Source: an uncultured virus (IMG/VR IMGVR_UViG_3300045210_000027)
Lineage: Duplodnaviria; Heunggongvirae; Uroviricota; Caudoviricetes
Virus record (IMG/VR): IMGVR_UViG_3300045210_000027
Length of the DNA stretch: 64,000 bases
Reading direction: 5' to 3' (one strand)
Made by a program: the position numbers and the translations under genes. Shown here piece after piece: positions 1-64,000 of the stretch. A model generated the notes under the pieces. It searched no databases and had not been told where the DNA came from. It saw only the letters and a program-made list of their open reading frames with translations. The stretch's first letter is position 1; each line of letters opens with the position of its first letter.

Positions 1-865
1 GCTTCTGGCTGTCGGTCGCGAGGGTCTTCACGGTGGCCATGTCTGCCTCCAAGGCGGTGGTGGTGATGGGGCCGGGGTCGCCGTCGGTGACGAGGCCGGC
101 GTCGTGCTGGTAGGTGCGCACTGCGGTGCGGGTGGCGTCGCCGAGGACGCCGTCGATCAGCCACTTCGTGGTGTCGAGGTAGCCGAGGTCGGCGAGCGCC
201 TGCTGGATCTTCTTGATGCCGGCCGCGGGTGCGGGCGCCGGGGAAGGGCCAGGATCCGAGCTGCCGGTGATCTGCTTGGCGCGGGCGAGGATGGTCGGCA
301 TCTGCAAGATCCGGTCGTCACCCGGGCAGGTCTTGCCGAAGGCCGATGACCACCGCTCGGTCTTGAGGTTGGAGCGGTGCAGGCCAAGGAGGCCGGGCCG
401 GCCGGAGAAGTTGCCCTGCACGCCGAGGCGGTGCCAGCCCAGCCCGTGCTGACTCGTCGCGGAGGAGGTCATGAGGCGGAGGGGGACGTCGTAGGTGCGG
501 TGCGCCCACGCGGCGATCTGGGCGAGGGTCTCGACCTGGGCGTCCGTCCACGGCTCGCCGTCCACGCCCTGGGTCTCGACGGTGATGGCGCGCAGGTCGC
601 CGTCCCCGCACGCCCAGGAGACGTGGTCGGTGTCGACGTACTGCTCGACCAACCCGCTGTAGAGGACGAACAGGTGAGAGGACGCGCGGACGGCGGGCAG
701 GTTGAAGTAGTCGCGCAGGCTCGCGGCCTTGGATGCTGCGACGTGATAGATCACGGCCGTCGTTCCGCCAGGGCGGGCCGCGGTCCGGTCGATCTTGCCG
801 CCGCTGCGGACGAGGCCGAAGTTCGTGCTGATGGGCTTCTGGATGGCGCCGGGGAATTGGGCCAT
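1..865 (-). CDS. Endolysin (amidase-type plus peptidoglycan-binding domain), 3' truncated by the window
   Basis: ATG at 865 with GGAGG RBS; near-identical to 35948-36812; YH..., SSHLFV, DG..G..T motifs. Confidence 0.9.
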   Translation of the reverse strand, partial: MAQFPGAIQKPISTNFGLVRSGGKIDRTAARPGGTTAVIYHVAASKAASLRDYFNLPAVRASSHLFVLYSGLVEQYVDTDHVSWACGDGDLRAITVETQGVDGEPWTDAQVETLAQIAAWAHRTYDVPLRLMTSSATSQHGLGWHRLGVQGNFSGRPGLLGLHRSNLKTERWSSAFGKTCPGDDRILQMPTILARAKQITGSSDPGPSPAPAPAAGIKKIQQALADLGYLDTTKWLIDGVLGDATRTAVRTYQHDAGLVTDGDPGPITTTALEADMATVKTLATDSQK

Positions 866-874
866 GGGGGCCTC

Positions 875-1243
875 CTAGAGGTCTTTGCGGATCTCGGTGG
901 GTGTGTCTGGCACGGGGTCCGGCACGTCGGCGTCGGGTGGGGTGCGACGGCCGATCCAGGCGAGCAGGCGCCGCACGAACTCGATCGCGACCCAGTAGCG
1001 GGTCCAGAGGGTGTCGAGCTGCTGGCGCAGGTCGTCGCGCTCGGCCCGCAGGGGTGCGACCTGGTGCTCCTGGACGTCGTCGAGGATCTGGGACCAGATG
1101 CCGCCGCGGGCCGTCAGGTCGTCACGCTCGTCGGCGCGGACGCCACGCTTGCGGTCGTCGCGGTTGCGGAGGTGGCCAGTGATCGCGACCGCGAGGCCGG
1201 TCAGGATGCCGCCGAGGGCGGTGATGAGGGGCGCGGCGTCCAC
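875..1243 (-). CDS. Lysis-cassette membrane protein (N-terminal TM plus coiled coil)
   Basis: Hydrophobic N-terminus, adjacent to endolysin; positional equivalent of 36823-37206. Confidence 0.7.
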   Translation of the reverse strand: MDAAPLITALGGILTGLAVAITGHLRNRDDRKRGVRADERDDLTARGGIWSQILDDVQEHQVAPLRAERDDLRQQLDTLWTRYWVAIEFVRRLLAWIGRRTPPDADVPDPVPDTPTEIRKDL

Positions 1244-1247
1244 CCGA

Positions 1248-1718
1248 TCACCCCCGGTCGGTGGTCGGCGGTCGAGGATCTCCTCGCTTGAGGTCGTGAA
1301 GGACGCGTTGAGTCTTGGCCGTGGCGTCGACCTCGACGGCCCGGTCGATGAGCAGCAGCAGGCACGTGGCGATCCACGCGCCCTGCGACATGCGGGTGAT
1401 CGTCTCGGCCGCGATCAGTGACCAGACACCGACCGCGTATCCCAGCGCGCCGCCAGCCGCCAACGGCGCAGCCCAGCGTTCGACGCGCCACCGGTCCCGG
1501 CCGGGCCGGTCCGTGGCCACGGACCAGGCGCCGGCGGGACCGCCGATCACGGCGAGCACCGCGGCCAGGTAGATGACGGCCTCGCCCAGTGCCCCGGCGA
1601 TCGTGCGGGGCGTGAGGACCAGCATGCTGATGCCCGCCACCAGCACCGTCAGGTACGCGGCCGTCAGCAGAGTGCGACGCAGGAGACGATGCGCGCGCGA
1701 GAGATGCCGAAGAGTCAC
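1248..1718 (-). CDS. Multi-pass membrane protein (holin-like)
   Basis: About four hydrophobic segments; GTGA overlap with upstream gene. Confidence 0.65.
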   Translation of the reverse strand: MTLRHLSRAHRLLRRTLLTAAYLTVLVAGISMLVLTPRTIAGALGEAVIYLAAVLAVIGGPAGAWSVATDRPGRDRWRVERWAAPLAAGGALGYAVGVWSLIAAETITRMSQGAWIATCLLLLIDRAVEVDATAKTQRVLHDLKRGDPRPPTTDRG

Positions 1719-2206
1719 GACGATCCCTCCTCGAGCTCCCAGCCGGCGGGGTACTCCGCCGGGGACCATGCGTTGCTGTCGACGAGGGACACCCACACCT
1801 GCCCCTCGAACGTCACCCGGTCGCCCATGCTGTACGGGTTGTGGGCCTGGGGTCGCTGCCACTCAGATGGGGGCGCGCCCTCGGGCACGATCTCCCGCCA
1901 CGAGCTGAGCGGCTCGGCGCCGGGCTCGTCCGGGTTCCCCGCGCGGAGGGACTCCCACTCGCGCCCGTCGTGCGTGACCCGCCAGCCGAGGGGGTAGGCG
2001 TCGTGATACCCGGTCGGGCGCACCCACTCGTCGCCCTCGGTGTAGCCCGTCGCCGCGAACCTCTGCTCGAGGAGCCCCTCTATCCGGCCGTCGAGCTCGG
2101 CGATCGACCGCCGCTTGGACTGCTCCGCAAGAAGCGGGTCCCGGCGGGCATCGATCTCGATCAGCTCGGCGGTGATCGCCTCGTCCGTCATCTCTTCCGG
2201 GTTCAC
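1715..2206 (-). CDS. Tail-associated protein with two carbohydrate-binding (CBM5/12-like) repeats
   Basis: W...Y..GD.VT..G..W motifs; GTGA-coupled start. Confidence 0.7.
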   Translation of the reverse strand: MNPEEMTDEAITAELIEIDARRDPLLAEQSKRRSIAELDGRIEGLLEQRFAATGYTEGDEWVRPTGYHDAYPLGWRVTHDGREWESLRAGNPDEPGAEPLSSWREIVPEGAPPSEWQRPQAHNPYSMGDRVTFEGQVWVSLVDSNAWSPAEYPAGWELEEGSS

Positions 2207-4974
2207 TTCTTCACCGTGATCTCTAGGACCGCAGTCCCGTTGAAGTAGCCGTAGTCGGCAGTGGACGCGCGCCACGACGGCGGGTTGATGCGGAACGCGG
2301 ACGTGTTGCCGTTCTTCAGTTCGGGCATGGCCGCGTCGACACCCAACCACCTCGTCTGACCAGGCGAGAACGACGGCGAGCCGATGCGAGCTCGACCGGA
2401 CTCGTTGTTCGGTCGCGAGTCCGCTCGCGCGTTCCACAGCTCGATGACAGTCGCCCCGTTGTTCCCGGAGTGATCGTTCTTGAGCCGCAGCCGCGCCGAC
2501 ACCATGTCCGCACCCGAGCAGAAAGCCATGATCGCGGCCCGATCGAAGCCCCACATCGCCGAGAGCACGCCGTTCGCGCTCGACCAGTACCCCGAGTACC
2601 CCCGGGTCTGCGCCGGCGGGTTGTACGCATACCGCGAACCCCCCGGACCGCCAGCGAACGACTGCACCCACGTCGAATTGAACGTCGCGGTGTAGAGGCG
2701 CTTGCCCGGCTGGGTCTCGTTCCCACCGCCCGTGCCGCCGCCACCGGACGGAACCCACGGCGTGTGCGCGACCGCATCCTCGCGCGGCCCGATGTCCTCG
2801 ACCCACATCTCCTGGTTGTTCCCGGACGTGAAGTTCAGCGTGGCACCCGTGTCGAGAGAGCGGACGAAGATACCGAGCGTGATCGTCGCGTCGTAGGGCC
2901 AACCCCACTCGCTCACCGACCGCGTGTGCGAGAACTCGAACGACTGCGAGTGCCCCGACCCGAGGCCCGGCAGATACCAAGAATGCTGCTGACTGTTGTT
3001 CGGCCCCACGGAGTCGCCCGCCGCCTGACGAAGCTGGAAGTACGCGCGGGGCGCCGCCGTTCCCGCGTGCCCACGAAAGCCAACCCGGATCTTCCGATTG
3101 TCCTTCGGCGTCCGGAACGTGACAGCAAGAAGTCGTGCGTTGCTCGTACCGACCAGCGCGTCCGACGTGTTCCGCGTGTGCGCCATGATCCCGCGCGGCA
3201 ACGCATCAAGAAGCTCCTGAAGCTCGGTGCCCTTGTACTCCAGACCCTCGTTCGCGGAGACCGTGCGCCCCGTAACGTTGCCGTCCCCGTCGATGCCACC
3301 GACGATCGCGCCGTCCGCATCGAGCACCGCGATCGCCACCGAGCCGTCAGCCCGGATCGACACGATCGGATTACCCTCAGGCCCCAGCAGCGTGATGCCC
3401 TCAGGCACGATCTGGATCCCGTAACCCGTCTCGGGGTCCGTGTAGGCCACGTTCATCTTGCTCGCGGTCACGCCGCCGTCCACGATCAGCGGCGAGTCGA
3501 TCAGCTGCACCACCGACCCGCCAGGGCCGACCGTGTACGAGCCGGAGGCCGCATACACGATCGGGTGGAAGCACACCGCACCGGCCGGGACCGTCCACAC
3601 CATCTCCGCCACGCCATCGGTGATAGTCGTGTCCGCGGCGGCGCCGAGGAGTTGGCGGCTGCCGCCGGCGGTCCACCGCTCGATCCGGATGTACGGGGCG
3701 CTGCCGGTGATGTCCGCGACGGGGACGCGGATCCGGTAGACCTCGCCCTCGGCGACCTGGATAGCCGAGTCGCGAGCGATCAGGTTCGAGGTCGGCCCGT
3801 AGTACATGAACGTCGTCTGCGTCAGGCCCGCCGAGGAGACCGTGGCGCCAGACCGCGAGCGCCGTGCCTCGGTGAGGGTGGCGTCCGTGAAGCGGGGGTC
3901 CGCCAAGAGGTTCGTGCCGGCCCCGACGAGGAGCATGTCGGTGCCGATCTTCCGCGACCGGACGACGTCCGCGTACAGCCGCTCGATGACCGCCGCCGCC
4001 AGCGTGCTCTGGCCGGTGACCGTGAGGGACCCGATGTCGGCCGAGGAGATGACCTCGTGCCCGTACTGGTCCTGCACCCACTCGTCGCCGTCCCAGGTCC
4101 ACTGTCTGAGGACGACGGCACGTGAGGCGTCTTCGTACTGCCACCAGGTATCGCCGACGGCCGTGCCGTCACCGGAGGGCGGCGTCGTGCCACCCATGCG
4201 GGCGTTCTTCCCGTTCGCGGACACGACGGCCGCCTCCGCGACGCTGAGTGCGTTCCCAGCGGCCGTGCTCGCGGCATCCGCCGTGCTCTGCGCGGTGCCC
4301 ACCTGGATGAACGCGGCATCGAGGCGATCGCCGAGCTCTCCGCCCGTCGTCTCGATCCAGTCCTGCGCGGCCTGAGCGTCGGCCTTCGCCTGCGTGATCC
4401 CCTCGACCGCGTCTACCAGTGCGTCATTGATCGCCACGGCGTCCGCCGGCACCTCCACCAGCCCGGCCGACAGGCCCGACAGCGGCGAGCGCCGGCCGGA
4501 GACCGCGCGGGTCACGAGCCCGACGCGCCAGGTGCCCGGCGCGAGGGACAGGACCTTCGCCCCGCCGGCCTGCGCGGTGATGACTCCCTGTCGGTCCGCC
4601 GCCGTGATCTCGGGGTCGCGGCCGGTCGCGGCGTAGACCTCGACGGCCTCGAAGTCGAGCGGGAGCACGGGCTGGTTGACGAGTCCGCCGTCCCAGCGGA
4701 CCGCGAGCACGCCGACACCGCCGTCGAGAACGGGAGGTGTCGGTGCCGCGGGCTCGGGACCGTTGAGAGTGGTCGCGCCCCAGGTGCCGTCGTGCTGTAG
4801 GCCGACCTCGCCCATGAGCGAGCCGTCGTCATCGCGGACGAGCAGGGACCCCGAGTCGATCGAGGAGGACGTCAGCTGCGGGGTGGTGGCGAGATCTCGC
4901 GTGAGTTCGCGCAGGTCGGCGATCTCGTCGGCGAGCCGCTGGGCGGCTCGGCGTGCCTGGATGTCGATGTTCAC
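2203..4974 (-). CDS. Minor tail / receptor-binding protein
   Basis: 923 aa, beta-rich, last large gene of the tail module. Confidence 0.8.
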   Translation of the reverse strand: MNIDIQARRAAQRLADEIADLRELTRDLATTPQLTSSSIDSGSLLVRDDDGSLMGEVGLQHDGTWGATTLNGPEPAAPTPPVLDGGVGVLAVRWDGGLVNQPVLPLDFEAVEVYAATGRDPEITAADRQGVITAQAGGAKVLSLAPGTWRVGLVTRAVSGRRSPLSGLSAGLVEVPADAVAINDALVDAVEGITQAKADAQAAQDWIETTGGELGDRLDAAFIQVGTAQSTADAASTAAGNALSVAEAAVVSANGKNARMGGTTPPSGDGTAVGDTWWQYEDASRAVVLRQWTWDGDEWVQDQYGHEVISSADIGSLTVTGQSTLAAAVIERLYADVVRSRKIGTDMLLVGAGTNLLADPRFTDATLTEARRSRSGATVSSAGLTQTTFMYYGPTSNLIARDSAIQVAEGEVYRIRVPVADITGSAPYIRIERWTAGGSRQLLGAAADTTITDGVAEMVWTVPAGAVCFHPIVYAASGSYTVGPGGSVVQLIDSPLIVDGGVTASKMNVAYTDPETGYGIQIVPEGITLLGPEGNPIVSIRADGSVAIAVLDADGAIVGGIDGDGNVTGRTVSANEGLEYKGTELQELLDALPRGIMAHTRNTSDALVGTSNARLLAVTFRTPKDNRKIRVGFRGHAGTAAPRAYFQLRQAAGDSVGPNNSQQHSWYLPGLGSGHSQSFEFSHTRSVSEWGWPYDATITLGIFVRSLDTGATLNFTSGNNQEMWVEDIGPREDAVAHTPWVPSGGGGTGGGNETQPGKRLYTATFNSTWVQSFAGGPGGSRYAYNPPAQTRGYSGYWSSANGVLSAMWGFDRAAIMAFCSGADMVSARLRLKNDHSGNNGATVIELWNARADSRPNNESGRARIGSPSFSPGQTRWLGVDAAMPELKNGNTSAFRINPPSWRASTADYGYFNGTAVLEITVKK

Positions 4975-6062
4975 GCGGGGACCACCTCCATGGTGTGCTC
5001 GCCGCTCTCGCAGTCGGCGGTGATCTCGATGACGCGCACCCAGTGGTCGAGCTGCACCCAGCCGGCGTCACCGCTGATGGGTAGTTCGTCGCCGGGCTGG
5101 ACCTGCCAGGGGTCGAAGGTCTCGGTGGGGACGACGACGATCGAGCCGACGACGCTGGTGCCGGTGCGGCGGGCAGCCTCGGAGCGGGCCCGTGTTTCGG
5201 CGGTGGGTCGTCTTCCGATGCCCTTCGCGGTCACGAGTGCCGCCCGTCGGAGCCGGTCGGTCGTCCGGCTGGCAGTCGCGGACACCGTCGCGGAGCCCTC
5301 GCCGGCGCCGAGCACGAGCACGTCGCTGCTGTAGGGCTCGTGCTGGACGGGGGGCACCTGGATGATCTCCGCGCCGACGGTGAGTCGTTGGTGCCGGCGA
5401 GCGCCGAGCCGCGGGAAGGCGCGGCGGATGTGCCACCGGACCGCCCGGGCCTGGCCTGGTGCCCAGTTCGGCACCTCTTGCCACTCGATCCCGGCGTCTT
5501 CGAGGAGGCGTGCCCGTTCCTGGCCCACGTTCGCTGTCTGCCACCAGGACAGCCGGTAGGGGCCAGCGGTGAACTCGACGTCCTGGCCAGTGCTGGTCTG
5601 AAAGTTCACGTCCCGCTCGGGCTCTCCGATGCGCTTGGTGGTGGTGAGCGGGTCGAGGGTGACGCCGAGGAAGCCGCCTGCCCAGGCCTGCATGCGGTCC
5701 CAGATGTCCTGGTCGATCGTCGCGGGGTCGGCGTCGATGTAGGACCGGTCGGCCGTGAGCCAGGGCTGGCCGTGTAGCCAGGAGGACGGGCCGACGGCGT
5801 CGATGCTGACCTGTTGGTCGTCGTAGGACACGCCGCCGTCCGGGATGATGCCGCCGCCGCGCAGCTGGTCACCCTCGACCGCGTAGATTGCCGTCCCCCA
5901 CTCCCGGAGCCGACCGGTTAGGTGGGCGAGCTCGATAGGGAGCGTGCCTGACAGGCTCGCGGCCGCTGACAGGGAGCGTGTGACCTGGGCGCCCGAGAGC
6001 GGGGCTGCGAGGTCGATCCACTCCCCAGAGGGGAGCTCCTGGACCATGAACGACCAGCCCAC
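4971..6062 (-). CDS. Minor tail protein (hub-like)
   Basis: Position in tail module; VLVLGAGEG motif. Confidence 0.75.
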   Translation of the reverse strand: MGWSFMVQELPSGEWIDLAAPLSGAQVTRSLSAAASLSGTLPIELAHLTGRLREWGTAIYAVEGDQLRGGGIIPDGGVSYDDQQVSIDAVGPSSWLHGQPWLTADRSYIDADPATIDQDIWDRMQAWAGGFLGVTLDPLTTTKRIGEPERDVNFQTSTGQDVEFTAGPYRLSWWQTANVGQERARLLEDAGIEWQEVPNWAPGQARAVRWHIRRAFPRLGARRHQRLTVGAEIIQVPPVQHEPYSSDVLVLGAGEGSATVSATASRTTDRLRRAALVTAKGIGRRPTAETRARSEAARRTGTSVVGSIVVVPTETFDPWQVQPGDELPISGDAGWVQLDHWVRVIEITADCESGEHTMEVVPA

Positions 6063-6063
6063 G

Positions 6064-7041
6064 CTAGATCGGCTCCTCGTCGAACGCCCACTGGATGCCG
6101 ATGGCCGACTGGTAGTCCGCCCACCACAGCCCGCTGCCGGCCGTGCGCATCGCCTGCACGTTCAGTGTCTGGTAAGTGCCACGCCGGGGCGCCTCGAGCG
6201 CGATGTCACCGAGCATCGTGTAGTGCACGCGCTTACCGCTGTTGGAGTACGACCCGTCGTCGTCCTCCTCCTTGATGATCCCGTTCTGCGACCACGTCGA
6301 ACCGATACCGACCCGGGTACCCGCGACCGACGCCTGGTTGCCGGTGTACAGGACGCCAGACAGGTGCACGACCATCGACAGGCGGGTCGCCCACTCCGGC
6401 ACGAAAACGACGGGCCGGTCACCGGATCGGATCGGCCAGGCGGCGTAGGAGCCACCCTGCGGGATCTGGTAGGCCGTGCCCTCGGCCGCGTTGCCCGTCG
6501 GGAAGACCGTCGCCTGGCCGGCCACGCGGCGCGGGGACGCCATGCGCCGCAGGTCAGTGATGTGGGCGGCCTGCACGGTGCCCGTCGACGCGGGCAGGGT
6601 GACACGGGCCAGGGCGACCGCCGGGTACGGCAGGCCGAGCTCGGCCGCCGTGCTCGTGGTCACTGGCACGCTCCCGATCCGCTCGATGCGCACACCCGGC
6701 AGGTCGCCCGCGTACTGCGGGTCCTCGACCCGGGCCACGATCAGGTCGGTGCGGGCGCCAGCCGACGACGTCGCGGGGATATCGACGTCGCCCGCGACGG
6801 GCATGCGCGCCGCGTAGGACTGCTGCCCACCGCCCCCGTAGGTCGACGCGATCACGGCCGCCCCGGGCATGACGCGGACACCGCCACCCGGGACGTCCAG
6901 GGGCGTCACCTTGAGGTCCGGGGCGGCGACGACGCCCGACGCGCCACCCGACGCCAGGTAGGCCAGCATCCGGCCGACCTCGACCGTGTGCTCGTAGCCG
7001 TTACCGAAAGCCCATCCCTGCATCTCGAGCGAAGTCGCCAT
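6064..7041 (-). CDS. Minor tail protein
   Basis: R.DLIVARV.DP and LARVTLPA...ITDLR motifs typical of actinophage minor tail proteins. Confidence 0.75.
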   Translation of the reverse strand: MATSLEMQGWAFGNGYEHTVEVGRMLAYLASGGASGVVAAPDLKVTPLDVPGGGVRVMPGAAVIASTYGGGGQQSYAARMPVAGDVDIPATSSAGARTDLIVARVEDPQYAGDLPGVRIERIGSVPVTTSTAAELGLPYPAVALARVTLPASTGTVQAAHITDLRRMASPRRVAGQATVFPTGNAAEGTAYQIPQGGSYAAWPIRSGDRPVVFVPEWATRLSMVVHLSGVLYTGNQASVAGTRVGIGSTWSQNGIIKEEDDDGSYSNSGKRVHYTMLGDIALEAPRRGTYQTLNVQAMRTAGSGLWWADYQSAIGIQWAFDEEPI

Positions 7042-7050
7042 GGTGTCCTC

Positions 7051-7956
7051 CTAGATCGATGCGTGCGCGTCGCGCCACGTGATGACGGCCTGCCCCGACC
7101 CCGTGGGATCGGTGGCGAACAAGGTGAACTCCGAGCGCCCCGGGTCGACGGTGAGTCGGTCCAGGCGGGTAGCGCGCGTGATCCGCGACGCCGGATTCGG
7201 TGCGGGCGCGCCGCCGATGGTCGCCCGCACGGTACGGGTCCGGCCGTCGAAGATCACGGCCTCGTCGTATGCGAGCGGGCCGGTCACGCCGACCTCCCAC
7301 CCCGACGAGTGCACGACCCGCGGGTTCGACATCGGGCCCCGCAGCTCGACGACCACGGGGGCGGGCACGGTGCCCTCGAGGTCGACGATCCCGGACCGCT
7401 GGCCCGGCACCCCGTCGGTGTCCCAGACGACGTCGAATACGACCGGGAAGATCAGGCCCGTCGCGCCCGCCGAGGGGGTCGTGCCGATCGACACCGACCG
7501 CTCGAGGTCGCCGTACACGAGCGGATCCATGACCTCGAACGAGCAGACGATCGCGCCGGTGCCGACCGTCGTCCCCACGGTCTCTTCCGGACCCGCGAAC
7601 TCACGGGCACGCCCGTACACCCGGAACCACTCGCCGGCCCGGTAGACGCGCAGGACTGCGAGCTCGCCCGGCGCCAAGGACCGGGCCCGCGCCCACGCGC
7701 CGCCCAGTTGACGGGCGAGCGCGTAGGCGCCGGCGTTGTCCTCCGCGTCCGTCGTGATGTCGAACGTCCACGTCGAGGAGCCAAGGTAGTCCCGGCCCGG
7801 GATCGTGCCGTGCCGGTGCGGGGCCGGCACCGCTTGCGAACGCACCGAGGCTGCTGCCCGGGACACGGAGGCGACCATGTAGCCGCCCTCGCGCCTGCCG
7901 CCGAACGTCACACCCTCGAGCTCGTAGACGGCGCCAGCCGTCGGATCGAGCGCCAT
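7051..7956 (-). CDS. Distal tail (Dit-like) protein
   Basis: Directly follows the tape measure gene; F...DP..YG motif. Confidence 0.75.
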   Translation of the reverse strand: MALDPTAGAVYELEGVTFGGRREGGYMVASVSRAAASVRSQAVPAPHRHGTIPGRDYLGSSTWTFDITTDAEDNAGAYALARQLGGAWARARSLAPGELAVLRVYRAGEWFRVYGRAREFAGPEETVGTTVGTGAIVCSFEVMDPLVYGDLERSVSIGTTPSAGATGLIFPVVFDVVWDTDGVPGQRSGIVDLEGTVPAPVVVELRGPMSNPRVVHSSGWEVGVTGPLAYDEAVIFDGRTRTVRATIGGAPAPNPASRITRATRLDRLTVDPGRSEFTLFATDPTGSGQAVITWRDAHASI

Positions 7957-7959
7957 CGG

Positions 7960-10900
7960 CTACCCCCTGCTCCTGGCCCGGACGCCGCGCTCCCGGGCCT
8001 TCATCGCGAAGTCGATAGCACCGACCACCCGGCCGGCGTCCCCGTTCTCCACGGTCACGACCGCGGCGGGGCCGGTCGCGTAGGCCGGCCACTGAGCCTC
8101 GCCGTTGGCGATCGCCTCGAGCTGGCGCCACTGGTCGCCGGTGAGGATCGCCTCCGGCTCGCCAGAGAGGTTCAGCGCGGCGTGGCCGTGCTCGAGGATG
8201 CCGCCCTGGTCGAACAGCCCGGTCATCGTCGGGTTGATCGGTGCCTGAAAGTTCCCGCGGTTGACCTCGAAGTGGAGGTGCGGGCCGGTGCTGTTCCCGG
8301 TGTTGCCGGACAGGGCGAGGATGTCGCCCCGGTTGAAGGCCTGGCCATCGGCCGCGAACACGCGGCTGAGGTGCCCGAAGTAGGCGCCGAAGCCGTTGGC
8401 GAGCATCATCATCAGGCCCAGGCCCGTGCGGCCGGCGAGAGTGCCGAAACCGGACCGGATGACCTGCCCATCGAACGGGGCCCGCAGCTGGGTGCCGACC
8501 GGCATGGCAAGGTCGATGCCGGCGTGCATGCCACCCCACCGTGGACCGAAGCGGCTCGTCACGGGGCCGGGGCCGGGCCTGAGCCATCCGCCGCCCGCAC
8601 CAGCGCCCGCAACGCCGGCACCGAGCATGGCCGGGTCGAACTTGTCGACGCCGGACATGGTCCGGGCGAGGTACTCCTCGTCCTGGCCACGGATCCAGTC
8701 CATGAGCCGGTCCTTGACGTTGACCATCGCACTGCCCGCGAGCTCACCGAACCGGCCATGCTCAGCCATCCGCCCGGCGATGCCCTCGAAGATCGGGCCG
8801 AGCAGAGCGTCCGCCGCCGAAGCGAGCGCCCCGCGAGTCCACCTCAGTGCCGCGCCGGCGGCGTCGGTGACGGCGCCCCACGCGTCCGACACCCAGTCCC
8901 CGGGGCCGCCCATCGGGGCGAGCGCCCGCGCCGGGGAAGGTCCGGCGAGGATCTGGGACTGCTGGTCGGTAAGGTCGCGGCCGGCGTCGAGCGCGGCGAG
9001 CGCCTCGGCGGTCTGGCCGGCGGTGTAGACGCGTCCGGGGGTGGTCAGGTCGATGAGCTCGGGGCCCTCTTCGCCGACGAGCGCCCACCCTGGGGAGGCG
9101 TAGCCTCCTCGGGCGAACGCCCGGGGTGCGAGGCCCCTGGTCGTGGAGCCGCGCTGGACTGGCGCGGAGGCGGGTGTGCCGCCGAACTCGCCGATCTCGT
9201 CTGCGCGCTCGAGCTGGCTGGCGCCGATGACGCCGGCGACTGCGTTGTAGGCCTTGCGGAGGCCCGCGTTCCACACGTAGCGAATCACCCAGTTGATCGG
9301 GGTGCGGAAGAAGTTGGCGACCCGGTCGAAGGCTCGGCGCAGGAAGTCGACTCCGGTCTCCACGCCGGGGACAACGGTGTCGGAGATGAAGGAGCTCATC
9401 GCCTGCCAGACGGGCTTGATGGTCGCGTTCCAGATGTCGGAGATGACGCCGCCGACGGTCTCGAACACGCCCGTGACGGCGTCCTTGAAGGAGTTGAAGG
9501 CTCCGGTGAGGTCGCCGTTGAGGATGGACTGGATCGTGTCGAAGATCGGCTTGATGACGTTGTTCCAGGCGCTGGAGATGAAGTCGCCGATTCCCGCGAA
9601 GGCGGGGCCGACGACGTTCTGCCACAGCCCGGTGATCGCCGGGCCGACCTTGTTGATGATGATGTCCTCGACCTTGTTGAAGATCGGTCGGCCGACGTTG
9701 TCCCACCAGGCCTGGATCGTCTCGCCGATCTCGGTGAACGCTGGCTTGATGACGTCCTGCCAGAGCTCGCGGATCGTGGGGATCACGTAGTCCTGGATGA
9801 CGCCCCAGATGCCCATGAAGGTGGGCTCGACGTACTCGGTCCACATCGTCTGCGCGCGGTCCCCGAACTCGACCAGTGCCGGCACGATGACGTTGGTGAG
9901 GGTGTCACCGAGGGAGGTCAGGGCAGGGCCGATGTACTCGTCCCACATGTCCCCGATCCAGGAGAGCACGGGAGAGACGTAGGAGTCCCACGCCGAGGAC
10001 AGTGCCGGGAACGCGGACTCGGTCAGCCAGGCCATGCCGTCGCCGAAGGCGCTGAAGACTCGGCTCGCGATCGGCTCGAGCACGACGAGCACGTTGTTCT
10101 TGAACAGCTGCCACTGCTCGGCGAAGTCCATCGTCTCCTCGCCGGCGCCGAGGATCGTGTCCTCGGTCATGCCCGCGACGGACGCCAGATCGTCCATGGC
10201 GAGAGTGCCGTCCTGGATCGCGCCAATGAACTGGGTCGCGTTGCGGGTGCCGAACACCTCGCCCGCGAGATCGATCGCGGCCGCCTGATCCCCGGCAGCG
10301 AGGAAGGCGTCGATCTCGTCCACGGTCCGCCGGAAGGCCTCCGCGGGCTCCTCCCCGTCGCGGGCCAGTCGCACGAGCGACTGCGACATGCCCATCATCA
10401 TCCGGGAGGAGTTCAGGCCCGCCCGGTCGAGGTTTCCGACCAGGGCGGCCGTCTCCTCGAAGGAGAAGCCGAGCTGCTGCACCGCGGGCGCGTTCGACGA
10501 CACCTGGGCCGCGAGGTCGTTCATTCCGATGCCCGTGGCCTGGGAGACCCGGAAGAGGTGGTCCATGGCCCCGGAGACCTGGTCCGACTCGAGACCGAAG
10601 GCGTTGAACGCGGAGCTCACGCCGTGGATGTCGACGTCCTCGCCAAGGATGCGGCCCGCCTCGAGGACCTGGCTCGCCACGGTCTCGAGATCGTCGCCGG
10701 TGAGCCCGAGCCGGGTGTTCAGGTCTGCGACCGCGGTGCCGATGTCCTCGAACTGGGCTGGCACCTGGGTGCCGACCTGCCGCGCGGACTCCACCAGAGC
10801 CTCGAGGTCGTCGCCCGTGGCACCCGTTCCGACCCGGATCGTGTCCTCGACCTCGTCGAAGGTCTCACCGATCGAGTACAGGGCACGCGTCGCGGCCGCC

Positions 10901-11067
10901 GCGCCGGCGCCGATCGCCGCCACGCCCGCGAGCGCCGCGAGTCCGAACTTGCGGCCCGTCGAGCGCCCCGTTCGTTCGGCGGCCTGCTCGGCGCCGCGGA
11001 GCATTCCCGGCCCGAAGCCGGACATGTCGGGAAGTACCGGGAGCCAGACGGCGGAGTCCTGGGACAT
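7960..11067 (-). CDS. Tape measure protein with C-terminal M23 peptidase
   Basis: 1035 aa helical with W-spaced repeats; HAGID, HLS and STGPHLHFEV M23 motifs. Confidence 0.92.
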   Translation of the reverse strand: MSQDSAVWLPVLPDMSGFGPGMLRGAEQAAERTGRSTGRKFGLAALAGVAAIGAGAAAATRALYSIGETFDEVEDTIRVGTGATGDDLEALVESARQVGTQVPAQFEDIGTAVADLNTRLGLTGDDLETVASQVLEAGRILGEDVDIHGVSSAFNAFGLESDQVSGAMDHLFRVSQATGIGMNDLAAQVSSNAPAVQQLGFSFEETAALVGNLDRAGLNSSRMMMGMSQSLVRLARDGEEPAEAFRRTVDEIDAFLAAGDQAAAIDLAGEVFGTRNATQFIGAIQDGTLAMDDLASVAGMTEDTILGAGEETMDFAEQWQLFKNNVLVVLEPIASRVFSAFGDGMAWLTESAFPALSSAWDSYVSPVLSWIGDMWDEYIGPALTSLGDTLTNVIVPALVEFGDRAQTMWTEYVEPTFMGIWGVIQDYVIPTIRELWQDVIKPAFTEIGETIQAWWDNVGRPIFNKVEDIIINKVGPAITGLWQNVVGPAFAGIGDFISSAWNNVIKPIFDTIQSILNGDLTGAFNSFKDAVTGVFETVGGVISDIWNATIKPVWQAMSSFISDTVVPGVETGVDFLRRAFDRVANFFRTPINWVIRYVWNAGLRKAYNAVAGVIGASQLERADEIGEFGGTPASAPVQRGSTTRGLAPRAFARGGYASPGWALVGEEGPELIDLTTPGRVYTAGQTAEALAALDAGRDLTDQQSQILAGPSPARALAPMGGPGDWVSDAWGAVTDAAGAALRWTRGALASAADALLGPIFEGIAGRMAEHGRFGELAGSAMVNVKDRLMDWIRGQDEEYLARTMSGVDKFDPAMLGAGVAGAGAGGGWLRPGPGPVTSRFGPRWGGMHAGIDLAMPVGTQLRAPFDGQVIRSGFGTLAGRTGLGLMMMLANGFGAYFGHLSRVFAADGQAFNRGDILALSGNTGNSTGPHLHFEVNRGNFQAPINPTMTGLFDQGGILEHGHAALNLSGEPEAILTGDQWRQLEAIANGEAQWPAYATGPAAVVTVENGDAGRVVGAIDFAMKARERGVRARSRG

Positions 11068-11088
11068 GGCAGACCGCCCCCTCTCTGA

Positions 11089-11616
11089 TCAGTCGGTGCT
11101 GGTGGGGGCCTGCGCGTGCTTCTTCGCCCATCGGCGTTGAGCGTCCGAGATCGATTCCGCGAGCGCCGCGCGTGCGCGGCGACGCCTGGTCTCTTCGAGT
11201 CGGTGGCTCGCGGTACGGGGCCGTGGGGCAGGTACGTGCGCGGGGATCTGTTTCTGTCCCGTCGCCTGGGCCGTCAGGACGTCGAGGGTTCGCTTCGCGA
11301 TGTCCGCGAGGTCCGTCAGGAGCTCGACCTCTTCCGACCAGGCCGACACCCTCGGCCCCGTGGGGCGCAGGATGTCGGCCTGGTCGTCTGCCTGCCTTGC
11401 CGCGAGTGCGATCGCGAGATCGTCGTCGTCGGCCTGGGCCTGCCCGAGCTGGGACGCCCGGGGCATCGCGCGGATCAGGGCGGAGAGCTTCCGCCACGAG
11501 TGCGCGCCTTGGAAGAAGGCGATGAGGTCGAGCCCATAGAACCGGTGCAGGTCGACCTCGATGGCCTCGCCGTACCGGTCAACGGTGTGGATCAGGGACG
11601 GGAGCGCGCTTCCCCC
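11089..11616 (-). CDS. Tail assembly chaperone, -1 frameshift extension (gpGT-like)
   Basis: -1 frame is open from GGGGGAA (11610-11616): ...DRYGEAIEVDLHRFYGLDL...SWRKL...MPRAS. Confidence 0.85.
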   Translation of the reverse strand, partial: GGSALPSLIHTVDRYGEAIEVDLHRFYGLDLIAFFQGAHSWRKLSALIRAMPRASQLGQAQADDDDLAIALAARQADDQADILRPTGPRVSAWSEEVELLTDLADIAKRTLDVLTAQATGQKQIPAHVPAPRPRTASHRLEETRRRRARAALAESISDAQRRWAKKHAQAPTSTD

Positions 11617-11987
11617 GCGGGCTTGTACCCCGCGCCGATGAGCTTCTGCACCTTGCGGGGATCGCGCTCAGTGATGGTGCCGCCCCCGGGCCCCTCAAGG
11701 CGGATCTCCTCGGTGAGGCGGAAGTGCACCATGATGTCGGTGACCAAGTTCTGCATCGCCTCGAACGGTGCGCGGCTCACGAGCTCGCGGATGCGTGCGT
11801 AGTGGTCCCCGGTCAGGGCCGAGAGCATGGCCTCGCTGTCCCCGGACCGGTAGGCGCGGGACCACTGGATGATCGCCGCCCCAGAGGGCGCCGCGATCGT
11901 GAGGACCTCGTCCTTGGAGACCGGGAGCTGGAACGCCTCGATGCGCGCTTCGTCGGCGTACTGGTCCCACGTCTTGAACTCGCTCAC
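11592..11987 (-). CDS. Tail assembly chaperone (gpG-like)
   Basis: Between major tail and tape measure genes; ends at a slippery site. Confidence 0.85.
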   Translation of the reverse strand: MSEFKTWDQYADEARIEAFQLPVSKDEVLTIAAPSGAAIIQWSRAYRSGDSEAMLSALTGDHYARIRELVSRAPFEAMQNLVTDIMVHFRLTEEIRLEGPGGGTITERDPRKVQKLIGAGYKPAGEARSRP

Positions 11988-12229
11988 TTGCCCCCCTCGG
12001 CCAGCTTGTAGCCGGCGGACAGCAGGTTGTTGACCTCGGTCGGTGAAGACGCCACATGGCGGCGGCCATCCGGCGCGGTCATCTCCGTCCGGGTGCGCTT
12101 CGGCTTCTCGGCCTTGCTCGAGGTCGCCGGCTTGCGCGCGGCAGCGGGCTTCGAGGACTTCGCGGGCGTGGTCGTGTCAGGCATGGTCGTCTCCTTGGGT
12201 GTCGTCTGGCCGGTCGTCGTCTCGGTCAC
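11984..12229 (-). CDS. Hypothetical protein
   Basis: GTGA overlaps on both sides. Confidence 0.6.
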   Translation of the reverse strand: MTETTTGQTTPKETTMPDTTTPAKSSKPAAARKPATSSKAEKPKRTRTEMTAPDGRRHVASSPTEVNNLLSAGYKLAEGGK

Positions 12230-12903
12230 GGGGTGCCCCCTGCGGGGTCAAAGCCCATGCCCTCGAGGCGGGCCTCGGATCCGCACCACCACGTGCGCAG
12301 CGACGTGCCCGCGTTCGGGTCGACCATCGCGCCGAAGTTGCACGGGTAGAGCCACTCGCCGTCCTCCGACCACCGCTGGTCGGAGAACTCGGTCATGGTC
12401 GCCCGCGGCAGGTAGCGCACCTGGTGGAGGACGTCGGCGCCCACGCCGTCCTGCGCGATCGCCAGGACCTCGTACTCGATGAGGCCCGGACGGGCCGGCG
12501 CGTCGTAGGTGACCGCGCCGCCGGCGATCTGCTTGACCTGGTCCGCGGGCAGCGACTCGTACAGGGCGAGCGTCGCGCGGTTCGACTCCTGCGCCGTGAA
12601 GCGCAGACCTCGCACGTCCCCGGTGACGTCCCGTCGGGTCGGCTCGGCGTAGCCGGCGGACTCGGTGTCCGCGACAGTCGTCGACCGGGACCACGTCGAC
12701 CCGTCGGCCTTGGTGATCAGACCGACCGGGATGAAGTTCGGCGGGATGATCAGGCCACCGTCTTCGGCGTCCCACACGGACTCGATCGGCGTGATGGCCT
12801 GCCCTTTGACGCGGGGCTTGATGAGCACGGTCTGCTCGAGGGCCTTGAAGATGTTGTCGGGGTTGTCGTTCGCGTTCTTGAACTCGGGCAGGGTGATAGA
12901 CAT
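12226..12903 (-). CDS. Major tail protein
   Basis: Start MSITLPEF with RBS; VGLIT.DG, GY.EPTR.D motifs; synteny. Confidence 0.85.
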   Translation of the reverse strand: MSITLPEFKNANDNPDNIFKALEQTVLIKPRVKGQAITPIESVWDAEDGGLIIPPNFIPVGLITKADGSTWSRSTTVADTESAGYAEPTRRDVTGDVRGLRFTAQESNRATLALYESLPADQVKQIAGGAVTYDAPARPGLIEYEVLAIAQDGVGADVLHQVRYLPRATMTEFSDQRWSEDGEWLYPCNFGAMVDPNAGTSLRTWWCGSEARLEGMGFDPAGGTP

Positions 12904-12954
12904 AGCAGCCCCTTTCAGGGTCAGAGGATGGGAGCGCCCCACCGGGCGCGATCG

Positions 12955-13350
12955 TCAGCCGCGACGAATGCGACGGACGTTGACGCGAGCCGACAGCACG
13001 GCCCGCTCGATAGCCGGGTTTCCCCAGCTCACAGCGGTCGGCCCGCTGGCAGTGGAGATCGAGTCGAACTGGACGCCGGCGACCTTCTGGCCCCCGAGCG
13101 CATGCATCGCCAACCGGCACTGCTCCGCGAGCGCCCACATGTGCGACTCGCTGGCGGCGAGGACGTCGAGGTCGATCACGGTCGAGGCCGTGATGTAGTC
13201 ATCCGACCCCGGCCCGCGGCTGACACGGATGAACGGAAGGTGCTCCTCGAGCCGTGGCGGTGTGGCCGTGGACACGCGTCCCGGCGGGACGTCCAGCCAC
13301 GCGTGCAGGTGGGCGATCACGGGAGGAAGCACGTTCGGGAACGGCTGCAC
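12955..13350 (-). CDS. Tail terminator
   Basis: LPFIRV.R..GSDD...IDLDV motif; synteny. Confidence 0.75.
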   Translation of the reverse strand: MQPFPNVLPPVIAHLHAWLDVPPGRVSTATPPRLEEHLPFIRVSRGPGSDDYITASTVIDLDVLAASESHMWALAEQCRLAMHALGGQKVAGVQFDSISTASGPTAVSWGNPAIERAVLSARVNVRRIRRG

Positions 13351-13354
13351 CGGA

Positions 13355-13678
13355 TCACCACCTATCGACCTGCTGGACACCCGGAGTCGTGCGGAACTCC
13401 TCCGCCGCCCGACCGAGCACTCGGCGCCGGTCGACCCGCGACGTCCCGTACTCGGCCTCGGCGTTGTTCGACCGGACGTCGACGACCGGGCGGCCGGTGG
13501 ACTGCCGCTTCTCCTCGGTCGTGAACTCGGCGTCCACGTTGTCCGCGGCCGCGAGTTGCTCGGCGCGATCCCGGACCTTCTCGGCGTGATCCTTCAAGTG
13601 CTGGACCACGTCCGGGTTGACCATGGCCTGGCGGATCAGGTCCTCGTTGATGGTCACTCGAGCGCGAGGCGGGCTCAT
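13355..13678 (-). CDS. Neck / tail-completion protein (HK97 gp10-like)
   Basis: EYGT motif; synteny. Confidence 0.65.
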   Translation of the reverse strand: MSPPRARVTINEDLIRQAMVNPDVVQHLKDHAEKVRDRAEQLAAADNVDAEFTTEEKRQSTGRPVVDVRSNNAEAEYGTSRVDRRRVLGRAAEEFRTTPGVQQVDRW

Positions 13679-14028
13679 CCCGAAGCCCTCGCGACGGCGA
13701 CCTTCTGGAAGCCAGGCACGAGGAAGCCTCCCGGCTGCCGGCCCGCCTCACCGTCGACCTCGTAGTCCAGGCCGTCGATCACGATCGCGTCATAGGCGTC
13801 CAGGTCCACGTCAAGATCAACCGCGACCCAGTACCCCCACACGACCTGATCTCTGGCGTTCGTGTCCTCCGTCGAGCTCCGCGGCTCGTACCAGGCCCGG
13901 ACGGCCGTCGTCGTGGGCGGACCGATCACCGGCTTGCCGTACTCGTCGAAGACCGGCTGGCCGGCCTCGTCGCGTACCTGCTCGCCCGGCTTCTTGAGTC
14001 CGACGCTCTGCGTCATCAGCCCGATCAC
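13675..14028 (-). CDS. Head-to-tail stopper
   Basis: D.IVIDG..YEVDGE motif. Confidence 0.7.
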   Translation of the reverse strand: MIGLMTQSVGLKKPGEQVRDEAGQPVFDEYGKPVIGPPTTTAVRAWYEPRSSTEDTNARDQVVWGYWVAVDLDVDLDAYDAIVIDGLDYEVDGEAGRQPGGFLVPGFQKVAVARASG

Positions 14029-14540
14029 GGCTGCCACCCCAGGGTGTAGGCCGCGAGCGGGGAGTCGCTCAGGATCGCGCTCGTGTCGAGCGAGACCGAC
14101 CGGCCAAGAAGCGACTCCTGGCGGACCCGACCGCCCGTGCGCACCGCGGCCGCACGGTCCGCGACGATCTGCAAGACGTCCTCCGGGCACTCCTCATAGC
14201 CGTGCTTGAACTCGACGCGGATCCACACCGGAGGCGCCTCGGTGAACAGCAAGATGCCCTGCTCCACCGACCACCACGGCTGCGAGTCCGGCCGCCAGGG
14301 CTCAGGCGTGCCCGTCAGGGAGAGCGCCTCGATGCTGGTGACCTGGGCGAGCTTGAGCGTCGGGAGGAGTACCTCCCGCGCCCCGCCCGTCCGGATCACC
14401 GACGTCGTCGTGACCTCGGGGGCAATGTGCCACCGGCACTCGGACCGGACCGACGCCGCGGCAGCCTTGACCGAGGCGGCAGAGAACGGGGCGCCGGCAT
14501 ACCCCGACAACGCGTCGGGAGTCGTCAGATCGTCCACCAC
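14025..14540 (-). CDS. Head-to-tail adaptor
   Basis: VR..C.WHIAP and V.F.HGY...P.DV motifs. Confidence 0.75.
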   Translation of the reverse strand: MVDDLTTPDALSGYAGAPFSAASVKAAAASVRSECRWHIAPEVTTTSVIRTGGAREVLLPTLKLAQVTSIEALSLTGTPEPWRPDSQPWWSVEQGILLFTEAPPVWIRVEFKHGYEECPEDVLQIVADRAAAVRTGGRVRQESLLGRSVSLDTSAILSDSPLAAYTLGWQP

Positions 14541-14554
14541 AGCGCCCCCTCCCT

Positions 14555-14803
14555 CTACTTCGTGGCGCCGGCGGCGCCCGCCTTGTTCGCCGGCTGGCGA
14601 CCCTGCTTTGCTCCCGCGGACTTCTCGGCCTCCGCCTTCGCAGCCGCCTCGGTTTCCACCTTCGCAGCGGCGTCGCGGGCTTTGGCTGCCCGGACGGCGG
14701 TCTTGTCGGCGTTCGTCAGGCCGCGCTTCTTCGCGTCCTTCTCGGTCAGCTGCACCGTCGTGCGGTGCTTGCCAACCTGGATGTCGTACCGGTCCAGTGC
14801 CAT
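14555..14803 (-). CDS. Hypothetical Ala/Lys-rich protein
   Basis: Follows capsid gene; P.NK C-terminal motif. Confidence 0.6.
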   Translation of the reverse strand: MALDRYDIQVGKHRTTVQLTEKDAKKRGLTNADKTAVRAAKARDAAAKVETEAAAKAEAEKSAGAKQGRQPANKAGAAGATK

Positions 14804-14833
14804 GCGAATCTCCGATCGTTGAGTGTCGGTGAC

Positions 14834-14879
14834 GGCGCCCGCCCGGGGGCCACGATGGGCTCGCCCCGGGCGGGCGCCG
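14834..14879 (-). terminator. Hairpin after major capsid gene A
   Basis: ggcgcccgcccgggg ... ccccgggcgggcgcc inverted repeat. Confidence 0.6.
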
Positions 14880-14892
14880 CGACTGGGTGGGG

Positions 14893-16215
14893 TCAGGCCG
14901 CGACGTCGGTGACGACGAACGCCTGCGGACGGGTGACACCGAAGGCGACGCGCTCCTCGGCGAGGACCGCGACCAGGTTGCGGATGAAGAAGTCCGCGTG
15001 GCTGTCGGAGATCGTCACCGTGGTCTGCTCCCGGTCCCACAGGACCGAGCGGGAGAAGTCCCCGACGAGACCCTGGCCGGCATCGATCGCCTCGGTCTCC
15101 ACGATCGGCAGACCCCACAGCGTGCGGGGGCCGAGCGCGAACGGGCCGGCGGAGAAGTACTTCCCCGTCGAACCGTTCTCCCGGGCGAGGTCGACCGTCT
15201 CGACGTCCTCCGGGTTCAGGAGCACCGCGTTCGGGACGACGCGGCCCACCGTGCGGGCCTTCGTCATCGCCTTGCGCACCGACCGGAAGATGTCCGTGTC
15301 GAAGGCCTGCGCCTGGATGCCCGAGGTGTTGAGGATGCCCGGCAGGTTCTCGCCCGTGCCGTCACCGTTGAGGATCTGGTCCTCCTCGGTCTCGGCGATG
15401 TCCGCGGCGAGCTCGTCACGGATCAGGCCCTCGAGCTGGGCCGCGTCGGCGAGCGCCCGCTTGGTGGCCGGCACCCACTCGGCGATCGTCTTCACGGTCG
15501 CGGTCTCGCGCTCGAAGGCCCACGAGCCCTCGGGCTTGACGCCGGCCTGGGCGATGGTGACCTCGCTGCCCTCTGCGCCGGACCCGACGGCGGCGGAGGT
15601 GGAGGCCTCCGGGACAGGTGCGGCGGCATTGGTGTGCGAGGTCTGGCGGACGTACTCCACCGTGTCGGAGCCGGTCTGGCGGACCGAGATGATGTCTCGG
15701 ACCGTCAGGGGCCGGCGGCCAAGCATCTCGATGATGCCGGTCTGCTCCGGGGTGACGAACGCACCGGCGGAGGTGCCGGAGCCGCCGGTGAACAGCGACT
15801 TCACCGCGATCGGGTCGGTGGAGAAGTGGGCGCGCTCGGGGACGTTGACCGACCCGTCAGCCTTCACGTAGGGCTTGATGGCGGCCTTGAAGGCGTCCGA
15901 CTGGACGACCTGCACGCCGAGGTTCTCCACGCGCTTGACGCGGTCCTCGTGGCTCTTCTGCGCCTCGACGTCGGCGACGGCGTTCTTCCCGATCTCCGCG
16001 GCGAGGGACTTCGCCTCGTCGAGGATCGCGGCGTCGGCCTTCGCGGTCTTGATCTGGTCGAGAAGGCCGCGGGCCTTCTCCATGACCTCGTCGTAGTCGT
16101 GCTTCTCGCCCTCGGTCATCATTCGCTCGGCGTCCGACGCCGGCTTCGCGATGTCCTCGGCCTGCTTGATGGCGGCGATCGCCGCCTCCTGCAGGGTCTT
16201 GAGCTTCGTGCTCAT
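14893..16215 (-). CDS. Major capsid protein (HK97 family, with delta domain)
   Basis: Coiled N-terminus; EEDQILNGDGTG, LWGLPIV, GDF and LAEERV motifs. Confidence 0.95.
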   Translation of the reverse strand: MSTKLKTLQEAAIAAIKQAEDIAKPASDAERMMTEGEKHDYDEVMEKARGLLDQIKTAKADAAILDEAKSLAAEIGKNAVADVEAQKSHEDRVKRVENLGVQVVQSDAFKAAIKPYVKADGSVNVPERAHFSTDPIAVKSLFTGGSGTSAGAFVTPEQTGIIEMLGRRPLTVRDIISVRQTGSDTVEYVRQTSHTNAAAPVPEASTSAAVGSGAEGSEVTIAQAGVKPEGSWAFERETATVKTIAEWVPATKRALADAAQLEGLIRDELAADIAETEEDQILNGDGTGENLPGILNTSGIQAQAFDTDIFRSVRKAMTKARTVGRVVPNAVLLNPEDVETVDLARENGSTGKYFSAGPFALGPRTLWGLPIVETEAIDAGQGLVGDFSRSVLWDREQTTVTISDSHADFFIRNLVAVLAEERVAFGVTRPQAFVVTDVAA

Positions 16216-16240
16216 GGTGTCCTCCTTGGACGGTGGATGG

Positions 16241-17017
16241 TCAGATCAGTGCCTCGAGCTGGATGCCGAGACGTTCCAGCGCCAGGGAGTCGACGGAAGG
16301 TCCGCTGGACTTCTCACGGGCCCCGGGCGTGCCGGGGGTGGCGAGGCAGTCAGGGCCGGTGGCCTTCTCCTGGTCGGTGCCCTCGGCGGCCTCGATGACG
16401 GCCCCGATGGCGTCCTGCGCGGAGCGCAGGGAGTCGATGTGCTTGGCCGCGAGGACGCGGCCTTCCTTCTGCCCGGTCGCGATCTGGGCGGCCAGGGAGC
16501 GGGATGCTGCCTCGGCGGCCTTGACCGCGAGGATCTCGGTGGACTGGTTCGCGCCGATCGGGACGACGGAGACCTCGTAGAGGGAGAGCTTGGTCAGCTC
16601 GACGAACTTCTCGCCGTCCTCGGTGACCTCGGACGACTCGAGGACGTCATAGGCGAAGCTCATCTGGTTGATGCGCCGGCCCTTGACCAGTCGGTACACC
16701 TGCTTCGCCTTACCCGTGTCGGCCTCGATGTCGAGACGCCCGGTGACGAGCAGCCCGTGGTCGTCCTCCTCGGCCTTGACGATGTGCCCGATGTTGAAGT
16801 CGGGATCGTCGAACCGGTGGCCGAACAGCAGCGGGAGTTCCGCGTCGCCCTTCGACCACTCGTCCAGGGTCTCGGTGAACGCGCCCTTGCGGACGACGTC
16901 GCCGTAGGCGTCGACGTTGTCGAACACCGACGCGTAGGCGGTGAACGTGCCCTCCTCGAGCCCGTCGTCCGGGCCGGCCTTGACGCCCGTGAGAGGCGCG
17001 AACTTCGTGTGCATCAT
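16241..17017 (-). CDS. HK97-type prohead protease
   Basis: YASVF.NVD.YGD, MSF.Y and EVSVV..GAN motifs. Confidence 0.93.
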   Translation of the reverse strand: MMHTKFAPLTGVKAGPDDGLEEGTFTAYASVFDNVDAYGDVVRKGAFTETLDEWSKGDAELPLLFGHRFDDPDFNIGHIVKAEEDDHGLLVTGRLDIEADTGKAKQVYRLVKGRRINQMSFAYDVLESSEVTEDGEKFVELTKLSLYEVSVVPIGANQSTEILAVKAAEAASRSLAAQIATGQKEGRVLAAKHIDSLRSAQDAIGAVIEAAEGTDQEKATGPDCLATPGTPGAREKSSGPSVDSLALERLGIQLEALI

Positions 17018-17042
17018 GGTTCCTTTCGCCCTCGCGGGGTGG

Positions 17043-18998
17043 TCAGGGGATCTCTACGTCGAGCGCGCACTGGCATCCGGCGACCTCGTCCACGTCGCCG
17101 TCGATCGATCCCGGGTACTGCATGCCGTTGCTGAACGGCTGCCCGACCGGGACCGTCTCCCCGTGCATGGCCGCATGGCTCGCACGTGGGTTGCTCGAGG
17201 TGACAACCCACGTCTTGGTCGCCTTGCTCGGTGCGAGCTGGCGAGCTGCCTCACGCACCCCGAACGCGGCCACCGACGTCGCGAGCGCCGCACCGGCGGA
17301 CAGCGAACGTGCCTCCTCGGCGACGTCGAAGACGTGGTCGACGGCGTCGGCCTCGGTGAGGTCCTCGGCGAGGTCGGCGAGCGCGTCCTCGATCTGGTTG
17401 CGGGTCGTGTCGTTGATCCACGTCGCCCGGGAGGACGCGACGGCGGCCAGGAACTTCTCCGTGCGCTCCTGGTCGTAGTCGTCCGGCGGGAAGCCCAGAT
17501 CGTTCGCGGCGGCGCGGCCCTTGCGGGTCGCGAGCGCCGTGATGAGCGGGAGGATCGCGTCAACGAGGGCGTCGTCCCACGCGTCGGCGTCCCACCAGTC
17601 GCCGCCGTCCTCGAGCAGTCGGATGACCTGCTTGCGCTGCGTGGCGAAGAAGTCGGTGAGCGCCTTGATCGCGTCGTCTCGCTCGCTGTCGGTGACCTCG
17701 GTGCGGGCCTTGCGGGCCGGCTCCTTGGTCAGTAGCGCGGCCGCCTTGCTCGCGGGGAGCATGACGATCGCGTTCTCGCGCATGCGGGTCGAGTCGGTCG
17801 GGGAGGCCTGGCCGCCCTCGGCGACGTTCAGCGGCACGATCAGCTCGTCGCCGCCGTCGATCGCCGGCAGGTTCTGCCGGGCCCGGGCCTCGTTGCGGGT
17901 CATCCACGGGCCACCGGTGGAGGACTGCAACGTGGTCGCTTCCTCGGCGAAGTCGCCGCGGAGCTTATCCCGCAGGTTGTACTCCACGTACAGGTCATCG
18001 GTGTCCGGGAACTCGGGGAAGAGCTGAGCCATGAGCTGCTCCTCGAACTGGGTCAGCCACGGCCCGAGCGTGTCCTGGTACAGGTGCTTGTGCTGCTCGC
18101 GGATGTTGGAGAACGTCGCGTGATCGAGAATCCCGATCAGGGGCGGAGGGATGAAGTACGCGGCCGCGACCTCTTCGCGGGCGAGCTTGCGGACCTCCAC
18201 GTACTGCAAGGCCTTCGCGTCCTGCCCGGCAGGCACGAACTCCATGCCGTCCTCGAGGATCGGCGTGCCGCCACTCTCGGGACCATCACCGGAGTACTGC
18301 GAGCGCCAGGACGACTTGAACCGCTCGCGGGCGGTGTCCGACCACGGCTGGGTCGTAGCCGGCCGCTTCAAGTAGCCCGAGACGCGGGCACCGTTGCGGA
18401 GGGTCTGCTCCCGCATCCGGCCGGCCGCGTACTCCTCGGCGAGCATCTGGCGCAGGGACTCGATCGGGGACTCGCCCATCGAGTCCGCCGCCACGGAGTA
18501 GCCGTCGAGGACCACGAGCGCGTCGCGGGAGACCTCCTTCTTGCCGGAGACGCCGCGGATCGTAAACCGCTGCGCCCCGAGGAGGCCCATGTCGTGGGGC
18601 TGCACCCACGTCGGAGGCACCCGGACCAGGCCGCCGACCTGTCCGTTCTCACCCTTGACCTTGAGGGCGTAGGCGACGTCGTAGATCGCCTTGTCGCGGG
18701 CCAGCGCGTCGAACAGGTTGAACCGGGTCGAGCCGGGTGCTGGTTGGGCGAGCAGGCGGGCGATCGGGTGATCCGTGATCCGCTCGCGGTCGGTGTCCGA
18801 CACGCGGCGGAACGTCTGGAGCTTGAGACCGGCGATGTTCCGGCCCAGGAAGGTCACGACCGTGCGGACGGACGGCTGCTTGCGGAAGATCTCCCCGTAG
18901 GCCTGCGTGAGGCCCTCGGCGAGCTGGATCGAGGTCCGCATCATCGGCTGCTGGTGAGCCAGCGTGCGCACCTGCCCCTGAGAGACAACGAACGGCAT
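17043..18998 (-). CDS. Portal protein fused to a MuF-like minor head domain
   Basis: HK97 portal motifs (ILEDGM, MTRNEAR) followed by KTW...R..HA.MHGE...GCQC. Confidence 0.9.
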   Translation of the reverse strand: MPFVVSQGQVRTLAHQQPMMRTSIQLAEGLTQAYGEIFRKQPSVRTVVTFLGRNIAGLKLQTFRRVSDTDRERITDHPIARLLAQPAPGSTRFNLFDALARDKAIYDVAYALKVKGENGQVGGLVRVPPTWVQPHDMGLLGAQRFTIRGVSGKKEVSRDALVVLDGYSVAADSMGESPIESLRQMLAEEYAAGRMREQTLRNGARVSGYLKRPATTQPWSDTARERFKSSWRSQYSGDGPESGGTPILEDGMEFVPAGQDAKALQYVEVRKLAREEVAAAYFIPPPLIGILDHATFSNIREQHKHLYQDTLGPWLTQFEEQLMAQLFPEFPDTDDLYVEYNLRDKLRGDFAEEATTLQSSTGGPWMTRNEARARQNLPAIDGGDELIVPLNVAEGGQASPTDSTRMRENAIVMLPASKAAALLTKEPARKARTEVTDSERDDAIKALTDFFATQRKQVIRLLEDGGDWWDADAWDDALVDAILPLITALATRKGRAAANDLGFPPDDYDQERTEKFLAAVASSRATWINDTTRNQIEDALADLAEDLTEADAVDHVFDVAEEARSLSAGAALATSVAAFGVREAARQLAPSKATKTWVVTSSNPRASHAAMHGETVPVGQPFSNGMQYPGSIDGDVDEVAGCQCALDVEIP

Positions 18999-19011
18999 GC
19001 GTCACCGCCTC

Positions 19012-19302
19012 TCAGAGAACCTGAATGAAGTCGAGCTCGGTGGCGTCGACGAAGACCTCGCCGTCGACCGGCGTGCTCTTACCTGCCTCGGCGATGAGTT
19101 CCGCGTTCCGCAGGACCAGGACGCCGCGACGACGCTCGACGGCCACGCCGATGACTGCCTGCCCGGACTTGAGGTTGGCGACGACGTGACGGGCCTCCAG
19201 GCGCCTCCAGGGCGACCTCCGCGAGCTCGTGGCCACCCAGAGGTAGCCGCCCGCAAGGGCCAGGTTGAGGACGATGAGGACGATCAGCGCTGCGATCAGC
19301 AC
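19012..19302 (-). CDS. Small membrane-anchored protein between terminase and portal
   Basis: N-terminal TM; DGEVFVD...FIQ C-terminus. Confidence 0.65.
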   Translation of the reverse strand: MLIAALIVLIVLNLALAGGYLWVATSSRRSPWRRLEARHVVANLKSGQAVIGVAVERRRGVLVLRNAELIAEAGKSTPVDGEVFVDATELDFIQVL

Positions 19303-19317
19303 GCGCCCCTCCCTTCA

Positions 19318-20949
19318 TCACGCGAGCATCAGGTCGCGCTCTTCGTAGACGGACGGTGGTGCCTCTTCGGGCGGCAGGCCGGCGAGCCACACGGCCCCGG
19401 TGATGGCCGCGAGCGGGGCCGCGTCCACCGGGGACTTCGCGCGGTCGATGATCACGACGCCGTCACCGGCGGCCTTGGTCTGGGCGTTGTCCGCAGCGAT
19501 GTCGAGGACCGGCTGGGGCAGGTGCCACAGGCGGCGGGGCCGCGCGTCCGGTGTCTCGTCCTCGGACGGCTCCCACAGGTGCGCGTGCACGAGGTCCCAT
19601 AGCTCGGAGAACGCGGCACCGAGCTGGGGCCCGGACCAGTCGACGAGCTCGACGCCTGGGATCGCTCCGAGGTCGGCCAGCAGGTTCGACACCGGTGCGC
19701 CACGCGTCTGCGCACACACCCGCATCGGGTTGTCCGGGGTCGCGCGTTCGCGGAACCAGTCCAGCGCCCACTCGATCCCGGCCTTCGAGGCGGCGATCTC
19801 GGCATGCACGTCGCCGTCCTCACGGTGGCCCGCGACCGCGATGTGCGCGGCCCCACGGTCCGACGAGACGTCCAGGCACCACGCCAGCGCCGCATCCTCC
19901 GGGATCGCCGATGCCGGGTCCTCCCCGGCCTTCCATGCCCCGGTCGGGAACGGGCCCACCGTGTCCCGGCCGGGCCACTGACACATGACCTCGGTACGGA
20001 ACACGAACTCGTCGTCCGACTCGAGCGCGGCCGCGAGCGTGCGCTCGAAGATCGTGTGCCCCAGCGACGGGTTGGACTCCGCCCACCCGTCACGGTCGTC
20101 GACCGCCCGGTCAGGGGCAGCGGACCACTCGAAGATGCCCAACGATGACGGCTCGGTCTCCTCCGCCTCGTCCGGTGCCGTGGACTCGACCGCGGTCGCG
20201 ATCTTGTCCGGGTCCCCAAGAGCCAGGTGTGCGACCTGCCGGAGGTGCCGCAGCACGACCGACGTCGCGTCACCGGCGTTGGACAGCGCCCAGACCTGCG
20301 CGTAGGCGCGTGCGAGGGTGGTCTTGGTGATCGCGCCCCAGGCCGCCCACGTCTGGTGCTCGCGCAGCTCGTCCAAGATGCACAGGTCTGAGGACAGCCC
20401 ACGGCCGCCGCGACGATTCGCGGCCTGCACCCGGTACCGGTGGCCGGTCCTGGTGCGGTCGTCGTTCCACAGCTCGAGCGCCTTCTTGCCGTTGACCTCG
20501 ACGATCTTGTTGATCATCGCGTCGAGCTCCGGCACGTCCTGCGCCATGTCCACCGCGCCGCGCCAGACCTCTTCGGCGATGTCGAGGTTCTGCGCCGTGC
20601 CGATCACGAGGCTGACCTGACGGACGTACAGGAAGAACAGGGCGAGGATCTGCGCCAGCGTCGACTTGCCGTTCTGCCGGGCCACGAGCACCACGACCGT
20701 GCGGAACCGGAACGTGCCGTCCGGCAGGAGCTCGAGGGCGTGCGTCAGCAGCCACTTCTGCCACGGCAACGGCTCGATCCCGAGGACCTCGCGGGCGAAC
20801 TCGATAACCGCGAACCCCAGCGTGGTCGCCGGTGTCAGAGGGCGCAGCGGCGGAGTGAAGATCCGCGGCGTCTCCGACCCGAGGCGCTTAGGTCTTGCCG
20901 CCCGCGATCGACCGGAGGTGCGAGAGCTTGCCGCCGCCACCCGCACCAC
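19318..20949 (-). CDS. Terminase large subunit
   Basis: PWQ, VARQNGKS (Walker A), ILDELRE (Walker B), nuclease Asp residues. Confidence 0.95.
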   Translation of the reverse strand: MVRVAAASSRTSGRSRAARPKRLGSETPRIFTPPLRPLTPATTLGFAVIEFAREVLGIEPLPWQKWLLTHALELLPDGTFRFRTVVVLVARQNGKSTLAQILALFFLYVRQVSLVIGTAQNLDIAEEVWRGAVDMAQDVPELDAMINKIVEVNGKKALELWNDDRTRTGHRYRVQAANRRGGRGLSSDLCILDELREHQTWAAWGAITKTTLARAYAQVWALSNAGDATSVVLRHLRQVAHLALGDPDKIATAVESTAPDEAEETEPSSLGIFEWSAAPDRAVDDRDGWAESNPSLGHTIFERTLAAALESDDEFVFRTEVMCQWPGRDTVGPFPTGAWKAGEDPASAIPEDAALAWCLDVSSDRGAAHIAVAGHREDGDVHAEIAASKAGIEWALDWFRERATPDNPMRVCAQTRGAPVSNLLADLGAIPGVELVDWSGPQLGAAFSELWDLVHAHLWEPSEDETPDARPRRLWHLPQPVLDIAADNAQTKAAGDGVVIIDRAKSPVDAAPLAAITGAVWLAGLPPEEAPPSVYEERDLMLA

Positions 20950-21370
20950 CTCCCACGAGCTTCCGCGACGTCGGCGTACCGCCGAGCTCGCGCAGCACGT
21001 TCAGCATGTGCGGACCCAGGTTCAGTGCCTTGACCACGTTCTTCCCGTCACCGGACTCGAACGCCTGATCGATACCGTCAGCGAACCGACGAGCCAGCTC
21101 GACCGCCGCCCCGTCCGACGTCGCGAGCCACGACATGCTCTGCACCGCCGCGTCCAGCTGCTCGCGCAACTTGCCGGGCGTGCCCATCTCGCCGACCTGG
21201 GGCGGCTCGATACCGGCCTTGACCCAGCCGCGGATCGTCGACGCTGGAATGCCCATCGCCTCAGCCGCATGCTTGAGCGCCTTCGTCTGTGACAGGTCGA
21301 GGTTGTTCAGCGCCGCGACGTACTTGCCGACGGCCGCGCGCTTGATCTCGTCCGAGTAGATCGATGGCAC
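20888..21370 (-). CDS. Terminase small subunit with N-terminal HTH
   Basis: GIPASTIRGWV HTH; D.AAV.LAR..A..ID and L.ELGGTP motifs. Confidence 0.75.
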   Translation of the reverse strand: MPSIYSDEIKRAAVGKYVAALNNLDLSQTKALKHAAEAMGIPASTIRGWVKAGIEPPQVGEMGTPGKLREQLDAAVQSMSWLATSDGAAVELARRFADGIDQAFESGDGKNVVKALNLGPHMLNVLRELGGTPTSRKLVGGGAGGGGKLSHLRSIAGGKT

Positions 21371-21374
21371 GAGA

Positions 21375-21839
21375 TCACCACCTTCTCGACGTCGCGCCCA
21401 ACGGCAGCGTGGTGCGGTCCAGGAAGTCCCACCCCGGGAAGATCTCCACGCCGTCCTCGGCGTCGAACGCCTCGAACCACGTGCGCACCGCGGCGATGCC
21501 CTGCACGAAGTCCGCGCGCCGCCGGTCACGGACCCGCTCACGCAGCGTCGTCTCGTCCTCCGCGAGGAGGAAGCAGTGCGTGGCCGCGACCAGCCGGCAG
21601 GCCGAGGCCCTCGCCGACGACGTAGCGCCCGACCGGATCACGACCGCCCGAGCCGCGCGATCCGACCGCAAGCCGGCGAGCGCCCGGCGGAACATCTTCT
21701 CGCCCGTCCAGCGCTCGTCGTCGCGGTCGTAGACCGTCAGGCCCGATGCATGCGCCGCGGTCGTCTTGCCGGCGCCTGGTGGGCCGCAGAGGACGACGAC
21801 GGTGCGGTGCGGGGATGCCGTGGCGGTCACGTCGATCAC
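21375..21839 (-). CDS. P-loop NTPase / kinase-like protein
   Basis: GPPGAGKTT Walker A. Confidence 0.75.
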   Translation of the reverse strand: MIDVTATASPHRTVVVLCGPPGAGKTTAAHASGLTVYDRDDERWTGEKMFRRALAGLRSDRAARAVVIRSGATSSARASACRLVAATHCFLLAEDETTLRERVRDRRRADFVQGIAAVRTWFEAFDAEDGVEIFPGWDFLDRTTLPLGATSRRW

Positions 21840-21970
21840 CGCTTTTCGTTGGAACTGTGCGGGAAATGGGGGGAGGGGGGTCGGGGGGAAACCTTCACTC
21901 CCCCCGGCAACCCGGGCGCGGCCGGGGCCCGAGGGATTCCGACGCCCCTACCCCCGCGGCACGCCCCCGC
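21840..21970. other. Probable cos / packaging-initiation region of phage A
   Basis: G/C-run-rich intergenic gap between the HNH gene and the terminase operon (inference from synteny). Confidence 0.45.
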
Positions 21971-22300
21971 TCACCAGGACCTCGACGTCATGCCGAGCCC
22001 CGTGAGCTCGGCCGGTTTCGTCTGGCGGCGGCCGTTGCATGCCTTGTGCGAGGGACGAAGGTTCTCGTACACCTCAGCGAGATCGGGACGCAGTTTCGGC
22101 CGGATCACGTGGTCGGCCTCGAAGGAGTCAGGCGTGCCCGCCTTCGCCGAGTAGTCGATGGGCTGGCGGCAGATCCAGCAGGCGGCGTCGACTCGTTCGC
22201 AGTCCGACCGGAACGCGGCTTGGAGTTTGCGCCAGGAGTGCGTCGTCCGCCCCGGGATGCCACCCGCCACCGCGATCACCCCTCGCGACTCGCTTGGCAT
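21971..22300 (-). CDS. Terminase-associated HNH endonuclease
   Basis: CWIC...DH...NLRPSH..CN. Confidence 0.88.
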   Translation of the reverse strand: MPSESRGVIAVAGGIPGRTTHSWRKLQAAFRSDCERVDAACWICRQPIDYSAKAGTPDSFEADHVIRPKLRPDLAEVYENLRPSHKACNGRRQTKPAELTGLGMTSRSW

Positions 22301-22358
22301 GACGAAGCCCCCGACCACTGGTCGGAGGCGGAAGTGGGGACAGGTATCCCTACGGGGG

Positions 22359-22655
22359 TCAGTGTTGCACAAGGGGCGGGGGGCCTGCCACAGGGGCCCC
22401 CCGGGGCGTGTCGCCCAGGGGGGCCCGGGTACCGCTGGGGGCGGGGGTACCCCGGGGCCTGCGCCGGGGGTGGGTCCGCGCGGCACGCTCCGCGTCGAGG
22501 ACGTCGTCCCAGCACACCCACCGCTCACCATCGACGAGCTGCGAGCGCACGCGACCACGCGAGACCCACGACCGGACCGTGCCCGCCGCGACAGCCGGCA
22601 GGCGGGACGGGATCTCGCCCTGCCGGAACCACTGCCGGCCCATCGGGTCACGCAT
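22359..22655 (-). CDS. HTH DNA-binding protein
   Basis: V.AGTVRSWVSRGRV (MerR/Xis-like HTH). Confidence 0.65.
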   Translation of the reverse strand: MRDPMGRQWFRQGEIPSRLPAVAAGTVRSWVSRGRVRSQLVDGERWVCWDDVLDAERAARTHPRRRPRGTPAPSGTRAPLGDTPRGAPVAGPPPLVQH

Positions 22656-23514
22656 CCCGCACCGCCCGAGCAACCAGTCGGCGCCGAGCCTCGGCCCGCT
22701 GCTCGCGACTCTGGTCGCGCCGGCTCACGGCCGCCGCGACGACCGACGCCCGCAGGCGCTGGTCCCACTCGTGCTCATCGAGCCAGGCGCCGCACTCCGA
22801 ATGCGAGCACACCACCTGCACCGGGGCGCCGAAGTAGGCCGGCGGGTGAACCTCGAGGGACTGGCGGTCGCACTCGGGGCACAACACCTCCGTCACCGGC
22901 CGCACGCGCTCGTCGACTGGGAACCGGGCACGCACGCGGGCCAGCAGGTCGCCGATCTCGGACCGCATCACCGGCGCCCACTCCTGCTCCACCAGCCACG
23001 ACATGTGCGGGATCATCCACCGCACCAGCGCCTCGATGCCCGTGACCTCCCAGCCCGGGCGCAGCCCCTGCGGCACGCCACGCGCGAGGTACGCCTCGCC
23101 GGTATCGCGATCGACCCGCGTCGATGTCGAGGACCACCACCAGCCCGCCCACGACGGTCCCGGCCCGCCGCGCCGCTCGACGAGCTCGAGCGCCCACGAG
23201 CCCAGCACGGCAGCGATCTCGTCCGCTGCCTCCACGGCCGGCACGATCACCGACCGCTCCGACGGACGAGATCCACCACCCGACGACGAATCCGCAGGCA
23301 GCACCCGGACGACAGGTTCAGCGATCTCCCGCAGATGAGCGACCAGCGAAGGTGCCGTCGCGACGTCCGAGCTCAGCACCCGGGCACACCGCGAGCACAG
23401 CCACCCGACCTCGGCCAGCCGAGGAGCACAGCCCCAGCACTCGTCTCCCGGGCAGTCCTCGAGGTGACGGTCCTTGACCGTGCACCCATGCCCACACCAC
23501 CGCAGCTCACTCAC
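22648..23514 (-). CDS. Cys-rich zinc-ribbon protein (probable late regulator)
   Basis: Multiple CxxC pairs; position at end of early operon. Confidence 0.6.
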   Translation of the reverse strand: MSELRWCGHGCTVKDRHLEDCPGDECWGCAPRLAEVGWLCSRCARVLSSDVATAPSLVAHLREIAEPVVRVLPADSSSGGGSRPSERSVIVPAVEAADEIAAVLGSWALELVERRGGPGPSWAGWWWSSTSTRVDRDTGEAYLARGVPQGLRPGWEVTGIEALVRWMIPHMSWLVEQEWAPVMRSEIGDLLARVRARFPVDERVRPVTEVLCPECDRQSLEVHPPAYFGAPVQVVCSHSECGAWLDEHEWDQRLRASVVAAAVSRRDQSREQRAEARRRLVARAVRDA

Positions 23515-24547
23515 GATGACTGCCCCCGGACCTACGGGCACCACGCCTACCCCTCCGCCTGCGAGCGCCTGGTGGTCTCTCCTGTGGCCCGAGTGCGGGG
23601 TGGTGGTTCCCGTCCTGGCCCGAGGCATGCCCGAGCCCGTCCGGTCCCGTCCTGGCCCGTCCTGGCCCGCCCCTGCCTGTCCTGTCCCGTTCCCTACCCG
23701 AGCCAGTCCCGTCCCGTCCCGACCCGGCAAGAGGACTCTTGTCGACCTGCGAGTCTGAGACTCGTCTTGAGACTCGGGTCGCGGTGGCGGCGGTGTCCGC
23801 GCTGCTCGACGGCGCTTCGGGTCGCACACCCTGGCGGGGTGCGGGGTCCGAGCTGCCGGTCGGCGCTGCGGGTCGCTGCTCGGTGACCTTGGTGGTCGCC
23901 TCGCGGTATCCGTGTTCGGTGAGGTACTTCGCGGTCGTGTCGCCGTAGGTGGGCGCCTTCGGTGCCGGAAGTATCGGGTGGTCGTCGTCCCAGCCTGGGT
24001 TGTCCTTGCGGGCGGAGTTGCAGCCGAGGCAGAGCACGAACATCGTGTCGATGGTCGCGGCGGTCTTGGGGTGGAGGTGGTCGAGGGTGCCCGTGCGGCT
24101 GGACGTCTTGCCGCGCCAGTGGACGCCGATGCCGCAGCGCCGGCAGTTGTCGCCGTCGCGTGCGAGCACGGGTGCCTTGATGCGGGGGTCTCGGGTGTCG
24201 TTGCGCTGCTGGCGTTCCCACTCGATCTCCGTGCGGGTGCGCATGTGCAGGAAGTCGGGGTCCTCGACGATCCGGTACGAGGGTGCTCCGGTCGAGGTTG
24301 TCGTCTCGGTCAGCAGGCCGGCGGTGATCGCGACGCGCACGAGCTCGTCAGTCCGCGCGCCTCCGATCATCTCGACGGTGCCGACGTCGACGAGGTAGTC
24401 GGTCATGTGCGCGGCCGCCTGCGCGGCGAGCCGGAACACGAAGCCCGCGACCTCGTTGACCGTGCGCGAGTCCGCGCCGGGTACGCCGCGGGCGCCCGTC
24501 AGTGCTGGGTAGGTCGCGGCGTTGTCGCCCGTCTTGAGCCACGGCAC
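23507..24547 (-). CDS. Replication initiator-like protein with HNH-type domain
   Basis: MPWLK.GD N-terminus; RDG..C..C...DH...C..CN; repeat-rich 3' end. Confidence 0.65.
   Translation of the reverse strand: MPWLKTGDNAATYPALTGARGVPGADSRTVNEVAGFVFRLAAQAAAHMTDYLVDVGTVEMIGGARTDELVRVAITAGLLTETTTSTGAPSYRIVEDPDFLHMRTRTEIEWERQQRNDTRDPRIKAPVLARDGDNCRRCGIGVHWRGKTSSRTGTLDHLHPKTAATIDTMFVLCLGCNSARKDNPGWDDDHPILPAPKAPTYGDTTAKYLTEHGYREATTKVTEQRPAAPTGSSDPAPRQGVRPEAPSSSADTAATATRVSRRVSDSQVDKSPLAGSGRDGTGSGRERDRTGRGGPGRARTGPDGLGHASGQDGNHHPALGPQERPPGARRRRGRRGARRSGGSHRE
23630..23726. repeat. Degenerate pentamer array (CCCGT/CCTGG/CCTGT), possible origin of phage A
   Basis: About 18-19 tandem imperfect 5-mers inside the replication gene. 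Confidence 0.6.
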
Positions 24548-24570
24548 CCGGGCTCACCATCCTCTCGGTC

Positions 24571-24678
24571 TCAGCTGCTGCACCGGCATTCCCCGGTGAT
24601 CGGATTGATCCACCCGTCGCAGGACGGGCACCGCTCACGCTCTGCGAGCGGCGGGCGGGTCTGGTTGGTCGTTGTCAT
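24571..24678 (-). CDS. 35-aa zinc-finger peptide
   Basis: GAGGAGG RBS; CPSC...CRC. Confidence 0.55.
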   Translation of the reverse strand: MTTTNQTRPPLAERERCPSCDGWINPITGECRCSS

Positions 24679-24786
24679 CTGGTCTCACCTCCTCGGGGTG
24701 TTCTCGTGCGTCGTGGTCACGCTTGAGGGACGCGACCGGGAAACGGCGCGGTGGCCAGCACCGGACGCAGGTCCAGGCGTCACCCC

Positions 24787-24984
24787 TCACGGCTCGATCC
24801 CCAGCACGTGGTCAGGGACACCCGGGAACCACGAGCGGAGGATGGTGTCGCCCTGCTCGGTCTCGAGGTCCCTGGCCTTGCAGAGCATGCGGACGAGGTG
24901 ACGGGCCTCCGCGACCTCGTGCCGCAGTGCTTGCGAGCGCCGGCGGCGGTCCGAGCGGCGCTTGCGATCCCGTGACCGGCTCAT
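24787..24984 (-). CDS. Hypothetical protein
   Basis: ATGA overlap with upstream ORF. Confidence 0.5.
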   Translation of the reverse strand: MSRSRDRKRRSDRRRRSQALRHEVAEARHLVRMLCKARDLETEQGDTILRSWFPGVPDHVLGIEP

Positions 24985-25553
24985 CGCTCGCCCGCGACTT
25001 CCTGCGGAGTGTGGACACAGCGGTTAGGGCGTACCGTCGCGACATGGGAACTCTGATAGTGGTGCTGCTCGTCGCCTGGTTGATCCTGTCGATCGTCGGA
25101 TTCATGCTTAAGGGACTGCTCTGGCTGGGTCTTATCGGTGTTGTGCTGTTCGTCGGCACCGCCGTGATCGCCGTGATTCGCCGCAAGGCTCACCGTCGGG
25201 ACTCGCCTCCCGCTCCCTGAGCGCGAGACGGCGGCCGTTTCTGCGTGCCGACGTTCCTGACTGCGCGGTCGTGCCGCTGCCGTCTCATCCATCGCGCCGG
25301 CACACAGTGCGCGGCATGCGTCCGCGACCTCACGATCCGACCCCGTCAGGACGATGTCCCGCAGGTGCCGCAGCTCGCCGGACCGGACGATCGTCACCGG
25401 CACCACGTTGTCGAGGCGGTCGGTGCCGTCCCGGTAGAGCCGCTGCCCCCCACCGATCGCCTGGTAGTGCCCTGCCAGGTCACGCACGAAGTAGTCCGGC
25501 CGGCCACCGGACGGGGTGGCCTCGATCAGGTACGCCGTCGGCCAGGAGGCCAT
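24981..25553 (-). CDS. Hypothetical early protein (homolog at 62369-62974)
   Basis: TGATG-coupled start; conserved in both phages. Confidence 0.65.
   Translation of the reverse strand: MASWPTAYLIEATPSGGRPDYFVRDLAGHYQAIGGGQRLYRDGTDRLDNVVPVTIVRSGELRHLRDIVLTGSDREVADACRALCAGAMDETAAARPRSQERRHAETAAVSRSGSGRRVPTVSLAANHGDHGGADEQHNTDKTQPEQSLKHESDDRQDQPGDEQHHYQSSHVATVRPNRCVHTPQEVAGER
25044..25220 (+). CDS. 58-aa two-TM membrane protein, probably leaderless
   Basis: Hydrophobic; copy at 62432-62608 has synonymous/conservative changes; TACCGT -10 six nt upstream of ATG. Confidence 0.8.
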   Translation: MGTLIVVLLVAWLILSIVGFMLKGLLWLGLIGVVLFVGTAVIAVIRRKAHRRDSPPAP

Positions 25554-25729
25554 CACATCCACCCCCACGCGGTGGCGAGCGCCTTCACGGCGTAGCCGAC
25601 GAGGGTGAGTAGGCCGATCATGATGGCGACGCCGATCAGGCACAAGATCGTTGCGCCGATGACGCGGCCAACGACACCGGGTCGGTGGCCGGGGCGGCGG
25701 CCTGGGCGGCGGGGGGATTCGTTCAGCAT
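25553..25729 (-). CDS. Small membrane protein
   Basis: GGAGG RBS; single long hydrophobic stretch. Confidence 0.6.
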   Translation of the reverse strand: MLNESPRRPGRRPGHRPGVVGRVIGATILCLIGVAIMIGLLTLVGYAVKALATAWGWM

Positions 25730-25732
25730 GGG

Positions 25733-26191
25733 TCAGTCCTCCGTGGGTAGAGCGGTGATGGTCAGGCGCACGGTGTGCGTGCCCTTGGGGGCGCGGAGTG
25801 GGGAGTGCTCCCAGGACTCGCGCCGGATGTGGAGCTGGCTGTCGCCGCCCAGCAGGCCCTCGCGCACGTACTGATCCAGCAGGGCCTTGCACACCGGCTG
25901 GGAGTTCGATGCGTCCGCCTCGCCGGCCGTCGGGTAGCCGATCGTCCACAGCACATCCACCAGGCCGGCCACCGTCACGACGGGCCTGCCCGCAGCCGCG
26001 TAGGCGGCCCTCGCGAGCCACCTCAGCTGTTCCTTCATCGCGGTGTGGTGGTGGACGTTGCGGGGGAACCGGTTCGAGGTGAACCACGCGGAGGCAGGGA
26101 TGACGACCTCGAGGCCGGCACCGATCTCGGCATCGCTCAGGTCACAGCGGAAGCAGCCCGGGACGTTGGCGCGGTGATCGTGCGCGGTCAT
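25733..26191 (-). CDS. RusA-like resolvase
   Basis: D..N.....K.L.D....G.L..DS motif (partly degenerate). Confidence 0.6.
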   Translation of the reverse strand: MTAHDHRANVPGCFRCDLSDAEIGAGLEVVIPASAWFTSNRFPRNVHHHTAMKEQLRWLARAAYAAAGRPVVTVAGLVDVLWTIGYPTAGEADASNSQPVCKALLDQYVREGLLGGDSQLHIRRESWEHSPLRAPKGTHTVRLTITALPTED

Positions 26192-26460
26192 GTCGTCTCC
26201 ATTCCGGTGAGCAGCGAGGGCGTGCCAAGCTCGTCGACGTCGCCCGTCGAGACGTCGCCCCTCGGGACGGCGACCATGGGGACGATGTCGATGAGGTCGC
26301 AGTACTGGTGATCGGCCCAGTGCTGGCCGTCGATGCTGACGGCGTCGCCTCGGGCGATGAGTGCCCACACGGTGCGGAGTCGCTCGGTGAGGTGGGGTGC
26401 TCGGTGCACGCGGGTCGCCTCGACGAGGTGCCCGTGGTCGGGGGTGGGCCAGGAGGTCAT
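26188..26460 (-). CDS. Hypothetical protein
   Basis: ATGA-coupled. Confidence 0.55.
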   Translation of the reverse strand: MTSWPTPDHGHLVEATRVHRAPHLTERLRTVWALIARGDAVSIDGQHWADHQYCDLIDIVPMVAVPRGDVSTGDVDELGTPSLLTGMETT

Positions 26461-26699
26461 GCGGCTTTCGCCTGCCGGTACTGCATGGCCTGCATCTCGG
26501 CCCGCAGCTCGTTGGGGTCGGCGGCCGCACACTCGGGGCACGTGGCCCGGCCGACCGTGAACGTGAGCCGCGCGCCGGCACTGTCGGCGTCGGTGACGTC
26601 GAGGACGGTGCGGCCGCAGGCGGTGCCCATGTCGGGCAGCACCATGTGCGTCCTGGACGGGGCGATCTCCGCGGCGAGGAGGTCGAGGAGGTCGGTCAT
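26457..26699 (-). CDS. Hypothetical zinc-binding protein
   Basis: H...ACG...TCPEC; ATGA-coupled. Confidence 0.55.
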   Translation of the reverse strand: MTDLLDLLAAEIAPSRTHMVLPDMGTACGRTVLDVTDADSAGARLTFTVGRATCPECAAADPNELRAEMQAMQYRQAKAA

Positions 26700-27202
26700 G
26701 CCGTCACCTCGAGGAGGTCGAGCATGCTCGGCGTACCGAGGTCGTCCGGGACACCAGAGGGAGCGGCGGCGACGGCAGCGACCAGGGCCGCCGCCAGCGC
26801 ACGGTCCAATCGGATGTGCTCGGCGACCGCGCGACGATCCCGCTCGCGCTGCTCGTCGGTCACGGTGCCGTCGATGTACCCGAGGGAGTACTCGTGCGCG
26901 GCGGCGCAGTACTCCGCATATGCGGTCCGCTCCTGAGCGCGCAGGGCCAGCATCGGTTTGAAGTCGAGGCGGGCGACCAGTTCCTTGCGGATCTGCGCCC
27001 ACGTCGCGTCGGGGCTGCTGGCGTGGGGGTTACTCGTCGTCGCCCAGACGCCCTTCGGGGTCGCGCAGCCCTGCGCGTCGGCGCCGTGCCAGCCGTGATT
27101 CTCGGGCTTGTGGCAGTCGCCGTCGAAGAGCAGGTCGGCGTACTCCCGGTACAGGTTGCGCACCGTCAACTGGATGACGTCCCAGACGTCGAGGTCGCTC
27201 AT
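26696..27202 (-). CDS. Hypothetical protein
   Basis: ATGA-coupled. Confidence 0.6.
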   Translation of the reverse strand: MSDLDVWDVIQLTVRNLYREYADLLFDGDCHKPENHGWHGADAQGCATPKGVWATTSNPHASSPDATWAQIRKELVARLDFKPMLALRAQERTAYAEYCAAAHEYSLGYIDGTVTDEQRERDRRAVAEHIRLDRALAAALVAAVAAAPSGVPDDLGTPSMLDLLEVTA

Positions 27203-27465
27203 GCTGCGGCCTCCCGTGCTGCTCGGCGTCGGGCGTACCGCTCGGCGGGGGACTCTCCGCCGTACATGCCGAACATGTCGTCGGGTCTGTTCGGCTCGAA
27301 GCTGTCGGCGTAGTCGCGGCAGGCGGCCTTGACGGGGCAGGTGTCACAGATGGCCCTGGCGCGGCCGGCGGTCTCACCCTTGCCGGGGAACCACGCGTCC
27401 GGCCAGGACTGCGCGCAGAGCGCTTCGTCCATCCAGGGCTGCGGGGACAGGTTGGCGAGAGTCAC
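27199..27465 (-). CDS. whiB: WhiB-family transcription regulator
   Basis: W...ALC....D.WFP...C..CPV...C...G.YGG. Confidence 0.9.
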   Translation of the reverse strand: MTLANLSPQPWMDEALCAQSWPDAWFPGKGETAGRARAICDTCPVKAACRDYADSFEPNRPDDMFGMYGGESPAERYARRRAAREAAA

Positions 27466-27641
27466 GCCGCGACCGCCCGCCTGGCGAAGGCCCCCTGCAG
27501 GCGGCGGTGGACGGCGGGCGGGAAGAACTCGTACCGGTCGACACACGCCTTGCAGATCGCCCACTCGTACCCGTGGACATTGATGTGCGCGAGCTCGAGC
27601 CCCTCGGCCCGGCAGGTGAAGCAGCGCGGCCGGCAGGTCAT
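27462..27641 (-). CDS. 59-aa zinc-finger protein
   Basis: CFTC...CKAC; coupled on both sides. Confidence 0.55.
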   Translation of the reverse strand: MTCRPRCFTCRAEGLELAHINVHGYEWAICKACVDRYEFFPPAVHRRLQGAFARRAVAA

Positions 27642-28468
27642 GACTTGCCCCCAGACACGACCTGCAACGCACCGTGCATGATCCGGCGAGAAAGCTCGGC
27701 GGCGAGGTCGCCGACGTCACCCCTCGCGGCCGCGGAAGCCTGGTCCGCGAAGTCGCGCATGAGAGAGACCTGCACGTTGCCGGCGGTCAGATCGCGGGTC
27801 TCCGCTGCCAGGTGGTGGAGCCCGACGAACCGGCCCCCCACAGGGCGGACGATGAGCGTGTTCTCGACGGACCCAACGGTCACGGTCTCGCTGAACAACG
27901 CGGCCGCCTTCACGAGCTTCTGCAGCGCACCGATGCGGCCACCGACCAGCGGCCCGGCCGGCTCGATCACGCGAAGCACCGCCGCGACGTTCGCAGGCAC
28001 GTCCGGGTAGTCGTCCTTGCCGTCGCTATCCACGTGGGCCTTCACGAGCGGGACCTTGACCTGCCGGGCGCCGAACAAGGTGCCAACCTCGGTCAGGCTC
28101 AGGTGGTCCGCGCCCTGGTTCCCGTCGGGGAGGATTTTGCCGGGCACGACGAGAAGCTCGAGAGGCTCCTTGTCCCACACCGCGGCGAGATCCTTCGCGG
28201 ACGGCTTTCGGATGACCGCGAGCGCGGCCTGCGCCTCGGCGATCTCCATGTCGAAACCGTCAGCGTCACCGCCGGGCGCGTCTTCGATCTCGCAGACCGC
28301 GACTGCTTCCGCCCCGTTATCGGTCGTCCACGCCACCAGGCCATCGCCCGTGGGCAAGAACCGGATCCGGCCCAGCGACGGTGTGTCGTCCGTCTGCTTG
28401 CCAGCCAGCGGCACCAGAGCGGCGAGAGTGGCCCGGAACTCGCCGCGCTTCACGACAAGGTGAGTCAC
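27638..28468 (-). CDS. Hypothetical protein, possibly sliding-clamp-like fold
   Basis: TD, YPD and V.LM pattern reminiscent of beta-clamp repeats. Confidence 0.45.
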   Translation of the reverse strand: MTHLVVKRGEFRATLAALVPLAGKQTDDTPSLGRIRFLPTGDGLVAWTTDNGAEAVAVCEIEDAPGGDADGFDMEIAEAQAALAVIRKPSAKDLAAVWDKEPLELLVVPGKILPDGNQGADHLSLTEVGTLFGARQVKVPLVKAHVDSDGKDDYPDVPANVAAVLRVIEPAGPLVGGRIGALQKLVKAAALFSETVTVGSVENTLIVRPVGGRFVGLHHLAAETRDLTAGNVQVSLMRDFADQASAAARGDVGDLAAELSRRIMHGALQVVSGGKS

Positions 28469-28902
28469 CGGGCCCACCGCCTCGCGAGCCAGCCGACGGC
28501 GGAGACCGCTGCCATGCCGAGACCGACGGTCAGCAGGACGGCGCCCTCGATGCGGCGCCGCAGTCGGCCGCGCTCGTCGTGGGTGACGTACTCGCGGTCG
28601 ATGTCGGGCCAGTCCCAGGTGGTGTCGAGGCACGTCGCGGCGGTGTCGGGCTCGTCGTCGTCCTCGACGGCGATGTCGGGGACCCGGTCGGGGTGGATGC
28701 CGCACTGGCTGCACCCGTGGAGGAGGATGCCCGTGCAGTAGAGCTCGATGGCCTCGACCGTGTTGAAGTGCGTCAGGTGGTCGCAGAAGCGGCACTTCAC
28801 GGCGACGTGGTGGCCGATCGGGTAGACCTCGTGGGAACGGCCGACCAGGTCGGAGGCAAGCATCTCGCCGACGATCAGGACCGCATCCGGGTAGTCGTTC
28901 AT
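28465..28902 (-). CDS. Zinc-ribbon protein with C-terminal TM
   Basis: CRFC...CSQC; hydrophobic tail. Confidence 0.6.
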   Translation of the reverse strand: MNDYPDAVLIVGEMLASDLVGRSHEVYPIGHHVAVKCRFCDHLTHFNTVEAIELYCTGILLHGCSQCGIHPDRVPDIAVEDDDEPDTAATCLDTTWDWPDIDREYVTHDERGRLRRRIEGAVLLTVGLGMAAVSAVGWLARRWAR

Positions 28903-29282
28903 CAGTTCTCCTCGGTGTCTCCGGCCGCGTAGTCGCGGCCGCTCACTGCCGCCACGGCCTCACGGGCGGCGGTGCACGTGTAGTTGTGGTGGTGGTGCCT
29001 GGTCTCGTCCCGCTCGTCGAACGGGGCGGCCTGGGTGATCGAGCGGCACCAGCCCGAGAGGCGATCGACCGCGTACTGCGCCGTCACGTCGTCCTCCGCT
29101 GCCGGCACCGCGTCCAGGAGCATCGGCGAGCGCCCCGCGCCGGGTCCGGTGGTCACGAGGTCGGGCATGAAGCGGCGAGTGATGGTGAGGGCTCCGCAGC
29201 CGGTGTCGCAGGGGGTGGCGGTGCGGGCGATCGTGGCGGTGAGGCCGGCGGCGCGGAGGGTGCGGAGTTCGTCGTCGGTCAC
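28902..29282 (-). CDS. Hypothetical protein
   Basis: C...CGA...LDA.P...H..TC. Confidence 0.6.
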   Translation of the reverse strand: MTDDELRTLRAAGLTATIARTATPCDTGCGALTITRRFMPDLVTTGPGAGRSPMLLDAVPAAEDDVTAQYAVDRLSGWCRSITQAAPFDERDETRHHHHNYTCTAAREAVAAVSGRDYAAGDTEEN

Positions 29283-29722
29283 CACAGGGCGACCTCCTCG
29301 ACTCCGTCGCCTTCGAGCGGGACGGGTGAGGCCGGCGCGGGGGTGTCGGCGGGGCCGTCGTTGATCTGGACGTGCCCGCCGGCGAGCAGGGCCGCCTGGG
29401 TGCGTTGGTAGACGCGGACGGTTGCCCGGTGGGCGGAGGCGCCGGTCGACCGCTCGTAGACGTCGACCATGCGGCCGAAGATGTCCTGCCAGACCGCGGG
29501 CTTGAGAAGTCCGGCCTTCGATGCCGCGTAGAACAGGCCGCCACGCATGCTCGGCGGGATCTTCGCGCGGTCGAGCTCGGCCCGCAGGATGTTCACCGAC
29601 ACCGACGTGCCCGGCTCGACCTCGGCGACGACCTCGAAGAACCGCGCCTTGAACGCCTCGCGGCCCTCGATCGACTGCTCCTGGCCGGCGCGCTTCGCGG
29701 CCTCGGCCTCGTGGACGCTCAC
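29279..29722 (-). CDS. Hypothetical (winged-helix-like) protein
   Basis: GG.F..A...G.L...S....AH...V.VY motif. Confidence 0.6.
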   Translation of the reverse strand: MSVHEAEAAKRAGQEQSIEGREAFKARFFEVVAEVEPGTSVSVNILRAELDRAKIPPSMRGGLFYAASKAGLLKPAVWQDIFGRMVDVYERSTGASAHRATVRVYQRTQAALLAGGHVQINDGPADTPAPASPVPLEGDGVEEVALW

Positions 29723-29862
29723 CGGTGCTCACCCCCCGCCATGCGCGCCATACGTTCCCGCCGGGCCTTCTGCACGTCACGGTGAGCAGCCCGCACGCCG
29801 AGCACCAGCAGGGCCACCAGGCCAGCTGCGATCGCCCAGATCACGATCAGGTCCCCGCTCAT
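29719..29862 (-). CDS. 47-aa membrane protein
   Basis: N-terminal TM; coupled on both sides. Confidence 0.55.
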   Translation of the reverse strand: MSGDLIVIWAIAAGLVALLVLGVRAAHRDVQKARRERMARMAGGEHR

Positions 29863-30248
29863 GACCGGATCTCCGCGTGTGGGTCCACGCCGCGGCGCAG
29901 CGGGGCGACCATCACCCCGAGGAGCGCGTCGATCCGGATCACGCCCGTCCGGCGCGCCGTCCCCTCGAGAAGGTCCAGCAGCTCGGCGAGCGCCTCCATG
30001 AGCGTGGTCTCGCGGACGAGGGTCGAGCGGGCGTGGAGGGCGTCGATGCGGGAGCGAGTCGCGGTGATCATCCCCGCGGTGATCGAGGGGATCTCCGCGA
30101 TCGGGCGGGAGTCACCACCATCGATCGCCGCGAGCTCGACACCGGCGGGCGGCTCGTCATCCGTGAGCGCGAGCGATGCCGCGCACTCGCGGGCCGACAG
30201 CGACGGGCGGGTGTCGGGTGGCGAGTCGACTGCGTTCAGGTAGCACAT
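29859..30248 (-). CDS. Hypothetical protein
   Basis: ORF in early operon. Confidence 0.5.
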   Translation of the reverse strand: MCYLNAVDSPPDTRPSLSARECAASLALTDDEPPAGVELAAIDGGDSRPIAEIPSITAGMITATRSRIDALHARSTLVRETTLMEALAELLDLLEGTARRTGVIRIDALLGVMVAPLRRGVDPHAEIRS

Positions 30249-30352
30249 GTCGTAGCCTCGATTCGTTCGTTCGATGCGACGCCCCGGTCTTCTTGGTCGA
30301 TAGCCGGGGCGTCGTCTTGTCTGCGGGTGGGGGCGACGCTGATCAGCGGTGA

Positions 30353-30802
30353 TCAGTCGTCGGAGTCGTCTTCCGGGATGAGGCGGAGCAGATCGGCGAT
30401 CGACTTGCCGGCCACGTCGGCCGCGACCGCCGCGACGTCGAGCGCGTCCGCGTCGAGCCGGTGGAAGCCGAGGTAGTCCGCGGAGCGCAGCAGGTGCACG
30501 ACGGACTCGAGGCGCGTTCGGATCTGCGTCAGCTTCTTCGAGCGGTCCACCGACTGCCGGTCACGGTCCGCCGGTGCCCACTCCGGCGCAGGCTGCGCAG
30601 GCGGGCCGGGCTTGGGTACCGTCCGGGCGGCCGCCATCGAGGCCAGCGGGACGTTGACCGCGGCGATGACATCAGCGCGCGGGTGACGGGCCGCGATCGC
30701 GCCCGGAGGGATCTCCGGCTCTCCGCCGGCGACCGGGATGAGAGGCGGCTGCGGCGTGGGGAAGTTGCCCGGCACGCTGGAACCCGCGAGGTTGCCGGTC
30801 AT
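30353..30802 (-). CDS. Hypothetical protein
   Basis: ATGA-coupled. Confidence 0.55.
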   Translation of the reverse strand: MTGNLAGSSVPGNFPTPQPPLIPVAGGEPEIPPGAIAARHPRADVIAAVNVPLASMAAARTVPKPGPPAQPAPEWAPADRDRQSVDRSKKLTQIRTRLESVVHLLRSADYLGFHRLDADALDVAAVAADVAGKSIADLLRLIPEDDSDD

Positions 30803-31422
30803 CGCTCGTCCGCCGATCCAGCGCGGTCGAGTTCAGCCTCGGCCAGGCCCACCGCCCCGGTGGACCCGGCCGACGCCGCGGCACCGTCAGGAGCGGGGAA
30901 GGGAGCACCCGCTCGACTGTCGGCGCCTACCCCTACGGTCGGAATATCGCCAGACGCGCCCGCGTCCGACGACCTACCAGCGGCACGAGTTACCAGCTCG
31001 TCCCGCTCGACCGAAAGGGAGTTCCCATGCGATTCAGCGTCACCTACGGCACCGAGACCTTCACCGTCGAGGGCGAGAGTCTCGACTCCGTCGCGGCCAG
31101 CTACTGCACGCAGCAAGGAAGCGGCCTCTTCCCGGCCGGCATCCGCAAGGCGGAGGACGGAAACAGGCTCGAGGTCCGTCTGATCGTCGGAGCCCCGTTC
31201 CCGATCATCGTCCGCGCTGACCGCGTTCAATAGATACGGCGCTACGTCACCTAGGATCTCGGCGGCGATCGACGCGACCGCTCGGGCCTGTCGATCGCCG
31301 TCTTCGGGCGCCGACAAATCCGCCAACTCGCGGGCCTGGTGGATCAGCCCGTCCACGGCCGCGAGAACCTTCCTCGTGCGGGTGAGCGGGAAGACATCGA
31401 GGCGAGGCAGGTCGTCGCTCAT
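30799..31422 (-). CDS. Hypothetical early protein spanning a nested antisense gene
   Basis: TGATG start and ATGA end; middle overlaps 31027-31233(+). Confidence 0.45.
   Translation of the reverse strand: MSDDLPRLDVFPLTRTRKVLAAVDGLIHQARELADLSAPEDGDRQARAVASIAAEILGDVAPYLLNAVSADDDRERGSDDQTDLEPVSVLRLADAGREEAASLLRAVAGRDGVETLALDGEGLGAVGDAESHGNSLSVERDELVTRAAGRSSDAGASGDIPTVGVGADSRAGAPFPAPDGAAASAGSTGAVGLAEAELDRAGSADER
31027..31233 (+). CDS. 68-aa hypothetical protein
   Basis: GAAAGGGAG RBS; globular composition; high GC at third codon positions. Confidence 0.7.
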   Translation: MRFSVTYGTETFTVEGESLDSVAASYCTQQGSGLFPAGIRKAEDGNRLEVRLIVGAPFPIIVRADRVQ

Positions 31423-31921
31423 CACGCACCCGCCTTCGCAGTCACGCGGTTGCCGCGGCGAACCGAGCGCGCATGCGGCCCCCGCGTGGTTGAGTTGGGA
31501 ATGCTGGCCACATCCGCGATGCGGGCCCATCCGCCTCGCCGGCCAGCACCCCCGCCCCCACGGACCACAGGAGAGCCCCCATGGCCACACTCGTCACCGC
31601 GAGCGCGCGCATCAGCGTCGCCGACACTGACGCCTTCGAGATGATCAGCGATGCCCGCGTTCAAGCAACCGAGGGGCGCACTGCGGTCTTCACCGTCAAG
31701 GACATCGAGACCGGGACGGTTCACGCGTTCCTCGCCGGTCCCGGACAGCATCTCGCCATCGAGCTCGACTCCGACCTCGAGGCGGCCGCGTTCGCCGACT
31801 TCATCACCGACGGCCAGATGACCTTCTACGACAACTGACGTGGGGCCCGCGCCTCGGCTGCCAAGCTCGGCGGCCGAGGCGTCGTCGTACTTCCACCAGT
31901 TCATCACGCACCCGCCTTCGC
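31419..31921. repeat. 21-bp direct repeat tcatcacgcacccgccttcgc (31419-31439 and 31901-31921)
   Basis: Exact match read from the sequence. Confidence 0.9.
31581..31838 (+). CDS. 85-aa acidic hypothetical protein
   Basis: AGGAG RBS; typical codon usage. Confidence 0.75.
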   Translation: MATLVTASARISVADTDAFEMISDARVQATEGRTAVFTVKDIETGTVHAFLAGPGQHLAIELDSDLEAAAFADFITDGQMTFYDN

Positions 31922-32152
31922 GTGATCGCCGGCGAGCGCCGGGTCGTCATCGACCAGCACGCTCATCGGCACGCCGATTCGTTCCGCGATCAGTTCCAGC
32001 TCGGCGAGGTTGATCGGCCGCGCTCCGGTGAGCTTCTGGCTGATCGCTCCGCTGCTGATGTGGAGCACCTCGGCGAGATCCGCCTGACGGAGACCTCGTC
32101 GAGCCATCTCCGCTCGAATGTTAGAGAGTGTTGCACCGCGTAAGATCTGCAT
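31904..32152 (-). CDS. Cro-like XRE HTH protein
   Basis: IRAEMARRGLRQADLAE.L.IS..AIS.KL.G; divergent from repressor. Confidence 0.9.
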   Translation of the reverse strand: MQILRGATLSNIRAEMARRGLRQADLAEVLHISSGAISQKLTGARPINLAELELIAERIGVPMSVLVDDDPALAGDHAKAGA

Positions 32153-32265
32153 GCGGCATGTCTACACCACGTCACAGGGTCTTGCAAGCCGCAAGATCAG
32201 CGCGTTGCGAAACCTGGACTTGCAGACCCTTCCGCATTCTTACGGTGCGTTGTAGACTCTCACGT
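32153..32265. promoter_or_regulatory. Divergent leaderless promoters of the genetic switch
   Basis: Minus strand: TTGCAA(32182-87)-17 nt-TAGACA(32159-64) just upstream of cro ATG. Plus strand: TAGACT(32253-58) seven nt before repressor ATG. Confidence 0.7.
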
Positions 32266-32769
32266 ATGACAGCTACGCCAATCCATCCGCAGGCATCGCC
32301 CGATGAGCCCCCGCTCGCGTATGTCGTGGCGGCAAACATCCGCGCAGAGATTGGCCGAGCCGGCCTGACGAAGCTTGAGGTCGCCCGCCGTCTCGGTCTC
32401 TCATCCGGCGGCTTCTCGCTGAAGCTGAGCGGAGCTCGACCGATCACGCTCGGGGAGATCGAGGCGATTGCCGACATGTTCGGGCTGGACCCCGCCGAAC
32501 TGCTCGTGCGCAGGACGCCCCGTCGCGGCCCAGAAATGGCGAATGCCCCGGTCGCATACGCGACCGGGGCATCTGCGCGCCCGAAGGGACTCGAACCCCC
32601 AACCTTCTGGTCTGGAGTCCAGCGCGACGAGCACCTCGCCGAGATCGTCCCGCTCCCGGTGGTCTCCGAGCCGGCTATCGAGCGCGACGAGCTCGCGACC
32701 GTCCACACCCTCTCACCTGCGACCACGCTGTCCACAGACGTGGATCTCGAACTGCCTCACGCCCGCTGA
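32266..32769 (+). CDS. Immunity repressor (XRE HTH) containing an att core; 167-aa untruncated form
   Basis: HTH resembling the cro protein; ...RPKGLEPPTFW is encoded by the antisense of a tRNA 3' half. Confidence 0.9.
   Translation: MTATPIHPQASPDEPPLAYVVAANIRAEIGRAGLTKLEVARRLGLSSGGFSLKLSGARPITLGEIEAIADMFGLDPAELLVRRTPRRGPEMANAPVAYATGASARPKGLEPPTFWSGVQRDEHLAEIVPLPVVSEPAIERDELATVHTLSPATTLSTDVDLELPHAR
32543..32572 (-). terminator. Hairpin that would follow the reconstituted tRNA
   Basis: Perfect 13-bp stem atgccccggtcgc-atac-gcgaccggggcat. Confidence 0.7.
32574..32609 (-). other. att core equal to the 3' half of a tRNA (Arg-like)
   Basis: Minus strand CAGAAGGTTGGGGGTTCGAGTCCCTTCGGGCGCGCA: T-arm GTTCGA plus acceptor strand; no 5' half. 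Confidence 0.9.
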
Positions 32770-32790
32770 TCCGGTGTTGAAATCGCGAGC

Positions 32791-33618
32791 ATGAGAGAGA
32801 AACCGATCACTCCGGAATGGTCCAAGGCCCTCAACGATTGGTCGGCAGAGATGCGCTCTGCCAGCCGCTCCCCCGGCACAATCACCACCCGCACAGACCA
32901 CCTCCGACGATGCTCCCGCGCCCTCGGCGTCGGACCGTGGGACGTCACCCCCGACGACCTCGTGGCCTGGACCGCGGCGCAAACGTGGTCGGCCGCCACC
33001 CGCCGAAGCGTCCGCGCGTCGCTCCGAGGCTTCTGGGAATGGGCCACCCGCACCGGACGCTGCACCACCTCGCCCGCCATCGTGCTGCCCAAAGTCCGCG
33101 AACCCGACCACCGGCCGCGACCCACCCCGGATGCCGCACTCCGCGAGGCGATCATGCGCGCCGACCACCGCGTCCGGCTCATGATCGAGCTCGGCGCCCA
33201 CCGCGGCCTCCGGCGCGCCGAAGTCGCCTGCGTCCACATCAGCGACCTCGTGCAAGACCTCGACGGCTGGACGCTCCTCGTCCACGGCAAGGGCGGCCGG
33301 CGCCGGTTCATCCCGCTCGACAACGGACTCGCCGACCGGATCCGCGCCGCCTGCCAGGACGGGGCCGGCTACGCCTTCCCCGGTAAGATCGACGGCCACC
33401 TCTCCCCCAGATGGGTGGGCGAGCTCGTCGCGGAGGCCCTCCCGGGCGAGTGGACCATGCACAGCCTGCGTCACCGATTCGCCACCAAGACCTGGCGCGC
33501 CACCAACGATCTCCTCGCCGTGCAACAACTGCTCGGGCACTCCACCCCCACCATCACGCAGCGCTACGTCGACGTCGACCGCGCACGCCTCCGCGTCGTC
33601 GCCCAGACGGCCGCCTAA
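32791..33618 (+). CDS. int: Tyrosine integrase (short, no arm-binding domain, C-terminal -AA)
   Basis: GLRRAE, GKG, HSLRH, LGH and Y catalytic set. Confidence 0.95.
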   Translation: MREKPITPEWSKALNDWSAEMRSASRSPGTITTRTDHLRRCSRALGVGPWDVTPDDLVAWTAAQTWSAATRRSVRASLRGFWEWATRTGRCTTSPAIVLPKVREPDHRPRPTPDAALREAIMRADHRVRLMIELGAHRGLRRAEVACVHISDLVQDLDGWTLLVHGKGGRRRFIPLDNGLADRIRAACQDGAGYAFPGKIDGHLSPRWVGELVAEALPGEWTMHSLRHRFATKTWRATNDLLAVQQLLGHSTPTITQRYVDVDRARLRVVAQTAA

Positions 33619-33687
33619 CCGGACCACCCGGTGCCAGAACTGGCATACCCTCCACACAATCCCCCGCCCCACCCCGAAAGGCCCACC

Positions 33688-34071
33688 ATGCACACGCGCC
33701 CCCGAACGCGAATCGCCCTCGCCGTACCCGTCGCCCTGCTCGCTCTCGCTGGCTGCACCTCCCCCGAGCAGGAAGCGATCAACGAGATGAACGAGCAAGC
33801 CGAGATCAACGAGCAGATGATGGAAGAAGAGTTCGGCTTCCTCGACGAGGACGAGGCCGCACCCCTGACGCCACTCTCGCCACACCTAGGACTGTCCGAG
33901 CTCGAGGACCGCGACTTCTACCCCGCGTGGGAACGGCGCCCTGACGAGTGGAACGAGATGGACTGCGAATCCTGGCGCAGCGACCGTGAGGGCCAACTGA
34001 TCTCGTGGCACATGCAGGTCCCCGAGGTCGAGGACTCGATCCTCGAGGACTTCTACGACGACGTCTGCTAA
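33688..34071 (+). CDS. Acidic lipoprotein
   Basis: Signal peptide with LAGC lipobox; GAAAGG RBS. Confidence 0.8.
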   Translation: MHTRPRTRIALAVPVALLALAGCTSPEQEAINEMNEQAEINEQMMEEEFGFLDEDEAAPLTPLSPHLGLSELEDRDFYPAWERRPDEWNEMDCESWRSDREGQLISWHMQVPEVEDSILEDFYDDVC

Positions 34072-34089
34072 CTCCGACCACCGACACAC

Positions 34090-34129
34090 AAGGGCCCGTC
34101 TCGATCACCGACGATCGAGACGGGCCCTT
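34090..34129. terminator. Bidirectional terminator hairpin
   Basis: 17-bp perfect stem between convergent genes. Confidence 0.8.
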
Positions 34130-34414
34130 CTAGCGCCGCGTGATGTCGGCGGCGTCGAGCCACACTCCGAGGATCTGCCGCCGGCGGTCGTGGATGCTGA
34201 TGAGGACGGCGCGGCCGGACCACGCGACGGCCTGAGTGTCGAGCTGCTCCTCCCCGTCGCGTTCCCAGTGGATGCGCGCGGTGACGGGGATGGGTTCGGG
34301 TGCGTCGACCTGGTCGTGGCGGGGCGGGATCGGGACCTCGTTGGTGATCGCCTGCCAGAGGTCGGCGTCGGCGTCCCAGGAGCCGGGGTCGGTCATGGGT
34401 GGTCTCTTGCTCAC
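34130..34414 (-). CDS. Hypothetical small beta-rich protein
   Basis: V.ARI.WE.DGEE...A.AW...VWL.A.D. Confidence 0.7.
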   Translation of the reverse strand: MSKRPPMTDPGSWDADADLWQAITNEVPIPPRHDQVDAPEPIPVTARIHWERDGEEQLDTQAVAWSGRAVLISIHDRRRQILGVWLDAADITRR

Positions 34415-35115
34415 CAGCGGTGAAGCACGCTTGTGCCCTCCGTGCGCACGGAATCAGGAGGGGTCAACGTCCAGCCCTGCTTGCGCAAGACATCAGCCGC
34501 CTCCTCCTGCAAGTCGCGCACGGTGGTACGAAACTGCCGTCGCCGCCACTTCTCTCGACCGGCTTTCAGCGCGCCTTCCCAGCCCGTTTTGCAATCCACG
34601 CCGAGCTCCCTGACCGCGAACTCCAGAACATCCTCGACGCACGGCCGGAAGCGTTCTCCACCAACTGGAAAGTGCAGCGAGGACATGTCGTGCGGATTCT
34701 GGACCACGTCGCTGCGCACCGCGTGAGCTTGACCAAGCAGGTGCGAAAGCGCTCCGCGGTCAGCATGGATGTGCCAATGAGCGAACGGGGCGTCCTTCGC
34801 CATGTCGGACCTGAACTCTTGGCGGATGAGCGGCGTTCGATCGAGTACCGACTCGATGGCAACGGCAGATCCCATCGTCTTCAAGAACTCTCCGGAGTGG
34901 TCGAGCCCTAGAAACACCTGAACCTTCAGCTTTGCAGCGAGCACCTCACCGATATAGAGCGGGACCCGCTGCGACTTCGCTTCGGAACCGGCCGGCCGGA
35001 CTACGTACCTACCGTTGTGGGCGACCGATATGAGTTGGAAGTCGCCGGGCAGCACCCCGCTGAGTGTCTCTTGGAGTTCTTGCGCGAAAGCCGCGGCTCG
35101 TTCTCTGAGGTCCAA
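34411..35115 (-). CDS. Accessory protein with HxH motif (putative toxin/defence effector)
   Basis: AHWHIHA and LHFPVGGERFRP; lower GC; start uncertain (TTG 35115). Confidence 0.65.
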   Translation of the reverse strand: MDLRERAAAFAQELQETLSGVLPGDFQLISVAHNGRYVVRPAGSEAKSQRVPLYIGEVLAAKLKVQVFLGLDHSGEFLKTMGSAVAIESVLDRTPLIRQEFRSDMAKDAPFAHWHIHADRGALSHLLGQAHAVRSDVVQNPHDMSSLHFPVGGERFRPCVEDVLEFAVRELGVDCKTGWEGALKAGREKWRRRQFRTTVRDLQEEAADVLRKQGWTLTPPDSVRTEGTSVLHRW

Positions 35116-35128
35116 GTGATGACGCTGT

Positions 35129-35314
35129 TCAGTCGTCAGCGCCCAGAAGGAACGTGATCGCGTCGAGTTCCTCCTTAGCGTCCCACTCCTCGCCAGAGAG
35201 CGTGCGCGTAGCCACGGCGCGCTCGAACTCGCGCTCGGTGAGTTCGATCCGCCGGAGGATCTGTTCGCGGCGTGCGACAAGGTCTGCGCTGCTGACGTCG
35301 ATTACGGGTGCCAT
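35129..35314 (-). CDS. 61-aa acidic protein (putative antitoxin/partner)
   Basis: GGGAGG RBS; TACTGT -10 at 35342-47. Confidence 0.7.
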   Translation of the reverse strand: MAPVIDVSSADLVARREQILRRIELTEREFERAVATRTLSGEEWDAKEELDAITFLLGADD

Positions 35315-35517
35315 GACAACCTCCCTTGGTCTGTGTGGCCCACAGTAGACCACGCAGGACAGACACTGACGTCGGTCGGACACCGCGTGCCACCGACCCC
35401 CAGGCACGACAAATCGCCCCCGCCCAGCCGAAGCTGAGCGGGGGCGGTGTCGTTGGCGCGCGACCCCGGCCTTCCAGGGGGGTGGGTTGTGGGCGCGGGG
35501 CCACGCTGAGGGAGAGG

Positions 35518-35745
35518 CTACTCGTGCCTGCCCGGCGTGGACTCCACCGGGCGGACGAGGTACCCGCCGACGATCGAGCCGACAGCGGCCAGGAGCACGG
35601 CGAACGCTGCCGAGACCTCGGTGGGGACGTCGACGCCGATGAGGGACAGGAGCCAGACGAGGACGATGGCGGCGGCGCCGGCGACGCCGGTGCCGGCGGC
35701 CGCGGCGGTGGTGACGGGTCCGATGGTGCGGGGGGTCGTGTTCAT
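35518..35745 (-). CDS. Holin
   Basis: 75 aa, two TM segments, directly after endolysin. Confidence 0.8.
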   Translation of the reverse strand: MNTTPRTIGPVTTAAAAGTGVAGAAAIVLVWLLSLIGVDVPTEVSAAFAVLLAAVGSIVGGYLVRPVESTPGRHE

Positions 35746-35747
35746 GG

Positions 35748-36812
35748 TCAGGCGCCCTTCTGGTTCTTGGGGTTGCGGGGGTCGAGCTGGGACAGGACTA
35801 CGTTGTTCTGCTCGATGCGTTCGCGGCCCTTCACGAGGTCGGCGGTGCGGATCTCTGCGACCAGGTCGGTGACGGCGCCTGCGACGGCGGCGAGCTGCTC
35901 GAGGATGACTTCGAGCCGGCGTTCGTTGCGCTCGGTCGCGGCCTTCAGCTTCTGGCTGTCGGTCGCGAGGGTCTTCACGGTGGCCATGTCTGCCTCCAAG
36001 GCGGTGGTGGTGATGGGGCCGGGGTCGCCGTCGGTGACGAGGCCGGCGTCGTGCTGGTAGGTGCGCACTGCGGTGCGGGTGGCGTCGCCGAGGACGCCGT
36101 CGATCAGCCACTTCGTGGTGTCGAGGTAGCCGAGGTCGGCGAGCGCCTGCTGGATCTTCTTGATGCCGGCCGCGGGTGCGGGCGCCGGGGAAGGGCCAGG
36201 ATCCGAGCTGCCGGTGATCTGCTTGGCGCGGGCGAGGATGGTCGGCATCTGCAAGATCCGGTCGTCACCCGGGCAGGTCTTGCCGAAGGCCGATGACCAC
36301 CGCTCGGTCTTGAGGTTGGAGCGGTGCAGGCCAAGGAGGCCGGGCCGGCCGGAGAAGTTGCCCTGCACGCCGAGGCGATGCCAGCCCAGGCCGTGCTGAC
36401 TCGTCGCGGAGGAGGTCATGAGGCGGAGGGGGACGTCGTAGGTGCGGTGCGCCCACGCGGCGATCTGGGCGAGGGTCTCGACCTGGGCGTCCGTCCACGG
36501 CTCACCGTCCACGCCCTGGGTCTCGACGGTGATGGCGCGCAGGTCGCCGTCCCCGCACGCCCAGGAGACGTGGTCGGCGTCGACGTACTGCTCGACCAAC
36601 CCGCTGTAGAGCACGAACAGGTGAGAGGACGCGCGGACGGCAGGGATGTTGAACCAGTCGCGCAGGCTCGCGGCCTTGGATGCGGCGACGTGGTAGATCA
36701 CGGCCGTCGTCCCGCCAGGGCGGGCCGCGGTCCGGTCGATCTTGCCACCGCTGCGAACGAGGCCGTGGTTCGTGCTGATGGGCTTCTGGATGGCACCGGG
36801 GAACTGGGCCAT
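35748..36812 (-). CDS. Endolysin (amidase plus peptidoglycan-binding plus C-terminal coil)
   Basis: YH, SSHLFV, ETQG, WH, KTCPG; IQQAL..LGY...DG..G..T..AV..YQ. Confidence 0.92.
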   Translation of the reverse strand: MAQFPGAIQKPISTNHGLVRSGGKIDRTAARPGGTTAVIYHVAASKAASLRDWFNIPAVRASSHLFVLYSGLVEQYVDADHVSWACGDGDLRAITVETQGVDGEPWTDAQVETLAQIAAWAHRTYDVPLRLMTSSATSQHGLGWHRLGVQGNFSGRPGLLGLHRSNLKTERWSSAFGKTCPGDDRILQMPTILARAKQITGSSDPGPSPAPAPAAGIKKIQQALADLGYLDTTKWLIDGVLGDATRTAVRTYQHDAGLVTDGDPGPITTTALEADMATVKTLATDSQKLKAATERNERRLEVILEQLAAVAGAVTDLVAEIRTADLVKGRERIEQNNVVLSQLDPRNPKNQKGA

Positions 36813-36822
36813 GGTGGCCTCC

Positions 36823-37206
36823 TCAGAGGTCGTCTCGGATGTCGTCGGGCACCTCGGGCCGCGGCGACGGATTGTCGGCGGGTGTGTGGTCCGCGATCCA
36901 GCGGAGCAGCACGCGGATGAAGTCCAGGGCCAAGCGGTGCCGGCGTCGGAGGTCATCGCGCTGGGCGCGGAGCTTCTCCACGTGGTCGAGCAGATCCTCG
37001 ATGCGCTCCTGACGGGGACGCACCTGATGCTCGGTGATGTCGTCCAGGAGAGCCGCGTAGCGCTTCTGCCAGGCGTCCTCGCCCTCCCGCTCCTCGCGGA
37101 CCAGCCCGAGCTTCCCGTCGTTCTTGTTCTTGGTCACGGTGGCGATCACGGCGATCACGCCGGTGACCGCCCCGACGGCCGCGACGACCGCGGAGATGGG
37201 GTCCAC
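36823..37206 (-). CDS. Lysis-cassette membrane protein
   Basis: N-terminal TM plus coiled coil. Confidence 0.7.
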   Translation of the reverse strand: MDPISAVVAAVGAVTGVIAVIATVTKNKNDGKLGLVREEREGEDAWQKRYAALLDDITEHQVRPRQERIEDLLDHVEKLRAQRDDLRRRHRLALDFIRVLLRWIADHTPADNPSPRPEVPDDIRDDL

Positions 37207-37212
37207 CTGGCC

Positions 37213-37698
37213 TCACTCTCCGTCGACCGTGGGCTCATCACGGACCCGGCGAATCGCCTCCTGGTACTGGTGGTGCGCCTGACGTCGGAGCCGGGCGCGC
37301 GCCTCGATCCACCGCGCACGGACGAGGAACATGCTGATGGTGGAGAGGACGATCGCGCCCTGCATCATGCGAGACCAGGCGGAATCACCGAGCACGATCG
37401 ACCAGACGCCAGCCGCGTAGGCGCCGATCCCACCGGAGACCAGGTGGATCACGACCCGCTCGATCCGCCACCGACGCGCCAGGACGGAGACCGTGGAAAG
37501 CAGGCCACCCACCGCGGCCATCGCCGCGGCCCCCGTGGTCACAACCCAGCCGATGGTCCCCTCGATCGTCTGAGGCGTCCACACCAAGCCAGCGAGCCCC
37601 GCGATCATCGCCCAGCCGTAGGCCACCGCGAGCCACGGCCGGATCGTCTCCTCCATCTCCTCGATGAGCGCCAGATCACTGACCGGCCGCAGGCTCAC
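37213..37698 (-). CDS. Multi-pass membrane protein (holin-like)
   Basis: About four TM segments; distant homolog of 1248-1718. Confidence 0.65.
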   Translation of the reverse strand: MSLRPVSDLALIEEMEETIRPWLAVAYGWAMIAGLAGLVWTPQTIEGTIGWVVTTGAAAMAAVGGLLSTVSVLARRWRIERVVIHLVSGGIGAYAAGVWSIVLGDSAWSRMMQGAIVLSTISMFLVRARWIEARARLRRQAHHQYQEAIRRVRDEPTVDGE

Positions 37699-38171
37699 GA
37701 CGATCCCTCCTCGAGCTCCCAGCCGGCCGGGTACTCCGTGGGTGACCAGGCGTTGTTGTCGATGAGGGACACCCACACCTGGCCCTCGAAACTCACGCGG
37801 TCGCCGGCCATGTAGGGGTTGTGGGCCTGGGGGCGTTGCCACTCGGGTGGGGGTGCGCCCTCGGGCACGATCTCCCGCCACGACGACAGCGGTTCCACGC
37901 CGGGCTCGTCCGGGTTCCCTGCGCGCAGGGACTCCCACTCACGGCCGTCGTGAGTGACGGTCGACCCGAGCGGGTAAGCGTCGTGGTAGCCGGTTGGCTG
38001 CACCCAGGCGTCGCCCGGCTCGCGTCCGGCGGCGGTGGCCCAGTCGGCGGCGAGTTGCTCGATCTGCTCGGGGATGTGGGCCAGGGTCGCGCGGCGGCCG
38101 AGCTCGTCCTGCGCGGCGATGATGAGGGCCGCCAGGTCCTCGTCGGTCATGGTCGTCAGGTCCGTGGTCAT
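37695..38171 (-). CDS. Tail-associated protein with CBM5/12-like repeats
   Basis: C-terminal ~100 aa nearly identical to 1715-2206. Confidence 0.7.
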   Translation of the reverse strand: MTTDLTTMTDEDLAALIIAAQDELGRRATLAHIPEQIEQLAADWATAAGREPGDAWVQPTGYHDAYPLGSTVTHDGREWESLRAGNPDEPGVEPLSSWREIVPEGAPPPEWQRPQAHNPYMAGDRVSFEGQVWVSLIDNNAWSPTEYPAGWELEEGSS

Positions 38172-38179
38172 GGGGCTCC

Positions 38180-38851
38180 TTAGGCGGGGGTCGCGGTCAC
38201 GTAGATCTGGCTGGTCTCGCCGTTCGCGCCCCGGTCGTACTGCCACGTGTACGGGAGGTTGTTCTCGTTCCAGTGCCACAGGCGGGCCGTGGCGGCGGTG
38301 TTCGCGGGCAGCAGATGACCCCGGTAGGCAATCGGCTGGGCCTTCCAGTGGTTCGTGTACTGGGTCTGGAAGATCGGGATCCGGACCTGCGCAGTGGTGA
38401 CCGTGCTTCGGTCGACGGACGCTGCAACACGGGCGTTGATCTGCCCGACCGTGGAGCCGACTGCCTGCGACTGGTAGACGAGGATTCCGTCGACGTCGAT
38501 GTACCTCGGGTATGGGGCAGCGGGGATATCCACCGTCGCCAGCACGCGCGACGCCGACGACAGACCGAGGTTCGCCCAGGTCGCATTGGCGGACCCCCAC
38601 CGCTGCACGGGCCGGTCCCCGCCGACTCGGCCGGTGATGACCATCTGCCCGTGGTGGATGAGCACCTGCACGCGGTCCCCCAACGCGAGGCCGCGTGCGA
38701 GCGTCACCGGAGTCGCCCCCTGCTGCCCCTCCAGCGGCCCATCCAGGGTCACCCTCAGCGGCGTCAGGGAGGTGACGGTCCCGAACCGATACGACGGCGC
38801 CGGCACCTGCGACACGGGCGGCGAACTGAACAAGGAGAACGGCGCGGTCAT
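38180..38851 (-). CDS. Minor tail protein
   Basis: GTV....PLRV.LDG...GDRV.V motif. Confidence 0.7.
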   Translation of the reverse strand: MTAPFSLFSSPPVSQVPAPSYRFGTVTSLTPLRVTLDGPLEGQQGATPVTLARGLALGDRVQVLIHHGQMVITGRVGGDRPVQRWGSANATWANLGLSSASRVLATVDIPAAPYPRYIDVDGILVYQSQAVGSTVGQINARVAASVDRSTVTTAQVRIPIFQTQYTNHWKAQPIAYRGHLLPANTAATARLWHWNENNLPYTWQYDRGANGETSQIYVTATPA

Positions 38852-39915
38852 GACTGCACCTCCATCAGGCGGGACTCCACGAGCTCACCCGTACCGATGG
38901 ACACGCTCATCGTCTGAACGGACGCGAGGACGTTGAGTGCGTCTCCGACCCGCACCCGCACGACGTCATTCGGGACGAGCGGGATCATGGCGTGGCGGAG
39001 AGTCAGACTGCGGGACGCCCCCGTGAGGTCCCGGAGCTTCCGAGCGGCCAGGCTGTCGAGGGTCTCACCATCGGCGGCCTCCACGCCCTCCTCCGTGTAC
39101 GTGATCCACCGGCCCCGCGCCTGGTACGACCACTCACTGTCCGGGTCCTCGTTCTGGGCGACCGCGAACGGTGGTGGGGTCTCCTGGTCCTCGGACCGGC
39201 CGATCATCACCACCCGGTTGGGGACGTGGAAGCCGTCCATCTCCCGCTCGAACCGGTTCATGAAGATCGACCTGACCGGGTGGTCGACGAAGTCCCAGAC
39301 GACCGGACGGTCAGCGGGCGGCACGTAGGGGTCCGCGCGGTAGCGCCCCAGCCCATCGCACCAGACCGAGAAGTACCCGGCCGCCTCCAACAGGTCGTTG
39401 ACGATGCGGAGCTTCGGTGTGCCCACGTCCCACGTCATCGACGCGCCCAGGGACTTCGTGCTCGCCGGGATGACGTGTGACATCTCCCCAGTCGACTCAA
39501 TGACCTGGACGACCGCCTGGACGATGTTCTGCCCGGCAGGGTAGGTCCACGCGGACGACGTCTGGTCGTCGTCGAGGATCACCATCTTGTCGTAGGCCTC
39601 GACCGTGTGGCTGACACCAACGTCCCACTCCTCCAGCGGCGTGGCGGGAAGGAAGACCCCCAGCGGCCAGTCACCGCCCCCCGGCCCGTCCAGCGCGTAG
39701 CGCAGCCGGATACGGACCTGCCGCCAGTCGTAGCCGGCGAGGCCCTCCAGGTTGAGCGTGCAGGAGGAACGGATCGTGGCGTTCACGTTCCAGTCGACCT
39801 TCCCGGCAGTCGCGCGAAGGTCCGCGAGCAGTTTCTCGGTGCGCGCATCGAGGAGCTCCACCACCCACCGCTCCCGCCGGTGGCTGATCAGCGCGTCGAA
39901 CGCGGGTTCACCCAT
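38848..39915 (-). CDS. Minor tail (hub-like) protein
   Basis: PLGVF...YDK...LL.AAGY...PNRVV. Confidence 0.75.
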   Translation of the reverse strand: MGEPAFDALISHRRERWVVELLDARTEKLLADLRATAGKVDWNVNATIRSSCTLNLEGLAGYDWRQVRIRLRYALDGPGGGDWPLGVFLPATPLEEWDVGVSHTVEAYDKMVILDDDQTSSAWTYPAGQNIVQAVVQVIESTGEMSHVIPASTKSLGASMTWDVGTPKLRIVNDLLEAAGYFSVWCDGLGRYRADPYVPPADRPVVWDFVDHPVRSIFMNRFEREMDGFHVPNRVVMIGRSEDQETPPPFAVAQNEDPDSEWSYQARGRWITYTEEGVEAADGETLDSLAARKLRDLTGASRSLTLRHAMIPLVPNDVVRVRVGDALNVLASVQTMSVSIGTGELVESRLMEVQS

Positions 39916-42900
39916 CGACCCGCTCCAGTTCGAACGTGACGTACTGGAGGCGCGCCTGGTGGCTGAGGTCCGTCGCGCTGGAGGAGACCTCCCACATGCG
40001 GCCGGTCGGATCCCGGTACAGGAGCGGGGCGGGCCGGTCCAGCATGCTGATGAGCTCGTCGAACGTGCAGGAGCCGTCCGAAGGGTCGAGCCGGACGTTG
40101 ACGGTCACCCGGTCCTCGACCGCCTCGCCAAGGGTTTCGACGCGCCGCCGCCGGCCCCGGTACTGGGTAAGGGTCTTCTCTTGAGCGTGGTAGATCTTGA
40201 TGTTCCCGCCGCGGCGCATCTTCACGCGGTCGCCCCAGCCTTCGCCGGCGTTGATCCAGATCCACGTGTGGTGTGGGGTGGTGGAGATGAGGAGGGTTTC
40301 CGAGACGGCGACCGAGGGAATCGCAGATGCCGCCAGGACGCGGTAGGCGACCGTGACCCCGACCGGGGGAGCGTGGTCCGTGATCGACTCGTCCACGCCG
40401 ACACTCGAGACCTTCACGGCGTGCTTCTCCCACAGGGCGTCGAGGGTGGCCCGCGCGCCCGCCGCGCCTGCAGCGGCATCGTCCCCGGCTTGAACCACGT
40501 CGTCCCCAGCGAAGCGCCAGCCAGGACCGGTGTAAGTGGACCGAGAGTTGTCGGCCGCACCGTCCCACTCGACACCTGGCATGCTGCCGTCGATGTGTTC
40601 GCCAGCGGCGGCCTCTGGCCCCATGAAAACTCGCTGCACGTCGAGGTGGTCGCCTGCTGCGAGCCCCGGACCCGCGCCGATGTCGACGGGGCTGATGTAC
40701 GCCAGGACCCGCGCCCGGGTCGCGGTGGCGGGCGGAGTCAGGTTGTCATTGGTGACCTCAACCCACTCACCCGCCGGCAGCACCACGGCGTGGGGGTTGT
40801 TCCCGACGTTTCCGCCAGAAGCGTTGAGCCACTGAACGTTGAAGACCAACTGCCGTTCCTTGGCGGAGCGAGCGAGGATCCGGGCGGAGTACGACTGGCC
40901 GGAAGCGGGTGCAGGCTGGGAGACGGGCCAGAAGTTGGTGAAGTTCATCCCCCCGGAACCCATGACGGGTTCCTCGTTCGTCCAAGAGACTCGCCGGAAG
41001 TCCTCAAGGTACTCGGCGGTGATGGTCCCTCCGCTAGCCGAGTAGGTGACCGGTGGCCCCGCGGCCACGAGTCGAGGGTTGAGGAGCACGTTGGTGCGCG
41101 CCTCTGGCCCGTAGTCCACCCATACGTTCGGGGTTCCGTCGCCATCGATCCAGAGAAGGTTCGCGTCCCCTGTCGGCTCCTCCGACTGCTCGACCCACGT
41201 GACCTTCCTAGCGGCCTCGGTCATCGTGTCCTGGCGGGCCGTCAGCGACCGTTCCCACTCCTCCGCCGCGCTGACCGTCTCGCGGTCCACTGCGCGCCAC
41301 AGCTCGAAGCCGAGGACTTCCGCCTCACCCTCTCCCGCGTCCGGGTTGTCGACGGTGATGTTCACGACTCCCTCATCTGGGACCCATCCGGCCTGGATGA
41401 TCGGCGTCGGAGGCTTGAGCAGGTCGACCGTGAACTCCGAGGAGGCGACGCTCGTCCACAGGCCGGAGTCCATGTCGCGGGTCTGGACCGTGACCGTGTA
41501 GGTCTCGGTGTCCGTCAGACGCCCGTCCCACGTCCAGGTGTTGAGCGGCCCGGACCCGGACGCCTGCCCGAGCAGGACCCCTTCGCGGTAGAAGCTGACG
41601 CGGTAGCCGGTCTGGGTCGCCCCGGGGATACCCTCGTGCTCCCACTGGACGACCAGGGTCGACGCCTCGTAGGTCTCACCGTCCGCCGGGGAGAGGATCT
41701 CCGTGCTCGGGGTCCCGATGACGATGGGCGCGGCACTGGTCCGGGGGGACGGGGAGACGTGCGACCCGTAGGTCAGGACGTCCCAGTACCAGGCGACCTC
41801 CTGACCACCCGGTCCGGAGCTGGGGGCGGGGATCAGTGTCGTCTGGGCGTCGCCGTTGACGTTGACCATGGTCAGTGACCCGGCTGAGGGGCCGTAGCGG
41901 ACGACCGCGCGAGTCTGGTCCGACCCGTCCGTGGGGTTGTGCCGCCAGGACAGCTGGACCTCACCGGAGTCGGGGACGTACTGGCCGTTGCCTGGGGCGA
42001 GGATCGTCGGGGCGTTCGGGGGCGACTCGATCGCCACCACGTTCGACAGGTCCGACCAGGGACCCAACAGGGAGTTCGCGCGGGCGCGAATGCGGTACTG
42101 GTGAGTGCCGCCACCGGACGGCGACTCGTGCAGGTAGTCCTCGCGGGCGGTCCCGAACCCGGTCCCGATGACCTCCCACGCCCCGCCGTCCGCGCGGTGC
42201 TGGATCTCCGTGCTCGTGAAGGCGCCCTGCCGGGCCCCGTTCACCCATGTCAGGCGAATGTCCGAGCCGACGCGCCGGGCGATCACGTTTCCTGGCGCGC
42301 CCGGCGTGTTCATCACCAGGGCGGACTGCCCCGAGTACGGGGAGTGCCCGACGCTGTTGTACGCGCGGACGCGGTAGCGGAAGGCGTTGTTCGGCGTGAC
42401 CGTGGTGTCGGTCCAGGACTGGGAGGAGGACCCGCCGGCGGCAACCTGTCCCCAGGTTCCGAACCGGGCGTCCCACCGCTCGATCTTCACGCCCGTGTAG
42501 GGCGCGCTGCCAGTCGGGTGGTTCGTCCAGACGAGGCGGATCTCCGTGTCGGAGATGCGGGTGACGATTGCCCCGGTCGGAGCCGCAGGACGGGTCTGGG
42601 CCCCACCTCCTCCGCCGCCGCCACCCGGCTTGGCGGCGGAGTAATAGTTCGAAGTCAGGTTGGGTGACCCGCCGATGAAGTTGGTTAGCCGCGCGGTAAG
42701 AGCGGAGTGTCCCCGTTCACCGACGATGGGCGCGTAGGACCGGGAGGTCGTTCGGAGAAGGACCGTCCCCGAACCAGACCGGTTCACAGAGTGAGTCGTT
42801 GTCCCACCGAAGCTTGCTCCGAGGATGAGCTGGAAGTTCGAGTCCTGCACGAACCCGCTGTGGCCCAGGTAGATCCTGGCCGTCACCGTCACCGACGAGG

Positions 42901-43000
42901 TGCTCGAGGTGATCGTCCCCGGGGACTGCGACCACTCCACGCCCAGCCGCGTCTGCACACCACCCGCACCGCTGGCCCACGGGCCCCACGAGATGGCCAT
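39908..43000 (-). CDS. Large minor tail protein with FN3-like repeats
   Basis: P.AP..., W..., YRVRA.N..G.S repeats. Confidence 0.8.
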   Translation of the reverse strand: MAISWGPWASGAGGVQTRLGVEWSQSPGTITSSTSSVTVTARIYLGHSGFVQDSNFQLILGASFGGTTTHSVNRSGSGTVLLRTTSRSYAPIVGERGHSALTARLTNFIGGSPNLTSNYYSAAKPGGGGGGGGAQTRPAAPTGAIVTRISDTEIRLVWTNHPTGSAPYTGVKIERWDARFGTWGQVAAGGSSSQSWTDTTVTPNNAFRYRVRAYNSVGHSPYSGQSALVMNTPGAPGNVIARRVGSDIRLTWVNGARQGAFTSTEIQHRADGGAWEVIGTGFGTAREDYLHESPSGGGTHQYRIRARANSLLGPWSDLSNVVAIESPPNAPTILAPGNGQYVPDSGEVQLSWRHNPTDGSDQTRAVVRYGPSAGSLTMVNVNGDAQTTLIPAPSSGPGGQEVAWYWDVLTYGSHVSPSPRTSAAPIVIGTPSTEILSPADGETYEASTLVVQWEHEGIPGATQTGYRVSFYREGVLLGQASGSGPLNTWTWDGRLTDTETYTVTVQTRDMDSGLWTSVASSEFTVDLLKPPTPIIQAGWVPDEGVVNITVDNPDAGEGEAEVLGFELWRAVDRETVSAAEEWERSLTARQDTMTEAARKVTWVEQSEEPTGDANLLWIDGDGTPNVWVDYGPEARTNVLLNPRLVAAGPPVTYSASGGTITAEYLEDFRRVSWTNEEPVMGSGGMNFTNFWPVSQPAPASGQSYSARILARSAKERQLVFNVQWLNASGGNVGNNPHAVVLPAGEWVEVTNDNLTPPATATRARVLAYISPVDIGAGPGLAAGDHLDVQRVFMGPEAAAGEHIDGSMPGVEWDGAADNSRSTYTGPGWRFAGDDVVQAGDDAAAGAAGARATLDALWEKHAVKVSSVGVDESITDHAPPVGVTVAYRVLAASAIPSVAVSETLLISTTPHHTWIWINAGEGWGDRVKMRRGGNIKIYHAQEKTLTQYRGRRRRVETLGEAVEDRVTVNVRLDPSDGSCTFDELISMLDRPAPLLYRDPTGRMWEVSSSATDLSHQARLQYVTFELERVDG

Positions 43001-46000
43001 CAGGCATTCACCCCAACCTGCTGGCGCGAGTTTCGCCGTGCGTTCGCCACGAGGTCCTCCAGTGTGCGGATCCCCTGCAGGTCGCCAGGGTTGATCTGCA
43101 GGTAGTAGGTGTTGTTGACCGTCGACGTCGTCGACGAGGACATGGGCGCCTGGTAGGCGGGGGCGCCGGCCCAGCCGACCGGTCCGCCCTCCGCACGGCG
43201 GGCCACGTGCTGGCCTGACGCGAGGGCGAGCATCTGGTCCTTGGGGATGCGCATCTGGTTGATGGCGTCCATGGTCGAGTACCCGTAGTGCTGGGCGGCG
43301 GCCGTCCGGTGGACGTACTCGCCGTCCGACAGCAGGGTGGGGATCGAGTCCGACGTGCTGGTGCCTGGCCCCCAGACGGGGCCGCCCCCAGCGCGGGCGT
43401 TGATCGCACCGATCGACACGGCAGCGCCCGCCGACCCAGCCCTGTTCTGGATCTGGGCGATGATCGAGTTGATCTGAGCCCACCGGGCCTGTGCGCCGAC
43501 ACCGACGTTCGCGGTCTTCGAGGCGATACCGGACAGAATTCGGTTCGCGGAGCTGTTCGCTCCGCGGTCCTGAGCGTTAATGCCGGCGGTCCCGGTCGAC
43601 ATGTCAATGTTTCGGAGGATCGCCCGGCGCCTGTCTTCCGCCCCGCGGTCCCGGGCGTTGATCCCGGCGGTGCCGATCGTCTTGTCTGTCTCGACCTTCC
43701 ACCACTGGGTTTCGCTCAGTGCCGGGCGGTTGTCGGCGTCGATCGTCGCCGAGGGCCGGGACCCGCTCACAGCGTCTTCGAACCAGTTCAGCTCGTCCCG
43801 TGCCGGCTGGTCGTTGGCGTACAGGTTCGTGGTCGGACCGAGGTTCTCGTAGTCCTGGCCGAGCAGCGTCAGCGTGTCTCGAGCGGGCTGGTCGTTGGCC
43901 AGGAGGGGGATCTCCGGAGCCATCCCCTCGATATCCGAGACCAGGTTCGTCGTCTCGAGGATCGCCCCGTCCCGGTTGATCCCGACGTCCAGGTCGGACA
44001 CGCCCTCGTCAATCAGGCCCTCGATCTCGTCCAGGGCCTCCTCGATCGGCACGATGTTGCCGTTGATGACAATGTGGTCCGCGTCCGTGGTGTTGATCGT
44101 CTCGACAATCTCAGCCAGGGCGTCCTCGGCCGGGAGCGTGTCACCGTTGACGGTGACCTCCCCGTCCGGGAGCTGCTCCATCTCCTCCTCGAGAGCCGCC
44201 AGGCGTGCCAGGCCGGGACCGGTCACGACGTCGATGTGGGAGTAGACGTTCTCCGGGATGAGGCCCATTCGGTCTGCGAGGTTCGCAGCCGCTTCATCGC
44301 CCATCCCGAACGCTATCGCCTGGTTGATGACGTCCTCACGGGACTGCTGCATGGCAGCGGCCATCTCATCCGCCGACGCCCCGGTGGCTGCGAGGGAGTC
44401 CACCAGGTCCCACCCGTTCTGGGCGATCTCGTTGACGGTCTTGTTCGCCAGCGCACCCTTCTCCGAGTAGAAGTCCCAGTTGTCCCCGGCCTCGTTCAGC
44501 GCGTTGCCGGTGGCCGTCGCGAACTCGTCCATCACGTCGCCCAGGCCCATGATGGTCTCGGCGTACTGCGCCTGGGCATCCTGGACATCCATGAAGGCGC
44601 CCCCGGCGTTCCGCATGACGTCCAGCAGGGTCTCGAGCTGGCCGACCTGCTCCGCCATCTCGTCCGTGGTCTTCCGAGTCACGTCCGCCAGGCGCTCCTG
44701 CTCACCCGCCAGGTACTCCTGCTCGGCAGCCAGCGCAGCGGCCTCGTCCGCAGCGTCGGCCATCTCCTCCGACATGTCCGAGGTCGCCCAGGCGACGACA
44801 TCGAAGTCTTCTCCCGTGACTCCGGCCTGCTCACCAGCCGCGCGAAGCGCCTCCGCATATGCGGGCATCAGGGCGATCAGCTCCTCAGCTGTCCCACCCG
44901 TCATCTCGAGCATCTCGTTGAATATCTGGGCGGCCTCCGCCGGGTTCGACTCGAAGATGCTCGCCAGGCCGGCGGACAGGTCCGCGAAGACCTGCTCGTT
45001 CCACTGGTTGTTCGACATGCCGCCGAACAGCCGCTCGATCTGCGAGGCCGTGTTACCGATCTGCTGGCCCAGGGTGGGGTCGGTGAGTCCCTGGAACGCC
45101 TCCCGGAGGCCGGTGAGGTCTGCGGAGTGATTCCCAGCCGTTGCGGCGGACAGGTTTCGCAGGGCGTCGGCGGCCTCGTTGATCTGGATGGAGGAGCGCT
45201 CGGGGAGGAACGAGCCGATGATCTGCATCGTGGCGATCATCGCCCCGGCCTTGCCGGCTGCGGACGCGATCCGCCCCAGGCCGGAAGTGATGCCGGGGGA
45301 TGTGGACTTGAGTCGGCGGAAGGCGTCGACCGTGGAAACGATCCGGGGAGCGAGGAGGAGGAATCCTCCGGCCACCGTCGCAGTGACTCCGACGAACCCG
45401 CCCAGGGAGGCGATGGTCGTCTTGATCGGGGTGGGGAGGGCCTGGAAGGCGCGCATGAGGTCGGCCGTCCTGTTGAGGAGGCCGACCAGGAGCCCGCCAC
45501 CCTCGGGGCCGACTAGCGGCGCCGCGAGCTCGGACGACAGGTCTCGCCACGCGGCCTTCACCCGGTCGAACGCGCCCGAGAGCGTGTTCTTCACGTTATC
45601 GGCGGCGCCGCCAAAGCGGTCCTGCATCCCCGCGGCGAGAGCGTCCAGGGCCTGGCCGGCGTCGAGAGTCCCGGCCGTGATCTGCTCCCGGATCTGCGCG
45701 CCGGTCATGCCCATCTGGGAGCCGATGATGGTCGCCGCGTCGACGCCTCGGACAGCGAACTGGTTCAGGTCTTCGGCTGTGATCTTCGAGGAGGCACTGA
45801 TCTTCGAGAAGATGTTCGACAGTTCGGCAATGTCCTGGTTCGAACCACCAGTTGCGGCCACCGCGTTCTGGATGGAGTCGAGGTAGGGGATGACCTTCTG
45901 CGCCTCGATGCCGAAGCCGAGCATCTGCTGCTGCGCCTTGATGAAAACGTCCTTGGCAAACGGGCTCGTGGACGCGAATTCGTTGAGCCGGTCCATCTGG

Positions 46001-46662
46001 GCGTTCGCCTGCTCAGCCGACCCCGTCAGGGTCGTGAGCGCCGCACGTGACGTCTGCTGAAGCTGGTTGTATGAGATGCCGGTTGCGAGGGCCGCTACAC
46101 CGATACCGGTGACCACGGCCCCGAATCCGGCGAGGGCGGTGCCGGCGGTCGTCCACGCCTTCTCGTTGTCTCGAACCGACTGAGCGACCCTCGAGAAGGC
46201 GGTCTCGGTTCGCTTAGCGCTGCTCTCAGCGGTGCTCGCCTGGGCGTCTGCAGCAGCCTGTGCCGTTGAACTCGCAGACTCCTGGGCGGACGCCGACGAC
46301 TCTGCTGCCTGCGCCGTGCTGTCAGCCGCTGCAGCGGACCGCTCTCCAGCGGATTCCGCCGCCTCCCCGGCTGCCTCCGCGCTCTTGGCCGCACCCTCCG
46401 AGGCGGCGGAAGCGGTCTGCCCAGCGGCCTCCTGAGCGGCAGCCGACGACGTCGAGGCATCCGAGGAGGTGCGGGCGGCCGCCGACGTGGTGGTCGCCGC
46501 GTCGGTGGCCGCCTTCCCCTTCCCGGTCTCGGCCCGCTCCGCCCGCTTCCCAGACTGCTCGATCCGCGACGCGGCCTGCTCGGAAGCCGACCCCGCCTCG
46601 CCCATCGCGGACTTGTACTGGTTGATCTCCGCAGTGAGCCGGATAGCGACAGAACGGTCCAC
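43000..46662 (-). CDS. Tape measure protein
   Basis: 1220 aa; tape-measure N-terminal domain (FA.TSPF); GPGT.TSDSIP..LS.GEYV. Confidence 0.92.
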   Translation of the reverse strand: MDRSVAIRLTAEINQYKSAMGEAGSASEQAASRIEQSGKRAERAETGKGKAATDAATTTSAAARTSSDASTSSAAAQEAAGQTASAASEGAAKSAEAAGEAAESAGERSAAAADSTAQAAESSASAQESASSTAQAAADAQASTAESSAKRTETAFSRVAQSVRDNEKAWTTAGTALAGFGAVVTGIGVAALATGISYNQLQQTSRAALTTLTGSAEQANAQMDRLNEFASTSPFAKDVFIKAQQQMLGFGIEAQKVIPYLDSIQNAVAATGGSNQDIAELSNIFSKISASSKITAEDLNQFAVRGVDAATIIGSQMGMTGAQIREQITAGTLDAGQALDALAAGMQDRFGGAADNVKNTLSGAFDRVKAAWRDLSSELAAPLVGPEGGGLLVGLLNRTADLMRAFQALPTPIKTTIASLGGFVGVTATVAGGFLLLAPRIVSTVDAFRRLKSTSPGITSGLGRIASAAGKAGAMIATMQIIGSFLPERSSIQINEAADALRNLSAATAGNHSADLTGLREAFQGLTDPTLGQQIGNTASQIERLFGGMSNNQWNEQVFADLSAGLASIFESNPAEAAQIFNEMLEMTGGTAEELIALMPAYAEALRAAGEQAGVTGEDFDVVAWATSDMSEEMADAADEAAALAAEQEYLAGEQERLADVTRKTTDEMAEQVGQLETLLDVMRNAGGAFMDVQDAQAQYAETIMGLGDVMDEFATATGNALNEAGDNWDFYSEKGALANKTVNEIAQNGWDLVDSLAATGASADEMAAAMQQSREDVINQAIAFGMGDEAAANLADRMGLIPENVYSHIDVVTGPGLARLAALEEEMEQLPDGEVTVNGDTLPAEDALAEIVETINTTDADHIVINGNIVPIEEALDEIEGLIDEGVSDLDVGINRDGAILETTNLVSDIEGMAPEIPLLANDQPARDTLTLLGQDYENLGPTTNLYANDQPARDELNWFEDAVSGSRPSATIDADNRPALSETQWWKVETDKTIGTAGINARDRGAEDRRRAILRNIDMSTGTAGINAQDRGANSSANRILSGIASKTANVGVGAQARWAQINSIIAQIQNRAGSAGAAVSIGAINARAGGGPVWGPGTSTSDSIPTLLSDGEYVHRTAAAQHYGYSTMDAINQMRIPKDQMLALASGQHVARRAEGGPVGWAGAPAYQAPMSSSTTSTVNNTYYLQINPGDLQGIRTLEDLVANARRNSRQQVGVNA

Positions 46663-46665
46663 GGT

Positions 46666-47055
46666 TCATGCCTCCTCAGGCTCGGGGGAAAATGGCGGTT
46701 CGGGGTCGCGCAGGTCGACGAGGTAGGCGAACGCGCCCGGCTCTTTCAGGGCGTCCTTGTTGGCTTCCCGGTAGGCGTCCAGGACCGCCTTGCGGTAGTG
46801 GGTGCCCATCCGGGCCTCCCACGCGTCCTGCAGGTCCTTGTCCAGGCATTCGTCGGCCCACCCGCCGCACCCACAGGGGCAGCGCATGGACTCCACGACC
46901 GTGTAGGCCTGCGTCAGCAGCAGGTCCTCAACACCCCACGTCTCGCCGGGCACGCCCCAGTACTGGTGTGGTGGCCGCCCCCACTGGTGGGCGGTCTTCA
47001 GCGCGGTTAGCGCCGACGCCCTCGCCGGGTTGCGGAGGACGCCGGCGAGGTAGGG
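46666..47055 (-). CDS. Tail assembly chaperone extension (gpT-like, Cys-containing)
   Basis: -1 frame open across the end of the chaperone gene; CPCGCG. Confidence 0.65.
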   Translation of the reverse strand, partial: PYLAGVLRNPARASALTALKTAHQWGRPPHQYWGVPGETWGVEDLLLTQAYTVVESMRCPCGCGGWADECLDKDLQDAWEARMGTHYRKAVLDAYREANKDALKEPGAFAYLVDLRDPEPPFSPEPEEA

Positions 47056-47672
47056 ACCGTCACGGACGGTGCCTGGTTGTTGGCCATCGCGAAGGTGACG
47101 AGGAGTCGGCGGATCTGCGGCTCACTGGACTCCCGGAGGGCAGCCAGGTGCTCGTAGGTGACGCCGGCGGGCTGGATGATGGCGCCAGCGAGCTGGTGCA
47201 ATTGCACGTACACGGACTTCTCGTCCTTGCTCTTCCCGTGGGTGTCGGAGTGGTTCTCCCACTCCTTCTTGACGCGGTTCAGCCAGGTCTCGGACCGGCC
47301 CTCGATGCGGAACGTGACGCCGGAGTCCACGAACGTCTGCTGCAGGTCGAACAGGCGGGCCTCGAGCTCCTCGGACGACAGGTTGTCCTCCATGCCGGAC
47401 TCGTCGGCCCCGCTGGCTTCGGTCGCCCTCGCGACCTGGAGCTGCTGCTCGAGGCTGTCGATCTCTCCGAGCAGGTCGGCGCGCTGGTAGACGTTCACGG
47501 AGCGGATGGTGGAGCGGACGCCCTGGACCCACGAGTCGAGGTCGAAGTCGGCCGGCGGCGGGAGGTCGGGCTCGGACACGTCGGGGGCGGGTGCGGCCTG
47601 GCTGGTGGGCGTCTCCTCGCGGGGCTCGTCCTCCACCGGCTGGTCGGGGCTGTCACTGAAGTAGGTGGTCAC
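47007..47672 (-). CDS. Tail assembly chaperone
   Basis: GAGGAG RBS; between major tail and tape measure genes. Confidence 0.75.
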   Translation of the reverse strand: MTTYFSDSPDQPVEDEPREETPTSQAAPAPDVSEPDLPPPADFDLDSWVQGVRSTIRSVNVYQRADLLGEIDSLEQQLQVARATEASGADESGMEDNLSSEELEARLFDLQQTFVDSGVTFRIEGRSETWLNRVKKEWENHSDTHGKSKDEKSVYVQLHQLAGAIIQPAGVTYEHLAALRESSEPQIRRLLVTFAMANNQAPSVTVPTSPASSATRRGRRR

Positions 47673-47765
47673 GGGGTTCTCCTCGATGTCACGGGTGCGG
47701 GCATGGGTGAGGCCCCCAGTCCTGGTGTGGCTTGGGGGCCTGCTGGTGTCACGGGGTGGTGGGGG

Positions 47766-47805
47766 TCCCGGCCTGCCCGCCCCGTGACATGCGGGCAGGC
47801 CGGGA
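47766..47805 (-). terminator. Hairpin after major tail gene B
   Basis: 15-bp perfect stem. Confidence 0.65.
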
Positions 47806-47817
47806 GAACAGGGGCGG

Positions 47818-48330
47818 CTACTCGCCGGCGACGACGGTGCCGCGGGGGACGACGCCGCCGGTGACACCCATCGGCTGCACGAACTTGATGTAGCCGGACA
47901 GCTCGGTGGGCTGCTGCGGGTCGTCCGTGATGATCGGGTACATGCTGTACGGGTCGCCGGCCTCCCACGGCTTGGAGGCGGGCGGGCCGATGCGCTCCAC
48001 CAGGTACAGGTGGAGGCCCTTGCCGGTGAACAGGTTGTAGCCGATGTCCTGCTCCTCATCGCTGAGGCCGGACTCGTCGAGGTACCGGAACACCGAGAAC
48101 GTGGCCTCGTAGTTCGACGCCCCGTAGGTGGTGGAGTTCCCGGAGTCCTCCAGGCCCGGCTCGTTGAGCGTGTCGGAGCCGGTGGGGGACAGCCGGTAGC
48201 CGGAGCGGAGGATCGACTTGGAGATCCGCTGGCCTGCGGACAGCTCGGCGACCGTGAGGGCGTCCGGGTCTGCCGGGGCGACCGCGAGGGCCTCCAGCCG
48301 GATGCGGCCCTCGAAAAGGGACTTGGCCAT
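47818..48330 (-). CDS. Major tail protein
   Basis: T.AEL.AG..IS..., G.SNYE, LVER.G motifs; synteny. Confidence 0.8.
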   Translation of the reverse strand: MAKSLFEGRIRLEALAVAPADPDALTVAELSAGQRISKSILRSGYRLSPTGSDTLNEPGLEDSGNSTTYGASNYEATFSVFRYLDESGLSDEEQDIGYNLFTGKGLHLYLVERIGPPASKPWEAGDPYSMYPIITDDPQQPTELSGYIKFVQPMGVTGGVVPRGTVVAGE

Positions 48331-48331
48331 G

Positions 48332-48514
48332 TCAGGCCTCCTTGCTGCCCGCGGCGCGAGCGGTCGTGGCGGCCGGGGCCGCGGGCTTGCCCGCACCCTT
48401 CGGCTCCTTGTCGGTCAGGTTCGGGAACAGGTCGTGGTCGAACCACTCCTGCGGCACGTTGTGGGGAAGCTTCTCCCCGGTGCGGGCATCCCATGCGGGC
48501 ACACGCTTGGCCAT
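48332..48514 (-). CDS. Hypothetical protein
   Basis: AAGGAGG RBS. Confidence 0.65.
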   Translation of the reverse strand: MAKRVPAWDARTGEKLPHNVPQEWFDHDLFPNLTDKEPKGAGKPAAPAATTARAAGSKEA

Positions 48515-48525
48515 GGCGGCCTCCT

Positions 48526-48948
48526 TTATCCGGTGGTGGTGAGGTAGGTGAGTTGGACGTAGTGGCGGGCGGGGTTGACGCCCCGGTCCTTGAGGACCGG
48601 GAGATTGGTGATGGTGGGGTCCTCCTCCAGGGGCGCCGCCCACGGAGTGAGTACCGTGCCGTCGAGCGCAGACCGGACGAGGGAGACGGTGTCGAGCGTC
48701 CACATCACGTCCCCGGAGGCGACCGTGAGCACGGCCTGCCAGGTGAGGTCCCCGCTGGTGGCCGACTCCAGTTCCCTGGACGCGGCCGGGCGGATACCGG
48801 GGTCGGCCCAGAGCACGACGTAGGGGTACACGCGGCCGTCCGCCGTGGCCGGCGGGTGGTCGGGGACCTCGTTGTCGTAGACGGTGATGGTGGTGATCCG
48901 GCGGAGCGCGGTGAGGACGCCCGCGTGGAGGGTGCCGACGCCGGTCAC
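48526..48948 (-). CDS. Tail terminator
   Basis: VYD..VP...PYVVL; synteny. Confidence 0.7.
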   Translation of the reverse strand: MTGVGTLHAGVLTALRRITTITVYDNEVPDHPPATADGRVYPYVVLWADPGIRPAASRELESATSGDLTWQAVLTVASGDVMWTLDTVSLVRSALDGTVLTPWAAPLEEDPTITNLPVLKDRGVNPARHYVQLTYLTTTG

Positions 48949-49283
48949 GTGAACGGCCCCTGGGCAACCTGCTGGAACGCCTTCTCGACGGACGGCAGGA
49001 CGTCAGCGAGGGCGGGTGCCATGAACGGCTGCGCCCTCATCCTGCTGGTGCCCATCTCCACGAACACGCCGTAGTTCGCGGTCGGCCCGATCTCGGCGGT
49101 CAGGCCCTGCACGTTCCGGCCGATCGAGGAGCGCAGGAAGCCGGTGTCGACCGGGGAGTGGCGCTTGCCTGCCGCCTCGACGTCCGCGGCGCCCTTCGCG
49201 ATGACCGTCTCCGCGGCCGAGGTGATGTCAGCTGCGGAGAGCTTCCCGCCCAGGTTGTGCAGATCGCTGGCGTCCCAGTTCAT
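48945..49283 (-). CDS. HK97 gp10-family neck protein
   Basis: PVDTG.LRSSI...Y..FVE.GTSRM.AQPF..PA. Confidence 0.9.
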   Translation of the reverse strand: MNWDASDLHNLGGKLSAADITSAAETVIAKGAADVEAAGKRHSPVDTGFLRSSIGRNVQGLTAEIGPTANYGVFVEMGTSRMRAQPFMAPALADVLPSVEKAFQQVAQGPFT

Positions 49284-49720
49284 GGGGCACCACCGGGCTG
49301 GCTCTGCAGGTTCAGGTCCGCGTACACGACCCGCTCGAACCGGCGGGAGGAGTAGTCCAGGCCGGTGACGGTCAGGACCTTCCCCACGAGCGTGGTGTCG
49401 TCGGGGCAGGCGGTGATGGTGATGGCCGCGTCGACCGGCACTTCCGGGGCGTCGGCCTCCAGGCTGATCTGGTAGGCCCGCTGGGTGACGTCCTGCCGTG
49501 CCGCGTCCGCGGCCCCGCCTCGGCCGTCCAGTGGCTGCGCCCGGAACGGTCCCTCGTGGAGGAGAGCCCCCGGCGTGGACGGCTGGGCGCCCCCGGTGGG
49601 GGTCCAGCCACCGATACCCGGGTCCCGGATCGTGAGGTGGCCGTTGAGCGCCCCGGCGGCGGCCGGCTGGTGGTGCGGGGACCAGTCCGGGTGGATCGTG
49701 GTCGTGGAGGGGAACGGCAT
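49280..49720 (-). CDS. Head-to-tail stopper-like protein
   Basis: Synteny; D..L.G..LTV motif. Confidence 0.65.
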   Translation of the reverse strand: MPFPSTTTIHPDWSPHHQPAAAGALNGHLTIRDPGIGGWTPTGGAQPSTPGALLHEGPFRAQPLDGRGGAADAARQDVTQRAYQISLEADAPEVPVDAAITITACPDDTTLVGKVLTVTGLDYSSRRFERVVYADLNLQSQPGGAP

Positions 49721-49723
49721 GGC

Positions 49724-50080
49724 CTATCGCCGCCTCGGGTGGAACTCGAGGACCGTGAACAGTCCCTCCCCGTCCGCGTCCTCTGCGGCCTCCTCGTCGT
49801 CGGCGGCACGCTTGCGGTAGGCGGCGGCCAGGGCGCGGAGCTCGGCCGCGACCTTCGCGGCGTCCGTGGACAGGTCCTGGGTGCGGATGACCTTCCCGAC
49901 GAGCACCTCGGACACGGCGATCGCCTCGAGGGCGTCGGCAGCGGCCCGGCGCACGTGCCAGGTCTCCTCGCCGCCGGCCATGCGCAGGAACGCGGCGAGC
50001 TGGTCGTCGGTGAGGATCTGGCGGTCCGGGTCGACGTCGGCGATGAGGAGCCGCACGTCCCCCACACTGGTTTCAGGCAT
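49724..50080 (-). CDS. Head-to-tail adaptor
   Basis: VRLLI.D...L.D..L.AFL. Confidence 0.75.
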   Translation of the reverse strand: MPETSVGDVRLLIADVDPDRQILTDDQLAAFLRMAGGEETWHVRRAAADALEAIAVSEVLVGKVIRTQDLSTDAAKVAAELRALAAAYRKRAADDEEAAEDADGEGLFTVLEFHPRRR

Positions 50081-50116
50081 GATGCGGCTCCTTCACGGGG
50101 TTGACGCGGGGTGGGG

Positions 50117-50158
50117 GTCCGCCCGCCTGCCGGGCAACGGGGCGGCAGGCGGGCGGAC
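50117..50158 (-). terminator. Hairpin after major capsid gene B
   Basis: gtccgcccgcctgccg / cggcaggcgggcggac. Confidence 0.65.
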
Positions 50159-50174
50159 GATCAGCGCGTGCCTG

Positions 50175-51251
50175 CTACGCGTTGCCGGTGGCGACGAACG
50201 TGCCGGTCGGGATCACCAGCGACGAACCCGTCGAGTGCCGCACCCGGTACTGGACGGTGTCGTCGTCGAACGACCCCTCCTCCGGGGCGACGCTGCCGCC
50301 GACGACACGGTTGCCCGCATCGTTCTTCACCCGCAGGTCCGGCTGCTCGTTGCCACGGAGGAACCCGGTCACGTGCGCGGGCCGCGGGCTGTTCGGCGCG
50401 GGGAGCACGAACCAGGTGCGGTTCACACCGGAGAAGCCCGAGGCGACGACCGGGAGCCACGGGTTCACGACCAGGGTCAGCACACCGGAAAGGTGGTTCG
50501 ACTCGGTCGTGGTCGTGTTGCCGTCCGTGCGGCGGATCTCCGTCGCGGTGAGGATCTTCCGGGCCTGCATCTCCAGGGCCGGGGGCACCATGAGGACGCT
50601 GCCGGACACGACGATCGGGCGACCGTCCTTGTCCTTGCGGGTGGAGATCGCCTGCAGGGCGGCCTCCACGTTGTCCGCGGACAGTGCGCCCTCAGCGCCC
50701 GTGACAGGGGCGTTACCGTTCTGGGCGCGGAAGAACGCGGTGTTGAGGCCCGTGTTGCCGGCGTTGAAGAACGCGGACGCGGCAACGATGTCCTCGGTCT
50801 CCCGGGCCGCGGTACCGAGCCGCTCCGGGAGGTTCCGGAACGCGTCGAGCTCGTCGTTGATGAACATCTCCCACGTCAGCGGGATCCGGTCACCGTACTT
50901 CTCGACCTTGAACTCGTACTCGGCCTCGGTCAGACCCCGGGCCGGGTACTCGCTGGCCTCCTTGACCTTCGACAGGCCGGCGCGGCCACCGAGGAGCTCG
51001 ACGAGCTTCTTCGGCTTGAAGTTGGGGACCACGGAGCGGCGGGAGTACTTCTGCCAGACCGGGGCGATGCCCTGGTATTCCTGCAGGAGTTCACGGCCGT
51101 AGGCCGCGCCGAGCAGGATCGGGAAGTCGGCCGTGGTCATGGACTCCATGACGTCGGCGCGGGCCCGGAAGTCACCGTCGAGGGCCTTCTGGAAGGTGGT
51201 GCGGGCCTCCAGGATGCGCTGGTTGCGCTGGAGGACGGGGGTGGTGGTCAT
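50175..51251 (-). CDS. Major capsid protein (Mu gpT-like)
   Basis: KYG....TWE..IND.L..F...P..LG..A; LMVPPALE. Confidence 0.88.
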   Translation of the reverse strand: MTTTPVLQRNQRILEARTTFQKALDGDFRARADVMESMTTADFPILLGAAYGRELLQEYQGIAPVWQKYSRRSVVPNFKPKKLVELLGGRAGLSKVKEASEYPARGLTEAEYEFKVEKYGDRIPLTWEMFINDELDAFRNLPERLGTAARETEDIVAASAFFNAGNTGLNTAFFRAQNGNAPVTGAEGALSADNVEAALQAISTRKDKDGRPIVVSGSVLMVPPALEMQARKILTATEIRRTDGNTTTTESNHLSGVLTLVVNPWLPVVASGFSGVNRTWFVLPAPNSPRPAHVTGFLRGNEQPDLRVKNDAGNRVVGGSVAPEEGSFDDDTVQYRVRHSTGSSLVIPTGTFVATGNA

Positions 51252-51265
51252 GGTGGGGGTCCTCC

Positions 51266-51592
51266 TCAGACCTGTGCGATGCGGACGGGGACCGGCGCGG
51301 CCGCGGCGGTCTTGGTGGCGAGGGCGTAGCCGAACGGCTCGCCGAGCTCGCCGGCTGCGACCACGAGGGTCTTGCCGTCGAGGTAGAGCGGGGAGCCCAC
51401 GTCGGTCACTGCGCCGTCGACCTCGAGGTCGTATGCGCCCTTGAGCCAGACGGTCGCGTTGCCGTCCTCGTCTCGGCTGGTCTGTGCGACACCGTTGAGG
51501 GCTCCGACCCGGACGGGGTCACCGGAGACGGTGCCCGAGGGGACGGGCAGGGTCAGGTGGTCGGCGTCGCGGAAACGCTCGTTGGTTGCCAT
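51266..51592 (-). CDS. Capsid decoration/cement protein
   Basis: V.SGDPV.VG.L.GVA. Confidence 0.75.
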   Translation of the reverse strand: MATNERFRDADHLTLPVPSGTVSGDPVRVGALNGVAQTSRDEDGNATVWLKGAYDLEVDGAVTDVGSPLYLDGKTLVVAAGELGEPFGYALATKTAAAAPVPVRIAQV

Positions 51593-51593
51593 G

Positions 51594-52841
51594 TCAGGCC
51601 TCCTTGATGGTTCGGCCCGTGAGGGCGGCGAGAGCGGCATCCAGGTCGGCCTCCGTGAGGTCCTCACCGCTGCCGTGGGGGTTGGTGTCGCCCAGGCCGC
51701 GGGGGGCGCCCGCGCCGCGGGCCTCCTGGGCCTCGGCCGCGGCCTCAGCCACAGCGGCGGCGAACGCCTCCTGGTCGAGGCGCCCGGACTCACCGGTGGG
51801 CGGGTCGACGAGCAGGCCGCGCCGCTCGAGGGCCGTGAACTGGTGGCCGGACTCGGCGATGATGCGGGCCGCGTGCGCCCGGTCCGCCTCCTGGTGGGCT
51901 TCGCTGACGGACTGGCGGGCGGTGTCCCGCTCGGTGATGAGGGTGTCGCGCTCGGTTTCGAGCACGGGCACCCGGCGGTCAGCCTCTTCGAGCTGAGCCA
52001 GTCGGCTCTCCTCGATCTGGGGCATGGTGTCCTCCTCGGACTCGGTGGTGTGGGGCTGCCCCGCCGGGGTGACGGGGACGAATGTGGTGACGCGGCGGAC
52101 CTGGGTGGGGGTGCCGGTCAGGCTGGTGGCGTTCTCACCGGTGGTGGCGTAGGCCTGCTGCCAGGTGCCCTGGTCGGGTCCGGTGTCGATCTCGAACCAG
52201 ACGGTGGTGTCGTCGTGATCGACGACGTACACGAACAGGTTGTTCCCAGCCCCGTACCTGGCCTTCAGCAGGTCGGCGAGCTCCTCGCGCCGCTGATCGG
52301 CGGTCGCCTCGGTGACGGGCTGGGTTTCGCGGACGATGAGGGGCGAGGTGCGGCGCGCGGACTCGTACACTTCGCGGACGCGGCCGCCCCTACCGGCCTG
52401 GGTCACGAAGTCGACGCTGATGCCCTGGTCGAGGGACTCCACGACGCGGCGCCCGGACTCGTCGGCCTCCCCGAGGGTGGCCTGGGCGCGGATGGAGACG
52501 CCGATGGCGTCGTGCATCTCGGTGAGGACCTGCGTCCAGGGGCTGTACGTCTTGGCTTCGGCGACCAGTGCGGTCCCGTCCCAGCGGGCGTCCTCGGTGA
52601 GCACGCCGGCGACGTCGCGGATGGATCGTTCGGGCCGGTCGTAGTTCTCGGTCTCCCCGGGGTGGTCGCTGAACATGAGCGTGCCCGCCGGGAAGACCTT
52701 GCTTTCGGCTGCGGCCTGCAGGACCTGGGGCGTGTACACGCCGGACGAGCCGACGCCGGGAGTGATGAGCTGGATGAGCATGTTGCCGCCGGCGGCGGGG
52801 CCCGCGAGGGTGGTGCTCTCGCGGATCAGTGTCCCGGTCAT
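51594..52841 (-). CDS. Capsid maturation protease / scaffold fusion
   Basis: G.GSSG.Y, DHP, GVSI, SVDFVT.AGRGG plus coiled C-terminus. Confidence 0.85.
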   Translation of the reverse strand: MTGTLIRESTTLAGPAAGGNMLIQLITPGVGSSGVYTPQVLQAAAESKVFPAGTLMFSDHPGETENYDRPERSIRDVAGVLTEDARWDGTALVAEAKTYSPWTQVLTEMHDAIGVSIRAQATLGEADESGRRVVESLDQGISVDFVTQAGRGGRVREVYESARRTSPLIVRETQPVTEATADQRREELADLLKARYGAGNNLFVYVVDHDDTTVWFEIDTGPDQGTWQQAYATTGENATSLTGTPTQVRRVTTFVPVTPAGQPHTTESEEDTMPQIEESRLAQLEEADRRVPVLETERDTLITERDTARQSVSEAHQEADRAHAARIIAESGHQFTALERRGLLVDPPTGESGRLDQEAFAAAVAEAAAEAQEARGAGAPRGLGDTNPHGSGEDLTEADLDAALAALTGRTIKEA

Positions 52842-52882
52842 GCGCGGCACCTCCTAGGGGTGGTTGGGTGGGGCCTGTGGGT

Positions 52883-53065
52883 ATGGATGACGCGAACGAC
52901 GAGGGCGGGCCGGGGGAGTGCCCGGGGCATGACTTCGTGCTGCGTCGCGTGGAGATCAAGCCGCACGGGGCGGGCATGGAGCATGAGTGCCGGTGGTGTG
53001 GCGCGGTCCTGTACCTGGCGCCGGGCTGGTCGACGCGCGGCGAGTGGGCCCCAGAGCAGACCTGA
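52883..53065 (+). CDS. 60-aa zinc-ribbon protein, antisense to the head operon
   Basis: C..H...C..C pattern. Confidence 0.55.
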   Translation: MDDANDEGGPGECPGHDFVLRRVEIKPHGAGMEHECRWCGAVLYLAPGWSTRGEWAPEQT

Positions 53066-53083
53066 CGCGCGGGGCATGGGTAA

Positions 53084-53165
53084 GGCCCCGGAGCGATGCT
53101 CAACGGGGCCAAGAGCGAAGGCGGCTCAGCTGTGCGAATGAGTGGTGCACTGCCTGCCGCCTTCT
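53084..53165 (-). ncRNA. Candidate ~80-nt two-hairpin small RNA
   Basis: Predicted +1 at ~53165; hairpins at 53117-53164 and 53084-53110. Confidence 0.45.
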
Positions 53166-53167
53166 CC

Positions 53168-54712
53168 TCACACTGTACCGCGGTGGGTCAGCCATGTCAC
53201 GGTCCCGTCTTTCGCGACGTGGATCGCCTCGAGGAACGAACGCTGTCCGATGAGTCGACGCCGAAGCTCGTCGAGAATGTCAGGATCGGCCAGTGGCGTG
53301 CGGGCGGTGTCGAGGATCAGCCGATCGGCCTGGTGTCGTCCTCGAGCGAGCTGCCGTGAGATCGTGTGCCGTCCCGCGCCCTGCGGGCTCTTGATCTCCC
53401 AGGCGAACCCGCCAATGGTGACGTCCGGGTTCCGGGCGCCGCGTGTGAAGTCGAGTGGATTGAACGTGATGTCCAGGCCGACCGCAGCCAGGCGGTTCGC
53501 CGTATCCAGCTCGTGCTGCGCAACGAGCAGCCCGTCTGGTCGGTACACGACGCCCGCCCGCTCGGCACCTGGCATGAGGATGCGCTCTCCGAGCGGTCCG
53601 TCGTCCCCGGCCGGTGCCCCGCGCAGCGGCCCAGTGGGTGGCCGCCCGCCCGAACCCCCACCGGAGCCCCTACCCGGTGCCCTCGCGGGCACGTGGCTGT
53701 CACGCCAACCGTCCGCGGTGCGCCGCTGGGACCACTGCTCGCGGGGCCAGTTCCCTGACCGCCACTGCTCGTAGCCGCGCCCGCCGAGGATCCGCCGCTG
53801 CTGCTCCTCCGACAGCCCCTCAAACCAGGCGTCCGCATCCGACTGCAGGTCCCGTGGCTCGTCGATGCCCTCGAACCCGAGCTCGGCCCACGTCTTCGTC
53901 TTCGGCACCCGCGCACACCGCCCGTTCGGGTGGTCATACGGGCCAGGCTCATCAACCGGGTGCAGGGTGCCGTGCATCGCAATGCAGGACCGGCAGGTGG
54001 AGGGGTCCAGGTGTGCTTCCCACACCCAGCCGGCGAGCGTCGACCTGTTGGCCTGGTCCACGACGTGGGAGGCCTCGCGGGCCGCGTCCAGCATCTCGGT
54101 TCGGGCGATCGTCATCGCCCTGGTCAGGCCACCGTTGAACTGGTCCTCGATGCCGCGGACCATCCTCCTGGCCGCGGTGCGCGGGTTGTCGCCCACCGCG
54201 ATACCGCGGGCCAATTCCCGGCGGATCGCGGCCGTCGCTGCCGGGCTGATCTCCCGGTGCCGGGACGTGATCTGCCCGCTGACGCGCTGCACCATGGCCG
54301 TGACCTGCACGCTGCTGGCAGCGTGCAGAGTCGTACTGAGTACGCCGCCGGCCGCCCGTGGGGGCAGCTGGGCCGTGATCATGGCCTGCTCGGCGGCGAT
54401 CGCCTCATCGACTGCCACCCGCAGGCGGCCCGTAGCGCCGTCCGCCGCCTCCAGGGCGAGCTGGTCGAGCGACCCGGACACGGCCTCGAGGGCGGCCTGC
54501 ATGCGTGCAGACCGGCCGATCATGGAGGGGCTGATCGTGTCCCCGTCCGCGGCCAGCGCGAGTGCGAGCGCGGCGGCGTCGACCTCGGCGGCGACCTGGT
54601 CCCAGGCCAGCACCCACGAGGCCACCAGTGCGCGAGTGTGCGCGTCCTCCACGCCACGCAGGAAGTCGTTCAGGTCCTGCTCGATGTCGAGGACGCCCCG
54701 GCCGATAGCCAC
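53168..54712 (-). CDS. MuF minor head protein with C-terminal CdiA-like PD-(D/E)xK nuclease toxin
   Basis: RA.TIARTE...W.A..D..TC.SC...HG...HPNGRC; Gly linker; HE...NPD....WEIKSP...QA...ILD. Confidence 0.88.
   Translation of the reverse strand: MAIGRGVLDIEQDLNDFLRGVEDAHTRALVASWVLAWDQVAAEVDAAALALALAADGDTISPSMIGRSARMQAALEAVSGSLDQLALEAADGATGRLRVAVDEAIAAEQAMITAQLPPRAAGGVLSTTLHAASSVQVTAMVQRVSGQITSRHREISPAATAAIRRELARGIAVGDNPRTAARRMVRGIEDQFNGGLTRAMTIARTEMLDAAREASHVVDQANRSTLAGWVWEAHLDPSTCRSCIAMHGTLHPVDEPGPYDHPNGRCARVPKTKTWAELGFEGIDEPRDLQSDADAWFEGLSEEQQRRILGGRGYEQWRSGNWPREQWSQRRTADGWRDSHVPARAPGRGSGGGSGGRPPTGPLRGAPAGDDGPLGERILMPGAERAGVVYRPDGLLVAQHELDTANRLAAVGLDITFNPLDFTRGARNPDVTIGGFAWEIKSPQGAGRHTISRQLARGRHQADRLILDTARTPLADPDILDELRRRLIGQRSFLEAIHVAKDGTVTWLTHRGTV
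53172..53200 (-). promoter_or_regulatory. Sigma-A-like promoter inside the 3' end of the MuF-toxin gene
   Basis: GTGACA(53195-53200)-17 nt-TACAGT(53172-53177). Confidence 0.65.
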
Positions 54713-54724
54713 CGTGGCCCCCGC

Positions 54725-56305
54725 CTACTGGTCGGTGTAGGGGGCGCCAGCGGCGCCGCGGCCCTCACGCCACGCCCGGACCGCCTCAGACCCCGCCGTC
54801 GCGGTGGGGTCGATCCAGTTGCCGTCCTCATCGGTCGCGGCCGCGACGATGTCGTCCGCGTCCCGCACGCCGAGCGCCGCGAGCAGCAGCTTCAGGGTCT
54901 GGACGGGCGGCATCTTGCCAGTGCTGTCGGCCTTCGAGATCGCTTCCACGATCGTCTCGGCCGGGGTCTCGTCCAGTCCCGGCCACACGACCTCGATCGT
55001 GTCGTCGTCCCCGTTCGTGTCCCCAGCGAGGGCGAGCGTCTCCGCCCCGGTGAGTGGGTCGCGGCGTACCGACCCCGCCAGGGGGCCCTGGGGTGCGCGG
55101 ACGGCCTGCGTAATCACGTAGCGGGCGATTGCCGTGTAGGCGGCCGTCCACACAGCCTGGCGGGCCTGCATGGCCAGCCGCATCGGAAGGTTCAGGGTCT
55201 CAGCGACCGCCCTGGCCCCTGTCTGGCCGGGGTCGGACATGAGGGTGGTGACCGGTATGTCGAGGGCGGCGGCCACCATGGTGGCCAGGGGCCGGCCGGA
55301 CTCGGAGTCGATGGTGGCGCCCGTCTTCGGGATCGCCTCCAGCGTGACCTCCGGGTCCATGACCGCGGTCGCGCCGGCGTTCGTGTCGTTCCCGGCCGGG
55401 GCCTGGCCGGCGGGCCGGCGGGACAGTGCCTGGCGCAGGCGCCGCGACTTGCTGCCCTTCGTGGTGGCCCGCCACGCGAACTGCGACAGGGACTTCACGA
55501 GGGTCGCCCAGTCGGCCAGGAAGTCCCGGTAGGCGCGCGCCCACGTGAGTGCCGAGTAGGCGTCACCGATGCCGAACTTCCAGCCCGCCAGGCCGCCGAC
55601 CCGCACGTGGTAGACGGGGCTGTCCCAGTTGACGGGGTGGCCGTCGAGGAACTTGATGCGGCGGGCGGGCCGGTACCTGAGCGCCGGGTAGTACTCGGTG
55701 CGGCGCGTGTCGACCAGGCGACCCTGCTCGTTCAGGCCGCGGCTGGACCACTCGCGCTTGTAGAACCAGGGCTCGGACGCGTCCTCGGGGTTCGTGACGA
55801 TGTCCGTGACCTCGTCGAACAGGATGGTGCGCATCTGCACGTACCCCGTGCGGGGGCTGGTGAAGCAGGCGATGAACACGTTGCCGTCCGTGCCGATGGC
55901 CCGCTCCAGGGTCTCCTGGGCCTGGCTGCCGGTCACGGCCGCCTGGTTCCCTTCGTCCTGCCACCAGGCGCGGATGACGGCGTTCACGTCCTGCTGGCCG
56001 TCCTCCTGCCCGTTCGCCCTGGCCGCGATCTCCACGCCCTGCCCGAACACGTAGGCCTGCCTGACGGCCAGGCCCCGCTTGATGAGGGGGTTGGCGATCG
56101 CGAACACGCGGGCGTTGCGGGCGATGGTGGTCAGGCCGGCGCGGGAGAACTCCTCGTCCATGCCGGCGGTGAGGGACCGCCACCCGGCGTCGTCCATCGC
56201 GAGCTCGAGGTCGGCGACGGACTCGCGGAGGATCTCGATCTCGTTGCGGTACTGGTCGGCTTCGGTGGTCGCCTTCCGGCCGGTGAGTGTGTCCCACAGG
56301 GGCAT
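54725..56305 (-). CDS. Portal protein
   Basis: 526 aa after terminase; NPL..R, DGN.F motifs. Confidence 0.85.
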   Translation of the reverse strand: MPLWDTLTGRKATTEADQYRNEIEILRESVADLELAMDDAGWRSLTAGMDEEFSRAGLTTIARNARVFAIANPLIKRGLAVRQAYVFGQGVEIAARANGQEDGQQDVNAVIRAWWQDEGNQAAVTGSQAQETLERAIGTDGNVFIACFTSPRTGYVQMRTILFDEVTDIVTNPEDASEPWFYKREWSSRGLNEQGRLVDTRRTEYYPALRYRPARRIKFLDGHPVNWDSPVYHVRVGGLAGWKFGIGDAYSALTWARAYRDFLADWATLVKSLSQFAWRATTKGSKSRRLRQALSRRPAGQAPAGNDTNAGATAVMDPEVTLEAIPKTGATIDSESGRPLATMVAAALDIPVTTLMSDPGQTGARAVAETLNLPMRLAMQARQAVWTAAYTAIARYVITQAVRAPQGPLAGSVRRDPLTGAETLALAGDTNGDDDTIEVVWPGLDETPAETIVEAISKADSTGKMPPVQTLKLLLAALGVRDADDIVAAATDEDGNWIDPTATAGSEAVRAWREGRGAAGAPYTDQ

Positions 56306-56332
56306 GGTGGTGGGCCCCCTCTCGTGGGTGCG

Positions 56333-57823
56333 CTAGTAGGTGGCGAGGTAGCCGTGCGGGTCGTCCTCGAGGAGTTCGTCGCTGGTGACCTGGTCGTCCT
56401 CGTCGAGGATCGGCAGGAGGAGCAGCTGGTCGAGGGCCTGGGACAGGGCGTCGATGGTGTCGTCGTGGCTGGCGTTGGGGAAGCCGCGGGCTTCCTCCAG
56501 GAGCTCGGCCACGTTCGGCAGGATCTCGGGGGTGGGTAGGTGCACGTTGTGGGCGTGCACGAACGGGGACACGGCGGCGGCGCGGGAGTACTTCGAGCCG
56601 CGGGGCTCGACGGGGATGAGGCCGGGGACCTGGCCGGACAGGAGCGTGATCACTGCGGGGCCGTTGGCCTTGTCCTCGACGAACTTCGCGACGGCCTGCG
56701 GCCACTTCCGTGTCATGGCCCGGATCGCGGCGAGGGTCGCGTTGATGTTCATGCGGGCCCGCACCTGGTCCACGAGGTAGGCGTGGACGCCGATGCGGAG
56801 CCACACCTGGCCGACGACGTAGTCGCTGGACTTGGTGTCCTTGAACGTCAAGTCCCACGACTGGATGAGTTCGACGTCCTCGCCGGGCACCCACTTGGTG
56901 CCGTCCGCGCGTTCGACCCAGGGGGGTGTGTCGTAGGTGGCCCATTCGGCGGGGAACAGGTCACCGGCTTCGGGGCTGGGGCGGCCCTGGTAGAGGGCGG
57001 CCCAGTCTCGGGGGCCGGCCTGCACCTTGCGGGCGTCCCACTGGCTGGTGGTGCGGCCCCTCGCGGACAGCATGTATTCGCCGGGTGCGCGGCCGAGCGG
57101 GTCGGTCTGGCCCTTCTCGGGCCGGTGGTCGGCCTGGGCGGGGATGTTGATGACGTCCCACAGGTCGCCGTCTTCTTGTTCGAGGAGTCGGCCGGCGAGG
57201 TCGGCGTGATGCCAGCGGGTGAGGATGAGGATGACGGGGGCGCCGGGTGCGAGGCGGGAGGAGGCGGTGGAGGTCCACCAGTCCCAGACGCGGTCGCGGT
57301 AGGTCTCGGAGTCGGCCTGTTCGCGGTCCTTGAGGGGGTCGTCGATGATCATCGCGTCGGCGGGGCGGGAGGTGAGGGCGCCGCCGACTCCGACTGCGTA
57401 CACGCTGCCGGGTCGGCCTGCGAGCTCGAACTCGTTCTGTGCGGCGACGTCGTCGCGGAGCCGGATGTTGAGGGTGTCGGTGTGGGTGGTGATCTCGTCG
57501 CGGATGAGGCGGCCCATGCGGCGGGCGACGGCGGCCGCGTATGAGGCGATGACGATGCGCGTGTCGGGGGAGCGGTTGAGTAGCCAGGCGGGGGCCCACT
57601 TGGTGGCGAGCGTGGACTTGCCCTCCTGTGGGGGCATGCTGATGATCAGGCGGGCGTCGGGGGTGGTGAGTGCGCGTGTGAGGGCCTGGTCGATGAGGTC
57701 GATTGCGGGGGTGCGGCGGAACCTGGGGTCGAGTGCGGCGCCCATGGTTGCGGGGGTGTCCCACCGGGGGGCGGGGGTGGGTTCGAACTGTCGGGCGGCG
57801 TGCTCCCAGGCTGTCAGGAGCAC
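56333..57823 (-). CDS. Terminase large subunit
   Basis: MPPQEGKST, IIDDP, TRWH..DL, YQ..P, HDD..DA. Confidence 0.95.
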   Translation of the reverse strand: MLLTAWEHAARQFEPTPAPRWDTPATMGAALDPRFRRTPAIDLIDQALTRALTTPDARLIISMPPQEGKSTLATKWAPAWLLNRSPDTRIVIASYAAAVARRMGRLIRDEITTHTDTLNIRLRDDVAAQNEFELAGRPGSVYAVGVGGALTSRPADAMIIDDPLKDREQADSETYRDRVWDWWTSTASSRLAPGAPVILILTRWHHADLAGRLLEQEDGDLWDVINIPAQADHRPEKGQTDPLGRAPGEYMLSARGRTTSQWDARKVQAGPRDWAALYQGRPSPEAGDLFPAEWATYDTPPWVERADGTKWVPGEDVELIQSWDLTFKDTKSSDYVVGQVWLRIGVHAYLVDQVRARMNINATLAAIRAMTRKWPQAVAKFVEDKANGPAVITLLSGQVPGLIPVEPRGSKYSRAAAVSPFVHAHNVHLPTPEILPNVAELLEEARGFPNASHDDTIDALSQALDQLLLLPILDEDDQVTSDELLEDDPHGYLATY

Positions 57824-57841
57824 GGCCGCCTCCCAGGGTTG

Positions 57842-58258
57842 CTACTCGGTGTCTTCCTCGGTCATGCCCTCCGGGGCGGGGACCATGGACTCGACAAACT
57901 TCGCGAGCTTGGACTCCGGATCAGGCTCGGGGGCCGGTTCCGGGAAGAATTTCTCGAGCGCGTTCTCGTAGTTGTGGTCGACGCTCACCAGGAGATTGTC
58001 GAGCGGATTGAGGTCCCGCCCGTGCTTTGCCCTGTCGAGCGCGAGCATTGCGATCGCGGCGGTCTTGGCCGTCGTCACCGTCCCGTTGACGGCTACGGCG
58101 AACCCTCCTCGGTCGTCTCGTTCGATGGTGGAACGGAGTCCGTAGTGCGTTGCGACTGCGGCGATCCGGGCTGTGCCACGTCGACTGCCGATGTCGCGGA
58201 ATGTCATTTCGAAGCGAATGTGCGCCATGGGGCCGACCGTATCGGTGGCCACCGACAT
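57842..58258 (-). CDS. Hypothetical protein (lower GC)
   Basis: ORF between a hairpin and the terminase gene; start uncertain. Confidence 0.55.
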   Translation of the reverse strand: MSVATDTVGPMAHIRFEMTFRDIGSRRGTARIAAVATHYGLRSTIERDDRGGFAVAVNGTVTTAKTAAIAMLALDRAKHGRDLNPLDNLLVSVDHNYENALEKFFPEPAPEPDPESKLAKFVESMVPAPEGMTEEDTE

Positions 58259-58285
58259 TGCTTTACGGCGATACCCAGGGATGGC

Positions 58286-58320
58286 GAAAGCCCCTGGCGT
58301 CCAAAGCGCCGGGGGCTTTC
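58286..58320 (-). terminator. Hairpin at the early/late boundary
   Basis: gaaagcccctggcg...cgccgggggctttc. Confidence 0.65.
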
Positions 58321-58402
58321 ACTGTGGGTGTGCGCGTTGCGCAACACTAGTGAACATACCGTCCTGCCAGGTCAAGCACCAGTACCAGTTCGGCGTGTCG
58401 CC

Positions 58403-58759
58403 CTATCCGATGCCCCAGCCCTTCTGGAAGTCGGGGTGGTCGCGGTAGACCTCGGCGAGGGCGGCGAGTTCCGAGCAGTCCTCGGTGGATGCGTCCCAGC
58501 TGTCTGATGAGCAGCCCGGGTCGTAGTCCGGTATGCGCTCAGACCGGTGCATGTCGACGATCGCCCGCTTGGCCTGGCACTCGGCGAGCCACCTGCCGAG
58601 CCCGAGGCCGATCTCGGTGTACTCGCTGCTTGGGTAGGTGCCGAAATCGTTGACGAGGTCGGCCTCGGGTGCGCCAGCTTCGAGCCACGTGGCCTTGAAC
58701 CTGGAGGCGGTCGCCTCGTCCTCGGCGATCCTCGCGAGGAGGAACTCGACGATGGTCAT
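58403..58759 (-). CDS. DUF6221-like protein
   Basis: FLLARIAEDE...LAEC.AKRAIV...LA.VY.DHPDF...W. Confidence 0.8.
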   Translation of the reverse strand: MTIVEFLLARIAEDEATASRFKATWLEAGAPEADLVNDFGTYPSSEYTEIGLGLGRWLAECQAKRAIVDMHRSERIPDYDPGCSSDSWDASTEDCSELAALAEVYRDHPDFQKGWGIG

Positions 58760-59595
58760 GCCGTGATCTTCCCAGACAGGCCCGCCCGCCGCGCCCCGGG
58801 CCGCGAGGCAGCGCCGATCGCGAGCTCGAGCACGTCACCCACCCGATACCGGGGCCTCCCACCCAACGAGTCCACTCGCACTAGGCGACCGTCCGCCGCC
58901 CACGTCCGGATCGTCGACAGGCTCACCGACAGGCCACCGAAAGCCTCCCCAGCCAGGGCCCGCGTGATGTCCGGGCCGGTCGCGACCGCCTCCCACGCCT
59001 CAGCGAGCAGCCACTCCCGCCGCGCCGCGACCTCGTACTCGCTGCCACACCTGGGGCAGGCAACCGTGGCGCGGGACGGCTGGGCGTACAGCTCGCCCGT
59101 GCACGACGCGGGCAGCCCGTCCACGTCGACGGTGGTGGCGGTGCAGGGGCCGGCGTAGTGGGTGTCGGCGGGCCGGTCGACAACGCTTGCCGCGGTCCGC
59201 ACTGCCGCCGTGATGGCCTCGAGGGCCTCGGGGCCGGCTTCTTGGGTGGCGAGCCAGTGGGCGCGGACGTCGAGGAACCGTTCGATGGTCGTCCACGTGT
59301 CCGGGGTGGCCTCGTGGCGGGCGGTGGCGATGTAGTCGGTCCAGGTGAGGACGCTGGTGCGGGCCTGGTAGGCGCGGTCGCTGGCCTGCATGTTCACGGG
59401 TAGGGGCGTGTTGGCGCTCTTGCTGCCGTTGCGGGTCGTGAAGCGGAGGCGTCGGCCGATGGCGTCGTCGAGGGCGCGCATGAGGTCGGACATGCCGTCG
59501 AGGTGTGTGCGGAGGAGGTTGATGCAGGGGGTGCAGATCGTGCGTCCGGGGGGCAGAGGGCGTCGGGTGCAGGTGGGGCAGGTTGGTTCGGTCAT
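58756..59595 (-). CDS. Zinc-ribbon plus HTH protein (probable late regulator)
   Basis: CxxC pairs; TIR.WA..G...YRVGDV. Confidence 0.7.
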   Translation of the reverse strand: MTEPTCPTCTRRPLPPGRTICTPCINLLRTHLDGMSDLMRALDDAIGRRLRFTTRNGSKSANTPLPVNMQASDRAYQARTSVLTWTDYIATARHEATPDTWTTIERFLDVRAHWLATQEAGPEALEAITAAVRTAASVVDRPADTHYAGPCTATTVDVDGLPASCTGELYAQPSRATVACPRCGSEYEVAARREWLLAEAWEAVATGPDITRALAGEAFGGLSVSLSTIRTWAADGRLVRVDSLGGRPRYRVGDVLELAIGAASRPGARRAGLSGKITA

Positions 59596-59640
59596 CGTGT
59601 CCTCCTGGGGCAGATAACAGCGTCTCTCGGGGCGGTGGGG

Positions 59641-60273
59641 TTAGTGGTCGGCGAGGCGGCGGAGCTCGCGGGGCACGATCTGGGCGACCTGCTCGGTCCA
59701 GACGGTGCGAAGGGTGTCGGCCATGCCGGCGGCGAGCAGGGCGGCGAGGAGCGTGTCGAGGATGGTGCGCAGGGCGCCGGCGAGCATGTCGCCCTGCTGC
59801 TCGGCGAGAGCGATGCGGCGTTCCTCGCAGCCGGCGGCGCTTGCTGCGGCCGCGAACTTCACGAGCTGCTCCTCAGCCTGGCGGAGCATGGTCCACCAGA
59901 TGTGAGGCTTGGCCTCCTCGGTGGTGCCGTAGTCCTCGCCGCCGGTCTTCTCCCTCGTGCGGCCCCAGATGCGGTCAGCGTCGTCGAGCTCGGCGACCTT
60001 CGCGCGGAGGGCGAGGACCTCGGCGTACTTCCAGGACACGGCCCGCAGCATGGCGTCGCGGTGGTCGATGTGGGGGACGTTCTCGCCGTAGGCGGCGGCG
60101 AGGCCCCGGCGGAGAGCTCGGGCCTCTTTCTGCTCGGCGAGGCGCCTGTTGGCGGCGGCGCGTGCTTGGGGGGTGGCGCCGCCGTGGGCGCGGCAGACGG
60201 TGCCGCCGCGGATGGGGTGGTTGCGGCAGGGCTCGCCGTGCCGGTTGGTGGCGGTGCACAGGGGCGCGGTCAC
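59641..60273 (-). CDS. HGG-motif protein (probable terminase small subunit)
   Basis: C.A....G.PC...P..G..VC..HGG..PQ. Confidence 0.7.
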   Translation of the reverse strand: MTAPLCTATNRHGEPCRNHPIRGGTVCRAHGGATPQARAAANRRLAEQKEARALRRGLAAAYGENVPHIDHRDAMLRAVSWKYAEVLALRAKVAELDDADRIWGRTREKTGGEDYGTTEEAKPHIWWTMLRQAEEQLVKFAAAASAAGCEERRIALAEQQGDMLAGALRTILDTLLAALLAAGMADTLRTVWTEQVAQIVPRELRRLADH

Positions 60274-60367
60274 GCCTCCTCCTTCCGATGCTTGGCCTCA
60301 CAGGCCTTCGCGAGGCTGGTGACGGGCCAGGCGCGGCCGCAGGTGCCGCACCGCCACGGGTCGGGGC

Positions 60368-60667
60368 TCACCACGCACCAGCCACTCGCGCGATCCCGGC
60401 GGCGATCTCGATGCCCGACCACTCGCCCTCTGCGTACTGGTCCCACGGCTCGGCCTGGGCGGCGATCGCGGCCCTCTCGTCGAGTAGGGCGACGATCCGC
60501 TCGCGCTCCTCGGCGCGGACCTGCTCGTCGTGGGCGGCGAGCCAGCGGTCGAACTCGTCCAGGTGCTGGACGGGCTCGAACGCATAGCCGTCGTCGTGGT
60601 CGAGGCCAGCTTGGATGTACGCGAACGTCATGCGCACGTCGTCGTTCGTCGGCGTCCAGTCACTCAT
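60368..60667 (-). CDS. Hypothetical protein
   Basis: FDRWLAAHD..VRAEERERI. Confidence 0.65.
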   Translation of the reverse strand: MSDWTPTNDDVRMTFAYIQAGLDHDDGYAFEPVQHLDEFDRWLAAHDEQVRAEERERIVALLDERAAIAAQAEPWDQYAEGEWSGIEIAAGIARVAGAW

Positions 60668-61226
60668 CGCTCGCCTCCCGGTAGGGGTTTCGCTCGAAGA
60701 TCGGGTCGTGCCACTTGACCTCTGCGCCGAGGTGTTGGAGCGCGGTCGTCGCGCCCTCGTCCCATGCCTTCGCGGCGATCTCGCGGTCCCGGTCGGGGTC
60801 GCGGAGGTATCCGTCAGCGTGCAGGGCGCGGGCTACCTTCCGGTACGACTCTCGCGATTGGCGCATGGCGTCGTCCCATGGCGTCGGGTCGGCAGGAAAC
60901 CCGGGGTCGCTGTCGTAGATGATCCGCGCCGCCTGCTCGATGACGTCGCCGGACTGCTGCACGGGTGCGTCAGTAGCCCGCGCCACCTGCTCGATGACGT
61001 CGCCGGTCTGTAAAGCGGGCTTTGCAGTACGGCTTTCCAGTAGCGCGAGCACGGCGTCGACCTGCTGTTCCAGCCCGTCGCACCGCTCCGTGTCGCAGTA
61101 GCAGTCCTCGCCCTCGACTGCGCACGTGCCGCCGCAAAGTGGTTGGCCGCAGTCGCAATGGTCGGGGTGGTGAACGTCTGTCACGCTCAGCGCCCGCACG
61201 ATCTCGTCGCGGGTGGGGTTGCTCAT
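60660..61226 (-). CDS. Hypothetical mosaic protein
   Basis: Cys cluster; AWDEG motif; internal duplication. Confidence 0.6.
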   Translation of the reverse strand: MSNPTRDEIVRALSVTDVHHPDHCDCGQPLCGGTCAVEGEDCYCDTERCDGLEQQVDAVLALLESRTAKPALQTGDVIEQVARATDAPVQQSGDVIEQAARIIYDSDPGFPADPTPWDDAMRQSRESYRKVARALHADGYLRDPDRDREIAAKAWDEGATTALQHLGAEVKWHDPIFERNPYREASDE

Positions 61227-61513
61227 GATCGGGCCTCCTTCGCGGCCAGGAGCGCGGCTATGGCGATCTCGGCCGCATAGGCCGGATCGGGTCGGGTCCC
61301 GTCTGCCGCCATGTGGTCCGAGACCGCTTGCGCCCCGGCCTCGATCTCGGCGGCCGTCGGGTCCTGCTCGGCCTGCCAGACGGCTCCGGCGATGAAGCCG
61401 TGCACGTACCCCTCCCGTTTGGCGAACTGCTCCATGGTCGGCACGGTCTGCCCGCTAATCCCCGGCCGGGTTCTACGCTGCGCTTCCGCGCGTGCGCGGT
61501 CCTCAGTGCTCAT
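61223..61513 (-). CDS. Hypothetical protein
   Basis: GF.AGA.W; ATGA-coupled. Confidence 0.6.
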   Translation of the reverse strand: MSTEDRARAEAQRRTRPGISGQTVPTMEQFAKREGYVHGFIAGAVWQAEQDPTAAEIEAGAQAVSDHMAADGTRPDPAYAAEIAIAALLAAKEARS

Positions 61514-61902
61514 GTCGTTGGCTCCTTCCAGTCGGTGACTTCGCGGCAGACGAGGTGTCCGCCGTGGCGGCGCTGGTATCGCAGGGCGTCCTCATAGGAC
61601 CAGTCGATCGAGTTGTCGAAGATCCACGGCTCTGGGCCGTCGCCCTCCACGGTCCACTCGGTGGTGGTCGGCTCGGCCTGCTCGCCCGGCACGTGTAGGA
61701 CGGTGAAGGGGCCGTATGTATCCATCACGAGAGGGTTGATGGCCGACAGGCGGCCATACGAGGTGGCGTAGACAAGGCACTTCCCGGCCTCCACGCTGCG
61801 CAGTTCCGCCACCGTTCCGTGCACATTGCGCACAACGCTCCTAACCGGCAGCGCGTCCAGGTCCTCGGCGGTCTCGATCACGTCACCACGCCGCGAGCTC
61901 AT
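61510..61902 (-). CDS. Hypothetical protein
   Basis: I.T.E.LDALP..SVV...P.TVL..P. Confidence 0.65.
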   Translation of the reverse strand: MSSRRGDVIETAEDLDALPVRSVVRNVHGTVAELRSVEAGKCLVYATSYGRLSAINPLVMDTYGPFTVLHVPGEQAEPTTTEWTVEGDGPEPWIFDNSIDWSYEDALRYQRRHGGHLVCREVTDWKEPTT

Positions 61903-62372
61903 CGCGCGCCCCCAGCCGTGAGCTGCAGCGGCTCGACCGCGCCGGACTCGTAGGCGTGGGCGATCGCCGGCAGCACGTCCTCCGCGACCGTCCTGCCCGA
62001 GGGGAGCACCGTGTGCGGAAGGAACTCCTCCTCGAAGGTCGTTATGCCGGCGGCCACCGCCTCGAGCTTCGCCTTCACCACGAGGGCCAGCGCCCGCCAT
62101 CGCTGGCGCACCGCCTGCTCGTAGGCCTGCTCCTGCGCGGTCGCCGACCGGTCCCGCCCGGTAGGAGTCAGGCGGAACTCGCGGGAGTCGCGGTCCGGAA
62201 GCGGGAGAACGAACCGGACCCGCCGGGAGTGCGCCTCGAACTGGATGCTCGCGCGGTCCCCCTGCCAGGCGTATGCGAACGCGGACGCGCCATAGCGGGC
62301 GAGGGTGCGCTCGATTTCAGACCGGGACCGGTCCGAGGACACGTCGGTGCCCTGCGCGTACCGGCCGCTCAC
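61899..62372 (-). CDS. Conserved phage hypothetical protein
   Basis: YA..T.V...RS..EI...WR.L.L..KAKLEAV..GI..FEEEFL. Confidence 0.75.
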   Translation of the reverse strand: MSGRYAQGTDVSSDRSRSEIERTLARYGASAFAYAWQGDRASIQFEAHSRRVRFVLPLPDRDSREFRLTPTGRDRSATAQEQAYEQAVRQRWRALALVVKAKLEAVAAGITTFEEEFLPHTVLPSGRTVAEDVLPAIAHAYESGAVEPLQLTAGGAR

Positions 62373-62974
62373 CGCTCGTCCTCGGCGTCCTGCGGAGTGT
62401 GGACACAGCGGTTAGGGCGTACCGTCGCGACATGGGAACTCTGATAGTGGTGCTGCTCGTCGCCTGGTTGATCCTGTCGATCATCGGATTCGTGCTGAAG
62501 GGACTGCTCTGGCTGGGCCTTATCGGTGTTGTGCTGTTCGTCGGCACCGCCGTGATCGCCCTGATGCGTCGCAAGGCTCACCGTCGGGACTCGCCTCCCG
62601 CTCCCTGAGCGCGAGACGGCGGCCGTTTCTGCGTGCCGACGTTCCTGGCAATGTGGTCGTGCGGCTGCCGTCTCATTCATCGCGCCGGCGCACATGGCCC
62701 GGCACGCGTCCGCGACCGCACGATCCGACCCCGACCGGACGATGTCCCGCAGGTGCCGCAGCTCGTGGGACCGGACCAGCGTCACCGGCACCACGCCCTC
62801 GAGGCGGTCGGTGCCGTCCCGGTAGAGCCGCTGCCCGCCACCGATCGCCTGGTAGTGCCCCGCAAGGTCACGCACGAAGTAATCCGGCCTGCCACCGGCC
62901 GGGGTCGCCTCGATCAGATGCGCCGTCGGCCAGGCGGCGGGCGCGGTGAGGGCGTGGGAGGTGTGGGGTTCCAT
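62369..62974 (-). CDS. Hypothetical early protein (homolog of 24981-25553)
   Basis: GGAGG RBS; conserved in both phages. Confidence 0.65.
   Translation of the reverse strand: MEPHTSHALTAPAAWPTAHLIEATPAGGRPDYFVRDLAGHYQAIGGGQRLYRDGTDRLEGVVPVTLVRSHELRHLRDIVRSGSDRAVADACRAMCAGAMNETAAARPHCQERRHAETAAVSRSGSGRRVPTVSLATHQGDHGGADEQHNTDKAQPEQSLQHESDDRQDQPGDEQHHYQSSHVATVRPNRCVHTPQDAEDER
62432..62608 (+). CDS. 58-aa two-TM membrane protein
   Basis: 54/58 residues identical to 25044-25220. Confidence 0.8.
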   Translation: MGTLIVVLLVAWLILSIIGFVLKGLLWLGLIGVVLFVGTAVIALMRRKAHRRDSPPAP

Positions 62975-62977
62975 GGG

Positions 62978-63340
62978 TCAGTCCTCCTGGGGGGTGGTCG
63001 ATGGGTCGGGGTCGCCGTAGCCCGCGGCGTGCAGCAGCTCGATGAGGTCACCGAGGCGGATGAGCGCGGGGTAAGCGGCGGCGTTCTCGCCCTGGCCGTT
63101 GCACCGGAACACGGCGAGGGGTAGGCGGCCGTGGGCGGCCTGCTCGGCCTGCTTGAGCCAGGCGAGCGGGTCGAGGTTGGTGCGGGCCTTGACCTCGACG
63201 CTGATGTCGGGGGTGCCGGTGATGTCCGCGCCTTGCCGTCCTGCGCCGGCGGACTCGGCGTAGGGCCAGCCGTTGGTGGCAAGGAGTTGGGCGACGACTT
63301 TCTGGGTGCGCATTCCGCGGTGCTTCCGTGCTTGCGTCAT
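62978..63340 (-). CDS. Hjc-like PD-(D/E)xK Holliday junction resolvase
   Basis: RG......VA..L...G...G.DI....VEVKAR...W..QA. Confidence 0.75.
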   Translation of the reverse strand: MTQARKHRGMRTQKVVAQLLATNGWPYAESAGAGRQGADITGTPDISVEVKARTNLDPLAWLKQAEQAAHGRLPLAVFRCNGQGENAAAYPALIRLGDLIELLHAAGYGDPDPSTTPQED

Positions 63341-63360
63341 TGCGGTGAGTTCCTTTCCGG

Positions 63361-63741
63361 CTAGAAGGTTGGGGGCCCGTCGAATACGGGGCGGGTGTGG
63401 TCGATTTCGAATTGGAGTTGCTGAATTGAGGGCGCTCCCTGGCCGCATTTGTGTTCGGCGAGGATTGGTCCGGCGGGTTTGCCTATTCGCCTGTGGGTGG
63501 CGCCGGGCCATGCGCGCCAGCTGCCGATGCGCCATTGGCCTGGCTGGCCGGTGAGGTCGCAGGTGCGGCGGTTCAGGACGAGGAGGCACGCGACTTCGCT
63601 TGCCGTGTCGAGTGGGTGGGGGTCGAGGGTGGCGGGGAGGCTGGGCGCCTCGGTCCAGCCGGTGATGACGGGCGCCTTGCACTTGGGGCAGGGGCGGAGG
63701 GTGGCGGGCCGGTTCGCGTTCCGCTGGGTGGTGGTCTTCAT
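63361..63741 (-). CDS. Hypothetical zinc-binding protein
   Basis: CPKC...LDP.PL....E...H.C. Confidence 0.6.
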   Translation of the reverse strand: MKTTTQRNANRPATLRPCPKCKAPVITGWTEAPSLPATLDPHPLDTASEVACLLVLNRRTCDLTGQPGQWRIGSWRAWPGATHRRIGKPAGPILAEHKCGQGAPSIQQLQFEIDHTRPVFDGPPTF

Positions 63742-63849
63742 GAGTCCGCCTCCTCGGGGTCGAGGAGCTCTCCGGTGTGTGGGTCGACGCGGAGGCCGGT
63801 TTGGTAGTCGAGATGCCCAGGGGGACGGTGAGTGTTCGGTGCGTCCGTG

Positions 63850-63940
63850 ACCGTCCCCACCGCCCCTACGGGGGGGCGGTGGTGGGGGACAGTCACTTCA
63901 CCGTCCCGGGGGACGGTTGGGGGACGGTTGGGGGACGGTG
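63850..63940. repeat. GGGGGACGGT(T) direct and inverted repeats, possible origin of phage B
   Basis: Three tandem 11-mers at 63908-63940 plus inverted accgtccc copies. Confidence 0.6.
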
Positions 63941-64000
63941 GTGTTGTGGGGGCGATCAGGTCGTTCAGCGGCGGCTCGTAGGCGTCAGCCTCGGGGTCGC

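Follow-up and report, generated by a model that had tools for sequence, protein, structure and literature searches.

Does a repressor gene that reads through the 3′ part of a tRNA, and is followed by a short integrase gene, mark the native attachment site of one phage or the seam between two? This question is raised by positions 32266-33618 of an uncultured virus record (IMG/VR IMGVR_UViG_3300045210_000027), in which the pair of genes lies between two sets of virion genes. In integration-dependent immunity an int-rep-cro cassette of about 2 kb has attP inside rep, both Rep and Int bear C-terminal degradation tags and integration removes the tag of Rep, while Int works without an RDF (PMC3694055). 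We consider it highly probable that this is the native attP of one temperate phage, phage A, and that the record passed from it into a second, unrelated phage, phage B, by way of a lysin segment common to both.

Gene content of the record

The window analyzed here comprises bases 1-64000 of the 65,243-bp record, which is classed as linear. Genes were placed by a GC3-guided call followed by PHROG and Pfam scans, and revealed two full virion gene sets (terminase, portal, capsid, tape measure and lysin), both on the minus strand (Table 1). PHROG and Pfam gave no family match for the ORFs between int and the lysin gene, PADLOC returned nothing for the five cargo ORFs, and eight early-region ORFs were without a match in Pfam.

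Table 1. Features of the window and their coordinates
Feature	Coordinates	Strand	Description
Phage A	1..35947		Complete temperate siphovirus-type genome, closes as a 35,947-bp circle; lysin, tail genes, tape measure, capsid, portal, TerL, early genes, cro, rep, int and 4-5 unnamed genes (PHROG)
Set A lysin	2-865	-	
Set A tape measure	7960-11067	-	
Set A capsid	14893-16215	-	
Set A portal	17043-18998	-	
Set A TerL	19318-20949	-	
Set A early genes	up to 31.8 kb		
cro-like HTH gene	31904-32152	-	82 aa; Pfam HTH_3, PHROG 4583; divergent from rep
Candidate operators	32180-32196 and 32129-32145		TCTTGC-N5-GCAAGA and a 2-mismatch copy, inside a 31-nt direct repeat
Repressor (rep), viral form	32266-32769	+	167 aa, HTH domain
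Hairpin	32543-32572	-	13-bp stem, 4-nt loop; precedes the core within rep
attP common core	32575-32609	-	35 nt, equal to the 3′ 35 nt of a 74-nt tRNA-Arg(ACG), antisense in rep
Repressor tail	32611-32769	+	Residues 116-167 plus stop; lost on integration
Tyrosine integrase (int)	32791-33618	+	275 aa, ends ...VVAQTAA
Unnamed ORFs between sets A and B	33631-35747		4-5 ORFs, which with the cro-like gene, repressor and integrase lie between the sets
Lipoprotein-like ORF	33631-34071	+	Phage A, int-lysin interval; lipobox read from translation
Two ORFs	34130-34414 and 34411-35280	-	Phage A, int-lysin interval
Small membrane protein, holin-like	35518-35748	-	Phage A; membrane character read from translation
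Set B lysin	35748-36956	-	
Exact repeat	35948-36377		430 bp, equal to window 1-430, inside the lysin gene; the record passes from A to B
Phage B	35948..64000, on to 65243 and beyond		Incomplete second siphovirus-type genome; lysin N-terminal part, tail, capsid, portal, TerL, early genes
Set B tape measure	43000-46662	-	
Set B capsid	50175-51251	-	
Set B portal	54725-56305	-	
Set B TerL	56333-57823	-	
Set B early genes	58.4 kb to record end		

The cro-rep-int cassette

The cro-like gene, a gap of 113 bp, rep and int make up a cassette of 1.7 kb in all. The repressor was assigned its HTH domain by Pfam (HTH_31/HTH_26) and falls in PHROG 4583, "transcriptional repressor". The core within it extends from the anticodon stem to the acceptor end of tRNA-Arg(ACG) and spans rep codons 104-115; it occurs once in the 65,243-bp record. 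The reading frame runs ACC TTC TGG through the core (codon 115 at 32608-32610) and continues for 53 codons to end ...LELPHAR. GC content by codon position in this tail, taken in the rep frame, was 0.77/0.45/0.81, which is a coding pattern, and by analogy with known systems the tail is predicted to carry an instability signal. ARAGORN found no whole tRNA in the window, and the Rfam tRNA model gave only a partial, sub-threshold match (32576-32634, minus strand, 19.4 bits); the identity of the core is shown by a complete tRNA-Arg(ACG) at the same place in a related contig, L003. The same 74-nt tRNA was found exactly in 39 stretches of the genome collection, including Cellulomonas, Georgenia, Actinomyces and Schaalia. 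The 61 nt around the hairpin folded at -37.5 kcal/mol (z = -4.0), and none of 200 shuffles folded as well.

A diverged relative of the repressor (P0010, 168 aa) is 87% identical overall and has head and tail in one ORF. Counted from the alignment, 109 of the 114 head residues are identical; A's repressor head is in this relative found with a tail that is only about 68% identical. The C-termini read ...LELPHAR in the window and ...PPHAC in P0010, with the second-to-last alanine in common and -AA absent in both. As P0010 keeps head and tail together and ends PHAC, the PHAR ending is no sign of foreign origin, and the comparison speaks against a repressor assembled from two phages.

In the integrase, Pfam recognized a Phage_integrase domain (124-264) and a weak SAM-like N-terminal domain (24-88) only, and no arm-binding domain was found by this search. 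The motifs GLRRAE, HGKGG, HSLRHRF, LLGHS and TQRYV begin at residues 139, 165, 224, 247 and 256 and hold, in our reading of the sequence, the catalytic residues, while the C-terminus looks like an ssrA-type end. The protein is 45% identical to Halo gp32 over 277 aa (E = 3e-72). PHROGs gave no excisionase family or RDF among the 67 ORFs, where a missing match is weak evidence. A quick look upstream of another integrase relative (L009, 43% identity) gave no comparable repressor gene with a core.

The two candidate operators are the only matches in the window; since at least two were present in 32 of 100 shuffles, they are weak and not significant by count. A scan of 31800-33800 for sigma-70 promoters and terminators returned none.

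Integrated form, attB and host

Contig L003 carries phage A as a prophage, together with a complete tRNA, and is 99.97% identical to the window over 22266-32609. Past the core it continues into the remainder of tRNA-Arg(ACG) and then into host DNA. The repressor in this prophage reads ...GLEPPTF and then TGA, giving 114 aa versus 167 aa in the window, and the tail is absent. The TGA is supplied by the tRNA, and attB is tRNA-Arg(ACG). Over 914 nt the host flank of L003 shares 93% identity with Actinomycetales bacterium JB111, whose tRNA is one of the 39 loci.

The hairpin could also be placed on the host side. Georgenia sp. Z1344 has the same hairpin behind the same tRNA, and 47 of 48 nt downstream of its tRNA are those of the phage, for an attP-attB identity of 82 of 83 nt (counted from the alignment); variants of the hairpin were found in Georgenia sp. 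Z1491, JB111 and a further related contig, L004. The order of tRNA and hairpin being the same in Z1344, the phage rep holds copies of both the tRNA 3′ end and the terminator, and the hairpin is, judged by sequence, a copy of the host tRNA-Arg terminator. After integration it would sit just behind the rebuilt tRNA. The likely host is related to Georgenia and to Actinomycetales bacterium JB111.

Exact searches recovered the 167-aa repressor on 47 contigs, the longest of 83,357 bp and so longer than phage A, and the 114-aa form on 8 contigs. A 77-aa ORF (MANAP...) on 9 contigs fits attL with the host terminator on its left. The exact int protein was present on 213 contigs, of which the longest measured 384,928 bp. 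Both the attP and the integrated states thus occur in natural samples.

A first-pass annotation of this DNA had described the 3′ half of a tRNA lying antisense in the repressor ORF after a perfect hairpin, an ORF running through the core for 53 more aa with a short integrase ending in -AA next to it, phage DNA on both sides, and a likeness to the BPs type, in which attP lies in the repressor gene. Each of these descriptions was borne out by the features given above. It had also stated that actinobacterial tRNA-Arg(ACG) reads ACC TTC TGA in antisense, so that integration would stop the repressor at 114 aa, and this is what is seen in L003.

Assignment of the repressor tail and integrase

The first 430 bp of the window recur exactly at 35948-36377 and the two copies first differ at 431/36378, so that 1-35947 closes as a circle at the contig level. 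The join of this circle was seen in L005 of an independent contig (L004/L005). That contig has zero mismatches to window 32573-36073 and then continues with A-type lysin alleles and window 1-7668 at 99.9%, so that the order is core, tail, int and next genes, straight into the lysin and tail genes of phage A; the interval 33631-35747 is 100% identical in L005. The contig of L004 covers 32573-35947 plus 1-18427 and that of L003 covers 12500-32609, each at about 100% identity. As these two overlap on phage A they represent the two ends of one prophage A, with the order core, tail, int, lysin A ... TerL A ... cro, rep head, core, tRNA. From this contiguity we assign the repressor tail, int and the downstream genes to phage A. 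CheckV estimated the partial contigs of L003 and L004 as 52% complete at 21,076 bp and 57% at 22,133 bp, from which we calculate a genome size of some 39-40 kb rather than 65 kb.

Contig depth in public runs points the same way. In 24 runs labelled ant metagenome, 95-97% of the words sampled from 31500-37500 were present, and Logan contigs (k = 31) from four of these 24 (X1-X4) were compared, with depth per contig taken as a rough measure. In X1-X4 respectively the depth was 13.2, 9.22, 14.2 and 11.4 for the phage A contig, 12.8, 9.2, 14.2 and 11.5 for the int contig, and 10.3, 6.6, 8.5 and 10.2 for the long phage B contig. The int depth tracks that of A in all four runs and equals neither B nor A plus B. 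The Logan contigs break at 32573-32602 in all four runs; as 31-mer contigs cannot span the 35-nt core plus flanks, they cannot tell attP from attL plus attR.

The lysin junction and phage B

Phages A and B meet inside a lysin gene that is 97% identical between them, with a homology of roughly 0.9 kb. An exact look-up of the lysin returned one cluster of 25 members, 15 of them listed and 13 of those full length. Alleles were counted with residues 16, 53, 56 and 79 as the N-terminal block and residues 302 and 338 as the C-terminal block; the counts set aside four mixed full-length members (8 contigs), two shorter members and the ten beyond those listed. Among the members listed, N block A was joined to C block VV on 89 contigs and to DA on 26, and N block B to VV on 17 and to DA on 34. 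Block A is thus paired mainly with VV and block B mainly with DA, and the window joins a B block to VV. Some of the combinations were found on contigs of 85 to 273 kb. With all combinations on record, either the lysin phase is unreliable in assemblies or the gene recombines. The lysin that the closed A circle would encode (P0023) was present on 15 contigs and the window's own B-type lysin on 5. Variant letters at 35908, 35918 and 35922 in three of the four runs indicate a second haplotype left of the exact repeat. Phasing of the lysin variants by Logan contigs was tried and rejected, the alleles being mixed differently from run to run.

Phage B could be followed beyond the record in contig L014, which agrees in full with window 55190-65243 (100% identity) and adds another 8.7 kb past the record end. 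Encoded on it are a PrimPol-helicase and small early genes, followed by an HTH_3 protein in divergent orientation (15540-16292) and more genes on the plus strand. No core was found in L014 at up to three mismatches, and no tRNA in the 8.7 kb past the record end. Phage B thus has an HTH_3 repressor of its own, which differs from that of A and lacks a core. On the left, phage B breaks off within the lysin gene in contigs of two further samples (at 36398 and 36474), which is how an unresolved repeat would show itself in an assembly. IMG/VR scans for the left flank of B with B-specific lysin, N-at-three-variants and holin-region patterns returned only known contigs, and a scan with the end of L014 returned only the contig of L014 itself. 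In a separate collection of metagenome contigs, which appears to lack these samples, neither the shared lysin stretch nor the core-tail junction was matched. When the end of L014 was examined as possible host DNA, the DUF3263 gene alone was matched, at 73-76%, in two of three genomes from the tRNA loci. Weak matches to this gene, at most about 77% over the gene, were present in 63 of 301 genomes of the order.

Alternative explanations

The first-pass annotation had concluded that A and B are prophages in tandem at one tRNA-Arg attB, and that 32575-32609 is a hybrid attP formed by their integration, with A's repressor head fused to B's tail and B's int placed behind A's repressor promoter. The gene order of the record is the order which this predicts; tandem prophages that both have integration-dependent immunity are published for M. 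abscessus T36 (accessible part of PMC9934374); and in L004 the same tail-int arm lies behind a different, IS-cut repressor head, from which it seems that serial integration at tRNA-Arg does occur. However, the record has a single core and begins exactly where position 35948 is repeated, and it is the lysin gene, not an att site, that joins A and B. A chimeric repressor is not what P0010 suggests, with head and tail kept together, nor is it suggested by L004/L005, where the tail runs into A genes. Were the tail, int and next genes carried by both A and B, the int contig should have the depth of A plus B; these genes are contiguous with the structural genes of A, and the int contig has the depth of A alone in all four runs. 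The second core that had been expected in the flanks was absent from the record and from L014, and the intact tRNA-Arg with a TGA-truncated repressor expected beyond 64000 did not appear in the 8.7 kb that L014 adds, where the repressor of B is without a core. That annotation had itself named 1-35947 as an independent circle as the observation that would speak against it, and at the contig level such a circle is indicated by the 430-bp identity and by the join in L005. We regard the tandem arrangement as very improbable.

A second possibility, which we hold to be unlikely, is that the A circle recombined homologously with B in the roughly 0.9-kb lysin homology, leaving A in its attP state inside B. 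The junction does fall within 430 bp of exact identity, all four N/C lysin allele combinations are on record, and homologous recombination is named as one route to tandem prophages in the accessible part of PMC9934374. The deposited record does join A genes to a B lysin, and we have to admit that, as the combination of a B-type N-terminal with an A-type C-terminal block recurs on 17 contigs, a real recombinant may exist. Two separate genomes that share a repeat would, however, give an identical assembly graph; the depths of A and B differ by 12 to 67% in all four runs, and in two other samples the B contigs break off within the lysin, as they would at such a repeat. If the BPs model applies, a resident A in the attP state would also be limited to the unstable repressor. 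It is still less probable, and in our view hardly credible, that A was only integrated in the source sample and that the head-core-tail join is a wrong path through the core common to attL and attR. The break of the Logan contigs at the core, the integrated forms from other samples (L003 and L004) and the occurrence of int on very long contigs would fit this, but the exact 167-aa attP form is found on 47 contigs versus 8 for the 114-aa form, the relative P0010 has the same continuous ORF, and GC by codon position marks the tail as coding in the frame of rep.

Comparison with known systems

With the locus read as the native attP of phage A, the closest likeness is to BPs and Halo (Cluster G), where rep and int are likewise co-directional, cro is divergent and the attP core lies inside rep. 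BPs gp33 has a viral form of 136 aa and a prophage form of 103 aa, and the primer used to clone gp33-103 ends ...GAA CCC CCA ACC TTC TGA, as given in the accessible part of PMC4557955. As in BPs, attB of phage A lies in tRNA-Arg and the prophage repressor ends ...EPPTF-TGA, the same as in this primer. The integrase, related to gp32 of Halo as described above, fits with such a system, and neither an arm-binding domain nor an RDF was found here.

The two systems are not the same in all parts. The HTH head of the phage A repressor and the cro-like protein are without detectable similarity to Halo gp33 and gp34, and only the core-encoded stretch RP(K/E)G(L/F)EPPTF aligns with gp33. The tail of 53 aa compares with 33 in the BPs type, and the Int of 275 aa with 398 aa as annotated in Halo. 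The host of phage A is likely a relative of Georgenia/JB111, whereas that of BPs and Halo is Mycobacterium; and unlike in BPs/Halo, the attP-attB identity of phage A extends through the tRNA terminator hairpin (82/83 nt versus Georgenia sp. Z1344).

A published double prophage differs in other ways. According to the accessible part of PMC9934374, prophiT36-2a and -2b of M. abscessus T36 are two different integration-dependent prophages at one tRNA attB. Compared with what is given there, the present record has one core and one cassette, the repressor of B is of another kind, and the genomes meet in the lysin gene rather than at an att site. Outside mycobacteriophages, integration-dependent immunity was predicted from sequence in the Gordonia phages Obliviate, UmaThurman and Guacamole (accessible part of PMC4929511), and predictions in partly accessible sources extend to corynephage and Bifidobacterium prophages. 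Gordonia phages made up 36 of the 127 phage records matching the region by DNA, with the similarity confined to the integrase gene (65-68% identity).

Implications

Phage A likely uses integration-dependent immunity of the BPs type, by analogy with the systems above. On the BPs model, instability would be expected of the 167-aa viral repressor and of the Int ending in -AA, repression would fall to the 114-aa form, and Int alone would carry out both integration and excision. DNA in the attP state in a sample would then be excised or replicating phage A.

The core inside rep may in addition act as a point of module exchange in this phage group, although we offer this tentatively and think it rather doubtful. 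An identical tail-int-structural arm is seen with three different left arms, the joint lying at the core or beside it: the phage A repressor head, a second repressor head that is IS-cut in L004 and fused in frame in P0009, and the host terminator in the 77-aa ORF on 9 contigs. If this were true, Int-mediated recombination of attP with a resident attR at tRNA-Arg would re-assort immunity with integration and virion modules, by a route that includes serial or tandem integration next to older prophage remnants.

The arrangement itself is not new, and the supposed hybrid site is most probably a record crossing between genomes in a shared lysin gene. For the calling of tandem prophages the lesson is that a contig should first be checked for an internal exact repeat of its first bases, which here was 430 bp. 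For the biology of these phages, a coding sequence that holds both a copy of the tRNA terminator and the tRNA 3′ end is found in a phage whose attachment site is recorded from natural samples in either state, as attP in the window and as attR in L003. The findings would extend the BPs-type switch, in which integration itself converts an unstable repressor to a stable one, to a phage of a likely Georgenia/JB111-related host in ant-associated metagenomes.

A second repressor head left of the core

The sequence to the left of the attP common core in integrated phage A was read from L004 1-370; L004, L005, L059 and L065 are pieces of one contig. An IS transposase is represented there by its C-terminal end (Pfam rve_2, E = 4e-7) and is followed by a second, diverged repressor head, which is present from about residue 51 onward (...FTLNDLAVVAPLLGMSVVELV...), has its own variant of the hairpin and is offset by one base from the frame of the repressor tail. 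By our own reading, the frame of this second head would meet a TAG stop two codons on, supplied by the host tRNA. Phage A appears to have integrated beside what is left of an older prophage at this tRNA.

The second head was also found in P0009, a protein of 95 aa present on one contig (16,646 bp), where it (MSVVELVAGGRLPNPAPDMAN...) is joined in frame to the stretch encoded by the phage A hairpin and to the phage A tail. Two repressor heads are therefore found with one and the same right arm.

Repressor gene and its control region

Part of the rep sequence immediately upstream of the core (codons ~83-103) resembles host DNA lying 3' of tRNA-Arg in JB111 and in two Georgenia genomes (Z1344 and Z1491), and the hairpin stem in JB111 carries compensating changes. 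A host origin is possible for the 3' part of the repressor head. The start of cro and the adjoining control region are spanned by a direct repeat of 31 nt (copies 71% identical), each copy of which contains a palindrome resembling TCTTGC-N5-GCAAGA; on weak statistics, these palindromes are candidate operators.

Coordinates of features in phages A and B (window positions unless L014 is named)
Feature	Position	Counterpart in phage B	Remark
Lysin segment	1-896	35948-36844	97.2% identity, first 430 bp exact
Segment near lysis genes	1706-2036	37686-38016	84.6% identity
Early-region segment	24979-25550	62367-62938	92.3% identity
355-aa ORF	27674-28741 (+)
31-nt direct repeat	32120-32201
Host-like part of rep	32513-32574
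Lipoprotein-like ORF	33631-34071		named by appearance
289-aa protein	34411-35280		between int and lysin
End of L014	15540-18794		beyond phage B early genes: HTH_3 protein, two unnamed ORFs, M78-like peptidase, DUF3263 protein, lipoprotein-like ORF

DNA common to the two phages and genes without a family

Phages A and B have three segments in common and show no relation elsewhere at the DNA level. Phage B continues past the end of the record on contig L014, whose own end interrupts the lipoprotein-like ORF listed for L014. This end of L014 may be host DNA, because many genomes of the order weakly match its DUF3263 protein.

PHROGs, Pfam and PADLOC gave no family for the 355-aa ORF, which lies on the opposite strand within the minus-strand early region of phage A, or for the four or five ORFs that separate int from the lysin gene (33631-35747). 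The prophage may express this latter group.

Follow-up and report, generated by a model that had tools for sequence, protein, structure and literature searches.

A conserved promoter-hairpin unit behind the nuclease toxin domain of a phage MuF head protein: a possible RNA in the place of an immunity gene

Polymorphic toxins (CDI, Rhs, T6SS, T7SS and MuF) are understood as cassettes in which a toxin domain is paired with an immunity protein, and to our knowledge searches for the immunity partner of such toxins consider small ORFs only. RNA takes the neutralising role in other systems. In type III toxin-antitoxin (TA) systems such as ToxIN, an RNA binds and neutralises an endonuclease protein; these antitoxins consist of tandem repeats which precede the toxin gene and which the toxin itself excises. 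Type I TA systems include those with a 3'-overlapping antisense RNA (txpA/RatA type) and nuclease toxins such as RalR/RalA.

The locus described here is closest to the MuF polymorphic toxins of temperate phages. According to the portions of the two relevant reports available to us (PMC5576092; Zhang et al. 2012, PMC3482391), these proteins have an N-terminal MuF part encoded next to portal and terminase genes and a variable C-terminal toxin domain behind a conserved junction, the toxin domain is swapped between near-identical phages, and the CdiA-2-type nuclease (cd13442) is discussed among the polymorphic-toxin domains. Our locus shares all of these traits, the junction reading ..(F/T)(A/S)DG.. 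in this case. A small ORF (<150 aa) is located downstream of 89.4% of 191 MuF toxin genes (Jamet et al. 2017, PMC5576092, available portion). It is therefore missing from about a tenth, so that an adjacent immunity gene is perhaps not always needed. Unlike the systems described in that portion, the toxin clade studied here lacks the small downstream ORF and has a promoter-plus-hairpin unit instead. Such an element is not mentioned in the MuF toxin literature as far as it was available, the words 'antisense' and 'terminator' occurring 0 times in the available text of PMC5576092, and none is apparent in the titles and abstracts of the literature on polymorphic toxins with RNA antitoxins or MuF toxins with antisense RNA.

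The MuF head protein and its toxin cassette

In the window (the whole stretch of 64,000 nucleotides of viral DNA that was analysed), the MuF gene is placed between the portal gene (54728-56305) and a protease/scaffold gene, with portal and large terminase genes upstream and protease and capsid genes downstream. The genes and cassette parts are as follows.

53168-54712, minus strand: 514-aa MuF head-morphogenesis protein with C-terminal toxin, its gene ending in a TGA stop codon (53170-53168)
53171-53554, minus strand: predicted PD-(D/E)xK nuclease domain of CdiA_C type (Pfam, homolog alignments, AlphaFold model, fold match)
53066-53671, minus strand: inserted toxin cassette, consisting of linker, nuclease domain and non-coding tail
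53671-53171, minus strand: coding part of the cassette, Gly/Ser/Pro linker and nuclease domain, aa 348-514
53167-53066, minus strand: non-coding tail of the cassette, 102 nt
52883-53065, plus strand: convergent gene for a 60-aa zinc-ribbon-like protein (CxxH...CxxC), GC3 0.89, conserved homologs
51594-52850, minus strand: head maturation protease/scaffold gene (PHROG 15531, E 1.7e-24), probable ATG at 52841 behind AGGAGG

A Pfam search of the MuF protein finds Phage_Mu_F (PF04233) at aa 162-267 (E 7.8e-12) and CdiA_C (PF18451) at aa 427-505, the latter scoring 36.5 bits where the cutoff is 26.6 (E 5.5e-9). The nuclease domain contains the motifs HE (aa 400-401), NPD (428-430) and WEIKSP (438-443), whose residues are kept among aligned homologs, E439 being replaced by D in some rows of the clade, and PD-(D/E)xK motifs are also present in 12 aligned members of the toxin clade. 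Alignment of 26 homologs reveals that E65, K67 and D94 are invariant and that E27 and D56 are at least 90% conserved. The AlphaFold model of the last 140 aa (pLDDT 93.8) has a sole strong match in the PDB, the CdiA-CT of 4g6v (4g6v_A; Foldseek E 3.5e-7, TM 0.64-0.67), in which we take the acidic and lysine residues to be catalytic. Judged by profile and modelled fold, the C-terminus of the MuF head protein is a CdiA_C-type PD-(D/E)xK nuclease domain and a predicted toxin, as an earlier reading of the sequence alone had suspected and as the comparison with the CdiA_C profile bears out. It thus has the domain family, predicted fold and PD-(D/E)xK-type motif in common with the CdiA-CT/CdiI pair (4g6v; PF18451). 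However, CdiA-CT relies on a type V secretion protein for its delivery and is neutralised by the protein CdiI, whereas the window's toxin, whose activity is predicted, would be delivered via the phage head and has no adjacent CdiI-like gene.

Comparison with relatives suggests that the toxin part is mobile. In toxin-less relatives (e.g. L200) the MuF protein stops just past the motif ..DGWRDS..VP.RAP.. and its gene lies tail-to-tail with the zinc-ribbon gene. The GC3 is 0.77 in the coding part of the cassette versus 0.90 in the N-terminal part of the MuF gene. A single Microbacterium genome contains two prophages with flanks of about 99% identity on either side, which differ in the toxin domain and the inner hairpin, the latter by a compensatory pair. 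All four combinations of toxin type and downstream context occur (L050, L051, L052, L058/L061). In Promicromonospora (L019), a free-standing 154-aa toxin-domain ORF with its unit is present alone between the genes for prephenate dehydrogenase and a FAD oxidoreductase.

Between the toxin gene and the protease gene (52851-53167) no co-oriented ORF is coding-like, which agrees with the earlier reading; the minus-strand frame 52838-53077 has a codon-position GC of 0.80/0.61/0.74 and is non-coding. The small co-oriented ORF expected downstream of a MuF polymorphic toxin is therefore absent at the window locus. The sole real gene in this interval is the convergent one at 52883-53065, with coding-like composition and homologs sharing the conserved MDDAN..PGECPGH..CRWCG, and it might be supposed that its 60-aa product is the immunity protein, the hairpins described below being merely terminators between two genes. 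However, the same gene occurs in the same place and orientation in 26 viral loci, where the toxin domain (hmmsearch) and a hairpin near the MuF end are each found in 0/26, and a gene of this type is absent from the 16 other hairpin-type toxin loci. Since all 26 toxin-less relatives found carry it, it is not the cognate immunity gene. From these comparisons 52883-53065 is a lineage gene situated outside the cassette, and we regard an immunity role for it as most improbable. The sequence-only reading had named this protein as the alternative rescuer of toxin-bearing cells, and the result supports its choice of the RNA instead.

Structure and conservation of the promoter-hairpin unit

The non-coding tail and the last codons of the toxin gene contain four further features.

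53195-53200, minus strand: -35-like hexamer GTGACA, within Val-Thr codons
53172-53177, minus strand: -10-like hexamer TACAGT, within the final codons of the toxin gene
53117-53164, minus strand: hairpin 1, 48 nt, conserved and bulged (9 bp, A bulge, 3 bp, A/A mismatch, 4 bp, 11-nt loop)
53084-53110, minus strand: hairpin 2, a 7-bp GC stem, followed by UUACCCAU

GTGACA-17 nt-TACAGT, already pointed out in the earlier reading, is the one promoter-like site that a consensus scan finds in 52500-53700, where shuffled sequences average 0.1. Hairpin 1 begins 7-8 nt past the -10 hexamer, and the predicted transcript would start at 53165 or 53164. The fold is exactly the one that had been written down beforehand, but its first base is 53164, one off the proposed 53165. 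Hairpins 1 and 2 together (92 nt) fold with -47.8 kcal/mol (z -5.0), a value matched by 0/200 shuffles.

Hairpin 2 had been described as a second terminator-like hairpin. Its stem is indeed present at 53110-53084, but no T-run follows either hairpin, the terminator scan of the window calls nothing there, and hairpin 2 is not conserved in the other unit loci. A small RNA, the transcript of the convergent gene, or both may end at it. At L309, a locus with the unit in the same orientation as in the window, a stem-loop with a U-tract is located 31 nt past the hairpin, at the place of hairpin 2. Six RNA-labelled 'ant metagenome' runs contain the region; four of them, viewed as contigs whose starts and ends are unreadable, have a flat depth of about 2-13 in the bins of 52000-54300.

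Analysis of related loci reveals that hairpin 1 (66.6 bits with the covariance model) is part of a conserved unit, which consists of a TAnnnT sequence (-10 box) and, 6-8 nt further on, a bulged stem-loop. Seventeen distinct copies including that of the window were found, each just past the stop codon of a toxin of the window's clade. In 17/17 distinct loci, as read from the alignment, TAnnnT precedes the first paired base by 6-8 nt. Conservation of the embedded promoter is thus confirmed for the -10 box but not for the whole: the -35 region is poorly conserved (GCGACA in L019 and GTGACT in L309, the other sense loci, at the same 17-nt spacing), and a full promoter is called in two of five scanned loci (window and L296; not L301, L309 and L019).

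The positions of the stem pair in 99.3% of cells over the 17 sequences, with both-sided (compensatory) changes at 8 of the 16 pairs. The observed covariation score is reached by 0/500 shuffles, and controls slid along the alignment pair at 30-57%. The hairpin is therefore, on comparative evidence, a copy of a conserved unit and neither a chance feature nor a private terminator, and the conserved, covarying stem that the sequence-only reading proposed to look for behind homologous toxins is found. Seven aligned IMG/VR sequences of the window phage (the window and six further copies) show 100% identity and so are uninformative on conservation. Five of the 16 pairs are invariant and the 5' arm is near-identical between toxins that are only about 50% identical, which could reflect DNA-level recognition or gene conversion.

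The unit has a strand polarity. On the canonical strand, i.e. the one downstream of TAnnnT, there are 12 G-U/U-G cells and 0 A-C cells; the two unpaired cells are T/T, and therefore no A-C cell able to wobble on the opposite strand exists. The canonical strand is the better fold in 10 of 12 units, and either strand forms a stable stem (-19 to -29 kcal/mol). Loop lengths are 4, 7, 11 or about 35 nt, loop sequences are unrelated and there is no conserved single-stranded loop motif. Such a range of lengths suits a single strand that folds on itself rather than a double-stranded operator, which is also disfavoured by the varying spacing of its half-sites. Because loops differ in both length and sequence, the ACCA and CUCAU of the window's loop, previously read as tRNA-like or decoy features, are private to the window and this part of the earlier proposal falls: ARAGORN finds 0 tRNA genes, and no Rfam family matches the hairpin, with E values up to 10 considered for the window and up to 1 for five homologous loci.

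A structural boundary element without an antidote role might be proposed for these observations. The hairpin would then mark or stabilise the 3' end of the cassette, be it as an mRNA 3' stem, a weak two-way terminator, or a homology patch or cruciform for cassette swaps, and the TAnnnT box would be incidental or a separate promoter. The position of the hairpin directly past the stop codon, between convergent genes in the window and L019, and its stable stem on both strands suit such an element, as do the free combination of toxin types with downstream contexts and the high sequence conservation, which would befit a recombination anchor. In the two otherwise identical Microbacterium prophages, moreover, the border of the exchanged segment falls within the hairpin as it would at such an anchor, a finding that counts against the reading as an immunity RNA. 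However, there is no U-tract on either strand of the hairpin, and in none of the five loci scanned does hairpin 1 or a homolog of it register as an intrinsic terminator, for which a U-tract should begin 0-2 nt past a GC-rich stem. Toxin-less relatives do without such an element between MuF and the next gene, and the 12:0 wobble asymmetry and the TAnnnT fixed at 6-8 nt through inversions are unexpected for symmetric DNA or a simple stem. We consider a pure boundary function unlikely.

Linkage to one toxin clade and orientation of the unit

A strict DNA pattern of the hairpin matches 16 viral loci, and 16/16 are located 2-30 nt past the stop of a toxin-domain ORF. A looser pattern yields 47 further viral and at least 117 metagenome matches, with the toxin domain in none among the matches listed; the listed metagenome matches also lack the outer stem. 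These loosened-pattern metagenome matches are chance hits and serve as a negative control. Conversely, a protein scan blind to the hairpin found 15 toxin loci other than the window at 44-53% identity, and 15/15 have the hairpin (34-76 bits).

Toxins at 28-42% identity (L311-L315, TPA4 and MalagasyRose) do not have the hairpin. In L311, L313, L314 and L315 a co-oriented ORF of 102-115 aa starts -14 to +7 nt from the toxin stop, and in TPA4 and MalagasyRose ORFs of 107 and 103 aa, respectively, overlap it; these last two belong to no Pfam family and are not similar to each other. In the tree, 17 hairpin-type and 7 ORF-type toxins are separated with a support of 100/98. All toxins with the hairpin fall into one clade, so that a single evolutionary event underlies the observed link of the hairpin with the missing ORF. 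The unit is also absent from toxin-less relatives (L185, L187 and 26/26 relatives of the window phage). Among 151 Actinomycetes genomes, the covariance model R1 matches, besides the known copy in G002, nine genomes at 26-31 bits, which are treated as chance GC hairpins because none adjoins a toxin domain; the toxin profile has matches in 5 of 401 genomes, and the hairpin is absent in the four other than G002. Carriers of the unit include the Microbacterium resistens strain that harbours both of the prophages compared above, and Promicromonospora umidemergens DSM 22081.

It is conceivable that the unit is a mere passenger, a selfish or neutral companion of the cassette, and that immunity is unnecessary or encoded elsewhere in the phage. 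Lysogens do not express late genes, and a toxin made only in a dying lytic cell and acting after injection would call for no immunity. The MuF toxin genes without a small downstream ORF, about a tenth of the total, also speak for this possibility (Jamet et al. 2017, PMC5576092, available portion). However, structure, polarity and -10 box have been kept over toxin divergence down to 44% identity, and the solitary chromosomal module of Promicromonospora has no phage context to excuse an unprotected toxin. A specific immunity protein encoded at another site is also hard to reconcile with near-identical prophages that have exchanged just the toxin domain. A passenger status thus seems to us quite unlikely.

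The unit is in sense orientation to the toxin gene at 3 loci (window, L019 and L309) and in antisense orientation, pointing into the toxin gene, at 14. The latter arrangement suggests cis-antisense silencing, in the manner of a type I TA system or by transcriptional interference, with the promoter transcribing back over the 3' end of the toxin gene. The hairpin would then be a stabilising 5' stem only, and the window's sense copy an inverted derivative, inactive or re-purposed. Prophage type I systems of Gram-positive bacteria are known in which a convergent antisense RNA covers the 3' end of the toxin mRNA, and the hairpin lies 2-21 nt from the stop codon. Like the txpA/RatA type, 14 of the 17 loci have a convergent promoter just past the toxin stop in a prophage setting, and by position their RNA would be complementary to the toxin mRNA. 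However, the toxin is here a domain of a 500-aa structural protein and not a small peptide, and the three sense loci, which represent two or more branches of the tree, retain -10 box, spacing and hairpin even though no pairing with the toxin mRNA is possible there. In addition, the antisense of the toxin codons is conserved no more than coding requires, the hairpin being the conserved part. We therefore think that silencing by antisense RNA is unlikely. A leaderless antisense ORF read from the predicted start was rejected, as its length (L057, 24 aa; L058, 93 aa) and its frame (different in L050) vary and it has no start codon in the window.

Possible role of the unit and its significance

The hairpin of the window can be regarded as its copy of a putative small non-coding gene, the tail of a mobile toxin cassette whose order would be linker, CdiA_C-type nuclease domain, -10 element and, 6-8 nt on, the bulged stem-loop. 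Most likely the unit is transcribed from its own promoter into a short RNA which starts at the foot of the hairpin; with a 5'-terminal stem, such an RNA would probably be very stable. The window's version would run for about 80 nt, to a point past hairpin 2. Since the unit occupies the place where other branches of the toxin family have a small protein gene, we infer an immunity or antitoxin role for the RNA, which might keep the nuclease domain harmless in the cell carrying the phage or prophage. That a cassette-borne small RNA fills the immunity slot of this toxin is in our view a serious possibility, if still somewhat short of probable. Points that weigh against it are the poorly conserved -35 region, the single origin of the hairpin-bearing clade, the invariant pairs and near-identical 5' arm, the want of a shared loop motif, and the existence of other MuF toxin genes with no small ORF behind them.

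Preservation of the promoter-hairpin pair in both orientations favours an action of the hairpin in trans and speaks against base-pairing with the toxin mRNA. For example, the hairpin might bind the nuclease by mimicking a structured RNA substrate. A self-promoted, trans-acting RNA of about 50-140 nt with a 5' stem, which binds and blocks the nuclease as a substrate mimic, is a rather doubtful but attractive form of the proposal. On this same trans-RNA reading, and with equal reserve, toxin domain and RNA might be the two parts of a minimal mobile module, which occurs by itself in Promicromonospora and can be attached to phage head proteins. The proposed RNA has with type III TA systems the idea in common that an RNA binds and neutralises an endonuclease. 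However, the window's unit is a single hairpin with its own predicted promoter, it is located downstream of the toxin gene, and the toxin fold is unrelated; no tandem repeats are present in 52700-53800.

Throughout one clade of a nuclease toxin that is otherwise ordinary, the place of an immunity gene is taken by a conserved, structured and strand-specific non-coding unit with its own -10 box. Cultured hosts (Microbacterium resistens and Promicromonospora umidemergens) make it directly testable. If the unit is the antidote, RNA-based immunity is possible for polymorphic toxins, 'orphan' toxins without an adjacent ORF need re-examination, and the boundary between polymorphic toxins and TA systems with RNA antitoxins blurs. 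If the trans-RNA reading is true, this would be the first immunity to a polymorphic toxin known to consist of RNA and not protein. Even if the unit is merely a regulatory or recombination element, it represents a new and precisely delimited non-coding family, not in Rfam, which sets the 3' boundary of an exchangeable actinophage toxin cassette.

The MuF toxin gene and its downstream hairpins

The window has a G+C content of 70% and contains two phage-like genomes in tandem (1–33700 and 34000–64000), with terminase, portal, capsid and tape-measure genes present separately in each. The left genome carries an HK97-type capsid gene (14896–16215), an S78 protease and a tyrosine integrase (32791–33615, plus strand), and the MuF-toxin phage is the genome on the right. 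This right half is siphovirus-like and coded on the minus strand, and the genes listed here are followed by those for a cement protein, capsid, tail proteins and lysin.

56336–57823, minus strand, large terminase
54728–56305, minus strand, portal
53168–54712, minus strand, MuF protein (514 aa)
51594–52850, minus strand, protease/scaffold

The MuF protein contains a Phage_Mu_F domain (residues 162–267) and a CdiA_C domain (PF18451, residues 427–505) that scores 36.5 bits, with the cutoff at 26.6. The predicted structure of its last 140 residues (pLDDT 93.8) has the CdiA-CT chain of 4g6v as its sole strong PDB match (E 3.5e-7), and both results uphold the CdiA-like C-terminus recognised in the sequence-only reading. 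The HE, NPD and WE.K motifs are kept in homologs.

The promoter proposed there, GTGACA-17-TACAGT, is present and is the only promoter-like site within 1.2 kb, where 0.1 would be expected. The proposed 48-nt hairpin also exists, at 53164–53117, one base away from its earlier placement. A second hairpin lies at 53110–53084 as described; neither of the two is followed by a T-run. Together, the two hairpins fold far better than shuffles (z −5.0). The claim that no credible co-oriented ORF separates the toxin and protease genes stands, as the minus-strand frame in between is not coding-like; the coding-like gene in this interval is a 60-aa one on the plus strand (52883–53065). The start of the minus-strand frame (MPRASG.., 53060–53080) resembles the C-terminal tail of MuF proteins that lack the toxin (..MVPSRAPAAA in L200), and it may be a leftover of the original MuF end, pushed aside by the cassette.

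Conservation, pairing and strand polarity of the unit

Six IMG/VR copies of the window phage are identical to the window in the alignment and are therefore uninformative on conservation. The first informative relatives, obtained from a genome scan, are a free-standing 154-aa toxin-domain ORF of Promicromonospora umidemergens (L019, 53% identity) and a MuF toxin of Microbacterium resistens (L020, 47% identity), both with the same hairpin directly 3' of the toxin stop codon. The 5' arm is identical between L019 and the window at 18 of 18 bases, and the fourth pair is swapped from G-C to C-G in the Microbacterium genome, which has two hairpin copies, one in each of two prophages. A strict hairpin pattern finds 16 viral loci (six of the window phage and ten others), every one directly after an ORF with this C-terminal toxin domain. 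Neither a full stem nor the toxin domain accompanies any of the 47 extra viral and at least 117 metagenome matches to a looser pattern. Scanning by the toxin protein alone, blind to the hairpin, gives 32 loci, including seven window-phage copies. All 15 of the other loci at 44–53% identity carry the hairpin (34–76 bits), five of them new and with diverged stems; it is found in 0 of the 10 weaker or partial matches. Rfam has no family matching the hairpin. Three further proteins were noted: P0008 (303 aa) has the toxin domain twice in tandem, P0040 (5032 aa) matches part of it in 17 stretches, and P0010 seemingly has no stop codon before the hairpin and reads through it.

Alignment of the 17 distinct units, each a -10 box followed by a bulged stem-loop, reveals standard pairs in 99.3% of 272 cells and both-sided changes in 8 of 16 stem pairs; in L300 the outer stem is almost wholly rewritten, with compensation. 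The covariation score is reached by none of 500 column shuffles, and pairing falls to 30–57% when the partner is slid. The stem noticed in the window is thus conserved, with covarying pairs, after homologous toxins. Loop lengths are 4, 7, 11 or about 35 nt, with no common sequence, which fits a folded single strand rather than a double-stranded binding site; the tRNA-decoy hint taken from ACCA and CUCAU in the window's loop is lost for the same reason.

Wobble cells (G-U or U-G) occur on one strand in 12 of 12 cases. The only non-pairs are two T/T cells, so there is no A-C cell, that is, no wobble on the opposite strand. The wobble-bearing (canonical) strand gives the more stable fold in 10 of 12 units, and on this strand all 17 have a TAnnnT hexamer 6–8 nt ahead of the first base pair.

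-10 hexamers of the distinct units
TAGAAT: 9 units
TATGAT: 2 units
TACACT: 2 units
TAGAGT, TATCAT and TATCCT: 1 unit each
TACAGT: 1 unit, the window

These two independent features, the wobble asymmetry and the box, point to an RNA made in the canonical direction and starting at the stem foot. The putative promoter keeps its -10 box; its -35 region shows weak conservation, and in two of five loci a full promoter is recognised by a generic scanner. The RNA-labelled runs contain the region as contigs only, at flat depth.

Orientation and exchange of the toxin cassette

In three loci the unit runs in the same direction as the toxin gene (sense); there the hexamers lie within the last toxin codons and the -35-like ones, at 17-nt spacing, are GTGACA (the window), GCGACA (L019) and GTGACT (L309). 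In the other 14 it is antisense, with the -10 box beyond the hairpin and pointing back into the toxin gene. One main rival explanation, a cis-antisense silencer of the toxin, is consistent with these 14 of 17 loci and inconsistent with the window. Since the window and L019 are sisters in the toxin tree (93/91) and L309 forms a separate deep branch, the orientation has changed at least once, probably twice, with the internal arrangement kept. Because the unit is independent of orientation, and because the stem is conserved and not a sequence complementary to toxin mRNA, we favour action by the hairpin itself, for example by binding or as a decoy. In L309 the hairpin is followed, 31 nt on, by a stem-loop that has a U-tract (1689–1722), at the place of hairpin 2 in the window. 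This stem-loop interrupts a head-gene operon midway, separating the MuF-toxin unit from the structural gene that comes next, which implies that late transcription in this phage is controlled by read-through.

Comparison of toxin-bearing and toxin-less loci indicates that the unit is part of the toxin cassette. Where the MuF of a relative stops shortly past the junction motif (..FSDG.., ..DGWRDS..), both the toxin domain and the hairpin are missing. The MuF stop codon of L187 directly adjoins the scaffold-gene leader, and in its toxin-bearing sister L059 the same leader starts just past the unit's -10/-35 region. Among 26 loci of window-phage relatives, MuF is 343–361 aa long in the 12 read; none of the 26 has the toxin domain, and none has the hairpin at the MuF end (one 18.9-bit match is 2.5 kb off). 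The segment inserted in the window spans 53066–53671, with a lower GC3 (0.77 versus 0.90 in the N-terminal part). A short motif, (F/T/W)(A/S)DG, at 53705–53719 in the window and also in L020, L032, L185 and L187, marks where toxin cassettes are attached to the MuF body; toxin-less MuF proteins end a few residues past it, and similar junction motifs are seen in other polymorphic toxins.

The two Microbacterium prophages share ~99% identity up to the junction and again beyond it, starting with the 3' half of the hairpin, but only ~60% in between; the differences include a compensatory change in the inner stem. An exchange border inside the hairpin, like its high sequence conservation, would suit a second main rival, a boundary, stabiliser or recombination hairpin with no antidote role, which however leaves the strand asymmetry and the -10 box unexplained. 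A third would make the unit a passenger element. In L019 the toxin-domain ORF and the unit stand alone between prephenate dehydrogenase and FAD oxidoreductase genes. They form a ~620-bp island (2344–2966) of seemingly lower G+C, judged by eye, with no phage genes near.

A hairpin at the place of the immunity gene

In the hairpin clade no coding sequence lies between the toxin stop codon and the unit, and what follows is the scaffold gene or a lineage-specific, reverse-oriented moron, namely membrane proteins in L052, L058 and L061 and a zinc-ribbon gene in the window. The membrane-protein morons of these Microbacterium-type phages (2186–2725, 2188–2604 and about 2185–2600, respectively, with the toxin set on the plus strand) are mutually different and lie between toxin cassette and scaffold gene; the promoter-hairpin unit is co-oriented with these morons and stands downstream. 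The zinc-ribbon family (50–66 aa in L200–L225, CxxH...CxxC, N-terminus MDDAN or LDDRN) has no Pfam or PHROG match. The homologs share MDDAN..PGECPGH..CRWCG. In 26 other viral contigs, all of toxin-less phages, the gene has the position and direction that it has in the window, reversed between MuF and the protease gene so that it meets MuF tail-to-tail; although real, it was therefore rejected as the cognate immunity gene.

Toxins further out in the family lack the hairpin and have a co-oriented ORF starting −14 to +8 nt from the stop codon.

ORFs downstream of distant toxins
L311, L313, L314 and L315: 102–115 aa
L312: start read by eye
TPA4 Orf5: 107 aa
MalagasyRose gp10: 103 aa

According to figures in Jamet et al. 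2017 (PMC5576092), a small downstream ORF is found in 89.4% of 191 MuF toxin genes. The 17 hairpin-type and 7 ORF-type toxins split in the tree with 100/98 support. As all hairpin-bearing toxins fall in one clade, the tree indicates that the presence of a hairpin instead of an ORF is one evolutionary event, long maintained, and not many independent ones.

The reading that we prefer, at somewhat less than an even chance, is that a cassette-borne tiny RNA gene replaces the immunity gene and that its RNA would shield carrier cells against the nuclease domain. Among the papers found by full-text search and judged by titles and abstracts, none describes an RNA in this role for a polymorphic toxin. 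Because its 5' end would lie at the foot of a long GC stem, the RNA should withstand 5'-end-dependent decay.
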